Position numbers and translations under genes: made by a program. Shown piece after piece: positions 1-64,000 of a DNA stretch of 64,000 bases. Position 1 is the stretch's first letter; every line of letters begins with the position of its first letter. Source of the stretch: Marsupella aquatica (Eukaryota; Plantae; Marchantiophyta); the NCBI GenBank assembly GCA_973895155.1, contig OZ316896.1:18960754-19024753 (forward strand). Reading direction: 5' to 3'. The notes under the pieces were generated by a model. That model had not been told where the DNA came from. It worked only from the letters and a program-made list of their open reading frames with translations, and did no database searches.

Positions 1-1731
1 CCTACTTCCACTTACAAAACTGCAAGAAAAAAGTGCAAATACATGTAAACAGATAGAATTTTTCGAGGAAAAAGCCAATACCTTGCATTGACGTACGTTT
101 TGCACTTATCCACTGCCCAGTGTGTTTTATGGTGCTCCAAATATGGTAGAAGCTGCTTTAATGAAATCAGCGAGCCAAATTGGAGCTGAGCCCCGAGCTG
201 AGCGAGTCAGCGAGGCCATTCGAGGTTTGTCACACTTGCGCCAGAATCTACATGCGGAACCGCGTTTCATCACTGGAACGAGCTGTGATGGAAGGTGGGA
301 AGTTTGGCAATCAAGAGTTCTCTACTGTAGCTTTGTGGCTTGATAATCAATAATGGGACCAGAATCGGCTTGAAGAAGTTATTTTTAACTACTTCACGCG
401 TTGGGTCATAGCAACGTGGCGCTATAGCCCGAGGACAGTAATGAACACTTGCAATTGCGGCCGGATCGAGGTTGGTCCGTCACCAACTTCCAGTTCAGTG
501 TGATGCGAATTGCGGGATGTCAGGAGCCACAAAGCTTCGACCTTCTAATCAAGCAGTAACAATTCAACAAGGTTGCCGGTTGCTTTTTTACGACTTATGG
601 CCAATGTCAAACGGCAGGTCATGATGACGGCCAACTGCCTCAAAATCTGATAGTCTGATTGTGCCCGGCAGGAATTCTCTTGTGCATAGTATGGCGGTAT
701 GGCCGGATACGTGGTGAGATGCACTTGTGTGGTCTCCTGGTGGGAAACAAACCAGAGAGGTTACCGATCTACTCTCCATCCCACTTTCCAGATAGACGCT
801 GCAAAGTCCAGACTTTCCGGGCGGGTCGGATTGTCTGTTCTTGCTGCAATTCTCTTGGCTTCCTCCTTTCTATCAGTCTATCGGTACAAGTTAAGAAAAG
901 CACGTTAGAGGGCTCGTACTGGGAAACAATTCAGATCGTTTTCCCAGGTCGGTCGAATTGTCCGTTCAAGGCAACTACGGAGTACAGCACTGTCCAGTGT
1001 ATCGCGATGGACTGACCCAGAGGCCGACAGATCTGATGGCTGCACTGTCTTCGATGCCGACCGATCTCATGCCGCAGCACTGCAGCAGTGTATTGTACCG
1101 GTGTAAGTTGCATAGAGAAAAACAAATCTAATAAAGCCCGTTCCCCACAATGATTTCCACTTCTCCAGGTTGGCAGCTGTATGTAACGGGCCGCCATCGC
1201 TGTTACGTACCTGGGCCTAATTAAAGCTTAAAGGACTGAATTACTACGGAGTAAAATAATGCGTTCGTCTCTCCCGTCTGGTTGGCTTGCGTTCTGTGGG
1301 TTCTTCCCGTTCAATTGCCAGTTTGCCACCGCACCGAGTCACGACTTCATGCATGCGGGAAGTACATGTCTGCTGGAATCCAAAGCTCCAGGATATTCCA
1401 GCTGATCGATCAACTGTGCTGCTGTGCAGTAGCACGTAGTAGACAAGTTTGCTGGCCATGTTCAGTTCATCTGCCTGCTAGAAACGTCCATTGCGAATCA
1501 TTAATGGTGCTTTGGCTTCGTTAGCAGATCCCTTGCTAGCGTCGGCATTGGGTCTGCCCCGAGGCAAAAGATCGATTGGAGAGTACTGATTTAGGGCTAA
1601 CCGTTACCGTTAGACAACCAACGTTTCCCATCTGGACCGTCTATGATCTCCACCAACGGTGAGATGCCTTTGCAACCTGCTTGCTGAGTGAAATGTGACT
1701 GCGGTTGAGTCTATGTGAGACATTCCAGTCT

Positions 1732-1739
1732 TATATAAA
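1732..1739 (+). promoter_or_regulatory. putative TATA box of the AG-peptide gene at 2035
   Basis: TATATAAA about 300 nt upstream of the ATG at 2035; position-based inference only. Confidence 0.45.
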
Positions 1740-2034
1740 CCTTGAAAGGAACTCACTTTCTCTCAGACTGCGAGTTAGAGCTTTTTGTCAGGAAAGCTAT
1801 TGCATTCTCCAAGTGGGCCTCGCTACTATCTGCCGAGGAGAACCCCGTTAGCGTGCGTGTCTTGTTTACGGACAAAAACTGGCTTCTGTCACCTCTCTCA
1901 AGCAGGCCAAGAGAATTCGAGAATCACATTGAAGTTTCTTCTCTGTACGCGACAGGTGATTGCGGTTTCCTAGAGCGTTCTTCATTCCCCTTCGTGACAA
2001 CTGGGTGTGTCGATCGGCGTATAGAATTTGCACA

Positions 2035-2328
2035 ATGGCCTTGAACTTGGCAGCATTCGCCAGGAGCGCCGTTGTGTTGATCGTGGCAGTTCTCTTGGTG
2101 ATAACGCAGATGGCAGGTCAGGGTGCGTTCGCCGCGAGATATTCTGGCGAGTACGCCGCAGCTCCCGAACCATCAGAAATCTTGGCTGCAGCTCCCGGAC
2201 CATCTGAGGAGCTGGCTGCAGCTCCAATGGCGCAAATGCCGGGGCTTGCGCCAGGCGCATTGTTGCCTGGACTTATTGCCCCGGCTCTCATGACTGTGGT
2301 TTCGTTCTGGGCTTCGCAGTACTTGTAA
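2035..2328 (+). CDS. arabinogalactan peptide / small GPI-anchored AGP-like protein (97 aa)
   Basis: MALNLAAF... hydrophobic signal peptide, three 10-aa repeats (EYAAAPEPS, EILAAAPGPS, EELAAAPMAQ) with AP/GP glycomotifs, and a hydrophobic C-terminal tail typical of a GPI signal. ATG context cacaATGG. Confidence 0.8.
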   Translation: MALNLAAFARSAVVLIVAVLLVITQMAGQGAFAARYSGEYAAAPEPSEILAAAPGPSEELAAAPMAQMPGLAPGALLPGLIAPALMTVVSFWASQYL

Positions 2329-3451
2329 TTGATTCCAGCGCTGGACCAGCCTTTTCAAGGAGCTACGTTCATGACTCAGTTGGGTGGTGCTTGTCGACGC
2401 AGCCTCAAGGAAATGGCAAGTGATGCCTCACGGAATTCGACTTCAGTACATGGTTGGCGGAACGAGAATCAACAGGCAGAGGTGGCGAGACCGTAGCAGT
2501 TGCACTCATTAGTTACGGATGCTGTGCGATGTTTTTTGTAGGAAGGTAGCATAGACGACAGCGATTAGGAAGTTCGTCGATAGGGTGATAGCACACAGTT
2601 CGCCAAAATCATGGCCATCATTTTTGTATAGATTCATACCACTCACGTGGTCGATATACTTGAACTTCTTTCTAATAAAATGTCGTATTTCATCGCACTA
2701 TATTGCACTGGATGCATTAATATGCACTTCTTCGCTTGGTTCCCAAAATCTTCTCGTTTCATTCCTATCTTCTCTTTACAGCAGATGGGTTCGTAGACTT
2801 CGCCCGCCTCTTTTGTACTGTGACCTTAGAATGTCCTACTGATTACTACCGCGGAATGGCTTCGCCGATCCAGCCTCCATACTAGAATTATCGTGTTCGC
2901 AGAATGGTCACCTTTATCGCGTTGACAGTTTTCGTTGGTGCTTCAGTTTGCATTCCTGACCTTCCTGCAATGCCGCATTGTCCGACTCTTGTACGTTCAA
3001 TGTATAGAAACCCGCACATGGCACTGGCGAGCCTTAAATATTTACTGTCACACAGTCAATCTACAGAAATCCTGAGTGAGGGCTGCAGTCGCCCTTTACA
3101 AGACCCTGCAGCTGCCCCTAACGAGGTGAGTGCACAATTTCTTCCCAAGTTAATGTCGCTATTCTCCGTTCAGATCTAAGTGAGAATAGAAATCAATTGT
3201 ATTCCAAATTTTCACTTACCGGAGCGAACATATTCTAAAAGAAATTCGAATCATGGACTACGAAGATTAGTGGTAGTCGGACTTGGGCATAAACGTTAAT
3301 TCGCTTGCTTTGGTAGCCCACACTTAATTCAATTGAAGAATGCAAAACTCACTCTCAAGGAGGGGCAGAATCTACAATATCACGAGTAGAATTATCCTGT
3401 CATCTCCGGAGACGTGAAGTTAGGCGCGGATTCCTCAGTCCACATCAGGCC

Positions 3452-3667
3452 GGGTAAGTTTCTGTTTTAGCCGCCAATAGCATGTTTAATGTTTGACATG
3501 GATGCAGGAATCATCTCAGTTTCGCAAAGCGAGCATGCTGACTAAGAATCAACATGCCTGGGTAAGTTCCTGTTTTAGCCGCCAATAGCATGTTTAATGT
3601 TTGACATGGTTGCCGGAATCATCTAAGTTTCGCAAAGCGAGCACGCTGCCTAACTAAGAATCAACAT
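3452..3667. repeat. 108-bp tandem duplication
   Basis: gggtaagtt(t/c)ctgttttagccgccaatagcatg...actaagaatcaacat starts at 3452 and again at 3560. Confidence 0.9.
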
Positions 3668-4849
3668 AACGGGGAAAGCAATGTCTGCGTTAATCCTATC
3701 ATTTCGATCATTTCGATCACCAACATTGAACTGCAGCACATCTGTCCTCTCTGTCCATTAGGTGCATTGTTCCATATTTTAAGGTTTGTGCGTTTGTTCT
3801 CCCTAACTTGAAATTGTACAGAAAATCTCGCTTTCTTAAAAACAGCCCATTTTGTTTTCTTTTTACCTTTAAGTAAACGTCTTTAAGGAAAGCTCCTCAT
3901 ATAATTCAACGAGGTCTTGAAAGGAAAGAAGTACCTCTCAGTATTTCCACCATTGAGACTTTTCACACTTGCTTACACGATCCTCCTCTGCAATACCCTG
4001 TTGATCTTGAACGGCCATGAAAACCCACATCAAGACACCCAAAGAGATAGAGCTGGGATAACCATCTGTGTGGCCCGGGCCTTCTCATACTCACCAGCAC
4101 CATCTATCACGAGAGTCTGTAAGCTTAGCATCTTGGCCATTGATTTCTTAGATCCATTGGGCAGCATTGTTGCCCACTATAGCAAGGAATTGAGCCTCTC
4201 TCTTTCCGATTGGCCACTCAACTATCTTCAGGCGTGTCATGAAAGTGTGGCAATTTTTTTGCTCTTGACTTGCTGAATGAGGAATCTATTGGCTATAGCA
4301 GGCACCTGCCCTGGAATTTTAATCATGGAATTTACAACTTCCATGGCATGGTCTTTATTAGACATGAAGTAAACAGAAACTTCAGATCGTGAAAATTCTC
4401 TCCAGTCAGAGGAAAATAAAAAATGTGGCTCATGCCAAAAGTATAATACACCTCAATTTCAGCAAGACCTCCTGTCCTTCCTTTGAGTAAGTTGGGGCAT
4501 CATACAGAAATTTGATTGTGAGCTTCCTTTGGAACCTGGCGCATGCTAGCATCTCATGAATTGTGATCCAAGGCAAAGTGGATGAATTTGTTCCTCCTAC
4601 AAACTAGACTGGTCCAGTTATTAGGATGCCCTCCTTAGTCAAGATAACAGCTAAGCCTGATACTTCCTGGGTCAAAGCAATTTTGGATTTGGGACGCAAA
4701 GTCCAGGTCTCAAGGAGAAAGCCAGACTTCTAGGGGTAGTGGTAACTGCACATCAAACAGCAGTAACTACAGTAGGTACCTCGAAATAACAACAATCCGT
4801 GATATGAAATGGTATGAAAATTAACTGGTGGGCTCGTGCCACCTAGCAG

Positions 4850-5115
4850 GGGGCTCAATGTCAAGTTTCAATGGAGATTAACTTAGTAGTTAAGGTTACC
4901 AACCCAAAAAGTGATGGACTACCAAATTGTCCATAACTTGCCATGTAGATTGGTCATATGCCCTGACCATAAGTCACTCTAGAGACTAGTGAAAACATGT
5001 AACAAAAATGTTTTAAGACAACCCTGTGAAAAAACTATGGCCCCTTGATTAACTATGTGAAAAAACTATAGACATTTGTATATGGCCAAAAAATATCATC
5101 TTTAACTATGAAGGT
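4850..5115 (+). repeat. dispersed repeat, related copy at ~37117-37347
   Basis: Shared collinear blocks: ttagtagttaagg, gtcatatg..tgaccataagtca, caaccctgtg.aaaa.ctatg, atggccaaaa..tatcatct.taacta.gaag. Confidence 0.65.
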
Positions 5116-5761
5116 TAATAATTTGATATAGTAGTCATCTGGAGCTGATAGGGTGTTTCACAACACTGCCATTAGCAAGGTCTTATAGAAGGTCTTATAG
5201 TTATAGTTGTTAGGGTTATGATTGTTTGGACATACCATCCTTATGGTGTACTAATTTAGAAAAGCTGTACCATTCTGGATCATTGTGAAGTGCGAGGAAA
5301 TGACCCATAATTTTTCTATTTCCAACTGCCTCGCTAACAAGGACCTGGTTGATAATATACATTTTTGGGTCTACTCTTTTTGCTAGCAAAACTCGCTAGC
5401 GGTCTGGAATCATGAAAAAACACAAAAATATATAAAACCATTAGTGTCTCAATAAACCACTCTGATAGCCAACAAAATTCAGGTTTGCTCGCATTATACA
5501 ATACCTCTACCATTCTTATAGTGTATTAATTTAGATACCTGTAACTTTTTTTGTCATGGTTCTAAAAGCACTTCACGTCCTTGGTCGTAAATCAGTTATG
5601 CCCTCCTTTTGAACTCCCTAATCAATCAATATAGTTATGGTATGATATTGCTTTTTGATGTGCAATTGCGGCCAGGCTACTTCTAGAAGGCCCTCCCATC
5701 TCCAGTAAGCGACAACCAGTCCCAGCCATATACTAGTACCGTTCATATGGGTGTCAACTAG

Positions 5762-7236
5762 ATTCAAAGAGACGAGTCCCTGGAACAGCATTAACTGTAC
5801 CTCGGGACTCTCCCACAGCCTACCGGAAGGAGCACCCTGAGTTTCCCCCTTTTTGTACCCATCCCTTTAGTTTTCAGGCCATGATCACATTCGCTGCCCC
5901 TGGCTCCCTCTCAATTTGAGACTTAACTTCATTTAACTTTCTTATTCCCACTTGTGTAGTGCCTTTTTCCCTTGCATCTCTTTGTGTGAGTGTTAGTTTA
6001 AATTTCTTGGACTCCATGGAGGCAATCTTTTGATAGTAGCTGACATTTTATTTAAATTTCTTGGATTCCATGGAGGGTTCTTGGGTATTGTCTCAGTTTT
6101 GAGAAAAAATAAAATCGACAGTAGCTGACATTTTATTTAAATGTCTTGGACTCCATGGAGGGTTCTTGGGTATTGTCTCAGTTTTGAGAAAAAATAAAAT
6201 CGACAGTAGCTGACATTTTATTTAAATTTCTTGGACTCCATGGAGGGTTCTCAGGTATTGTCCCGGATTTGAAAAAAACCAAAAAACTTGAACTCCATGG
6301 AGGCAATCGTTTGACAATAGCTGACATATTTTGACCCGTTTTGCAAAGTCCGGACCCAGTCTAGTTTTAGTCATTGAATTATGAGTGGTTGATTATTCAG
6401 TGGAAAATCACCTGAGCTCAAACTCTTGCCACTAAATTCTTCCTCAGTTCATCATTGTATTCCACGCCTTCCAGATGGGTAATCAATGCATTCATGCCTA
6501 GCTCATAATTGTGCCTAACTTTGTAACTTTAGTGTTTTGAAAACAAAACATCTACGCTCAGCAATTCCCTCTTGTAAAATTTGAAATCTTCTCAATACAT
6601 TAACTTAAAGGGGCTGTCTGGAAGGCGTGGAATACAACAATGAACTGAGGAAGAATTTAGTGGCAAGAGTTTGAGCTCAGGTGATTTTGCACTTAGTAAT
6701 CAACCCCTCATAAATCAATGACTAAAACTAGACTGGGGCCTGACTTTGCAAAGCGGGTCAAAATATGTCAGCTACTGTCAAATGATTGCCTCCATGGAGT
6801 TCAAGTTTTTTTCCTTTCAAAACTGGGACAATACCCGGGAACCCTCCATGGAGTCCAAGAAATTTAAATAATGTCAGCTACTGTCAATTTTGTTTTGTTT
6901 TCAAAACCTGGACAATACCTGAGAACCCTCCATCTAGTCCAAGAAATTTAAATAAAATGTCAGCTACTGTCAAAAGATTGTCTCCAGGGAGTCCAAGAAA
7001 CTTAAACTAACACTCCCACAAAGAGATGTAAGGGAAAAAGGCACTACACAAGTGTGGATAAGAAAGTTGAATGAAACTAAGTCTCTAATTGAGAGGGAGC
7101 CAGGGGCAGCGATTGTGGTCATGGCCTGAAAACTGAGGGTTGCAAAAAGGGGAAAAATCAGGGATCTCTTTCCGGGAGGCTTTGGGGGAGTCCCGAGGTA
7201 CAGTTAATGCTGTTCCAGGGACTGGTCTCTTTGAAT
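5762..7236. mobile_element. non-autonomous foldback DNA transposon with very long TIRs and 8-bp TSD
   Basis: Left arm 5762-6475 is the imperfect reverse complement of right arm 6617-7236, with a 141-bp spacer. Flanked by TCAACTAG at 5754-5761 and 7237-7244. An internal 85-bp unit occurs about 3 times in the left arm and about 2 times in the right. Confidence 0.9.
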
Positions 7237-7712
7237 TCAACTAGTGTCAACAGTTTGGCACGTTCGGTTTCACATAGGTGTCAACTACTATTAACAGTTT
7301 GGCGGCCGGCCGTCGTACCATAGACTACAGGAAGATTAATTTCGACGCAACGAGTCGTTCTCGTCTCAGCAATTCGCGTAACATAAACTTTCTGGAGGTA
7401 CACCGTGATACCGTCCACACCCTTAGCACGCGTTTCGCTGTCCACGGGACCCACAAGGCGCTCTCTCTCTTCGGACCTCGGTGGTGCCTTGCGCAGTTGA
7501 AGTGGACTCATCTTCTTATGCATAAAACCCGAAACGACAGCCCTCATTCAATCAATCCAATCTTGTCGTTCACCCTGTTGATCACACTCCAATTCCTCAA
7601 GTGTAGCAAGAACTAGAATTCAAAGGACTGAAAAATTTCTCAGTATTGGTCTGAAAGTGTAGCAAAGGGTCCGATTACTTAATTTGCCAAATTTGTGGAC
7701 TTGTGAATCGAA

Positions 7713-7949
7713 ATGGCTTTCACCATGACTTCAGTGATGAGGAGCGGCTTCGTTTTGGTGGTGATGGTAATGCTGGTAATGATGGAGAGCCAAAGCCTGG
7801 TGTCAGCAGCGAGCAGAGGTCTTCTTTCGGAAAATTTAGCTCCATCACCAGCGCCTGCACAGACTGGCAGCGCTGGTAGCTTGCTGCCCTCAATTGCAGC
7901 ACCGATGGTTTTATCCTTGCTGTCTGTTCTAGTTTTGAAGCAATTGTAA
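7713..7949 (+). CDS. arabinogalactan peptide (78 aa, signal peptide + GPI-type tail)
   Basis: MAFTMTSVMRSGFVLVVMVMLV signal, short APSPAPA core, GSAGS putative omega region, hydrophobic C-terminus; paralogous to 53221-53424. Confidence 0.85.
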   Translation: MAFTMTSVMRSGFVLVVMVMLVMMESQSLVSAASRGLLSENLAPSPAPAQTGSAGSLLPSIAAPMVLSLLSVLVLKQL

Positions 7950-9444
7950 GAAGGTGCTCGGTTCTACATGGTGTTCTTGGCACCAGAAGTCCAGCTTAAG
8001 TAACGGGAAAGCTAGAGCTAAGCTTTCTATACGGGAAAATCACAATCACAATGGATTATGTACAAGCGAGTCGCCTTGAGGTTTCGAATTGGTCTAGGGC
8101 TCAATCATGTCAGTGATGTCATCGGGGATATCACTCGCATCAGCATCAAATTACGTTGAGAGAACTGCTCGGCGTACTGACATGATAGAGATGTCCAGCA
8201 AACGATGAATTTTTATGACGGCATTCGATTCCATAATTTTGACTTGGTGCCCCGCTTGGTGCTCGGTGACGCGCAGCAGCGAGAGCTCTCACTGGCATCA
8301 ACAACAGTCCCCGCAGTGATTACCATTATTCTTTAGCCGTTATTAGGAATTGCCACTTAAGATTGAAGGTGTGGTCCATACGGGGGTCCATTCAATCATA
8401 CAGTTTTGGCAGTGACGTTCTTTTGCAGAGCGCAATTCTTAGATACCATTCTTTGGCTCATCCCAGAGCCCTAAAAGTATTTTTTGTACTATACACTACG
8501 ATATAAAGTCTCCGACTCGATGTCAAATTTTCGTACCATCATGAGCAAATGCATTCTCAAGGTCTATATTCCTTCCCGAGTCCTGAAACGTACAATTTCG
8601 CCCGTGACATTCTATTGCATAGTACAATTCGATCATTGATACCATGCTGCGGCATTCCGGGAGCTCGAAAGCTGTTAACTTCTATTACCATGCAGTAACA
8701 TGTAAAGCGAATTGAATTGTAATTGATCCCTGTTTTTCATGTCCCAACCACTCGAAAAGCAAAACAACATTTTGGCTCGCTTACAGTCGAGGTGTAGGTC
8801 ACTCAGGCGACTTTATTGTCTTTTGTTCTTTTGGCAACAATCTGGCTGTATCTGTGACATTCGACCAAACAATTGATTTCTCTACCTTTATTTTATGTAC
8901 GAAACTTGTCCGTGGAGCTCCTTGGGTTTACCAACAACATTGCAGTACCACAGCACTCTCGTGAAGGAGAGTGCTCCACAACACAAGTACCAAGCCTTTG
9001 ACAATGAAATTCCACTTTGGGTGGCTTCGGGATATCCTGTCAAAACACAGGAATGGTGAGGAATGACGAAATCTGAAACAAAAACCGAACGAGACAGTGG
9101 ACTTCCAATTCTTAAGCAAATTAGTTTCAGCTTCTTGATATGATTTAGTTGAAGAGCCTTTGCCACACCGGGAGATTCAATAAGGAATCTCACTGAAAGA
9201 GAAGCCAAGACGGCGGAAAGAATCATAGCTATTCCAGTAGTCTCCACGGTTGAGCTGGAGTAAATCCCTTGATAATCTCAAAAGCTTGTATAGCTATTGC
9301 TTTTGGGACGATACAAGCTTGTATAGCTATAGGTTCCAAGATATTGCTTTTGGGACTATTGGAAGGACAGGAAGAAACTTGAATTTGCTTTCAGATAGGT
9401 TCCAAGCTATTGCTTTTGGGAACTTCGTGGAGTGGTATACCAAA

Positions 9445-9685
9445 ATGGCTTTGACCATTGATAACTAAAGTGATGAGGAGCAGCCTCGTGTAGGTGGTGA
9501 TGGTATTGGTGGTGATGATGGAGAGACAAAGCTTGGTGTCGGCAGCGAACAGGGCTTTTCCTTCAGAAAATTTGGCTCCGTCACCAGCCTGCACAGCTGG
9601 GCAGTGCTGGTAGCTTGCTGCACTCAATTGCAGCGCCGATGATATTCTCCCTTCTGTGAGTCTCTCAGTTTTGAAGAGGTTGTAA
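9445..9685 (+). pseudogene. AG-peptide pseudogene, duplicate of 7713-7949
   Basis: Aligns along its whole length with 7713-7949 (atggctttgacc...gaaaatttggctccgtcaccagc...ttgaagaggttgtaa) but has an early frameshift/stop and further indels. Downstream sequence 9690-9960 also matches 7950-8230. Confidence 0.85.
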
Positions 9686-10140
9686 CAAGCTGTTACTACG
9701 GAGAAGATTCAATCCACAGGACGGTCTTCAAATTATGTCTAGAAGTAGAGCAAAGTCTAGATTAAATCTAGAGCTGAGCTTTCCAAACGAGTACGGACCG
9801 TTCATTGAATTACGAGCGACTAAGTAATCCAAAGGTTTCGAATTTTTCTAAGAGTTATGTGATGTACATTACATCAAATCAAATCAAATAATGGGTGAGC
9901 TGAGCACTCGGCGAACCGACAACGACAGATAATGATCGAATATTATTTCAGCATTCGATAAGGTTTGTTGTAAACTTCGAAGGTACGTTGAACTGCGACG
10001 GTTCTTCTTGAAACAGGAATGCTTCCACAAAACATTCTTCAGCATCAGGAGAACTGCAATTAATTATGAGCTTGATGAGATTTCAATGTTGGGAAGTTCG
10101 CTTCCGGATACGATCCTACCAATACCATTCTGACACCAGT

Positions 10141-10687
10141 CACTTGTTGTCACCCCCTCCGGCCCAAGTCCCCAATGCTGCTGCCCACTCCCCGGCCCAA
10201 GTTTGCTAGGACATAAACCAAGACTCTATCATTAATCATGATTGACTCTTATCCAAAGTACTAGGCTTTGCCTTAACACTTAGACTCTATTACTAAACAT
10301 AGGCTTTGCCTTAACACTTAGACTCTATTACTAAACATACATGAATCCATTGGAAAGAAGTGTCACCAAAACATAAACCATGACTCCATAGAGAATAAGC
10401 ATTTGGTAAAACATTAACCAAGACTCTATCAATCTTGACTCTTAACCAACGAACTAGGCTTTGCAACACTTACACTCTATTACAAAACAAATTTGACTCC
10501 GTTAGAAAGAAGTGTTGTCAGAATTGAACATATAAACCAAGGTTCCACGAGGAAGAAGTCGATGGCACAAAGTTGATCGGGCCGAAGCGGGTGACAAAAT
10601 AGAAGAGTCTTGGTTTATGTTCTGGCAAACTTGGGTGGGGGTGGGCAGCAACATCGTGGACTGGGACCCCAACTGGGACGGGCAGTG
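10141..10687. mobile_element. degenerate MITE-like element with inverted ends
   Basis: ctgcccac...cccaagtttgctaggacataaaccaagactct (~10180-10227) is inverted at ~10605-10650; internal 39-bp tandem duplicate taggctttgccttaacacttagactctattactaaaca. No clear TSD. Confidence 0.5.
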
Positions 10688-11690
10688 TACGGAGCCCCAG
10701 GAAAATGGGGGAGCATTAACTTGTTGTAGATTAACATGTAGTCCGTGTGGTTGTAGTTACCGTCAATTGAGATGCAACAAATTTCTTAGGTTCTACCACC
10801 CCTGATCTCCCTGACAGCCATGTTCCTTTGAGCTACTCAGCTACCTCGTGAGGGTTTCAGCATTGGCTTCACCTTTATTGAAACCAAATATATATCCCAT
10901 TATCAAAAGTCTTCGGTAACTATTCATATTCACAAAGTGAGGGCCATTAGTTTGTAGAGCATTTGCATTGCATATTAATCAACTAGATTTGTGTGACCTG
11001 AAATTTCTTGGAAATCCAGCTCTCAACTGCAAAGACTTCAGCAGTCTGCCTTCCCAACGTTTCAGTGAGTCAGTGAAATTTTAATTTTGTGGACCTGTTG
11101 AGCTGGATATCCCACATAAGGTGTCTGGACCCGGACGTCCGACATGTGTCACACCCGGTCGTCCCGACCCTGTCCTGACCCTACCCCACCCTGTCCCAGC
11201 TGGCCGGGGAATATAAGTGATTATCCAATATTTGACCCCTGTTGGAGCCGACAACACGACAACTTGTCCGGGCCGCGTTCTATTGCAACATTACATTTAA
11301 ATTCTGTGCTTAGTTAGCCAGATCGCATGAGTTGATCTACTTGGATCCAAATGTTAAGGTTTCTTGCATTGTGAATTTTCAAGGGTTTCCAGATCTTGTT
11401 TGCTCTCACCACGACCAGTTTTTCTCACCCTCAACATTCTTTTTCTCTTCAACAACTTTTTCTCTTCCAAACAAGATCGACAGTTTGGAACGTGCCATGA
11501 GAGGAAATTCCAGCTAAGGAAGAAGCTTGAAAACAACGTACACAGGGCTAGATTACAATCCACATGAAGACTCTCACGGCTGATCCGCTCAAGGCAGCAC
11601 AGCCCAGAGGACGAACTATAAAAGTGACACTGTCTGCCACAATTCCTTCACAATGTGGGCACATTTTAAGGGTTGTAAACTACCACTCTT

Positions 11691-11960
11691 GGGGGTCTCA
11701 CTTTATGGGGACCTCCCCATCACCTGCGACTTTTTAAGGCCCTAAAATGTAAGAAAAAAAATATTATTTTTTAACCCCTATAAAGTTAGAATATTCCAAA
11801 TTGGATTAAAAAGACCCTAATGTTTTTATAAGTCTCAAAATTGAATTTAAAAGACCCTGTTTTTCTTCTGCAATTTTTGTTAAGTTCTACCTTAGAACCA
11901 ATAAAACAATGTTATCCTTCATTGCACATGATATGTCATTTTTGTGGAAATGAAAGCCCC
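11691..11960. mobile_element. degenerate MITE-like repeat (relatives at ~20157-20457 and ~63857-64000)
   Basis: Shared motifs gggg(c/t)ttcac...catatcatgtgcaacatttt (inverted at ~11922-11960) and aaattggattaaaa.accc.taatgt (11799 and 20337). Confidence 0.45.
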
Positions 11961-13236
11961 GAGCCACCACTAGCCATATAAAAGAGGAAGTGTCCAAGAA
12001 TTCTCCCTTTTTCACTTTCCTCTCATTCCTCTCCTCTCCCTTTCCATATTGCTCCACATATTCAGGAAATGATACTATTTATGATGAAACCTGGTGTAAT
12101 CAGGTTTTTGAATAGGATAATGTCATGGTTAGAGGGCATTGTGGGATATAATGTCCACAACTAGGACATCAATGTACGTAAAAACTTGAGTGACTTTTTG
12201 ATAACAAACAAGAAAAAGTGAATCCCTGAAATAGAAAATTCAGATTAAAAGGTCATCCAAGAAGTGGTTGCTATGGAATTGGCCAAAAATATGCATTCTT
12301 GAGTTATATTAGATTCTACTCATAGATATTTTGTTCATATCACCATATAAGATTTGGTTATCATCTTGAGATCTTGACTAAATTGAATTTTTTTTGTGTA
12401 TGGTAAAACTATATTTAATTTTTACTTTTACTATATTTATGGTGTTTTGTATAATCCCCTCCTCAAAAAAAGGGGTGCATCATGGAGAATTAATGCACTC
12501 AAATATACAAAGAGATTGAAAAGTCATGAAAGGCTTTACGTCATGGCTTTACGTCACTGGTGGTTTAAAGACATTAGTGATGAAGAATGAGAGTACATAT
12601 TTGGATTGGCGCATTATGAACATTCTCTTCTATGCATACTAAAGATCTAGTTGTACTAAAAATAGCTACAAATAAAAATCTCAGATCTTAATATGTGTTA
12701 AAATTATATTACCAATTGAAGCATTATGCCCCACAGTGCCTTGCAAACAGTACCTTATAATTATATATCTATCTGAATTTTTCCCTTTGTCTTTTTCAGG
12801 GCATTCATGGAAAACAATGCACACTCAACATTTGGATAATCTCATTGTGAAAATTCTAGTCTACTTTTACTAAAACAAGTAAAAATAAAAATCTTGTATG
12901 TCTTATGTGTATTAAAGTCCAAGTACTACCTGACGTTCAACTCAAACTAAAGCCGCAAGCTATATTTTTAGGGGACATTATTGCACACAAGGGCCTTACT
13001 ACATACAAATGGCCAAACTGCTGCTTTGTTTCTCCCAATGTTAGTTGAGCCTAGTTTGACCTCACTCCTTTGTGTTAGGTGATACCTCTAGTATAGCATA
13101 TATATTTTCATAGTACTAGCAAGACTTCAGTAGACTAAGATAGCACTATTTTCAGTTCTTGGTTCCCATAGACCATGGGAAATGGTATACCCAAAGGGAA
13201 CACAAACTTGTGCTTATACTAATCAGAACTATTTGC

Positions 13237-13582
13237 TGTTAGATATTGCTCTAGTCTTGTGACTCATGAGCTAACCACAGTTAGTCTAACTCGGGGTAGG
13301 ACTTAGCTAATGTTAGCGCTAGTGCTGTTGTGCATATAGCCAGGGCTGATGGCAGACCCTGGTAGAACTTAGGCTCTTTGTTACGAAGCTAGTTGAGAGA
13401 TAGGGAGAGCTTGTGCTGTGGATGCTTGGTATGGCCGGTCGGCCTAGAGTGAAATAAAAAACTCTTGTGTGTTCCCGTGGACGTAGCCTCATATGGAGGT
13501 GAACCACGTATCTCTCTGTGTTGACTATTGTGCGTTGGATGGTTCATGGGCTTGCCGTTGCGAATGTCGTCTATGCTCAACA
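13237..13582 (+). repeat. 5' LTR (346 bp)
   Basis: tgttagatattgc...tatgctcaaca; by eye about 8 substitutions and a 2-nt indel versus the 3' LTR. Confidence 0.95.
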
Positions 13583-13584
13583 AG

Positions 13585-13596
13585 TGGTATCAGAGC
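13585..13596 (+). promoter_or_regulatory. primer-binding site (initiator tRNA-Met)
   Basis: TGGTATCAGAGC 2 nt after the 5' LTR. Confidence 0.9.
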
Positions 13597-15237
13597 ATGC
13601 CTGGGAGGTGACGAGGTTTTTTCGTGATAGGTTTTTTCCAGCGTTCATTGTCGGTGACACATTCGGAGTTTCGTCGCATGAAACTTGGATGTGTGTGGCT
13701 GTGTGGATAGGTTAGTGAGAGGGCTTTCTAACAATGGTTAGAACTCGCTGATCGGTATCCGTGGTGTGGAGGAATTGAAGTTTGCATCGTTCAGGGTTTA
13801 TTCGTGTTCGACGGTTTTTTGGGGGAGAGACCAGAGTTTGCGTTTTTCAACGGTGTGAGCTATGCGGTGCGGGAGGGATCGCACATTATAGCTCATGTTG
13901 AAGTTTAAAGCGAGCTGGTCATTTTGGTAGTTGGATTGTTGCTGAGTTGTTACCGAGTGCGTCGTGATGAGTGAAGGAGGCGTTCAGGTTTTTTCACAAG
14001 CTATGGAGCTTGTTCTCATCTGAATCGGGTTTCCCTTTGTGACGTCCAACTTGTTGGAAGAGACGCGAAGTGCCACGACTCAACGGTTTGATCACGGCGA
14101 GGCGGTCATTTTGAGCCTGGGATTGGCACTTGACGCGGAGTGAAGGCGACGCGGCGGAAATAATTTACTCTGTTGGAGCTACAGACTGTGCCGGTGCAAT
14201 TCGGCCACATTTACCGTCAGCGGCGGTCACTTTTTCTTGTTGGAAACGGCGGCGGCTAAGGTGAGTAATTGCCTTTTTTCCTTGGGGGGATTCTTTTGCT
14301 TTTAAAGGGGTTTTAAAACACCCCTTTGTGTGTATACAGTGCGTATACACACACTGTATACAAGGCCCGCGTACCCGGACTTTACCCCTGCCCGCACCTC
14401 GTTTCCTCCCGCAGCGGCGAGCTGCGCAGTGCCGGCCGGTGCCTCTCGCGCGCTCGCTACCCTCCCTCCCTCCGGCCGGCCCCTCACGCGACCCTGTCCT
14501 CGGCAGCCGGTGCCACCCGACCCCTGTCCTGCCTTAGGAAACCGCCTCCTGCCTCCAGCCGGGGCCCCTCCGAGGCGCACGACGACGTTTAACCCCGCGC
14601 CCGGCCGTGCTCCAGCCCTCGTACTTGCCCCGTCCCTCCATACGCGTGTACCCCCACCTATGGACACCGCCTCGCGTCGCGCATAGCGGATGCGCGTTTT
14701 GGGTGTATGTATGTTTAAAAAGCCTTTACACCCCCTTTCAAGGGCCATTTTTTGGTCTTTTTCTTGTCGGCTCTTCTATTGGCTGTCCCGGGCCCTGTGA
14801 CCCTCCGTTTTAATCGCTCCGACAGGGGGAACGGCCCCCTGTGAGACCTGTCGGACTGTGCGGGAATATTCCCAAAAAAACAGAGAGCTGTTTTTCGGCC
14901 GTCCGACAAAGATTCCGTCCACCGAACGGTAACTTTTTTGGTTATTTTTTGGCGAGGACGTTGCCACTGGAGTTAGCAACGCGGCGCACCGATCACATTG
15001 CGATTCCGACGACGGGTTGTACTGGGTATTTTAGTTATTCTCCGAGGTGGTCAAAACGGGGGGGTTTCCCAAGGTTTTACCCACCCCGACCAAAATTTGA
15101 ATAACTTTTTTGTCGAATTTTGATTTTGATTTTGGCTTTCAGTATTGGACTCCTAGCTTCATGGGCTACGCAGCGGTGTTGAGTTTTGAGTTTTGTGAGA
15201 AGTTTCAAAAAAAGACATTTTTTTGTGATTGTTTCAT

Positions 15238-18200
15238 ATGAGTGACTCAGAGGATACTAGAAGAATTGGCATTGGTGGAGCTTCAGGATCGCGACGGTCA
15301 GATGGAGAGTCTGAGGAGGAGCTGCTCCCATTTGAGGAAGAACTAGTGATACCGGTACAATCACCGGTGCGGCGTGCTGTGGAGGAAGCTGTTCTACTAC
15401 CAGAGTTATCGGTAGTAGAGAAGAAGAGGGAGATGGCTAGATTTGGAGGAGTGAAGTTTGAGGTGGAGAAGTACGATGGTCGTACTGATTACTTGCTCTG
15501 GGAGAAGCAAGTGAAGGGTGTTCTACGGGCCATGGGCTTAGCTCATCTGCTTTCTTCGCGAGAGCAGTATGATGGAGAGGAGGAGATTTCTGTGAAGCAG
15601 TGGAGACAGGAGCAGGTGATTGTTGTCAATGCAGTGATGCTATACCTCAAGCCGCACATCATCAAGCAACTGGATGATTATGCGGATTGCGCGTCACTGT
15701 TCAAGGCTCTAAGAGAGAAGTACTACCGGGAAGATGCGTCAGACCGGCTATACAAGAAGTCTCTCTTGATGAGCCTCAGGCTCAAGGAAGGGAGCAAGAT
15801 GCAAGATCACCTGGATGAATTTGATAGTCTAGCGGTGGATCTGTCAAACCTGGGAAAAGGAGTTGAAGATGAGGATAAGGCCTTGCTTCTGCTAAGCTCC
15901 TTACCACCGTCATATCAGGGCTTGAAACAGGTGCTCTTGTACAGAGATCTGAAGTCCATTTCGTATAATGAGGTGGTGAGCTCCTTGCTGTCTGATGATG
16001 CTTAGAAGAAGTTGGGTCAATCACAAACAACATCTTCTTCTGGCACTACGCTCAATGTGAACAGGGTGGCACTACGCTCAATGTGAACAGGGGAAGAGCA
16101 GCACAGCGCACAAATGGAAAGAACAGGTTTAGATCTACATCACGGGGGAGATCTAAATCCAGAGGGGAAATCGCAAGAGAGGAAGCCTCTTGCATGTTGG
16201 AATTGTGGCAAGCCAGACCACATGAAAAGGGATTGTCGAGTAAAGGTCCCTACTGCCTCTGCTAATGCAGCATCAAGCTCACATGAGGTAGATTTACTCG
16301 ATGATGATGACATATTGTGATGTCAAGGTTATGCTCTCAACGTAGTGTCAAATCCAGGTAGTGATGACTGGATTCTAGATAGTGCATGTACTTTTCACAT
16401 TTGCTCTAGGAGAGATTGTTTCAGTTCTTACACGGTTTCCAACGGGTCAGTGTTGATGGGAAATGGAATCCCATGTCAAGTTGTTGGACTTGGATATGTA
16501 AGATTTCAGATGTTTGATGGTGCTGTGAGAACATTGAGGAATGTGAGACATATTCCCAGCATGATGAAAAATCTCATTTCACTTGGAGTTTTAGAGGCAA
16601 ATGGTCATCAATGGAGTTCTACTAATGGTGTCCTTCAGGTTTCAACTGGTACTAAAGTTGTATTGAAGGGAAAGTGACATTGCAATCTATATGTTTTGGA
16701 GGGCAGTGTAGTCTGTGATGAAGCCAATGTAACCTTATCTCATGAGGAGACGGCCCGGCTGTGGCACTTCCGTTTGGGCCACATGAATAAAAAAGGTTTG
16801 GTTATTCTTCAGAAGAAAGGATTACTTTATAATTTGCAATCTTGTAAGTTGGAATTTTGTGAGCACTGTGTGCTAGGGAAACATCACAGGAAACCCTTTG
16901 GAGTTGGAACTCACACTAGCAAGGAGGTACTTGAGTATGTACATAGTGATGTGTGGGGTCCAGCCCCTACTCCCTCACATTCTGGACGATTATACTATGT
17001 CACGTTCATAGACGATTACTCAAGGTATGTGTGGATATACTTTCGACACAATAAATCTGATGTTTTTGCCACTTTTAAGAAGTGGAAAGCCCAAGTTGAG
17101 AATCAGACTGGTAATAAGGTGAGATATCTTCGATCAGATAACGGCGGTGAATACAGTTCCGGGGGAATTTAGAACGTATTGTAAGGAGCAGGGGATTACC
17201 CGCCATCTCACAACAAGTTATACTCCTCAGCAGAATGGTGTTTCTAAGAGACTCAACTAAACACTATTGGACCGCTCGAGGAGTATGTTAAGTCAATCAT
17301 GCTTACCACATGAGTTTTGGGCTGAAGCTGTCAACACTACAACTTATTTGATAAATTTTTCTCCATCCAGTTCTATTGGATTCAAAACGTCATTTGAAAT
17401 GAGGTACGGGCGTCCAGCAGATTACTCACATCTGAGGATTTTTTGATGTGATGCTTATGTGCTTACACCTTCCCAGCTTCGATCCAAGCTGGAGTCCAAG
17501 TCGAAGAAGTGTATTTTCCTTGGCTATCAGAAAGGTGTGAAGGGTTATAGGTTATGGGATCCAGTAACCTGTAAACTAATTGTCAGTAGAGATGTGTCTT
17601 TTAATGAATCCAGATCATCAAAGGAGGGGGAGAGTTCTCAGGACTCCCATATTGACAAGGGAAAATCTCCCATCCCGGACCGGGTTGAGGGGGAGATTAG
17701 TCATGATGCAGTTCATGACAGGAGAGATGGAGAAGCTCCGAGCTTGGAGTTGGTTCCTATGATGGAACAAGAGGAGAAAATTGTTGCTAGGGTACCTCAA
17801 ATTCAACCAGCAGCAGCAACAGATCAGCCTGAGTCATCTACTAGAAGAACTTCCAGTCGTTCTACTAGAGCTCCTCTCAGGTATGGTCAATGGGCAAACT
17901 CATCTAAGCTAGATGATATTGACATTGTACCTGATGAAGATGATATGGCTTTGATCTTGGAAGAAGGAGAGCCTTCTTCGTATAGTGAAGCTTGTGCTTC
18001 AGAGCAGAAGCATGAGTGGAATGCAACAATGCAGAGGGAGTTGCAATCTTTGAGTGACAACAAGACATGGGAACTGGTGGACCTTCCAAGAGGTCAGCAA
18101 GTGGTGGACAACAAGTGGATTTACAAGTTGAAGGATAGTCCTTCAGAGGGTGGAGACAAGATCTACAAGGCAAGGCTTGTTGCCAAGGGATTCACTCAAG

Positions 18201-19540
18201 AGAAAGGAGTGGATTACAATGAGGTCTTTTCACTGGTGGCTAAGTATTCCACAATTCGGCTCTTGTGTCAGCTTGTTGTGTTTTTTGGTCTGGTGATGGA
18301 TCAGATGGATGTTGTTATTGCTTTTCTCTATGGCAACTTGGAAGAGATGATCTTCATGAGACAGCCACTAGGCTTTATGAAGAAGGGCCAAGAGAACTTA
18401 GTTTGCAGATTGCTCAAGTCCTTGTATGGATTGAAACAGTCTCCCAGATAGTGGAACAAGCGGTTTGATGATTTCATGCTTACTCAAGGTTTTACAAAGA
18501 TGGTGTATGATCCTTGTATGTATACGAAATCAGTCAAGAATGATGTATTTGGTTTCATCATTCTGGTGATCTATGTGGATGACATGCTGATTGTGGCTAA
18601 AGATCAATCTGAGGTTAACAGTCTCAAGACGAAATTGATTGTTGAATTCAGGATGAAGGATCTTGGTAAGGCCAAGAGGATCTTAGGGATGGAGATTTTT
18701 AGGAACTCTGAGACTGGACAGTTGTGCTTGAGTCAAGGCCAGTATGCGAGGAAAGTACTTGCACGATTCAACATGGAGAACTGTAAGCCAGTGAGTATTC
18801 CTTTAGCTTCACATTTCAAGTTATCATCGGCTTTCTCTCCTACGGATGCTGTGGAGAAAGGTCTGATGGCTAAGATTCCTTATGAGAAGGCAGTAGGCAG
18901 TCTGATGTATTTGATGACTTGTACTAGGCCTGACTTGGCCCTAGCGATGGGCAAGGTCAGCAGATTCATGTCAAATCCAGGGAAGGTACATTGGGAAGCT
19001 GTGAAATGGATTCTCAGGTATGTGAGAGGAACACAGGACTATGGATTACTATTTGATAACAGATCAGATAGAACGTTAGTTGGCTATGTAGATTCTGACT
19101 ATGGAGGCTGTCTGGATACAAGGAGGTCTACAACTGGGTTTGTATACACTCATGGAGGATGATGTATCAGTTGGAAATCTACCTTGCATAAATGTATATC
19201 TCAGTCTACTACAGAAGCAGAGTATGTTGCAGCAGCAGAAGCAGCAAAGGAAGCAATTTGGTTGGATAAGTTGATCGCGGAGATGGGTTTAGAGCATGGA
19301 AAAATGACTCTAAACTGTGATAGTCAGAGTGCTCTTCACTTGGCTGCTAACCAGGTGATGGATAGCAGGGTGAAGCACATTGATATCAGGTACCATTTTA
19401 TCAGGCAAGCAGTGTCTGATAAAACTTTTGAGCTAGTCAAGATTGATGGAAAGCTCAATCCCGTTGATGCTTTTACCAAAGTGATTCCTTTGGAGAGTTT
19501 CTCAAGACACCGTGCTACTTTGCAGGTTTTGCAATTGTAG
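15238..19540 (+). pseudogene. Copia gag-pol polyprotein, disrupted by stops and frameshifts
   Basis: Gag (VEKYDGRTDYLLW; zinc knuckle CWNCGKPDHMKRDC), protease WILDSAC, integrase (LWHFRLGH..CEHC, VHSDVWGP, LRSDNGGEY), RT (YVDDMLI), RNase H (DSDYGG, STTEAEY, KHIDIRYHF). A 26-bp tandem duplication at 16041-16092 shifts the frame. Confidence 0.95.
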
Positions 19541-19751
19541 TGCAAGTAGAGTTATTTAGCAATATTTGTGTGACTATTTGTATATGGATTACTCATTCCT
19601 GTTAGGCTATGGCTTAGTTCTAGTTAACCCTTAGTTAACCCTTGTGGTTTTTAGGGGGAGACCTGGTTTGGTGATTGTCTAGAACTTCCCGCTGAGGATT
19701 CCATATGGTAGCATTTAGTCCAGTCCCCAAGACAAGAGTCAAGGGGGAGTT

Positions 19752-20095
19752 TGTTAGATATTGCTCTAGTCTTGTGACTCATGAGCTAACCACAGTTAGT
19801 CTAACTCGGGGTAGGACTTAGCTAATGTTAGCGCTAGTGCTATTGTGCATATAGTCAGGGTTGATGGCAGACCCTGGTAGAACTTAGGCTCTTTGTTACG
19901 GAGCTAGTTGAGAGATAGGGAGAGCTTGTGCTGTGGATGCTTGGTATGGCCGGTCGGCCTAGAGTGCAGTAAAACTCTTGTGTGTTCCCGTGGACGTAGC
20001 CTCATATGGAGGTGAACCACGTATCTCTCTGTGTCGACTATTGTGCGTTGGATGGTTCATGGGCTTGCCATTGCGAATGTCGTCTATGCTCAACA
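19752..20095 (+). repeat. 3' LTR (344 bp)
   Basis: Copy of 13237-13582, preceded by the polypurine tract at 19741-19749. Confidence 0.95.
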
Positions 20096-21365
20096 TTTGC
20101 CCACAAATTAAGTGGTAGCTTGAGTGGCCTAGAGTTGGATGTCACTCTCTTATCATGGGGGCTTCACCCTAGGCGATTTCCATATCATGTGCAACATTTT
20201 TGAATAATAAATACACTAAAAAACAAGAAAACAAATTCTTTTGATTTGTCATACCCCTAACTTTTGAACTGCATGTTATAGGAATAATTTTACATTTGGG
20301 TTAATTTAGAAACTCTCATAATTCTTATCATTTTCAAAATTGGATTAAAATACCCTTAATGTTCTTCCACAAAAATGTATAGACTTCCACTAACCTACTG
20401 TTTCCTGCCACGTTACAATGAGCCCATGTGGAGTTAGCTAGCAAAAAGAGGAGCCCCAAAAATTGCTAGCCAGACAATTGGACATAGAAAAATTAGAAGA
20501 TAATATGAGAAAAAAATTCGCTCATGCAACGAATTTTTTAGTGTTTCCTGGCAAGTCACAATGACCCCATGTGGACGAGATTTATCAACTCTCTGTTTCC
20601 TGGCACCACAATGACCCCATGTGGACGAGATTTATCAACTCTCTCTTTACTTTATTCTATTCAAAATCGCCGGCTCTCTCAGCTCCAAGCAGGGCTGGCG
20701 TTGAGAACAAGTCGCAATGGATTGAGCGCATAGTCGTCCTTCTCTCCAGGGTTGGGGCACAGACCTCCTCGAAGTGTCAGCATTGCGAACATTGCCCTCT
20801 CAACTTCGGTGCAACACCTAAAGCTCACAATTTGCAGTTTCACAATTCGAATTCTCTGGTGAAAACTGCAAACGGGTCATAGGCTGAAGAGTTGCCCAAC
20901 GAGCTCTCAGCGGTTGTATCCCAGTTTGAGTCGCTTGCAGTGCTTGAAGATCAAAACAGTTTCAATGGAGTGGATGGGTATGCCGGCAAATGTCTCAGCG
21001 GCTGCACGCAATATCGGTTTAGACAGGTCAACCTAAGACTAACATTAAGGTGATGACTCCGAGGCTAGGATACTTTGCATGATCTAAAAAATCTTGAGCT
21101 AAATATTATTGGCGCCAAGTGGCTGTCATTCCATGTGTAAGTGTTATATGTCTCAATGGAACACACCGCATTTCAGACTATTGATTTCTTGGAAATCTGT
21201 GATCTTCTCTGACAATCACAGAAATTGAGATTGGCTCACAATTTTCTAGGAAGTCTAATCGGTTCACTTGCCCTGGAATCTCCGGAGTGTTGTGTTATGT
21301 GCACAGGCCGTCGATTTCGAGAAGCTTGAACTGTAGAAGTGGTGACGGCTCATCGTGCAGAAATT

Positions 21366-24300
21366 ATGGAAGCGATCTCGTTGCTGGGGCTGCTGGCATG
21401 GGTGGCAATGGCTGGAACTAGTACTGCGGTAGTACTGTATTGTTCCCGCTGGTGGGCACTGCAGTACGGCTTAATCAGCTTGGATGAGAATGGGAGGCTT
21501 ACTCTCAAGCCGAAAACCGTGCCCCCAGGGAGAATGGGACTCCCAGTGATCGGGCAATATTATGAGTGGGCGAAGGGCCAAAATGCTTTCTATGATGCGC
21601 GCTGGAAGAGGTAATTTAGCGCCCTGACGTCTATTAACGAATTCACGTTTAAACTTTTGCCCACACATGATAGCTCGATAAAGGATTTATCGGTGGTAGT
21701 TTCCAGGAACGAAGGCATTTATGAGAATCTCAACTTAGATAATTTGTACATGATCGAGAACTCAGCAGTTCTCTTGTAAGAAAATACATTTGAAACCAGA
21801 TAGCACAGCGTCGGTGAAGGTGGAATGTTATACGTCGTTAGGTCCAAAGTAGCGCAATTACAGAGAGAAGATTCACAGCTCATGGTAAGTACGTTTGGTT
21901 TATCAGACATTTTCTTCGTATTGTAGGAAATGGAACAATTCGAATTGTTCTCGAAGAACTCAAGTTACGAAGTCATTGAAGTCATTATGACTGCCTCTAA
22001 CTCCTCCACCGATTTTGAATCATCCTAATATCGTCCGAATTATCGCAGACATGGCGAAATCTACAAGACCCATCTTTTCGGCCATCCCACGGTGGTTGTG
22101 ACAACACTCGAGGCTGCCAAAAGCTTAATAGTAAAAAGTGGAGACTCCTTGAAGGGATCTTCTCCAGGCGAAATGGTTTCCATTCTCGGCCCACACTTTG
22201 TGGATTACCTAGAAGGAGAACAGCATACCCGTGTGAAGAGACGGCTAACGAAGCATCTACAGCCAGAATCTATGAAATCCTTGATCCCGGGGATCGAAGA
22301 ACTAGCAAAAAAACATATAAACAGCTGGAGCAACGGATCGAGTATTATATTTTCAGACGAGATTGAGAGGGTGAGCTCTACCTACAACCCTCACCATGCC
22401 AAGCATCTCTCTAATTAGCGAGTTACAATTGCCTCGTAGCGTCAGCTCAGATGAGAGGTCGACGACCTCGCGAGTGTTTGCAAATGGGCTCAGCCTATTC
22501 CAATTCTCACTTGACGATGTGATTGTGTTACTGGCTGGAGAATTCAGTATACGTTGGGGGTAGGTATGTTGGCGTTCGTGGGACCCCTAACATCTGTCTC
22601 TGCTGCTAAGCTGAACCAAGAATTCGATGAGCTAGAGAAGGGCTTTATATCACTACCGATAAACAGACCTGGCTATCAGTACTACGAAAGCATGCAGGTA
22701 TGTCTCCCTTGCATAGATTCTCTCATTCTTGATGTTCGCAAGGCGAAATTTATCAAAGTCGTAAGTTTGTGTCAAAATTTGAGAACATCAAACTTTCCAT
22801 GGTGCAATTTCTACAGCTCGTGTTTGAGCTGACTAGAGCCGATATCCATCACGTTGTATTGCGCGCGCACGATTATATTGATCTTGACCCTGTCAAGTAG
22901 CGTGAATTGATCATTGAAGGACTATTCTGAGTTTTTGCAACCCAAATTTTATGTTGGATACTTTAATTCCTGGTGTTCGCAATGCCACACGGTAATGGCT
23001 GCAGGCTAGGAAGAGGTTTGTGGGAGAGATGCACAATATCATCAGCTCAAGACAGGCGGACCAGAACACCGGAAGACCGAAATACATCATCGACTCATTA
23101 ATTGATCAAGAGGATCCTCTGCCTAAGGATGTTATTGATGATAATCTGCTCGGTTTCCTGTTTGCATCTGATCGAACCACAGCCGGGCTCATTGCGTTCA
23201 CAGTGAAATATCTTCATGATCACCCAGAGGTTCTCAAAAAATTGAAGGTACATGAGCATAACTGTTCATACACTAGACTTCCCCATAGCTTAAATACAAG
23301 AGTGTAAATTCAGACCGGGTAAATTTCAGAAAACATCTAGTCTGTGGTTATACTCTCCTGAACGTCATCAATTTAGCACAGGTGAACTGGAATTTTTTCC
23401 TTCCATTAAGTTTTCAAGCTCCCCTCTACGAACCTGAAATTTGTTTCAACATGGATGCATTAATTTTGATTATGCTTTCATCGGTTTGTTCTGGTAGAAG
23501 AAGACAAGCCCTTCTCGCTCCCATCGGAAAAAATTTCATGGCTTTGTATTGATTTACGACGAGAGGCACTTGACGTAGTGAAGTGTAGACTAATCAAGTA
23601 CATCGTCTACTTTATGCGAAAACTCCAGGATGAGCAAGAGAGAATTCGGAGTAGCAAGGCATCAGGTGATCATTTATCTTGGGAAGATTTGAAGCATATG
23701 CCCTTTACATATCAGGTGATTCTAACTGCCTTGTCCATTAAAAATTGTGTGCGTTTTATTTAAACCCTATCTAAACAAAATATTTGAATTTGTCTGCTTG
23801 CACATTTAAATGTGTCTCCGAGGGCTTCGTTTGGAATTCAACCGGCTAACCCTAAATCTCAAACAGGTAGACCTCCTCTGCTACAATGACATGATCCACT
23901 GACTGTCATTGAGTCCTGACTACCATTGTTCGCACATCAAAGATTCTTCAATTTGTATCTCATGATTATGTCCCCAAACAGATGGGTTAAGCCCCCACAG
24001 TGAGGTCTTCTCTCCAGTGAACAAGTTTCACTTTATAGTGACTGTAGTTAGACTAGCCTGAGTGCCTGTTATTTGAACCCAAGTGAAGGTGACTCGAGTA
24101 CAGTCAAGTTCTTTGCTCGTTTATCCAATTGGTTTCCAATGACTCTGCAGATCTCGAGTCATTTCCAGATTTCACCTTGCCCCAATCGCCTGTTTTCCAA
24201 CCCCCACCCCAGATTTAGTTACGCTCCCACACTCAAGGTCTAAAGGCTTTGCTCTAGACAAGTCCTGAAGGGAAGGAGTGCTTTCACATAGTTATTATAT

Positions 24301-25215
24301 GGTCAGATTCTTTGCGACCTTGAGTCCTTTGCTGTTGAGTAGGAGCTTTACCACGCTTTTCAATTATTTGTTGCTCCTTAGGAATTTACTTTGCGGTTGT
24401 GGGGATCTTGTAAGGATTCTGGTTTTTCTTTACTCTTTGGTTTTCCTGGGTTTCCCCCTTGTTTTCTCCCCTTCATCCTGTCTCCTGCCTTTGGGATCCT
24501 GTCTCCTTGTTTTGTGCATTGTTCTCTGGCTGTGTGATTTATAGATATTATCCAGCAACTTCATGTAAAGAGCTAATGTAACAAACTGATCTACTAGCCC
24601 ACTTGAGTGCAGGTCATGCAAGAATCTTCAAGATTGTCCAATACAGTGAACATGCAATACCGTGTCGTTGAAAAGGAGCTGAACTACAAAGGTGACAACT
24701 CAAACTAAACTTCAAAAGGCTAGATACTGGTCTAGATAAGTAAATCTTCTGGTCCCCGAAATTAATGGCTTTGGCAAAACACATTTTCAAAGGAAGGTGG
24801 AAAATACCATTAAGCCAAGAAGTGCTCATTTTCAAACGCTCAACTGAGCTCCAATTTTGGATGGAATCTCCATCTCAAACATTTTTCATTCACCAAGAAA
24901 TCAAGGAATTTCATTGGAAAAACATTATTTTGTTATCCAAGATAAATTCGAAACACATGTGACAGAAGATATGACTGTGACACACATATACATCAAAATT
25001 AATAGGTAAGGGTTCCTTCTCATCTGGTTTTACCCCTGCTTTACCAGGTCTAATTTATTTTGTTATAATTCAAAGATATTTGAAAATCATGGCATCTGTT
25101 TGCATGCAGGGTATGTTATACCAAAAAACTGGAGGCTTATCAGTCTGCAACGGCAATGGCATCTGGATCCAAAAGTGTTTCCAGACCCGTACAAATTTGA
25201 TCCTTCGAGATTTGA

Positions 25216-25275
<60 letters not shown>

Positions 25276-25834
25276 ACCACTGTCCCTGTGCTTTCCATAC
25301 TTTGCCAATGATCTCATACTTAGGCTGATGATCTAATTAAGCACAATTTATCATAGTGTTCTTGGATTCATTTGATCTTACTAGACCTTACGGATAAAAT
25401 TGGCCAAATTTTCAGCAGGTGAATAGTAAATCTTAAACATGCTAGATTCATTGACGTCGTGATCAAATGGAAGGTAACATTTTGAAATTTAATGGCTTGT
25501 GTAGACCTCAAACCCGTCCTTGACACCATTTGGAATGGGAACACACTTTTGTCTTGGGTATGAGCTTGCGCGAGTTGAGCTAATGATTTTTCTACATCAT
25601 TTCACCACAAAATTCAGGTCTTATTTTACCTTCTTTGCTTGAGTCACTAGCTAATGACAATTCAATTCTTGTGGTTAGTTCACCATTCTTGGCAATTTTA
25701 TATAATTTGGCACTCAAAACTAAGTGTGTGTTTTGTCCTTCTTCAGATGGGAAATAATCAAGGACGGCCCAACTGAAACAATCATATTCCCCACCCCTTA
25801 TGCCCGTTTGCCACTCAAGTTAACTCACTTGTAG
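21366..25834 (+). CDS. cytochrome P450, CYP85 clan (~477 aa, 9 exons)
   Basis: Exons 21366-21610, 22049-22370, 22548-22697, 23005-23247, 23629-23715, 24613-24691, 25110-25216, 25505-25617, 25747-25834 join in frame (1434 nt). Motifs: TM anchor, [24 protein letters not shown], ExxR (ESSR), FDPSRF, heme [11 protein letters not shown]. The 150/79/107-nt exons are typical of the CYP85 clan. The intron-7 donor is non-canonical. Confidence 0.88.
25218..25273. repeat. (CT)28 microsatellite
   Basis: Perfect CT run starting at the second base of P450 intron 7. Confidence 0.97.
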
Positions 25835-26226
25835 ACTACTGTAGGTTTTTTTCTAGCAACAAGATCATGTACCAAACAAAATAGCTTATGCATCAACTAT
25901 CACAATGCATCTAAATTCAACACTGAGTACTACATGGTGACCTGCAGAGGATGCTTATTGTTCATAGTGAGTATAATTTTATTTTAGAATACTTAATTAT
26001 TAAAGTTCACTCTTTGTTGTTTGAAACGTTGGAAAATAATTATGAGCGAACCCCTTCAATTTATTTTGGTGTTTTATTTTTACTGACTTGGTACAATAGT
26101 GGATGACTCCTCAGATGACTCTGGTATTAAAACTAAGTATCAAGCATGCAAGAGGCATTTGGTGGGACTTGAGATGCAGCCTATAATTCACACGCAAGGC
26201 TCTTAACCATTGGCCTAGACTTTCTT

Positions 26227-26524
26227 GGGGGGGGGGGGGGGTGGTTGACTATGGAAATCTGTAGGAATCACGTGTGTAAAAATAATTGTATTTGAGTGAT
26301 ACTTGCAAAAAATTTCAGAACATACCAAAGATGTAAAAGAAGGTAGCTTACTCATATATAAAGAATATTCCCTAATGTATTAGTGTCTGTTTTGCTTAAA
26401 CTAAAATAGGCCATTAACAGTGAAAGAAAAGAATCTTCCTAATTATTTCTTAATAAAATAGAGGTATTTGAATAAGGTTAGGATAGCACATGGTATCCCA
26501 GAAAAGTATAGTTAGTGAACCCTC
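26227..26524. mobile_element. degenerate MITE, relative of 38133-38412
   Basis: ggggtggttgactat...taggaatcacgtgtg at the left end and gatagcacatggtatccc...ttagtgaaccct at the right end; AT-rich interior. Confidence 0.5.
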
Positions 26525-26795
26525 AAGGGGCCATTAAGCTGTATTGTGATAGGAAGAGAGAAAATCAAAGTTGGTTGTGGTATTGGAACACTTAATATGT
26601 CGAAGTCAAAAATAAATTGTCAAAATTGTTGTTGCTCAGATAAAATCCTTAGATATGCGGCAGTACGCTGATTAGTACTAGCTTCCTTACAAGCATTAAA
26701 GCATACATAATGACAAGGCCCACAAATCAGCTCTAATGTTAGTTTGGGCAAGGCCCAGTGAAAATTGTTCCCTTGTTTGTTATTTATGAGACATA

Positions 26796-28074
26796 TAGCA
26801 TGCTCATCCTGGAACATGTTTTATTTTTTGTCTTGTAATGATCTGAAAGTAAATAAAATATGAGAGCATAGAAGTGTTGTTATATAAGTAAAGTGTCTGC
26901 CAAGAAAAGCACAGTGACCAAGAAAAGGTACAGTCAAACGATGCTACGATGTGTGCACTTAACTCAGGGTGCCTTATGAATCACAATCCTTTCAATAAAA
27001 ACCATAAACCAAGGAAAGAAAAACATGAGGAGAACTTAAGAGGCTATGCATTCATGTTCTTCACTATCATTTCTCTCACTCGTGGTGGTGGAGCCTTTGG
27101 TTTCATCTCTAAGAAAACACATACTGTGAAAGGGGGCTGCCAAAATAAGTTCAAAACACTCTAGAATACCTAAAACTAAAGGGGTAAAAATTAATTAAAA
27201 ATGTATAGAATACAAAGGCTGCCCCTTGATAAGCAGATTCAAATGAAAATACATGACACAAAAATCTGAATAAGACAAAATCTGAAATGTGCATTCACCA
27301 TATAGCAGCTTCAAAATCTGAGACAAAATGCTTTTCATTTGGATATTTGCTTCACTTGTTACCCACTCACCTGTCAACATAGGGTCTCACACGGAGCATT
27401 TCAGTATTCTTGGCTGTTTCTACTGTCACTCAACAACTTCTCCTGTGACCCTTAATTGGTTTCTCCGTGCATATTATGGACAAATGGACAGACAATATTG
27501 TCTAGAGCAGTCATGAAGCTACTATATGGTGATCCACCTTTCAGATTTTGTGTTCATTATTTTAATTTTAATGTGATAGGTGAATCATTTGTATTAATTT
27601 TATTTTGAATTAACTTTTGGACCCCTTTTAATTTTGGTAAACCTAAAGTATTTTGACTCTATCTCTCCCTTCATAAATGTTTATTCTTTCCTTTTCAATC
27701 ACTCCTTAGTGAATTATATTTTTTCTCACAAGAGTAGTAATGAGTTTGAACAGTGTGCACATTTGGTGTACTAAGTTCCCTTCTTGCTTTCCTTTACAAA
27801 ATTTATGGTTTTAATTGAGTTGCTTATCATTACTTACAAGCAAGTGAAAAAAATTGTACTTTATGTCCACAACTCTTTAATACCTTTGTACTTTCTTGGT
27901 CATAATGTGCTTTTCTTTGCATGTGTACTATGTCTCTCACTCTGAATTAACAAATATTAATTTTTTGACATATACTTTACATGTAGCTACTTCTTTTATC
28001 ATAAAATATATCAAATGAATTACATATCACTACAAGACAAAAAAAAAGAGGCATGTTCCAGGATGAGCATGCTA
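26796..28074. mobile_element. foldback/MITE-like element with TA target duplication
   Basis: Perfect 25-bp inverted repeat tatagcatgctcatcctggaacatg (26794-26818 / 28052-28076, including flanking TA). Degenerate arms extend inward to ~27313 and ~27514 (caccatatagcagcttca vs tgaagctactatatggtg). Confidence 0.75.
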
Positions 28075-28319
28075 TAATGGACGAAGGCACAGACAATGTT
28101 GTCTAGAGCAGTCACTTTGCTCAAGACTGATAATATTTTGTCATGCTTTCCTCGTAGCCATTGCTACAATTGGTATCAAGGTTAGGAATCTAGCTGGGGA
28201 ACCATATTAAGTTTGCTTACCCTCAAATGAATGGTCTGATGTAGTTATTCTTTTCTGGACACACTGGGGTTAGTTGTTGAAAAAATTCTTTTACATTGAT
28301 AAACGTAAGGTGGGTACGG

Positions 28320-28885
28320 GCATTTCCTGTAACCAGGGTATCAAAGTATCTTACACAATCCCAATGTTACAGATTCATTGCTTGGCTATATTCAAGTTCC
28401 TTTGCCCAGCTCACACTGCAAGATTGGCATGCTGGAATTTCTGTAACCCGGGTATTAAATTTATCTTACACAGATTCCATTAATTACAGATTCGTTGCTG
28501 GGCTATATTCAAATTCTCTTGTCCCCCTCACAATGCAAGATTGGCATCCCAGTAAAGTTAGAGATTCATTGCTGGGCTATATTCAAATTCTCTTGTCCAC
28601 CTCACATGGAAGATTGGCATCCATCTGAGTAATTGCACATCAACATGTGACAATAAACAATGTAATTGGTTATTCCTTACCATGATAAACCCAATTAATA
28701 CTTTGTCCCTCCATACCATGACAAACCTGACAATGTACTTTGTCAATCCATACCAGATAAACCCAACTATTACTTTGTCCCTGTATACCATGATAAACCT
28801 CACAATATGCAAGGTACTTTGTCAATCCATTCAATGATAAGCCCAATTATTACTTTCCCTCCATACCCTGATAAACCCAATTAAT
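28320..28885. repeat. two adjacent degenerate tandem-repeat arrays
   Basis: agattcattgctgggctatattcaaattctcttgtcc...caagattggcat about 3 times (28370-28620), then gataaacccaa.ta.tactttgtcc..ccatacc units (28680-28885). Confidence 0.75.
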
Positions 28886-29684
28886 CAGCAGTGTTATTCA
28901 TGCACTACCAAAGTGAAGTGTAATGTATGCAGGGACAGGATCTCCAGCTTGATATATATAACTGCCAAAAAGCAGGGGGCGCTTGAAATATATATCAAAT
29001 TTTGGCAGGGGACGCTGACAGGATCTCACAGGCCAAGTAATTGGCTAGAAGGCCAAGGGAGATGTTATGCAAAAGATCCTTGAAAGATGGTAGGGAAGAT
29101 TGCGAGTGTGTTCTGTTTGTCTTGCATTTGGTTGCAGGCTTGGCACAATTATCCTCTGTGCATTCTCTGAAAAGGTCTGTTGTTCAAGATGTTCCACACA
29201 ATTAGACTATACTAGACTGTGCACGAGGATTAGAGGCGCGAGGGTTGGAAAAGTGGAAGCAAGCAAGACGCAAATGACCAGATATGATTTTCCAATAAAA
29301 AGGATTGACAACCAAGTGAGATATCACACACCGTTAGCATGCAGAAGGACAGTAACATCATCCATTTGGGACCCCCATGGTACACTCAGTGAAAGTTCAA
29401 ACACATTGAACAAATACCGCAAAAGAGAATTGACAGTACGATAGAAAATCCCTCAATGGAGAGATACGTTGGGATATCCAGGTTCTTTTCGTTGAGCATC
29501 AATTGTATGAAATTGAAGTAGTAACCGTGTACAACTCCAGTATGTTCCTAGTTATAATCTAACGCCCGGAACTTATCTAATTGGCCTCTACACTACAAAC
29601 TTGCCTCACCTACAATGGTGAGTTTTCACCATTATCATGTCACAGAAACCCCTTAAAAGGGAGTGCCTCTCACTGAACTCTATA

Positions 29685-32600
29685 TTAGAATGCAAACTCC
29701 TCCTCTATGCCAAACGATGAAAACCCGCCTGATGTTACCTCCTCCTTCAATTTTTGGGCAGTGACATCATCAATACCCAACAGTTCTTGGAGGCGGCTGG
29801 ATTTCTCTTCAGATGCAGTTGTCTTCGTATATAAACAGAAGAGGTCAAGTAGTTCATCTCTAACTGACCATGGCAACGGTTGTGATGGTACAGCTTTGTC
29901 ACAAGCGAGTAAATTATTTAAAGATTCCACCTGCAGACATTGCACACCATCAGTAAATTTTATGCGAAAGGTGCTAACCGGCAGCCGACAGCTGGGTCAG
30001 ACAACAAGAAGCAACAGATAAGTGGATGACAAATCAAAGATAATAACGATCTTTCTGAAGGTTAAGGAGACGCACCACGCCAGATTGCTTCTTCTGCCTC
30101 AACAATGACACAGCTTGAATCAATGAGTTGGTCAAACGCTCTTTCGCAAGGGTTTGCACCATATCCTTCGCTTTTTCTTTATCCAATCCAAGTTCCGTAG
30201 GAATTCTGTCATAAGTGTCTTCCTCCGAGAAGTCTCCTGTCCCTGCTGAAAATGTACCGTCGACTATCTTTTTGAAAAGCTTCTCCCGCATGTCTCTAGA
30301 AATCATACTGTCCACGTCAACTCCAGCAGCCTTCAGCTCCTTCACTTCTTCCACTGTCAGTCTACCTTGATTGACAGCAGATTCAATAGCACCAGCCATA
30401 CGGGTACTGGTGATGCTCTTGATCACCTTCTGGGCAGCCTCTGAGGGTAACCCAAGCTGTTGCTGCAGCTCGGTAAGCTGCTCTACACGAACCTTGTTAA
30501 GTTGCCCATCAGCCAAGATGACCTGAGCTTGTTGCCTGAAAGCTTGTTCAGCGAGGCTCTTGTGCACTTCAGCAACCTCTTTGGCAGACAGGCCTAGTAT
30601 GGTGCCTAGCTGTCCTAGTCGAACAAATTCACTGCTATCTCGTTGCGTGACAATCTGTGTACCCATTGGCATGCCAGTCGTTTCACCCGATAAACAGTAG
30701 AGTAGATATGTGCGGTACAAATCCGTCCTTTCCTTCAGTTCGAAGTCATCCTTCAGAGTGATATCACTTTGCGATTTGCCAGCCATTCTAGCTTCAAGTT
30801 CTGCAGCAGGCTTTGTCTTCTTCAACGTCTGAAGCATCTCCAGTTCGTCATCTAGTTCAACCTCAGGTTTTGGCTGTTCTTTTGGTGTCTCAATTGGCTT
30901 TGGAGCGTCCCCTTTAATGTCTGCAATGAGCTCAGAAACGACCAGGTTGCTGAAGATAACCAATTTTTTAAGTTCGCGTGCAGATTCCACTCTGTTTCCA
31001 GCTGACCGTGACCTTTTCACGTAGGTTACAAAAACAGCACGGATCTGGGTTGTGACAGGGTCCAAGGATATTAGTAACTGGTAGTATTCCGAATAAGGCA
31101 ACTGTACGATGACACAGGCATCAGCAAGACACAACTTCCAAAGACGAGGTACAATTAAGCGCGTTTGAAAGTTAGGAGTTCAACTTTAGCAGTAACCAAC
31201 TACTATAACACAGCTTTACAGGAAACTTACTGCTTTGCTGGCAATTTCCATGGAAGCTTCTTGTGTAAGCCGCAAACCTGTGACGGCATTCCGCACCGAA
31301 GCTTTCATGTCTGCATCATAACCATCTACACCAGCACCTATCGCCTCGTCCACAACCTGTAACATCGGAGGATGAGTTGATAGCGCAAGACGTCCCGAGG
31401 AACTTGACCAACAGTAAAGACGCTGTATATAACGCCGTAAGGAATATTTCAACTACTTTGCCCCGTCCTGACAAGAGCTAGACCTGTTTCCTTAATTAGT
31501 TATGGTCTACTGATCAAGGGATGAACAACGAGGTGAGAACATGTGTCTTTTACTATCGAAGCACGCTGTAAGGTTCAAGTAAAGAAAGAAAGAGATACTT
31601 GTGGTAAATCAAAGTACTGAAGCAAAAAGGATAGAAGAGAGTGAATGGGAAGACCTTTGTGAATATACGGCCACAAATGCTTGCATGAGCAGCATCTACA
31701 GTGTCCTTTGGGATGCACAAGAGCACACGTAACCGCAACAGTGCTGCTATATCTGCCTCACTTAACGAGCCATCCGCCAGACACTGTTCCAACTTCTGCC
31801 GGTAAATTTCTGACAAGACAAACGTTTCTTATCAAGATTCAAAAATATTCCCTCGTACTGAATCTAGTTCTCAACTGGCACACTAGATCAAATTTACCCA
31901 TCTTCACGTGCCTTCTCTGCTTGTATTTCTTTTGGAAACATCCACAACATAGATAACAAGCTTGAAAACGATAACTACAAGACTCAGACATCAGAGAAGG
32001 CGACCATCTGAATGCATCACTTTCCAGTGGCATCGCATATAACAACCCACCTTCATGAAGTTCACCAGCTTTTCGAGGATCAAACTTTAACTCCTCACAT
32101 AGCGTTTGAAGATATGCTGCCTTGCTGGGGGCAGCATCTAAATCACCACCATTCACTGCCTGTGCGAGCCTGCGTCGGTAAATCTTGGTAGTCACTTCCA
32201 GCAGGATTGCATCTGCTTCACGATTGCCAAATCCAAAGATATTCTTGAGGTTTCCTAAGCCTTCTCCCTGCAAAATTTCATGATAACTCAACGTAACTTA
32301 CATATCATTTACAACAGCAAGACAAACTCTGCAGCAGTGAAAACAATCTACTTAACTTTTGCATAACCAATATACCCTCCAGAACCTTAATCGTGCAACA
32401 GGCCGTGGAGGATATTACTTCTCAGAAACAGGCAAAACTACCTAAGTACGCTATGTGGGACAACCAACACACGACTACCTCGTCCTTACCATTCGTGAGT
32501 CCATGACACCTCCAGCAAAGGATTCTTGCATGTACGTCCGGTACAGCTGCTTCAACTCATCCATTTGCCTGTCTCCCTCATACTGTCCTCCTGCTCAGTA

Positions 32601-35600
32601 TCCGTAATCCAAGAAAATTGATCAAAATTCGCTCTGGACGGTTCAATCTAATTAAATTATGTTCAAAGGAAACCCCATATTCTCTTACACATTCAAAGAT
32701 CTTAACTCGTACTCCAGAAGGACAAAGGAAAGTACCCAGAATTGAAGCAGGGCCCAGTCCTGGAAGTGCAGAAGATGAGTCTGCCTGAGCTTGGGCAGCA
32801 ACTGTGACTAAAGCACCATTGTATGCTATCACATCGTCGAGAAGTTTCACGATCTTCTTCGTGTCTCTGTTGAACAACATCTTACCATTAATCTTGCCTG
32901 CTATCATCTAGCGCAAAGGATATTACAAATGAGATTACTAAATAAACAGCTTCCCGATATGAGGAATGAGCTTTGTTATATTCAGGTATCTGCGTAAGCT
33001 CCAACTATATTCAAGCAGTCAAAGGCATAGCACAACAACACCATGGGTAGCATGCAATAGTGGGAACTTTACTTAATCTGTGCACGAGACTTTATAACCT
33101 CTATTGCCTGGCTGATGGACACCTCAAGGTGCTTACGGGAATTATTTCTGACAAGTTCAGCTGCCACCTGCGCGTCCAATATACAGTGCCACCTTAATCA
33201 GCGCATTGTGTCAACCGTGAAGACTCACTAGTCCAAGAAGTTATGCACACAACTTATCAACAAATAAAACAGCATTCCAAAAAGGTAACATCCATAGAGG
33301 CCAGACAGATATCAATAGGTTTGCACCTCATCAGGGAGTTTTGATTTTAGTTGCACCCTTCTCAACTCTCTTACTTTGTCCAAGTCAGTACCTACACCAA
33401 CAAAAACACAACCGAAAAGCAGCAAGAAAACAAGTCAGAAAAACTCCATTGCAGTCTGCCATTATGCATGGTAATCGACACTTGTTGAGTCCAAATCAGC
33501 AATCCAATATAATCATTCCTAACCAAAAATTCGTGATAGATGGTAAAGATGCTAATCAGGACCCATGCAGAAGAAGACTTAAGAATGGCTACAAGAGCCT
33601 ATCCTTGAGTTCAATATCTAGGGGAACTTGGGCTAGCGCATCAAACATACTTTCTCCAAACTCAATCAGTTTAGTTAGAAAGAAACGTTGCGCATTGTCC
33701 CGAATGGCTACGTCAACCTGCAAGATCAAACAAGTGACATGTTTCAGTATTTGCGCACTTAACAGTCTGGCGTCTGTCTGTAATGAATTTGGATTTAAAA
33801 ATCGACAGAACCCGGATGCTAAAGCTAGAAAGGGCGTGATTGGCTGCTAGTTAAAAACAAGATTCGCTTCATACCAACTTTCATGTTATGAGACCTTCCA
33901 TTCTTAAGGTAGCAGGAAAACACCAACAAAAATGAGCTATTGATTGCAGAGACCGTTATGAGAAAGAAGCATCAGAATTTTTATCAGAAAAATTGAGTGA
34001 CCTTTGCATCAAAATCTCCATCCTCTTCAACCATAAAACTCAGATATTTATCTGTGACTAGATATTCAGACGCGAAAAGCATTCTATATAAAGCAGGGGC
34101 TGAAATTGTGACTCCACCTGTGCATCGGTAACTTTGAACACCCTCTTCCAAGGTAGCAGAAACTTTGAAGCATCTCCAAAGACCAGCTGAGATACATAAA
34201 CTAGCTTTTGGAAAGTCTGTAACAGCATCACCACAACATAAGTGATGATTGTTCTCCATTATACCACAGACAACCTCGTCTCCAGTTCTGGGTTCACGAA
34301 TAGTCTAGTAAATACGGGACTTGGATCGAACTGCATTGGTGGGCAAACGTTACAATTGTCCCTTGATTTCCTACATGTCTATTCCATGCATAAGATTCAA
34401 CGGACAAAAAGGGGACAAAGTGACTGCATCTCAACACCAACCACACAATTTTACATTAACTTTATCCCCAGATATACAAGGGCAATAAACGTACCCGTCT
34501 CTCCTCTACTGCTTGTTCCCTGTCCCCTGTCTCCATTCGCTGCCTGCTAATGCGTCTCCCAATCTGTAGAAAGTCCCAAAAGCAAAACCATGCCTCAATT
34601 GATGCTGCCGTAAAATGCACGATATCCTGAGGTCGAATGCGATCTCAATCCACCAACGACGTCAATGATCTTTTGATATTTAAGATGAAATGAATGGCAA
34701 AGACATTTGAGGTGAAAACAGCTTAGCAGCAACTTGCCTCAATGTGTACGGACGCAGCGTCAGGATCTTCTAGGCCCAAGGCATTTTTAAATTTAATAAT
34801 TTCATCTGCTTCATCTCCCCTAAGGTCCTCATTGCCTGGGGGGATAATGTCGGTGATGAAGCTGATGAACCAATGCAGTTGATGCAAATGTTAGAATGCG
34901 AGCCACTCCACATGTCACCAAATGCTCAGACAAGCTGTACGTACCCACTTCCATTTTCGGAAGAATTTCTCGAGTATAAGAAAAATCTACACGTTTCCTC
35001 ACCAAGAGATTGCAAAAACTAGCCACTGATGTTGCCAGGTGAAAATATATCATCTACGCCAGCGGGATCTGACAGACACAAGGCAGATAGCACTAGAAAC
35101 CTAAATTGGATGAGGGGTTAAATCTGTTCTACACGAGAATCAACGAAACCGGCCTGTCTGGATTCTGTTCCTTTCCGAACACTCCGAACATATAAAAGGG
35201 CACCAAGGTAAACCAAACCCAGGAGAAGTATACAAAAAGAGTTGTTTACATGTTTTACAAAATGATCCTTGATTGGGTTCTAGCTGAAGATGATGGACAA
35301 CCATGGCAACGCAACTCACCGATAATAAAGATCTCGCAGTTCGGCAATGATCCGATCGTTATTTCTGCTCACACCACATCTGACAGCAAGACAAACAGGG
35401 ATTCCGCTCAGATTCAACAGATTACCAGCGTCTCTCAGCCATCCAGTTGGCAGGAAATCCAGGAAATAAAGATGGAGTGAAGGCAAGGGAATCCGGACTC
35501 CAATTCCAGCCCGCAACCGAGCTCCGTGTTTTAGTACAAACAGCAAGTAAAGGGAGTGGAAAACTCACTTCTGAAAAATTGAATCAACTTCCTCTTTGTT

Positions 35601-36143
35601 GAGAGACTTAGGGTCGGGATGATTCACGAGAGCATTGCGTAACTGCACCGCTGCAACATTTGGAGCTGAAGAATTGAGGGCAAATGCAGTCAATCCTCCA
35701 ACAGCCCCAGCAGCAACAGCACCGCCGAGGCTAACGGCAGGAGTCCCCTTCACTGCGCGGCCCCCAGCATAGCCAGCAGCGAGAGCACCGGCCACAATGA
35801 CAGTGGAAGCCACATACCTAGTAGGAGCAGTCCAATCCTTCATGAACCTCTGGTAGACAGGCAAACTCTGCTCCGAACCGAAGATACTCTCCTGCGGCCT
35901 TCCCTGCTGCGCATCGCTGCTGCTCTGCTCCCCACTGCCCGCTGATGAGAGGCACACAATTCCCCCATCGCCACGCTTCATAATTCTCCTTCTCCCGAAT
36001 TTGGCTCCAGCGGAAGGAAAAGCCCGGGCACCTCTTAAACCCTTAAACCTAACCTGCTGCCACGGAAGCTCCGCCCCTGCCAAGGGCATGGATGGCAGCG
36101 CGCCCGGAGTGCACACACCCGCTAGTGCTTGGGCTGGCACCAT
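29685..36143 (-). CDS. TIC110: chloroplast inner-envelope translocon subunit TIC110 (~1032 aa, 15 exons)
   Basis: Exons (minus) 36143-35569, 35379-35320, 34861-34738, 34563-34495, 34216-34118, 33717-33651, 33391-33327, 33167-33073, 32866-32736, 32590-32490, 32267-32051, 31809-31655, 31356-31231, 31044-30076, 29930-29685 total 3099 nt in frame. Transit peptide and two TM helices, then TIC110 motifs IIKFKNALGLEDPDAA, FLLPWKRVFKVTDAQV, LLRLRVLLCIP, AEQAFRQQAQVILADGQL, SLNNLLACDKAVP. Confidence 0.96.
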
Positions 36144-36949
36144 GGCGGTGGATTTCTCTCCCGCTCGCTCGAGAAATCAGTCCAATCCAGTCGCGAACTT
36201 CCCAATTCCACTTCCAGAATCCCAGAATCGCCAAAGAGAACACGATGCCTCGACGAATATTTGCCCTTTCGTTGGACCACGAGAAACTCTCCACCTCTCT
36301 CGCATCACCGTCCGATACTTTTTGCTCCTGCAAATCACTCAACGCAAAAGGATAGTCTCGAGTTCTCAACCCTGTCTCTGCTTGCTTCGCTGTTGATTCC
36401 TCCTATCCACAGTTCCGGACGGGACGGGAGCTTCAGGGGTTTCGGGCCGAGTGCAAAAGCTTGCAGGAGGCAGAATGAGCATTGTTGGATTAGAATAATG
36501 GATTGAGTCTGGGGAATGACAAAGAGCCACATTGGTCGATCAAGGTTTTGGAGTTTCGTGCACGGTAACCCATCCAGGGGGGTTTGGTGGGCACACATGG
36601 GGGGATTGAAGGGCATCGTTATTGTAAGGTTTAAGTAGGGGTCTCATAAACAAAAAAAATCTGGCACTTGACTGGAGGTGACTGGAGGTTTGCAAGGCAG
36701 TCCGGAGCAAGGCAACAGGATACAAAATAATGGGGCAATTATTTTTTGGGGTATGGAAAAATGAGTAGCCTCATGATACGTTCAATAGTATTGTGTTTAC
36801 TGTGAAATCAGGGCCTTTTACAGTTGTCCCGGGTGTGATTGGTAGGTTCTCACAATCAGTGCCTGACCAGTCATGATTGTTATCCCGACCCTTAACACAC
36901 CCGGGTGCAGTCAAAGCAGAAAAATGGACATATTTGAGATGCTTTACTA

Positions 36950-37160
36950 GGGGGTCTCAAACCTCAAAATCTGAAGGACCTTCAGACCTTAACTTAGTAG
37001 TTAACACGTTACTGTAAGGTTTGAATAGGGGGTCTCAAAGCTCAAAATCTGAAGGACCTTTCAGACCTTAACTTAGTAGTAGTTCAAAGGCATAGGTATC
37101 TTAAGGTTTTAATACGGGGTCTCAAACCTCAAAATGTTATGGACCTTAAGTTAGTAGTTA
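36950..37160. repeat. degenerate tandem repeat (3 units)
   Basis: ggggtctcaaa.ctcaaaat....ggacctt...ttagtagtt at ~36951, ~37029 and ~37116. Confidence 0.8.
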
Positions 37161-38132
37161 AGGACAGAAAAATATATGGATTACCCAAAATTCATGATTC
37201 ATAACTTTTTGCCATCAAGATTTGTCATATGTTATGACCATAAGTCAGTGTAGAAGGTAGTGAAATGAAAAAGAAACTTTTATGCAACCCTGTGCAAAAG
37301 CTATGATCATTTGTTCATGGCCAAAACTATCATCTCTAACTAAGAAGCTTTGAGATGAACTAATATTTTTGTACAAGAAAGTTAAAGTCTTTTGAATTCA
37401 ATTCTAAGACTTTTTTAAAAAGAACAGGCTTTTTTAGCCATACATTCTAAGTTGATGGGGATGAAAATTTTTAATCAAAAACTTTCTCTTAATTTTTAGG
37501 GTGTTCAGCCTTCAAAGAGTTGCTCGTGATGGGGAGGAGGAGACAAAGAGGCAGGAATGCACAATCATGTCAAACAAGGACCATCCGGGATATCTAATGC
37601 ACTAACTTGCCACTGGCTCTAGAGAAACCATCTCCTGGGATGAGATCTGAAACGCTGGTGGTGGACAGAAATATAGTCACCAGCCGGTTGCTTCAATCAT
37701 CTACAAATGGGGGCGTAATCCTCTCTATACAATTGACTTTAACCCCTTGAGAGATTACTTCCGGATTGTGCTTTGGTGCTGTAGAATGCAGAATGCAAAT
37801 TGAACAGATCACTACTCCGACCTTGCTTGGATACAAGTTCTTGATTATTTATTGTTTCTAACCATGATTAACAGCATCTTAGTTGTTGGAGCCAGATTTG
37901 TGCATGGGTTGCAGACTGATATTGGCAATGCCTTGGACTCCTTATCTGGATTGGATGCCACTACAATGAAATCCACTAAAGACTTGTATGGGTCAACCTC
38001 CCCTTGCTTAACCCGGCCTTTGAATTCTCTGCTAACCAAATATTGGCCAAATTGGAAAGGGTCCTCTATGCTTAGATGTCAAATGCCTGCAGGAAATTTT
38101 CACACTTACATCTACAGCTATCTGTTGTGCTC

Positions 38133-38412
38133 GGGGGGTTGACTATCAACAATCTTAGGAACCACGTGTGATCCAAAATAGGTATTTTTGGCAGTTTTTA
38201 ATTAAATTTCTAAAAAGCGTAGGAGGCAAAAGAAGGTATTATAAACTCATGTTTATAAAATATTCTTTAATATATACCCTTTATAAAGTAAAATAGGTTA
38301 TTAATATTGAAAATAGAGAATATTCTTGGAATATTTTCTTTATAAAATAGGTCTATTTATATTAGGCTAGGATCGCACGTGGTACCCCAAAATATACACT
38401 TAGTTAACCCCC
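38133..38412. mobile_element. MITE-like element (~280 bp) with ~45-bp imperfect TIRs
   Basis: gggggttgacta...ggaaccacgtgtgatc versus gatcgcacgtggtacc...tagttaaccccc; very AT-rich interior. Confidence 0.6.
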
Positions 38413-38789
38413 TAAGCTGTTGTGTAACCTTAATGAAGACCTTGTTGAGTATATTGACATAACAATATGTGATGTGAGTCTCAAAAGGGTCGATCTGGTT
38501 TATTGTAGTCATGCAGGCAAAGGATAAAGGGAACAGTGAAAAGTGACCAAACAATGATCACCCACCACAAAAAATAACCTATGATCCAATGCAAACATGA
38601 GGGCCAACTCACACCCAAGGCCAGGCAGAGAACCAGCCAGAAAACTGAAATCCGAAGCACTGAACCAGGAAAAAAAAGGAAATTCGTCTACACAGATCCC
38701 CAACTATTAGACCAAGAAACAATCGCCAATCAGCAAAGCCTAGTCACAGAACTAAAACAATTCACGGGGGATCAAAGAACCAAAGAGGC

Positions 38790-39870
38790 CTAACATCAAC
38801 TACAAACTGTCCATCCTGCAAACGGTAGAGACCTCCATTGCGCCCAAAATTGTGCTGCATCTTACTCAACAGCTCCATTCTACATCGCCCTTCATTCAAA
38901 ACACGAGCCCAACCCTCATTCCAAGCAATTTTCATACTCATTCAGAGCTCATGCCAAATTTTAAATTGAATCCCCACACTCGAGATACATAGTTGTTCTT
39001 TTTCCAACAAACAATGAGCTTTCCAAAGCTGCCAACAAGTAATCCCTCGAGCAATGTTCCACAACTTCAACAGAAAGTCTCTACTAACGATAAGTGGAGA
39101 TCCCAAAAGAGCCTGAACAGGATCAATGTGGAAATGCAAAGCCCAGGATCCAACTGCCTGAAGGATCAATATAACTCTTTTTATCCAACTCCAAACACTC
39201 TGAGAATTGGGACACCACCATAGACAATGAAGTATGTCTTCATGAGCATGATTAACACATCTTGAGCACCACCATTCTTCTCCACTATGTACAAATGGAA
39301 TGATTACCCCAACCTCATCTCTGCGCATTGACCGTCTCCCAATATAGTGCTTAGTAGCAATAATTCTCTGTGCTACTTGCCATAAGAAAAAAATCACCTT
39401 CTCTTCCCAATAGGACTTCCAAATACTTCCCCAAATATAAGTATCCCGAGAAACAACACAAAGCTCCATCCTCCACTTACCAAGGTCAATAGTCTCCGAC
39501 AAATCTCTACGTTGCAGTTCAAGTTTTTGGAAACAAGCCGATGATCCCGCCAATGATGCATGAAAGAATTTATGACCACCTTTCCATTGAAAACTATCAA
39601 CAAGACCCAACGTAGAGCACGAAGGACCTTTTAATCCAATCCCGTATTTGTGAGTCACCCAATTCTTCATTCTCCCTGTGGTCATGTTGAATAGCAGAGC
39701 CCCAATCAGTGGTGTGCATTCAATTGTTGTAGGAACCCCATTATAGATGATGAATGACGAGAATGACCCAGGTCTAATCTCTCCCGACATCCAAATTTTT
39801 TGAAAGATACCATTTGTCACCGTAATTTCCTATACCATATTTCCTTCCTGCACCAGTACCTGGGATATGA
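38790..39870 (-). mobile_element. 5'-truncated L1-type LINE fragment (ORF2 C-terminus)
   Basis: ORF 38942-39820 carries the zf-RVT-like signature WGSIWK...KVIFFLWQV...WCSRC..HEDILHCLWWCPNSQSVW. Confidence 0.75.
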
Positions 39871-41829
39871 ATACCTTACTTTCTCTCAACATTAGGGCGG
39901 GAAGAAAGGAAGAGAATCTTGGGAAGCAAGGTGTGGCCACTGGCTTCCCTCAAATCAGAATCTTCCGCTCAAAGTGTGGGAGAAGAGAGTCCCTCTTGAA
40001 AAGTCATGCATGGGGTTTACTCACTTCTATGAGTAACGTGTTCAACAGTTAATAGTGTTACTTTGGTAGCTCCTTTGGCTTATAGTGATTGTTGACTGGA
40101 AACTGCTAGAGCCGGCTCGCCTCTTGAACCAAAAAAAGGTTTGGCTCATTGTCACTAGAGGAGTTTGAACCCCACTTTTGGGGGATTATGTGTGTCAACT
40201 CTGCTCAAATCAAAAAAATGTTTGGAGTGTCAATAGAGGTGTCTGAACCCCACTTTTGGGGGGAATGTGTCAGTGTTAAAAGCTTATTGTGAGTTTTGAA
40301 TCGAACACCTGAGTCGCCCCACTACTCTTGTGCTCTACCAGTAGCCCATGGATTGCAAGATGCTCATGAGCATGTTTTCTAGGTATTTACTTTCAACATA
40401 CGGGCATCAAACCTGCAACTACCGGTTGCCGGCAACCACCTACTAATGGAACATACACAATGCAAGTGAACAACATTTAATGTGAATCACTTGATTTATA
40501 CTTAGAAGGAAATTGGGTTTTGCAGCGTTGTGTCCATCAATTTGTATTGTCTGATCCTTATGTTGTACTCTTTACAAGTCTTGGATTTTTTTACACAGAA
40601 AGATTTCATCCTTGTTTGACAAATGATCCTCTTCTAGTACTTGTTCTTGCTTTGGAATTATTGTAGAGTCCCTTGTTTCTTCATGATTGCGAGACTAGGA
40701 CAGGGAAAGACATCCTGCCACTTGTTCCAACTGATTTACAAGGACTTGAAATTCCAGGTTGTTGATACACTTTCTTGCAATTCATCCCGAAGCAATTCCA
40801 CCTCCGCCAGAAAATCCAGGTCGGGAAAAATTTTCATAGTAGCAAATATTACTTATTTGCATTTGCCAGGCAAAGCTGAGTTTCTGTCTAATGGAGATAG
40901 CAATTTGCATATGGAATCCTTTCAGACATATATCATCGAAGAAAAGACATCTATCTATCGGGCTATCTACCGACCCAAATACCGACCCAAGTAATGATGG
41001 GATCGAAGTCACCTACTAGCAACCACCATAAAAAACATTTGCGTGGTTAATGGTGTTGTTTTGTTTAATATTGCACGGGCCTTTGGGGGCAGGCAGCCAA
41101 TTAAAACATTTTGTTTCAAAGTGCAGAACATAAAACAGATGTGCAGGTCTCAAACTCTGAGGCCTAGCGAGAACTAGTAGCAAGTGCTCTACTCCATGGC
41201 AATAGCTCATAAGGGGCTGGCTAGTTCAGAAAGAAAGGTATTCACCTTCAAGAGCTCCAAGTGGTTGAGTCACGGCCGAGAGAGTCTTTCACAACACGAA
41301 TAGGTACAAGTCAAGAGAGCTAGTTCACGTGGAGTTTCCCAAGGGGCGAGTAGGGTGAGTGTTATTTTGTCTGTCGTTGTTTTTTGCAATTGATCATCCA
41401 TGAACTAGCTGGTCGCAAGTACGTGCTTTGAGATAGTAACTCATAAGGATTGAATCATGGTCAAGAGCTCAAAGTGGTTGAGTCATGACCAGGGTCAAAG
41501 GGGTTCAAGAGTCTCAAGTCCCGAGTGCACATCAGGGAAATCTGAGAGCTCCAAGCGGGGCTCCAAGTTCACATGGAGTCTTTGCAAGAGGAGATGGTGT
41601 CTCCAAGAGAGCCAAGTATTATTTTGTCTTGTTGTTTCTCTTCCTCACGTTTGGCTCGGAGGAAGAAACACAAAGTGTTACGGCTCAATGGAGAGATTGC
41701 GGCAAGACAGTCATTTTGAGTCCACAATAGATTGGCACTTAACAATCATGGAGAGAGAGTGATGTGGATAAATGTTTTTTCCTCTGCCCCCGCCTATATC
41801 GATGTTGATGACGGTGCCCATGCAATTCT

Positions 41830-42060
41830 GAACCAGCCATAATTTATAACACAAAGTGGGTGCGGGCTAACTGGGGAGAGGACAGGTCTAATCCATCTAT
41901 GAAAAGCTTGATGAGACTGGCCTATGGTTCACCAATTTTAATATGCCTTATCCCTCAGTTGAGAAATTAGATTATGTCTTGCCCAATCAAACCGAGCAGG
42001 TTTACTTTGATTTACCCAAACACAGCCAAGGCCTCTTGGAGACATATATGTCCTCCATAG
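41830..42060 (+). pseudogene. possible decayed CACTA/EnSpm transposase C-terminal fragment
   Basis: Frameshifted translation KWVRANW...SMK/LDETGLWFTNF...DYVLPNQTEQVYF resembles the DUF4216-type region of CACTA transposases; recognised by eye only. Confidence 0.4.
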
Positions 42061-43412
42061 GGAATGGAGGTCTTGACAAGTTGTTGAGGGTATAAATGAC
42101 CTTGAGTTTAACGATCTTGTGGATCATCATGAGGCTATTGAGGCTGAGCTTGTTGTAGTGGCTAACAGGGGAATGTCATTGGATGAAAGAGAATTGTAGT
42201 TTTTCTGGAGAGGGAAGTGTTGACAAGAAGTGATTGTGATGATGATGATGTCTTGGAAGATAAAGAAGATGACTCTTGGGGCAGGAAGTACTGATTGTAG
42301 GATCTTTGGTGATACTATTTTCTTAATATGCAGTTTTGAATTGAAATGCATGATCAGTCTTGGGCAAAAGTCCTCAGAATGCCTATGAGGCACTAAGGAA
42401 TAAGAACATAGCTAGCAGCCAACAATGCTATACTTGAGCAGTTCATAGGAGGAGCTGCAACTGATTTCAAGTAATTATGTACTCTATCCCTTTATAGTTT
42501 TGAATTGATGCCTTGGCTTTATTACTAACTGGGATTTACTAGAATGCCACTATTTTGTGACCTAATTACTACCTTGCCACACTTTTCCTTCTATTTACCA
42601 GAATGCCGCTCTTTTCCATCTCGGGTTAAGGAAAGTTACTCGAGTTAACCCCTGAGAATCCTACGCCTCTAATTTCATTTGCAACCCGCATCGGAGGGCC
42701 GACGCTTCCCTCACGGTTAGTTTTGTTAGCCCTGAGTTCGCTCCACACAGGGGTGGGTCGGCTGCCCCCACTCTTCGCACTGCCGCTCCCTCTCTGACTG
42801 CCTTGGTCTCGCTACCATACCCCGATTGCGTGCTTCATTCAACGTTTCCCTCCTTGATTGTGCGCCTTTTACTCACTCCCGCACCCCAACTACGATTTCC
42901 CTCCCCAATTCCGCCATCGCCAGGAGCTCCAACGACCACACAACAACGCTCTGTCTAAGCAGCAACTATCACACAGACGTGCGGATACCAGTTGCGATCA
43001 CATGCAGGCTTGGTGTGCATTTGTTTTAGGGTTTATGCTCCTGTGACATGTTTCGCGTTGGAGAACCAGACAGGGTTTAATTTTTTTGAGTTCACTAGGC
43101 TAGAAGCCAGCTCGGCGTAAGCACGTACATTGCAAGGCAACGGCGATATTGGCTCCATTAGGAGATCTGAACAACAATAAATTATTGGTGAGTTCCTCTA
43201 CCCTACGAAGTTCTGCTGCAGGATAGAACGTTGCAAAGCTTGCTAATTTCAGAATTTCAGACTGAGCGGCGAATTTCAGAATTTCAATGACTTCATGCAT
43301 GTTGCAAATGGTCGTGCGAGTGATCTCGTAATGATCCAATGCAGTGATTGGGGCAGTGATGCAACTCAATATTAATTCTAAAACAATCTTGGTTTTGCAG
43401 AGGTGTGGGGAC

Positions 43413-44120
43413 ATGGCAATTGCTGAGAAGCTTGTGGCAGCTAAGGAAGCACTTGGTGGAGTGATCTGGGCTGCAGCTGTGTTGTTGTTTGAGGGTGTGT
43501 TTTGGTCTTTGTTAGGACTCCTGAGTGAACTCTTCCGGTTCTTACATGAGTTGCTTGAGAAAATCATTGCACTTGCCCATCCTCAGCCTACCACAATAGA
43601 GCCCACCAATGACCAATGGGATGCAATTCTTCAACCAGTGATTCAACCATCTATTGTGCTTCAGCCATCCGATGGCGGGTCAACTGGACATCTCCTGTCT
43701 GAGCCTCGGTCTGCTCCAAGGCTTTACCAGAACCAGCCACCTCAAGTCCCTGTTGTTCAATATGCAGACAAATTCCATACTAGGATGACTGAGATTGGAC
43801 TTCACCCAGTGAAGCAAGAACTGGACCGAGCCTCAGAATTGCCTCATTAATCTTGTAATCATGGAGTTCTACATTCTAGGAAGTGGTGGTATGCTGTGGC
43901 TAGGGGTCGGAACCCTGATCTATACGAATGTTGGGAGGAAACTTCGCTTCAAGTATCTGGTTATAGCGGTAACAAGCATAAAAGCTTCACTTATAGATTT
44001 GAAGCAGAACAATGGTTAAGCTTCCATATTCATCCATAGGGAATATCCTCAGGAATAGCCTTAGGAATAGGGTATGGCACCTGTACAAATTTGTATCCTC
44101 AACAATATTATCTGCAATGA
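43413..44120 (+). pseudogene. MULE accessory gene with C-terminal RNase H1 N-terminal / Cauli_VI-like hybrid-binding domain
   Basis: One reading frame from ATG 43413 (after acceptor ttttgcag) with in-frame TAA 43848 and TAG 44037. 43881-44018 encodes KWWYAVARGRNPDLYECWEETSLQVSGYSGNKHKSFTYRFEAEQWL, matching the YAV.xGR..G.Y..W.E...QV.G(F/Y).G..(Y/H)K.F....EA pattern. Confidence 0.75.
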
Positions 44121-44242
44121 AATTATATGAGAGCCACAGTGTGCAAGATATTACAGCGTGTACATCAAAGTTCTCTCCACATGAATTGGAGCTCTCATTC
44201 CATGTCAAAATGAATCCACAGTGCCATTGAGACACTTTGGGT

Positions 44243-46524
44243 CTACTTATCTTGTGACACACTTGCTAGCAATTGAGAATAGAATCCATTTTGAATACTA
44301 TCTACATCATTTGCTTGCGAAAATGTAACATCTACAACCTCTTGTGAATGCAAGAACAGTTCATCGTCTGACACATAGGTTTCCTTCCTTGCAGTGACTG
44401 CTTCATTATTGAACTCTTCTTCGTCCACCTCGGTATCAGAGTCTGACTTGTGTTCATCCTGGACATCTAACCTGCTACTAGAGCTATCATCAGTCTCATG
44501 GCCAGTCTCATCTTCCTCATTGTCTATGGAAGGCCCTGTGCCTTTACCTTGTGAGAGGAATGCATCACGGCCTGGGCACTTCCTCTTATCATGGCCGCCT
44601 TCTCCACAATGGCAGCATCGTCGCGGTCTACGCACAGGATCCTCCTCTGGAAACCTCATCCTCGCCTTCTCAGATGGTCGGCCCCGCTTCCTCCTAATCC
44701 ATGGTGGACCACACCATAAGTCTGGCTCTAAATCACTTTGCAATATGGCAGGTATCGAAATATTAGAGTATGTTTTCTGAAATGCAGCAACAAAGTAGAA
44801 AGGTGAAACGTAGTCAAAGTGTCTCTTCCGCAACCTGGTGCATGCCCGCCATGCATGCACACATGGTAACAAGGTATCCTGCCAATCCCCACAACTACAG
44901 TGCCACTCAGGTTCAAATTGAACTAAAAATTGTCTCCCTAGAAAATCAGTAACCCTACATTCAGTTTCTGATGAAGGATCAGCAATAAGAAGGGAAGCTT
45001 TCTCCTCTGTTTGCTTCAAAGTGCTCATAATGTTGGAGGGAATGGTGTGGTGAGAGACATTGCCAACTCTCTCTTTTCAAAGAACTCAGTGGTCATGAAA
45101 TAGTCCCACAGTCGGTTTGACTGCTTGAAGGCAACTTCCTCCCTTTGTGGTTTCAATGCTCTATTTAAACTTTCAGCTTGTTGGTTGGTCTCATGTCCCC
45201 ACCTGTCATCAATGGTTTGCAATATCAAATGTCATTCATAAACTCTAAAACCTGCCTCAAACACATCCATGATTGTGGAGATGCTCAAGACTAAAATCCC
45301 AAGAATGAAGGGCAACATACCTTCTCACTGGACAATAAGCTCTAGAGTAGTGCTTTGGATGTGCAGTCTTCTCAATGTACTCGGCAAGCTTTGCATTCTT
45401 CTCCCGAATTCGATCGAGTCTTCTTTTGAATTGGTCCGGAGTAGTTGCATATACCAAGGGCTCGAACTCCTTGCTTGCTTGCCTGTTGAAGTGTGTCCTG
45501 CAATTGTGATCAACAAATCATGAGAGAATCACAACCACAGAAGAAGTGAAGCTATAATTCAATTCAAGTTGTTGCACTAAGCTGTTACCTGCAATTATCT
45601 GCAAGATGCCATGAGCATAATGCATGAAAGCCTCTTGGGAAAACCTCTTGGACACCATCCAACAATCCTTTTTCTCGATCAGAAATGAACACAGTGTTAG
45701 GTCGTGCCAATGAAGGAATAGCATCTCTAATCAATCCCAAGAATCTTCGCCATTCGGTATGGTTCTCAGTCGGTACCATACAATAAGCTAACATCACAAT
45801 AGTGTTGTTGGCATCAAGTGCAGTTGCTATGAGCAAAATCTGAGGATATGCCGATCTGGTGTGAGTTCCATCAAAAGCCACCAACGGTCTACAGTGCTCA
45901 AATGCCAGCCTTGCAGCTCCTGGACAGACAAACAAAGAATGAAATCTACCGTCTGGTGCTGAGTATGAGACTGTGGCTGCCGGATCCCGCTGTAAAATGT
46001 GATGACAGTGAGGTGGAATCAAGTAGAAAGAGTCTTTCTCCCGTCCATCCAACTTCTCCAATGCTTTCTTCTTTGCAACCCATGCCGTATGGTACCTGAT
46101 GTCTGGATCGATGATCAAGTGCTCTGGCTGTATCCCGCAATGAAGAGGCCCTAGTCTGCCTATTTCTCATGACTATATCCATTATTTGTTGTGCCAAGCG
46201 GTCCGAGTTAGTATGCATTCGTCGTTTCCAGTGGTCAGCTGCCTCACAGGTGTGTTCAATGTGTGCTTTCATGATTGTTATTACTCCAGTAATTTTCTTT
46301 CTTATGGCTCGGATCCACCAATGGCATCTACTCTCACTATCAACAGAGATGTCATTCAATTTGCAATATGTCAAGCATCGTGTCTTATCTTTTTTATACG
46401 TTCTTATAATTCATTCAGTCTGCACACCATGGTCAACAACTAAGCTTTTCAGCTCCTCAAATGATTCAAATGTTTGTCCTTCCTTCAGCCGACTAGGCCA
46501 TTGAGAAGCACTCTGGCGATTCAT
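44243..46524 (-). pseudogene. MULE (MURA-like) transposase, spliced and disrupted
   Basis: N-terminal CHWWIRA...EHTC, catalytic core AFDGTH..ALDANN..FISDREKGL..CSWHL, ETNQQAESLN, SWIM finger CSCGDWQDTLLPCVHA, RGRP and zinc knuckle CCHCGEGGHDKRKC. Introns near 45588-45497 and 45320-45203; at least one stop and two frameshifts. Confidence 0.9.
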
Positions 46525-47379
46525 GATCAATTTCCCTACACATTTTCAATTCAATGAAAACTCAGCAGAACACCAACACCAAGGGAAATGAAGGGAAACC
46601 GGGAGGCATTCACGTACATTTCTAAATACTGCTTCAACATTCGGCTAGAATGAATCCCTACAACAAGAGATTTTGATAGAGTAGCATACCTGCCAAATGT
46701 TGGGACGGTAGTGCAGCACGAGGTGCAAATGAGGGCACTGATTCAAATAACGAGATGGGGCCATCTTCTCAAAGTGCGGGATGTGGCAAAGAAGGCTTCA
46801 GTCTCTCACTTCATATGGCTCCACTTTGTTTGGTCGCAGGCAAAATTGGGATGCGGCTGAAGTGCTCATTGTTGGACCAGAGCTAATCTTGAGCTCTGGC
46901 TATGGTGGTCGCCGAGGTGGCCGCACATGGTGACAACGGAGTTGCATCCAGGGCGTCAAATATAGCTGGGGAGAGAACGGCCGGTTTGAGGCAAACAGGG
47001 GAACATCAGAACTAAGTTATTGGCGATGGCGGAAATCGGGGAGGGAGATCGTAGTTGGGGGTGCGGGAGTGAGTAAAAGGCGCACAGTCAGGGAGGGAAA
47101 CGTTGAATGAAGCACATAGTCGGGGTATGGTAGCGAGACCAAGGCAGTCGGAGAGGGAGCGGCACTGCAAAGAGTGGGGCAGCCGACCCACCCCTATGTG
47201 GAGCAAACTCAGGGCTGACAAAACTAACCGTGAGGGAAGCGTCGGCCCTCCGATGCGGGTTGCAAATGAAATTAGAGGCGTAGGATTCTCAGGGGTTAAC
47301 TCGAGTAACTTTTTGTTAAACACTATTTCTTCCCTACGATTAACTCAACTTAACTCTTCTCCATTCATTCGCTTTTGTA

Positions 47380-48070
47380 TTAACCAATTAATCGTCCAAC
47401 AACAGGGTAACCTAGTAAATCATTTTCATACTCTGAACCTGTGATTTCCGCTGAATGTTCTTCGATGTCTACTTCTTCTTTCCACTTCCTGGGTACGATC
47501 GACTCAGTTAATACTAATCCTTCCCTGTATATAATTTGTATAAATCCACACCACTCACGATAAGTGAAAATACAAATTGGAATACTCTCTTCCCTCAACC
47601 GACGCGTGATTAGGTGCGAACCAATCGAACAGATCCACAATTCAATTGGCCTGAGCCTAATTAGTGAGGAATTCTTCCTATCCTCGTTGCTAGTATTCAT
47701 GCTTCCAGTGACTGTGATCTGATTAGATCCAATTGTCTCATTGATACTCCCACCCGAAGTTCGATCAACTACTTATGCTACGGAGTAGATCAAGAAAGGC
47801 TATTCGCAAGTAGAACGACAATTCAATGATTACTCCGTTATGTTGCAGGTGTATGACAATTAGATTGTCATTCTCGAAACACACACACTTCAGCCAGACT
47901 CCACTGCTTACGAGTTGTCTGTTAGTTTGATTCCATAAGGTGTTACTCCTCAACGTGTTCACTCTGAGTGAATTAATCCTCATTCATTCTCTCGCCGTCA
48001 ATTACCATTTCTCCATGTAGACTCTCTCAACAATGTACTCATCCAAGAACAATTCATCAGATTGTGCCAT
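47380..48070 (-). pseudogene. second, decayed intronless ORF of the inserted cassette (unknown product)
   Basis: ATG 48070 (MAQSDELFLDEYIVERVYMEKW) is in frame with ORF 47983-47765 across a TAA and a TGA; ORF 47700-47380 follows in another frame. No recognisable domain. Confidence 0.35.
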
Positions 48071-48386
48071 AATAATTGCTTTACTTCTCAACATTAAAAT
48101 TCTACTCACATCTGAGTAGGGAACACTTAAACAGATCTACTAATTATCTTAAGGGAAGTCTGCCTTCGCCTTTCAATCAGATTACCTATTGCAAAAGTGA
48201 CACCTGATCTATGCTCTTGCCTGCCTTAAATACTATCTTCCGGCAACATTATTGGTTTCCAACTGCCCGACTAGCAAAAATGGTTATCTAACTTACTAAT
48301 CAAACATAACTGTATAGCAGTTAATAAACTACTGTTTGCGGTTACTAATCCGTAGTTTCCGATTGGTATACTCTGTTCAACTGAGA

Positions 48387-48983
48387 CTACTGCATCGAAC
48401 ATCTCTGTAAGCGATGGGTGGTTGGAGCCGTGGTTTCTGAACTGCCGATGGTTAAGCTTCTCAATTCGGATGTCACATGATGGACATTTAATGGAACTTT
48501 CGGTTCACTAATGTTCCAAAAAACGATTACTCGTTCAGCGGCGATTAGCCTCCAGCAGTGACGTTGTCGTTGATCGAGTTCTCGTCCCAACGTCAGGTTC
48601 CACTTAGATGACATGATTCCCCTGCAAAATTCTTCAACCGCTTCTTGAGTAGTCAATTGTCGTTGGTAAGTTTCACCATTCATGCCAAAAAGCTGCTGCC
48701 CTGCCTCATTCCATACTCGGCAGTCCCCCTCCCTAAGGCGGATCATAAATCGGAACATGGGCTTCCCTTCTCCTACGAGCTTGCAAATATGAGTGCCTCG
48801 ATCCCTGCTGAAAACGTTCGATCGTTCTTCTCCCATTTGCCTTCGTTGTCTTGCTTTCACTCCTAGAGCGCAATCTCTGCCGTCTCCTAGCTTGGTATCG
48901 CATCCTTCATAGCAAAACCCTAGTCCGGTACTACTCCAAATAGCAAAAATTGTCGTGCCTTCTAATGTTAGTCTCCCCGCCAT
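48387..48983 (-). CDS. RPA70 C-terminal (Rep_fac-A_C)-like OB-fold protein, 198 aa
   Basis: Open frame with the DBD-C pattern in order: TTIFAI..FCYEGC, RDC, HIC..KPMFRFMIRLRE, VWNEAGQQLFGMNG, EEFCRGIMSSKWNLTL, CWRLIAAERV. Confidence 0.68.
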   Translation of the reverse strand: MAGRLTLEGTTIFAIWSSTGLGFCYEGCDTKLGDGRDCALGVKARQRRQMGEERSNVFSRDRGTHICKLVGEGKPMFRFMIRLREGDCRVWNEAGQQLFGMNGETYQRQLTTQEAVEEFCRGIMSSKWNLTLGRELDQRQRHCWRLIAAERVIVFWNISEPKVPLNVHHVTSELRSLTIGSSETTAPTTHRLQRCSMQ

Positions 48984-51900
48984 CTTACTAAGCTATTTCT
49001 TCCTGCCACTGATCCCCTTAAATACTTGATCTATTATCTTCCGCTTGATGTTTCTTCACTAATTCTACTTAATTATTTTTCTTGGTTTACACTTTCCTTA
49101 ACCCGAGACGGAAAAGAGTGGCATTCTGGTAAATAGAAGGAAAAGTGTGGCAAGGTAGTAATTAGGTCACAAAACAGTGGCATTCTAGTAAATCCCAGTT
49201 ATTACTAATGGTTCACAGTCATGACATTGTCAAGGTGATTTCAGTTTACAGGGTGAGGCAAGGGGCAAGCGTCTGTCTAAGCTGTCAAAGAAGATTGACC
49301 AGAATCAGCCTTCTCTACCAAAGCATAGGAGTTCCCAATTACTTGGTAGGCAGCTGGACAAACTCATGGAGAGTGACAACAGTGGGAGTGATGGGTCTGG
49401 AAATTCATCTAACACACACTATGAGGCAGGTTTAAGTGATGGCTTTGAATCATATGATATTCAAGAGCCAAGTAAGGTAGGAGAAGACTCATTGTCATTT
49501 TCTACTTCAAGTTCAATGCATTAATTTTCCAATTTCTGCATATGTTGATATGTTGCTAGTGTTACTAATTACTTGAATGTGCACACTGTTATCCTCAGGC
49601 TCCCTAAGAGTCAAGGCCTAAATATCTTGTGGATCCTAGGACAAATGAAGTGAGTTTATGTAAGTAATTCGTTACCTCACTTTTTGCACTTCTTTTTGAC
49701 TTGCTAAGTGATTCGCCGAGTTCAAAGATTCTCACATGTTAACATATTTGTTGCAGATTGTCACAAGTTACAGATTTGTTGCAGATTCTCACAAGTAATA
49801 GATTTGTTGTCGATTGTCACAAGCTACATTATGTTTGACTTGCTAACAGAATCTCTTTGGTTTTTTGTGGTAGTGACACCCTTGCCAAGAGCATCTACTT
49901 GTAATCTGGATGATGGAATTGTCATAGAAAGATCAGAACAGATACATATATGACAATCATCACTCATGGGGTCCATCAAGTAATACTTTTTATTTAGTGT
50001 ACAACAAGCATACACACACAAGTTGTCAAATTAGTATGAGAGTAGGAGAGTCATGATACTCAAGTGGTGTGCTCCTGTTGTTAGTGGTGGTGCCGGTGAA
50101 TGAGCTCGAGAGTGAGATGGTGAAGGCGCTGATAAACCTTCCAAATTATCCCGTGCCAAAATGAGGTTTTGTCCCCTTCATTTCATTGCCAACCTTTGGG
50201 ATCCTGTCTTCTGGTTATGAGCCTTTTGCTTGTTGGCAATGTGATATATAATATGGTGTAGATATTCAGTATAATTTATTAGGGACCAAAAGGGGTGCAA
50301 AATAACTGTGAATTCATGATGGATACATTTTTGCCTTGGATATCTCTAAGAAGTGCCAGAAAGGAAACTATAATCTTACTAATAATTTGCGAACGGAAGC
50401 TACTGCAAAGGTCTACGGGGTCTAGAGTGAAGCCTCTAGACCGTGACTCTACTGTAACTCACAAACACAGAATAAAAGATGAACCGAAACAACTAGCTAG
50501 GAACAGTTTTTTGTGCAAGTTACCTTTTCGACCTCATCTCTTTCCGTTCAAGGAACGGGTAGTCAAGGCTAGTAGCAAGAAATTTACATGGGCTGGGAAC
50601 ATTGATTGCAGATCATGCACATGTAAGCCCTGCCCAATTTCTTTCAGGTTGTTAATTGGACAAACTGGTGAGGGTTAGGGGATTTGATTTCTGAACTCAA
50701 TTGATGATTGAGAAGAACTAAGGTAGACAAACAGTGTAAGTTTCAAAATGTCCCAAATAGACTATCCTGGAAATTACATTTTTGTAATGAGCCCAAAATG
50801 ATAAGAACTCCACCTTTGGTACAGAGTTAGAGTTATCTCAGACCTTTGTTTAGACCTGTGTTGCAAGAGAAATAAGTGGATAATTGTGGACATAGGCTGA
50901 CTGCCCTTTCCTTCAAATTTAAATAGAGGTGAGAAAATTCAAGGCTGTTGTGGGGAAGAGTATATGTTGTTCAATTGGTTGCGAGTGAGGAAGGCTGGGA
51001 GTAAGGAGTACGGATGCTGTTAGAATTTTAAGCTAATAAGATTGCAGTTTTTCCAGTGACTGAGGGGTGTACAAATACTGTATCAAGTAATATGATTTTC
51101 CCTCACACTCCCTCTTAAACTTCAGGGGTACCCCCTGCCCCTGTATAAAAATAGTACAGGGCATTCTCATTGGCTCCTGAGTCAAAATTCATACTTTTAA
51201 AATACTATATACACTTTGGCATACAGTGTATTTGGGCCCTAGTTAATGTCAGAGGGAGTGACCGTACTCCCTACCCCTGGCCCATGGAACCTGGCCCTTA
51301 TTTAGAGACTCACCCCTGATCCCCAATCCCTGCATTCCACCCACACCCCCCATTTAGTTGTCTCCCAATCTCTGTTTCCACCCACACAAGCCAGCCCAAG
51401 ACTCATGGTCTATAGGTTTCATTTTAGATAGTAGGCTCTGGAGTGGGACTCTACATAGTAGGTTCAAGAGTAGGCTAAGGAGTAGGCTCACATAAAGATT
51501 ACTTAGTTACTTAGTTATATAATAAAAGAGTGAAAACCTGCAGGGGAACAAGGGCTCAACGTACTAGGGCCTCTTCACAACACCTTATTAGTCCATCCGT
51601 CAACCCCAAACTCACGTTGGAGTCTAAAATGGTGACATTGGAAAAGTTCTGTGAAACCTGGTTTTGGCCATTAAAGTGATTCGATCCTCCTTTGGATCCC
51701 TTCCTTAGGCTGCAAATGGAAGAACTGATGAGGCTCGAGCTGAGGCTGCCAAGTGGGCATTATGGGGAAGTTCGCTCTGCAAGCAAATCGACAGTCTTTC
51801 CATCTTCCAAATTTGTCGTTTCGATGCAAAAATTTCAACATGAGACATGGTCGAGGAATCAAATCGTGTTCCGTTGAGCGACGTTTCTCTGAGAACAACC

Positions 51901-53220
51901 TGATGTCAGCTCGGTTTCATCGTCCAGTGTCACGACATCATTTCATATTCACGCATCTACAGTTTGATCGTCCAATGCGTAACTTGCTTATTTAATACTA
52001 TCACAACAAATGGAGGCCAATCCCCGGGACCAAATCATTGATAGTCTCTAGTACGGATTCATGCATACCAACTGGAAAGGGCATGATTGACAGGACGGCT
52101 GGTCTTTGAAAACCACAACTGTAACAAAAGCACGCAATTCCACGACCAATCCATCTTAACTCCCTCGAGCTGGCCTTTGAAAACCACAACAGAACGGCCA
52201 CTCATTTCAACAACGAACGCAGACATACCAAAGCATTCTGAAATCTCTCCTCGATCGAGAGGGTGATACTCAACTGGAAAGAGCGTGATTGATACGACTA
52301 ATTGGCTTTTGACAATCACAATAACAGACTGCACGCACTACTCTCAGTCATATTTAGATAAGCACTACGGGACAGTCTAGACAAACATGATTGATGATTG
52401 ATGAAACTGCTGGTCTAGACAAACTACCAACCTTGCTTCAACTAATTATCTCGCTAATTATAAGAACTACGTGATCACGGAATCTGACGCTAACAATTTG
52501 TATCGCCATGACTAATGGAAGGCAGTCGACTCAGTACTGGACGCTTCAAATACAAAGCACAAACGATTGTATGCCAAGCTAGCCGGTACATTCGCTGGTT
52601 CCAGCTGCAACTTTGCAAGCTTTATTCACGTCATCTTTTCACAAGCACAAGTTCGTGGGAGGATGACAATTTTCTCTTGTAAATACAGGTCGACCAAAAG
52701 CAGAAGGCCACATACGCTACATGAGAAAATCGGTGTGATCCAAGCATACTGATGGGGGAGGGAAATCGTTGCAGATTGAAGCTTTATCGACTTAATCGTC
52801 ACCTGGTAGACTGACGGATCAGCGATTCACTCTCTTCTATACTCCTCGTCTACCATCTGCTTTGTACTAAGCTTCAATCTGATCGAAGAATGACAACTAA
52901 ATGTATCAAATACCGAGAAAATAATACTAAGCAACTAATCGAGCACATCAACATAATTACCAAAATTTATTAATCAGGCTCCACGTCGTAGCATTTCCCG
53001 CTTTTGCCCTCCATGTGAGCGTTTGGATCATCTTCGAGAATTATATTGGCTTTGGGCCAACCGCCCATTGAGCTAGCCATCGATCGAATCAAGCTAACGT
53101 TGCAATCGGAGTAAACCAGAGACCCAGAGATGCCGCGTTGAGACCGATCCTTCATTTTCATTCTGCTTTTCCGTCTTTGAACGCACCGACGCAGTCTTGA
53201 GATTTTGAGATACAACTCAA

Positions 53221-53424
53221 TTACAGGCGCCTCATGGCCACGAAAGAAAGCACAGACAGGAGTGCAGGAGCTAACAAAGTGGGCAGCAGAGACCCGGCCC
53301 CTGATGCCGGTCCTGGTGTTGGTGCGTCTGCAGCGGCCACCCCTTGGCTTTCGAGGACGACCACGGTGGCCATCGCCAGCATGGCGATGCTGGCCTTCAT
53401 CATGGACGTCGCAGTGAAAGCCAT
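53221..53424 (-). CDS. arabinogalactan peptide (67 aa, signal peptide + GPI-type tail)
   Basis: MAFTATSMMKASIAMLAMATVVVLESQGVAA signal, ADAPTPGPAS core, GAGSLLP..hydrophobic tail. TATATAAG at ~53670 and a likely 5'-UTR intron at ~53609-53449. Confidence 0.85.
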   Translation of the reverse strand: MAFTATSMMKASIAMLAMATVVVLESQGVAAADAPTPGPASGAGSLLPTLLAPALLSVLSFVAMRRL

Positions 53425-54099
53425 TCTAATCGGGAAAAAAGACTGCCGCTGCAAGTACTTAATAGTGTGAATCACAAACTCGCAGTTTCTCACACTTTCA
53501 ATCAACAATCAACTGTCGCTATACATGCAACGAGTCTCTGAACTCGCAAATCAAATCGATCAAGAGCACGCGTTTAAAGCCAGATTAATGCGGAGGTGAG
53601 TGTACATACTGAAACAGGATTGCAATGCGATGATTGACACACAATTCGACGCACGTCCTTCGCTTATATAGATCGGTTTCGGACTGGAGAATGCAACTTC
53701 GACGCAGCTACGACGGCCGGCCTCGGATTGCAATGAGCCGGACCTTGAGACTTTGAGCCGAAGGAACTATAGTAGGGCGGACCCACGGAGGTAGACTTTC
53801 GAAGCCAGCTCTGGAACAAAACACATGCAAAGGAACAGGAGCAGTGCGGGCAGCAGTGCAGGCCAAACCGGTATTTTGTTTCGCCTGGACTTGTGCGGAT
53901 GCCCAGCGATTGAATTCGCTGGACTGCTGGAGGATCCGAGGGTGCGTCTGGGAATGCCGTGAAAAACATGGCACGCAATGCGAACGCAAACGGCCCAGAT
54001 TGGCCAACAGATGCCGATTTCTTCCATAACTTCCAAATCATGCAGACTTCAAAGTTTCCACTTAATTCGCAGGGCTCTGGAGGTCAAACTGTTTGACCA

Positions 54100-54157
54100 T
54101 CACTCGCTGAGTCACTTGCCGAAGCGGTCACTCGCTGAGTCACTTGCCGAAGCGGTC
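54100..54157. repeat. 28-bp tandem duplication containing TGAGTCA
   Basis: tcactcgctgagtcacttgccgaagcgg twice. Confidence 0.9.
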
Positions 54158-54938
54158 CTTGAAATCATCAATCTCGAAGGATAGGAAACTGGGTGTGCAG
54201 TGGAATCTATGTTGCCTTGAGGCCATTGATATTTTCTCTTTGCATCTCATATTGGAGAATGATTGCAATCTTGCCTCCAAGTGAGTGCGTTGAATCTAAA
54301 CTTAGCCCATTTTACAATGTATGCAAAGAGGCAAGGTTTGGATCAGAATAGAAATATATCAATTTTAAGATTTCTTGGACCTAATGACTCCAAAGCTTCT
54401 ACTTCCTTTATTGGCCTTCGTCCAATGCAATGCCTAGCAAGTTTAATCCTCGGAAAGGTATGAGTATTCGCCAAGAAATATGCTGTATCCATTGCATTGA
54501 TACCAACTAGGCCAGTCCACCACCCAAACAAAACAAAGAAAGAAAGAGATGCAAGCCCTGCCCTACTTAGCCTTGATCCAGCCAATGCCAGACTAAGGTT
54601 CAGGCGTAGAAAACCCCTCATAACCCACCAAAAACATTGAGTTGTTGGTTAAATAGAGGGCACACATTGTCAAGCTGTGGCCAATTGGCAAGAGACTGAC
54701 TGGGAAGAAATTATAGGTAAGGAGGATTCAAATGGGAATGGGGGCGGATTGGCAAATACAAAAGAAGGGGGGCGGGGGGCGGCGGGTGGGTGTCAAAAGA
54801 AGATGCAGGAGTCTGGCGTGTGGTGAGGGGAGGGGAGTAGAAGGTGTGCGAACCAGAAGAAGGGTTAAAGGGTAAAGCCCAGGGGAAGAGGCAATAGTTG
54901 GGTGAGTAGAGCAGGGAGGTGCCTGGGGAGGTGAAAGT

Positions 54939-56665
54939 AGGTGGATGAGAGAAGCAGAGTTGAAAGAAGGGGCAGGAGTTAATATCTGGCAGAATCTGGC
55001 AGATAATAGATGCAAGTATCAAGGGAAGAGAGTGTAAAACAAACATAAACTCATGTAAACTAAATGCCTTTCTTGATTTGTCGGTTTCTATTTCTTAGGG
55101 CACTTTGGAGCTCAATGCCCCAGTCAAGATCCAGATCATCTCTTTACAAAGATTCTCTTCAAAGTCTCCAAAAATTAGAAAAAATGAAAATCTCTCAGGT
55201 CTTTAAGTGTACTAAGTTCCTGTTTTTGGAGCATTATGGGCAATAATAGCCCGCTCAAAACTTGAGCTGAAGCTCTCATTTTTTGGGTCATCATTTCCCA
55301 ATAATGCCCTGCAAACAGCAGTTTATTGTATACAAATTTTTTATAATAGATCAGAGAATGCTTGTATTAATAGAAGCTTGTCTAAAAAAACATTCCTCCC
55401 AAGCCCTTTATATAAGGGGAGGATACCTTATTGAAATCAATGCCTAAGAGTAGATCGGCCTCAATTTATTTTAAACAATAAGGGGAAGAACAAAGCTGTA
55501 AGGAAGCTTTCCTAATATATTGGGTATAATAAGTCAAACAAGGGTTTTGTAAGTCAAACAAGGGTTTTGTTTCGCTCTCTTTCTAGAAACCAAATATACA
55601 CACTTTTTATATACAAAGGGACCAATCAGAGTACAAATGAACAAACAAAAGAGGGCCCAAGTGGACAAAACCAATCGAAAAAGAAGTGAGCAAAAGGGAA
55701 CCACTAAACACCAAGAAAGAGAAACTAAAAGTAAGAAATGAGCAATAGGGAACCCCTAAAAACCAAGAAAGAGAGACTAAAACTAACCCAAGCGGACCGA
55801 GGTGGATGAGAGAAGCAGAGTTGAAAGAAGGGGCAGGAGTTAATATCTGGCAGAATCTGGCAGATAATAGATGCAAGTATCAAGGGAAGAGAGTGTAAAA
55901 CAAACATAAACTCATGTAAACTAAATGCCTTTCTTGATTTGTCGGTTTCTATTTCTTAGGGCACTTTGGAGCTCAATGCCCCAGTCAAGATCCAGATCAT
56001 CTCTTTACAAAGATTCTCTTCAAAGTCTCCAAAAATTAGAAAAAATGAAAATCTCTCAGGTCTTTAAGTGTACTAAGTTCCTGTTTTTGGAGCATTATGG
56101 GCAATAATAGCCCGCTCAAAACTTGAGCTGAAGCTCTCATTTTTTGGGTCATCATTTCCCAATAATGCCCTGCAAACAGCAGTTTATTGTATACAAATTT
56201 TTTATAATAGATCAGAGAATGCTTGTATTAATAGAAGCTTGTCTAAAAAAACATTCCTCCCAAGCCCTTTATATAAGGGGAGGATACCTTATTGAAATCA
56301 ATGCCTAAGAGTAGATCGGCCTCAATTTATTTTAAACAATAAGGGGAAGAACAAAGCTGTAAGGAAGCTTTCCTAATATATTGGGTATAATAAGTCAAAC
56401 AAGGGTTTTGTAAGTCAAACAAGGGTTTTGTTTCGCTCTCTTTCTAGAAACCAAATATACACACTTTTTATATACAAAGGGACCAATCAGAGTACAAATG
56501 AACAAACAAAAGAGGGCCCAAGTGGACAAAACCAATCGAAAAAGAAGTGAGCAAAAGGGAACCACTAAACACCAAGAAAGAGAAACTAAAAGTAAGAAAT
56601 GAGCAATAGGGAACCCCTAAAAACCAAGAAAGAGAGACTAAAACTAACCCAAGCGGACCGAGGTG
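54939..56665. repeat. 861-bp apparently exact tandem duplication
   Basis: 54939-55799 equals 55800-56660 (identical ORFs at 55064 and 55925); AGGTG at all three junctions (54939, 55800, 56661). Confidence 0.95.
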
Positions 56666-56695
56666 TTCATCATTCCTAGCGAATGTGGCAAAAAG

Positions 56696-59614
56696 CTACT
56701 GGTCCACATCAAGGGTCAAAACTAGATCGGCAAGTGGGATTGGAACATCCTCTAGGGGAGCTAGCCGCTGCGGAGGCACACTAGCACCCACTGTAAGAGA
56801 TCGACGATAGATGGCCCGAGCTTGAGCACGCTGCAAGGTGACTGAAATGCGTTGGCGAAAGTGCATGGTCAAAATAGAAAGCGGGGGTCCAGTGGGACCC
56901 ATGCGGCCATGAACATCCCGGGCAGCTTGCCGAAGAAGCCCATCAAACTGAGGATGAAGACGCCCAAATAGCTCCAGAGCAAGGGGGAGGAAGCTGTCGG
57001 ATGAAGCTCGTGCAGCATATTTGGCCTCCTTCGTTGTTGCCGCACGTGACGCTGCTGCCCCTGCCGTATTTGCCGCTGTCCCAATGATGTCTTGGCGCAA
57101 TGGGTTTGCCACCACTACATCTGCCAATGTACGTTGACCCTCACGGACCATGGTAAGATCCACCCGTAACCGTTGTGATGGAGGACCAGGTAACTCGAGT
57201 ACCACCTCCTGCCGCACGCATACCAAAGAGCCAGAGAGAACCTGAGCAGTCCCATCTCGCACAGCGTCGTGAACAATAATGGTTTCACCTCCCAAACTGC
57301 ACCGAAGAAGATGGACACCTATGGCATCACAAGGCTTCCCACAAGTGCAAGAAGGAGGTAAACCTGCAAGAAGTGGGTGGGGCAGCCCCATACGAAGACG
57401 CATGGCTGTGGAGAACTCCGTTGAAGACATCCACAAATGAGGAATGACTGGATTGGCCTGAAGCCATCCACCTGCGCCCTTCCCTCTGGAAGAAAGAATC
57501 CAAGCTCGGTCCGTGTCAGGTGCCTCGGAGAGGATGTTGGAAAGGGTGAAAGCGTGCATACGCCCAGCGAGGTCTGCCTGAAGACGAACGGGATCCAAGG
57601 ATAAAAACTCCTGAAAAGAAGGTAACGCGGCGCGAACGGGATCTGGTAATGAGGACCGCGCTGCGCGCAAATGAACCTGAAACGGGAGGGAACCCTCCTC
57701 TACCTCCATGAGAGATGAAAGTAAAAAAGGGCGATCCTCAATAAGAAAACGATCATCCAACAATGAGAAGGCGGCCGCCCACGCACCCAAAAAGGCCAAA
57801 GGTGCAAGGCTTCCAATGGAAGTAAGCCCAAAATCACCCTGCGAAATAGGAAGATTGAGTTGTCGATGAAGCCACGGAGATGAGAGCAACGTACCCGGCC
57901 CCAAAAGAGAGGCCAGGGTCTGACGAATGGAGACATCAAATGCTCGAAGATGGAGACAAAGATCCTTGGTAGGGGGATCCGTCCTAGCCAGATAAGACGC
58001 ACGAGGGTGGATGCACCTCAACAACATCCCAAATGCTGCCTAAGAATCTGCTAACTTAGGGAGCATAGGAGTAGAGGCTAAGGCAGCCTGTAGAGAGTCA
58101 GCGATGAAAGAGGAGCAAAAGGAGGCGGTACCGATTGGGGAGCCAAGGACCCGAAGACCATCGGCTGGACGTAAGAACCCTAGGGGAAGCGCAAGATCAG
58201 AGGGTAACCCAGCTGGACTCCATGCACGACTCTTCACAGGCTGAACTCGTAAACCGAGGCCCATCAAATGGGTGGAAAGAGTGGCGAGGGCAGAAGTAAC
58301 CGCGGCAGGAGGACCAATGATGTGGGTGTCATCTGAAAGGGAGGGGAAGATACACTGGGGTTGGGCCATGGCGGCTTCCCATAAAGCTGTAAAATGGGCA
58401 ATGGCAAAAAGGGGCCCACCCAAAGGGTCACCCTGACGAGTACCTTCTGCAGAGGAAAGAGTCGTATACACACTTGTAGAGGAGTGATGACTATAGAAGA
58501 GTGGGGCCTCGAGTCCATAAAAACAACGGACAAAGGGGATCAGGGACTGGATGTCTGGATCCGCTGCCCTCAAAGCACGAAAAATGGCTGCCCGAGAAAC
58601 CGTATTGAAAGCGTTAGAGACATCAACCTGGAGGACAACCCAATTAGGGTGGAGGCCCAAGGTAGCTCGAATACCCGCAATAACTGTCTCACAACCGCCA
58701 GGAATGCCAACTGCAAACTGATGTGGAGAGAGATGATCCGATAGTGCAAAGCGAAACTGCGAGGAAAGTGTGCGAGATACAAGCCGAAGAAAAACCTCCC
58801 CAATAGCAATTGGCCGAACACCCGGTGAAGACTTAGCCATGGCCAATAAACAAGAAGCACTCAAGAGTCGAGAGACGGGAGGAGGCAAACGACCGGCTGC
58901 AATACACTGGCAAAAGGAGAAGAAAATTGGAAAACCAAACTGAGGATCCTCAGGGGGGAATAAATCCTGAAAATGCTCAAAGACATAGCCCCTCCGGCCA
59001 CCAGCAGCGCAACGCGGGGCATGGAGGAAGGTATAGGTGAAGTGGTCCCTACTAAACTGAAGATCCTCCTCAGGCTCAAAATCCTCTACGAACAAAGGGA
59101 GCTGATCATGGGGCTGCGGATGGAGATCCTGAAGGGCCGACGAGGTGACCTCGCCAGGGGGGGCTGGTGTGGTGGGAGAAAGGGCCTGGACAGCCCGAAG
59201 ATATTCACCAGCCTGGGCTAAACGACAAGAGCGACGAAGACGTCTATGCTCAGGGGGATGAGAGTGGCGGGCTGGGTCAGACAAAGCACGGGCGATAAAA
59301 GACCGGGCGCGAAGAAAGTACTCTTCCTGAAGCTGCTCCCAATCTCCCCGCAAAAAATGATGGATACGAGAGGCAGTCTCACGGTGACCCACACGACCAC
59401 CATGACTAGGGAGGGTAAGAGACCACTGTGGAAAAAGCATCAGTAAAGACCAGTAGGAGACCTCCATAGGATGCGCCAAGATAAGCTGCATGAGTTGCAA
59501 CAAGGAGGATCGAACTAAAGGGCGCAACGCCAGAGGAATGTGGTTATAAAGGCAAGGTCTAATGTACCTGGATGGTAGGCTGGAAGGGGGTCTAGAGTGC
59601 GAACCCAACTCCAT
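56696..59614 (-). pseudogene. CRE-type RT-RLE polyprotein interrupted by one in-frame TAG at 58040-58042
   Basis: RT motifs GVRPIAIGEVFLRL, QFAVGIPGGCE, VDVSNAFN, GTRQGDPLG, SLSDDTHI, LRVLGSPIG; then RLRMGLP, CTCG..HLLRC..HDAVRD, RVDL..LADVVV..KEAKY (CCHC + PD-(D/E)xK). ORFs 58040-59614 and 56696-58027 are in the same frame. Confidence 0.88.
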
Positions 59615-60379
59615 GCCTGCTCGGGAGCCTCCAAGGAGGGAGGGGCAGAGCTAACCGGGTCAATAGGGGGCTGAGGCTGGGATTGTGCTTGCTGGCGACG
59701 ATGGCACCGGCCCCGCCCGCGATGATGAGGGAGGGAGATGCCAACCCATCCACAGTCAGGACAAGTATGCAGGGGACGCTCGTCTAGGGAGGGAGCAGGA
59801 AAGACTGGACAGGAGGTGGGGGTGGAACAGATGTGGACGAGGAGGCCGGAGGAGGATGATGAATGGGTGGAGAGGGAATGGGGTGGGGAGAGGAGCCAGG
59901 GCGACGATGGGGTGGGCAGTAGACGGGGGGGACAGGCAGAGCATCGGGCATGGGGTCATCACGAAGATGAGAGAGATCCAGTGAAGAAGAGCAAACACGA
60001 AGACGGCCACGAGGGGGAGGGGAGGACGGGGGAGAAGTGTGGGGTGGGGCTGGGCGCTTGCCCCGCGCCAACACTCTCAACGCAGACATGACAGGCCTCA
60101 ATCCGATAAAAGCAAAAACGCATCAAGAAACAACAAAAGGCCAATCGAGACAAGTGAAAAGAAAGGGGAGGCGATGGAGAGAGCCCATTGCATCAGGCCG
60201 AGAAACGGTGCCACCGCTAGCCTAGGAAACCGTTGAGCAGGTGCAGGAACAGTAAGGAACAAAGCTTAAGCGCCCGTCGAGCTGGGGAGTCGACGCGAGT
60301 GAAGATCCATCCTCTGGATTGAGCGTGCGGCTACAGCTCCCGAAGGCGACAACCAATTGGAGGAGAAAGCGATGGCCTA

Positions 60380-61201
60380 AAGCCGATGTGACTCGCTCAT
60401 ACGTTGACCCAAATCGAGTCGTGAAGACGCCAAGATCGCCAAACGCGCAGCCAATGTGAAAAACGGCGAAACCTAAATCTGACGTAACTTGCTCAATTGG
60501 TGACCGTTTGGGGCGCAATTCATATCGATCTTCACCGCCTCGCCACGATCTTTCCAAAGCTATCAAGAACACCCAGATCCAAAACTCCTGGAGAAAGTTA
60601 CGACCCAAATTGAGTCGCGAAATCGCCAAAATCGTCAAACGCGCAAAAAAAGTGAAAAAACGACGAAACCTAAATCCGATGTAACTCGATCATAGGGTGA
60701 CCGTTTGGGGCGCAAGTCGTATCGATCTTCACCGCCTCGCCAATATCTTTCCAAAGCCGTCAAGACTCCCAGATCCGAAACTCCTGGAGAAAGTTACGAC
60801 CCAAATTGAGTCGCGAAATCGCCCAAATCGCCAAACGCGCAGAAAAAGTGAAAAAACAGCAAAACTTAAATCCGATGTAACTCGCTCATACGGTAACCGT
60901 TTGGGGTGCAAGTCATATCGATCTTCACCGCCTCGCCAAGATCTTTCCAAAGCTGTCAAGAACTCCCAAATCCAAAACTCCCGGAGAAAGTTACGACCCA
61001 AATTGAGTCGCAAAATCGTCGAAATCGCCAAACGTGCAGAAAAAGTGAAAAAAACCGCGAGACTTAAATCCGATGTAATTTGCTCATACGGTGACCGTTT
61101 GGGGCGCAAGTCATATCGATCTTCACCGCCTCGCCAAGATCTTTCCAAAGCCGTCAAGAACTCCCAAATCCAAAACTCCCGCAGAAAGTTACGACCCAAA
61201 T
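60380..61201. repeat. ~197-bp tandem monomer array (4 copies plus a degenerate partial)
   Basis: atcgatcttcaccgcctcgcc at 60524, 60721, 60917 and 61115. Confidence 0.92.
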
Positions 61202-62519
61202 TCTTTCTAGCTGTGGGAGTCTAGTTCCACTCCATAAACTAGTGACGTGAAAGCAAGGAGTTCTACCTGTTAGCCAGGTCATGTCTAGTCTCTTCTCATT
61301 TAAATCAAATGACATATTCATGTCTATTCTTTGCCAAACCTTGAATAAATTGTTTCTTACTCTTTTCTAGCCACTTCAGCTTGATTCAGTACATAGTAAC
61401 TCCAAGATAGATGTTCAGTATAGCCTTGGACAATTTCTACCCTTTACAGGGAGAATTAGTTGGCATCAATTCCATTGCTTCATTTGAGGCATTTTTTATT
61501 AGACCAGACAGTGAGAAATATGACCTTTGGGTACGATTTTCAGAGTTTCCAAGTAACTTACTCTGGTGCTCAAATTCATGCACTAGTGGGATATCAAAAT
61601 TGTGAATTACTAAGCCAAAGTTGGGATATGCCGTATGAGACTCGCCAAATATTAAAGTATATCTCATAGGTAAAGAACACGCAATACTCAGCAACAAGCA
61701 TTCAAATGAGTTGTCTGACCGGTGTTTGCTTTGTTTTTACAAAATCACTCAATTGCCAGAACTATATTTCCTGACTAGTCTGCCACTACTGTAACCCATA
61801 TTGATAACTAAGGGTCAGATGGTGTTTTCTATTGCTCTTTGCTTATCAGGGCTTGCCACATATGTGACTTTACATCTCATTATATTTCACCATATTTGGG
61901 GGGTATTGAATCCAGCCGTGTGTGTACGTCAGGACTCGTGACGTTCAATTGTACTATGATTCTGACGTGCAGAGTGGATGCACCAGATGGACGGACAAGA
62001 CTTGCTTGAAGACATTAGCTCCAATCATGACCGCTTATCATTGTACGTTTGCTTAACATATATGTAGTAAGGGTCCTCCTTTACTCCTGAATGAAGTCTT
62101 GGAGCTCCCATAGGCCTCCCTGCTCCTGAGAGTAGGCAAATCCATCTAGTTATGGACCCTCATGAGAGGTCTCTTGCAAATTCCCTGCCACGAGGTTGCA
62201 CCACATCACCACAACCAGCCACAAACAGGAATAGTCCTACTTTTAACAATAACAAACGTGCACATTCATGTTTGTGGCAAAAACAACATAATTTTTGGGT
62301 GCCATGCAGTAAATATTAAATGTAAAAAAAACCAAAATACAAAGGAAGAGATGTCATTTAGTAAAATAAAATTACTAAAGTATTCTAATGTTTGTCAAAG
62401 ATATATCAGTGTTTTATATCAAAATGCTTGTATTTTCTAATCGTTTGCAAGTTTGAAAAAACTAATCGATAGAAATGTACATAATTACAATCCCTTTGGC
62501 TCCACATTGTAAAACTAAA

Positions 62520-63000
62520 TTAATCAATCTCCTTAGTACTTGATAAAATCTGTCAATGTTTGATTCATTGGGAAACTCAAGATCAAGATTTAGAAACTCG
62601 TGACCTCATTAATAGTGTTTTGATAAAATTTCTCAATTATGTCACACTCATTGGAAAGCTAGAGTAAAATTAGAATCTCATCATCTCCTTAGTATTTGAC
62701 AAAATATATTAATGTTAGGTTCATTGGAAAGCTTGAGAAATTCAAATACTCGTGATCTAATTTTTGATGAATAATCTCAATGTCACACATTAGAAAGCTA
62801 GAGAGATTATGATCTCTTTAGTATAGTGATAAAATCTGACATGGAATTTGTCAATGTTGGACTCAATGTTCAAAAACTAAAAGAATTCATGAACTCATGA
62901 TCAAAATTTCTTATACTCACATTCATTGGAAACTAAGGCAAAGAAATTAAAAAATTTATTTGGAACAAAACAAAATTTGTCAATTTGAGGCTCATTCAAA
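62520..63000. repeat. AT-rich degenerate tandem repeat (~150-bp period)
   Basis: Recurrent ctccttagta.ttga.aaaat, tcattggaaa(a/g)ct, actc(g/a)tga(c/t)c. Confidence 0.6.
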
Positions 63001-64000
63001 ACTCTTTCTTGATTAAGAGATATCACAAACTTAGCCGCTACAAATTGATTTCTTTAATTACGTTGTCATCGCTTGTCCACAAGGCTTGCGTTCTGGCTTG
63101 AATTATTTGCATCCCTCCAATCTTCAACTAAAGCTCACTCTGAGCACAGGTTGACGCCAAATGCAGCCTCTATGTCAAAGAAACAATTGTTGGTCTCCCC
63201 CTCACACCATAGCTTTCTTAAATAAAAAATTACAAATCCTTTATGTGAAGTGATGACTCGTTCGTTTTGTGCGTTCTTCCCACCAAATCGACAAGTGTTC
63301 TTTTGCCAATAGCTGAGTGTTGTCCTCCACTCTATCTTGTGGTGGTAATGCTCAATGTAACTCACAAACAATCAATCAAGAATGATAGAAACACAATTTC
63401 TCCAATGTGTAAGCAAAAACTGTCAATGAAAAAACTTAATTCCTCCACATTCAACCTTTCGTTTGATTAATCTCCTCTATATCTTTTGAACATTCTCTTT
63501 TGTACGAGCACACACCAAGACCATCGGGAGACTCAAAACCATCGGTTACCGCCTTGCTGAAAATTGATTTCACTTCATCACACACATATTCTTTTGGAAG
63601 AACATGGGGGTCCACGGATTAATTCAGTCCTAGCTCACATAGTTAGTGCCCAGGATTGCACACAACAGCCCCACGTACTGTTGCGAATCCTTATGATCCA
63701 AGTTTGGTCCGCCCTCTCACTCCCTCTACCGCTATTTTGGATTAAAAAAGGCAGGAAAAAAAGTGTGCTTGCAACGTACCTTGATAATCCAATATGTGAT
63801 CTAAGAGCCAACAAGATTCATAGATAGATTTAAATTAACCTGAGTTGCTGGGGGAGGGGGTTCACTCTATGGAGCCTGGCCATACATCATGTGCAACATT
63901 TTAGGGTTTGACCCAATTTCTTATGAGAAAGATTCTTATTATTGCCTCACCCTTTGTTTCTTTAAATCCGGCCATTTTTAATTTTACAACCCAAAAAAGA

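What the first reader, a model, noticed from the sequence alone, without database searches (positions are those of the whole stretch)
47314..49091. A TG...CA-bounded 1.78-kb two-gene cassette inserted in the MULE right TIR
Seen: the ~390-bp right TIR is split into 47020-47313 and 49092-49198. The insert has short inverted ends (TGTTAAAC / GTTTACA) and a near 5-bp duplication (CTTTT/CTTTC; alternatively a perfect ACTTT with ends shifted by 1 nt). Established: TG..CA with a 4-6-bp TSD is the signature of retroviral-type DDE integrases (solo LTRs, Ginger, Polinton-like elements). Unusual: it holds an intact OB-fold ORF and a second decayed ORF, with no transposase or RT and no Helitron TC/CTRR-hairpin ends, although RPA-like genes in plants are typically Helitron cargo. 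Inference: an unclassified non-autonomous mobile cassette or a gene-bearing solo LTR.
Basis: partly seen in the sequence, partly recalled or inferred. Interest (0 to 1): 0.75.

Follow-up and report, generated by a model that had tools for sequence, protein, structure and literature searches.

The report
Likely solo LTR carrying RPA-like gene
A 1.78-kb piece of repeated DNA interrupts one end of a Mutator transposon in a plant that is probably a liverwort; it carries an unbroken gene predicted to fold like a single-stranded-DNA-binding domain of RPA, and it is most likely the leftover long terminal repeat of a retrotransposon, an unusual place for such a gene.

Summary
The insertion is real. 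The MULE right TIR carries 1,783 extra bases that the left TIR lacks. In four public runs the insert has about 29-49 times single-copy contig depth, against 2-6 times for the MULE core, so it is an independent repeat family. Five contigs of one run leave the reference just before 47314 with unrelated flanks, which supports TG as the left end. The right end and the TSD were seen only at this locus.

ORF1 (198 aa, intact) has 64 relatives. All 12 named ones among the 30 looked up are from liverworts. It folds as an RPA70C-type OB domain (pLDDT 86, Z 12) with a conserved C-C-H-C site. The second ORF has no support from homology.

The ends resemble those of a Copia LTR in the same window and fail the Helitron, Helentron, Replitron and GingerRoot tests. 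Best reading: a solo LTR whose U3 region carries an RPA-like gene (0.55). Main rival: a stand-alone non-autonomous element moved by an integrase-type enzyme (0.27). No parent element was found.

The parts
42519..42528 (.). MULE target-site duplication, left copy (10 bp)
   Evidence: contigs with the empty site join 42518 to 49199 with 10 shared letters (table 5)
42529..42922 (+). MULE left TIR, uninterrupted; serves as the empty-site control
44243..46410 (-). MULE transposase in broken frames (MULE domain, SWIM finger)
   Evidence: Pfam PF10551 E 3.8e-15 and PF04434 E 7.2e-5
47021..47313 (-). MULE right TIR, inner part, ending in the left copy of the duplication
47309..47313 (.). left copy of the 5-bp duplication under TG..CA ends (CTTTT; one mismatch to the right copy). 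Alternative: perfect ACTTT at 47308-47312
47314..49091 (-). inserted 1,778-bp multicopy element with TG...CA ends; likely a solo LTR (inferred), probably oriented on the minus strand (inferred)
47380..47772 (-). 130-codon open frame, distal piece of the doubtful ORF2; no homologue found
47765..48070 (-). proximal piece of the doubtful ORF2, with two in-frame stops and in another frame from the distal piece
48224..48232 (-). TATA-like motif (TATTTAAGG), second copy; possible start region of the element's transcript or of ORF2 (inferred)
48387..48983 (-). ORF1, 198 aa, intact; RPA70C-like OB fold at residues 1-153 with conserved C28/C38/H65/C67, then a low-confidence tail
49016..49024 (-). TATA-like motif (TATTTAAGG), about 33-41 bases upstream of the ORF1 ATG
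49092..49096 (.). right copy of the 5-bp duplication (CTTTC, same as the empty site)
49092..49198 (-). MULE right TIR, outer part
49199..49208 (.). MULE target-site duplication, right copy

Best explanation
The 1,778-bp segment is a repeated element inserted into the MULE right TIR with a 5-bp duplication, and it is most likely a solo LTR of a retrotransposon whose LTR carries an intact gene predicted to encode an RPA70C-like, probably zinc- and ssDNA-binding OB protein. SHOWN: the insertion; many diverged copies; depth far above the MULE's; a left end at TG with different flanks in other copies; the intact ORF; its family of relatives. PREDICTED: the fold. INFERRED mechanism: a retroviral-type integrase inserted the full element with a 5-bp staggered cut, after the MULE had landed. 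Recombination between the two LTRs then removed gag-pol and left one LTR. One copy of the duplication later took a C-to-T change. In this reading the LTR runs on the minus strand, so ORF1 starts 108 bases into U3 behind its own TATA-like box, and the second box near 48230 would mark the start of the genomic transcript, which makes 'ORF2' leader DNA or a relic. The OB protein would act as an accessory factor that coats single-stranded cDNA during reverse transcription or strand transfer (untested).
For: Ends TG...CA, a 5-bp duplication and only a 7-8-bp imperfect inverted repeat. The Copia element in the same window has the same pattern: LTRs 13237-13582 and 19752-20095, TGTTAG...CAACA, TSD TTTGC, PBS and PPT present. 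Neumann 2019 (PMC6317226, passages) gives 4-5-bp TSDs and LTRs up to about 5 kb. Summed contig depth in the insert is a median 29-49 times the single-copy baseline in 4 of 4 runs, against 1.8-5.5 times for the MULE core; up to 17 contigs per run carry one and the same difference (table 3). Five X2 contigs part from the reference just before 47314 with unrelated flanks (table 7). ORF1: pLDDT 85.8; Z 12.1, rmsd 6.4 over 139 residues to 8rk2_A and Z 11.8, rmsd 3.0 over 126 residues to 4gnx_C; Foldseek E down to 2.8e-5 against RPA chains. 5 of the 7 listed differences in ORF1 are synonymous third positions (p 0.045). In Riccia sorocarpa the OB unit is annotated both alone (P0035, P0052) and behind a coiled-coil/RING region (P0022, P0030, P0036, P0040, P0067-69), with a Met at its start in 5 of 8 long Riccia models. 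That would be expected if it sat at the start of an LTR behind a 3' extra ORF, but it fits other multi-gene elements too.
Against: No paired copy, gag-pol, PBS or PPT was shown for this family. None of the long relatives scanned has an RT, integrase or gag hit. The TG..CA reading needs a mismatch in the TSD, while a perfect 5-bp repeat gives TTG..TAC ends. The inverted repeat beyond TG..CA is marginal (171 of 2000). The two reviews read place extra ORFs in the internal region, not in the LTR, whereas RPA genes are documented cargo of Helitron-like elements. The left-end evidence is one table row from one run. The tool states that summed depth is not a copy number, and the runs were found with this stretch. 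The right end was not checked across copies.
Confidence: 0.55

Rival explanations
1. A stand-alone non-autonomous DNA element. The 1.78-kb unit moves as such, mobilised in trans by an unidentified integrase-like DDE transposase that recognises very short TG...CA ends, and it keeps the OB gene (and perhaps ORF2) as accessory genes.
For: It gives the same ends and duplication. A TATA-like motif is repeated upstream of both frames (21 of 1000 shuffles score as well; 2 of its 3 window copies lie in the insert). A gene starting 108 bases from the end suits a gene cassette. 58 of the 64 relatives are 250 aa or shorter. Calypogeia fissa holds three deep lineages (tree, quick method). No LTR interior was seen.
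Against: The integrase-type DNA transposons I read about have longer TIRs or other TSDs: GingerRoot 100-150-bp TIRs and a 6-bp TSD; IS3EU TA..TA and 6 bp; IS481EU known from parabasalids. No TIR longer than 7-8 bp and no inverted repeat of 11 bp or more lies inside the insert. No transposase-fused relative was found (one search is weak evidence).
Confidence: 0.27
2. A non-autonomous rolling-circle element (Helitron2/Helentron or Replitron type) carrying its RPA-like accessory gene, inserted without a TSD between two T's, with the 5-bp repeat being chance or part of its ends.
For: RPA and Ssb-like OB domains are known cargo of HLE1 and HLE2, and HLE2 occurs in land plants. Placements 47311..49093 and 47312..49094 are T|T insertions with no TSD. 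Replitrons occur in liverworts and have short direct terminal repeats.
Against: There is no TC start, CTRR end or A|T site. There is no 11-18-bp TIR, and the predicted folds at both ends are weak (-1.4 to -5.9 kcal/mol over 121 nt). The five X2 contigs diverge right before TG and do not share the T run. If both ACTTT copies belonged to the element, the empty site would lack them, but it has one.
Confidence: 0.1
3. An integral or captured part of this MULE family (Pack-MULE-like), amplified with it.
For: It lies inside the MULE. One X2 contig runs from the insert a few bases into the TIR side before diverging (table 7, place 49099), which could be a sister MULE carrying the insert.
Against: The left TIR is unbroken. 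The lowest insert bin is 2.1-4.8 times deeper than the highest MULE-core bin in all 4 runs. The inner TIR and adjoining MULE DNA are near single-copy depth. Other copies have unrelated left flanks.
Confidence: 0.04

Closest known systems
Solo LTRs of plant Ty3/gypsy or Ty1/copia retrotransposons
   Same: TG...CA ends, very short imperfect inverted ends, a 5-bp duplication, a size within the LTR range, many dispersed copies, TATA-like boxes. Same end pattern as the Copia LTR at 13237-13582.
   Different: It holds a complete, conserved protein gene. Published extra ORFs lie between the LTRs (PMC7264820, PMC6317226). No parent element was identified, and it has no sequence similarity to the window's Copia LTR.
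RPA70 C-terminal domain (DBD-C) and related Zn-OB domains (Teb1 OB-C, CTC1, POT1C)
   Same: Same predicted fold over residues 1-153; the top VIA rows are RPA70C chains and Teb1 OB-C, Z 9.6-12.1.
   Different: 9-15% identity. No Pfam Rep_fac-A_C hit for ORF1, and only 1 of 31 relatives reaches E 0.024, below the cut-off. The conserved putative metal site is C-x9-C-x26-H-x-C, not the four-Cys finger of RPA70C (recalled). It is a single stand-alone domain.
Helitron/Helentron RPA-like accessory genes
   Same: An RPA-type OB gene on a multicopy plant mobile element.
   Different: The ends, the insertion site and the duplication do not match HLE1 or HLE2.
GingerRoot/IS3EU, Ginger1/2, IS481EU integrase-type DNA transposons
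   Same: TG..CA-type ends and short TSDs; GingerRoot occurs in non-seed plants and carries gene fragments.
   Different: No long TIRs here; the duplication is 5 bp, not 6; no transposase.
MMTV sag and similar LTR-overlapping retroviral genes (recalled, no call)
   Same: A gene inside U3 with its own promoter would be the same layout.
   Different: Unrelated protein; plant retrotransposon context; layout only inferred here.

Membership tests
LTR retrotransposon (solo LTR) | 5'-TG ... CA-3' ends | tested here: met
   Present at 47314 and 49091. Left end backed by 5 X2 contigs. Right end seen at this locus only.
LTR retrotransposon (solo LTR) | 4-5-bp TSD that differs between insertions | tested here: inconclusive
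   Exactly 5 extra bases against the empty site, with 4 of 5 matching under TG..CA ends. Paired flanks of other copies were not obtained.
LTR retrotransposon (solo LTR) | short imperfect terminal inverted repeat | tested here: inconclusive
   7-8 bp with one gap; 27 of 2000 random pairs and 171 of 2000 TG..CA pairs score as well. Comparable to the window's Copia LTR.
LTR retrotransposon (solo LTR) | same sequence as paired direct repeats around PBS, gag-pol and PPT elsewhere in the genome | not testable with these tools
   No genome is held for this window; no second copy in the window.
LTR retrotransposon (solo LTR) | U3-R-U5 transcription start and poly(A) site inside the unit | not testable with these tools
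   Needs stranded RNA reads; only TATA-like motifs were seen.
Helitron (HLE1) | 5' TC, 3' hairpin plus CTRR, insertion between A and T | tested here: not met
   None of the possible end placements fits; definition from PMC11417382 passages.
Helitron2/Helentron (HLE2) | insertion between T and T without TSD | tested here: inconclusive
   Possible at this locus, but other copies diverge right before TG.
Helitron2/Helentron (HLE2) | 11-18-bp (sub)terminal inverted repeats and a 3' stem-loop | tested here: not met
   No inverted repeat of 11 bp or more in the insert; only weak folds at the ends.
Replitron | short direct repeat at both termini as part of the element | tested here: not met
   The only direct repeat at the junctions is also present once in the empty site, and the left flanks of other copies differ. 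Definition from PMC10288648.
Replitron | Y1 HUH Rep gene or a partner sharing the ends | not testable with these tools
   No genome to search; no such frame recognised in the insert.
GingerRoot/IS3EU | 100-150-bp TIRs and 6-bp TSD | tested here: not met
   definition from PMC6839031 passages.
Pack-MULE / integral MULE part | occurs only inside the MULE, at no more than MULE copy level | tested here: not met
   Depth and left flanks; unbroken left TIR.
RPA70C (Rep_fac-A_C) | OB fold with a metal-binding insertion | tested here: met
   Predicted model matches RPA70C chains; four conserved Cys/His. Metal binding itself is untested.
RPA70C (Rep_fac-A_C) | Pfam PF08646 score above the curated cut-off | tested here: not met
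   No hit for ORF1; best relative 14.9 bits against a cut-off of 28.5.
RPA70C (Rep_fac-A_C) | ssDNA binding and trimer formation with RPA32/RPA14 | not tested
   Inferred from fold only.

The most novel reading that the evidence does not exclude
The unit is not an LTR relic but a member of an unclassified, liverwort-wide kind of mobile element that has neither long TIRs nor LTRs. It would be integrated by a retroviral-type integrase supplied in trans and would keep its own Zn-OB single-stranded-DNA-binding gene, pointing to a single-stranded DNA step coupled to integrase-type insertion. The milder novel reading, an old retrotransposon lineage with an RPA-like gene inside its LTR, is the best explanation above (0.55; interest about 0.6).
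Probability: 0.18. Interest if true: 0.8.

Novelty: new variant of a known kind. Interest (0 to 1): 0.5.

Why it matters
RPA-like genes on plant transposons are described as Helitron-type cargo. Here an uncatalogued RPA70C-like family (64 clusters at 50% identity, named members from two distant liverwort genera, several lineages in one genome) sits on an element with integrase-type ends. If it is an LTR, it would be a plant LTR that encodes a conserved accessory protein with a clear predicted biochemical role. Most extra ORFs of plant LTR elements have no assigned function, so this one would be directly testable. If it is not an LTR, it marks an unclassified transposon group in liverworts. Either way these ORFs are annotated as host 'hypothetical proteins' in Riccia and Calypogeia and may be mobile-element genes.

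Tried and rejected
No genome is held for this window, so no genome-wide BLAST was possible.

Word-based protein searches: none for ORF1 at near lengths; none for the alignment at 518-2000 aa (weak, since it also missed known long relatives). The single-sequence fold was unusable (pLDDT 37). PDB sequence searches gave nothing real.

Contig collections: the metagenome scan with ORF1 returned 2 loci that are chance matches; the family profile hits neither, and L001 is bacterial by its ORFs. Viral contigs gave nothing for ORF1 and one weak 33-residue match for P0079 that I did not follow. Phage tblastn gave one chance hit. The viral fold library gave nothing at E 0.001 or better.

Rfam: none. No tandem array inside the insert.

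Atlas: no usable feature hit for P0004, and its model was too poor to use. The look-up of the Riccia N-terminal domain did not complete. No RNA holder listed. Earlier scan notes: nothing in 7 look-ups.

Literature: no paper holds all of liverwort+Helitron+RPA+transposon. None joins 'retrotransposon' with four phrasings of an ORF in the LTR. The listings show no description of this family. These searches cover open-licence papers only.

Rejected: integral MULE part; canonical Helitron; GingerRoot; ORF2 as an established gene.
Full report
OBSERVATION. The window holds a MULE at 42529-49198 with a 10-bp TSD and a broken transposase (PF10551 E 3.8e-15, SWIM). Its left TIR is unbroken. The right TIR aligns to it on both sides of a 1,783-bp block. 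The TIRs match at 377 of 393 sites, and 15 of the 16 differences are transitions. The block is 1,778 bp plus five duplicated bases. A perfect ACTTT repeat puts the ends at 47313..49090; TG...CA ends at 47314..49091 need one C-to-T change in the left copy. Placements with shorter or no duplication are also formally possible, including two T|T sites. The terminal inverted repeat is 7-8 bp with a gap; 27 of 2000 random pairs and 171 of 2000 TG..CA pairs do as well.

COPY STATUS. No genome is held. Six runs were listed and four laid on 42300-49500 (contigs only, 2 studies, one run may be the source sample). Using the three lowest MULE-internal bins as baseline, median summed depth over the seven insert bins is 31, 29, 49 and 39 times baseline, against 3.8, 2.3, 1.8 and 5.5 for the 14 MULE-core bins. 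The lowest insert bin exceeds the highest MULE-core bin 2.1- to 4.8-fold. The tool warns that this is not a copy number and that the runs were chosen with this stretch. Up to 17 contigs per run share single differences, and several joints skip 40-400 bases inside the insert, so diverged and deleted copies exist. Five X2 contigs carry loose letters before 47314, with agreement 0.5 (about what unrelated flanks would give) and median length 30. If the assembly word is 31 letters, that length marks a branch exactly at the TG (inference). The other three runs show no such row among the 24 of 609 displayed. One X2 contig continues to 49099 and then has 14 loose letters that are purine-rich on the minus strand. 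This could be a PPT junction or a sister MULE, and it was not resolved. The right end and paired TSDs were not checked across copies.

ORF1. 48983-48387 (minus), 198 aa, no Pfam, PHROGs or PDB sequence hit. An exhaustive HMMER search found 64 relatives at E 0.001 or better, 22 at 1e-10 or better. Of 30 looked up, 12 carry an organism: 5 Calypogeia fissa and 7 Riccia sorocarpa; 18 are unnamed. The host of the window is therefore probably a liverwort (inference; a Tic110 gene shows it is a plant). A 54-row alignment gave a model with pLDDT 85.8, residues 1-155 confident. Best matches are RPA70 C-terminal domains: Z 12.1 (rmsd 6.4, 139 aligned), Z 11.8 (rmsd 3.0, 126 aligned), Teb1 OB-C Z 11.2; Foldseek E 2.8e-5 to 1.8e-4 for the top five rows. 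C28, C38, H65 and C67 are kept in 44 of 49, 48 of 51, 51 of 53 and 48 of 53 rows and are intact here. Five of the seven listed differences in ORF1 are synonymous (p 0.045; only 40 of about 1,140 differences were listed). 58 of 64 relatives are 250 aa or shorter. A quick tree of 62 rows (rows covering under 95 profile positions left out; the careful search did not finish) places Calypogeia proteins at three distant positions and the Riccia ones in one clade, a pattern usual for mobile-element families. Long Riccia models join the OB unit behind an unknown domain, a coiled coil and a RING finger. None of the long models scanned shows an RT, integrase, helicase or transposase hit.

ORF2. Two pieces in different frames, the first with two stops. 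No hit in Pfam, PHROGs or PDB; it was not searched in the large protein collections. 32 of 1000 shuffles give a 130-codon frame. 4 of 7 listed differences are synonymous, which is not significant. A TATA-like motif precedes both ORFs (21 of 1000 shuffles). ORF2 is possible but not established.

CLASSIFICATION. HLE1 needs TC...CTRR and an A|T site; HLE2 needs 11-18-bp TIRs and a stem-loop (PMC11417382 and PMC4067079, passages). Neither is met. Replitrons carry direct terminal repeats as part of the element (PMC10288648, parts 1-4 of 7 read, figures not seen); the repeat here is present once in the empty site. GingerRoot has 100-150-bp TIRs and a 6-bp TSD (PMC6839031, passages). IS3EU and IS481EU differ too (PMC10045372, passages). 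LTRs have TG...CA ends, 4-5-bp TSDs and reach about 5 kb (PMC6317226, passages), and the Copia element at 13237-20095 shows equally short inverted ends with a 5-bp TSD. A solo LTR is thus the best fit to the ends. The oddity is the gene: the review read places extra ORFs between the LTRs and finds their function mostly unknown (PMC7264820, parts 1-2 of 3). The Riccia genome paper gives only class totals (PMC11735767, passages). Supplements were not read; Additional file 4 of PMC6317226 (domains in extra ORFs) and the Replitron datasets may bear on novelty. Other papers were seen as search listings only.

MECHANISM. Shown: insertion, multicopy state, independence from the MULE, intact ORF1 and its family. 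Predicted: RPA70C-like fold and metal site. Inferred: integrase-made 5-bp duplication, reduction to a solo LTR, ORF1 in U3 with its own promoter, and a role in protecting single-stranded cDNA. Odds: solo LTR 0.55, stand-alone integrase-type element 0.27, rolling-circle derivative 0.10, MULE part 0.04, other 0.04.

VERDICT. A real and independent insertion carrying an uncatalogued RPA70C-like gene family whose named members are from liverworts. New variant of a known kind; interest 0.5. One look at the flanks and interior of other copies in an assembly would settle the class.

Noticed in passing
window 13237-20095: Full-length Copia element with broken pol frames: 346/344-bp LTRs about 96-98% alike, TSD TTTGC, PBS TGGTATCAGAGC and a PPT. 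Used as an internal control for LTR ends.
   Followed up: partly
window 30034-36176 (-): Multi-exon Tic110 chloroplast envelope transporter gene (Pfam PF16940 E 7.9e-25 on the first exon).
   Followed up: partly
window 56696-61224: Two long minus-strand frames (536 and 447 aa) with reverse-transcriptase-like and endonuclease-like motifs (judged by eye and recall), preceded by about four 197-bp tandem repeats at 60372-61202; probably a non-LTR retrotransposon.
   Followed up: no
window 38942-39829 (-): 295-codon frame with a weak zf-RVT hit (E 0.0035), probably the tail of a LINE.
   Followed up: no
window 5762-7236: Foldback element with nested inverted arms and 85-bp internal repeats.
   Followed up: no
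window 54939-56647: Duplication with 861-bp spacing and 100% identity over 300 bases; recent tandem duplication or assembly effect.
   Followed up: no
window 26794-28076: 1.28-kb segment bounded by 36-bp inverted repeats, MITE-like.
   Followed up: no
window 42300-42518 and 49209-49500: The MULE itself sits in a very deep repeat; contigs with the empty site join 42518 to 49199 at depth 2305 in X1. The locus is a three-level nest.
   Followed up: partly
window 43335-43850 (+): 171-codon frame inside the MULE, opposite to the transposase, with no significant Pfam hit; this part is close to single-copy depth.
   Followed up: no
proteins P0036, P0040, P0067-P0069: Riccia sorocarpa multicopy gene models share an N-terminal domain of about 130 residues with no Pfam hit, then a coiled coil and a RING finger, upstream of the OB unit; identifying this domain may name the parent element.
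   Followed up: partly
window 47323-47333 and 48993-49003: An 11-bp direct repeat lies near both ends of the insert, and both terminal regions are 70% purine on the minus strand; significance not tested.
   Followed up: no
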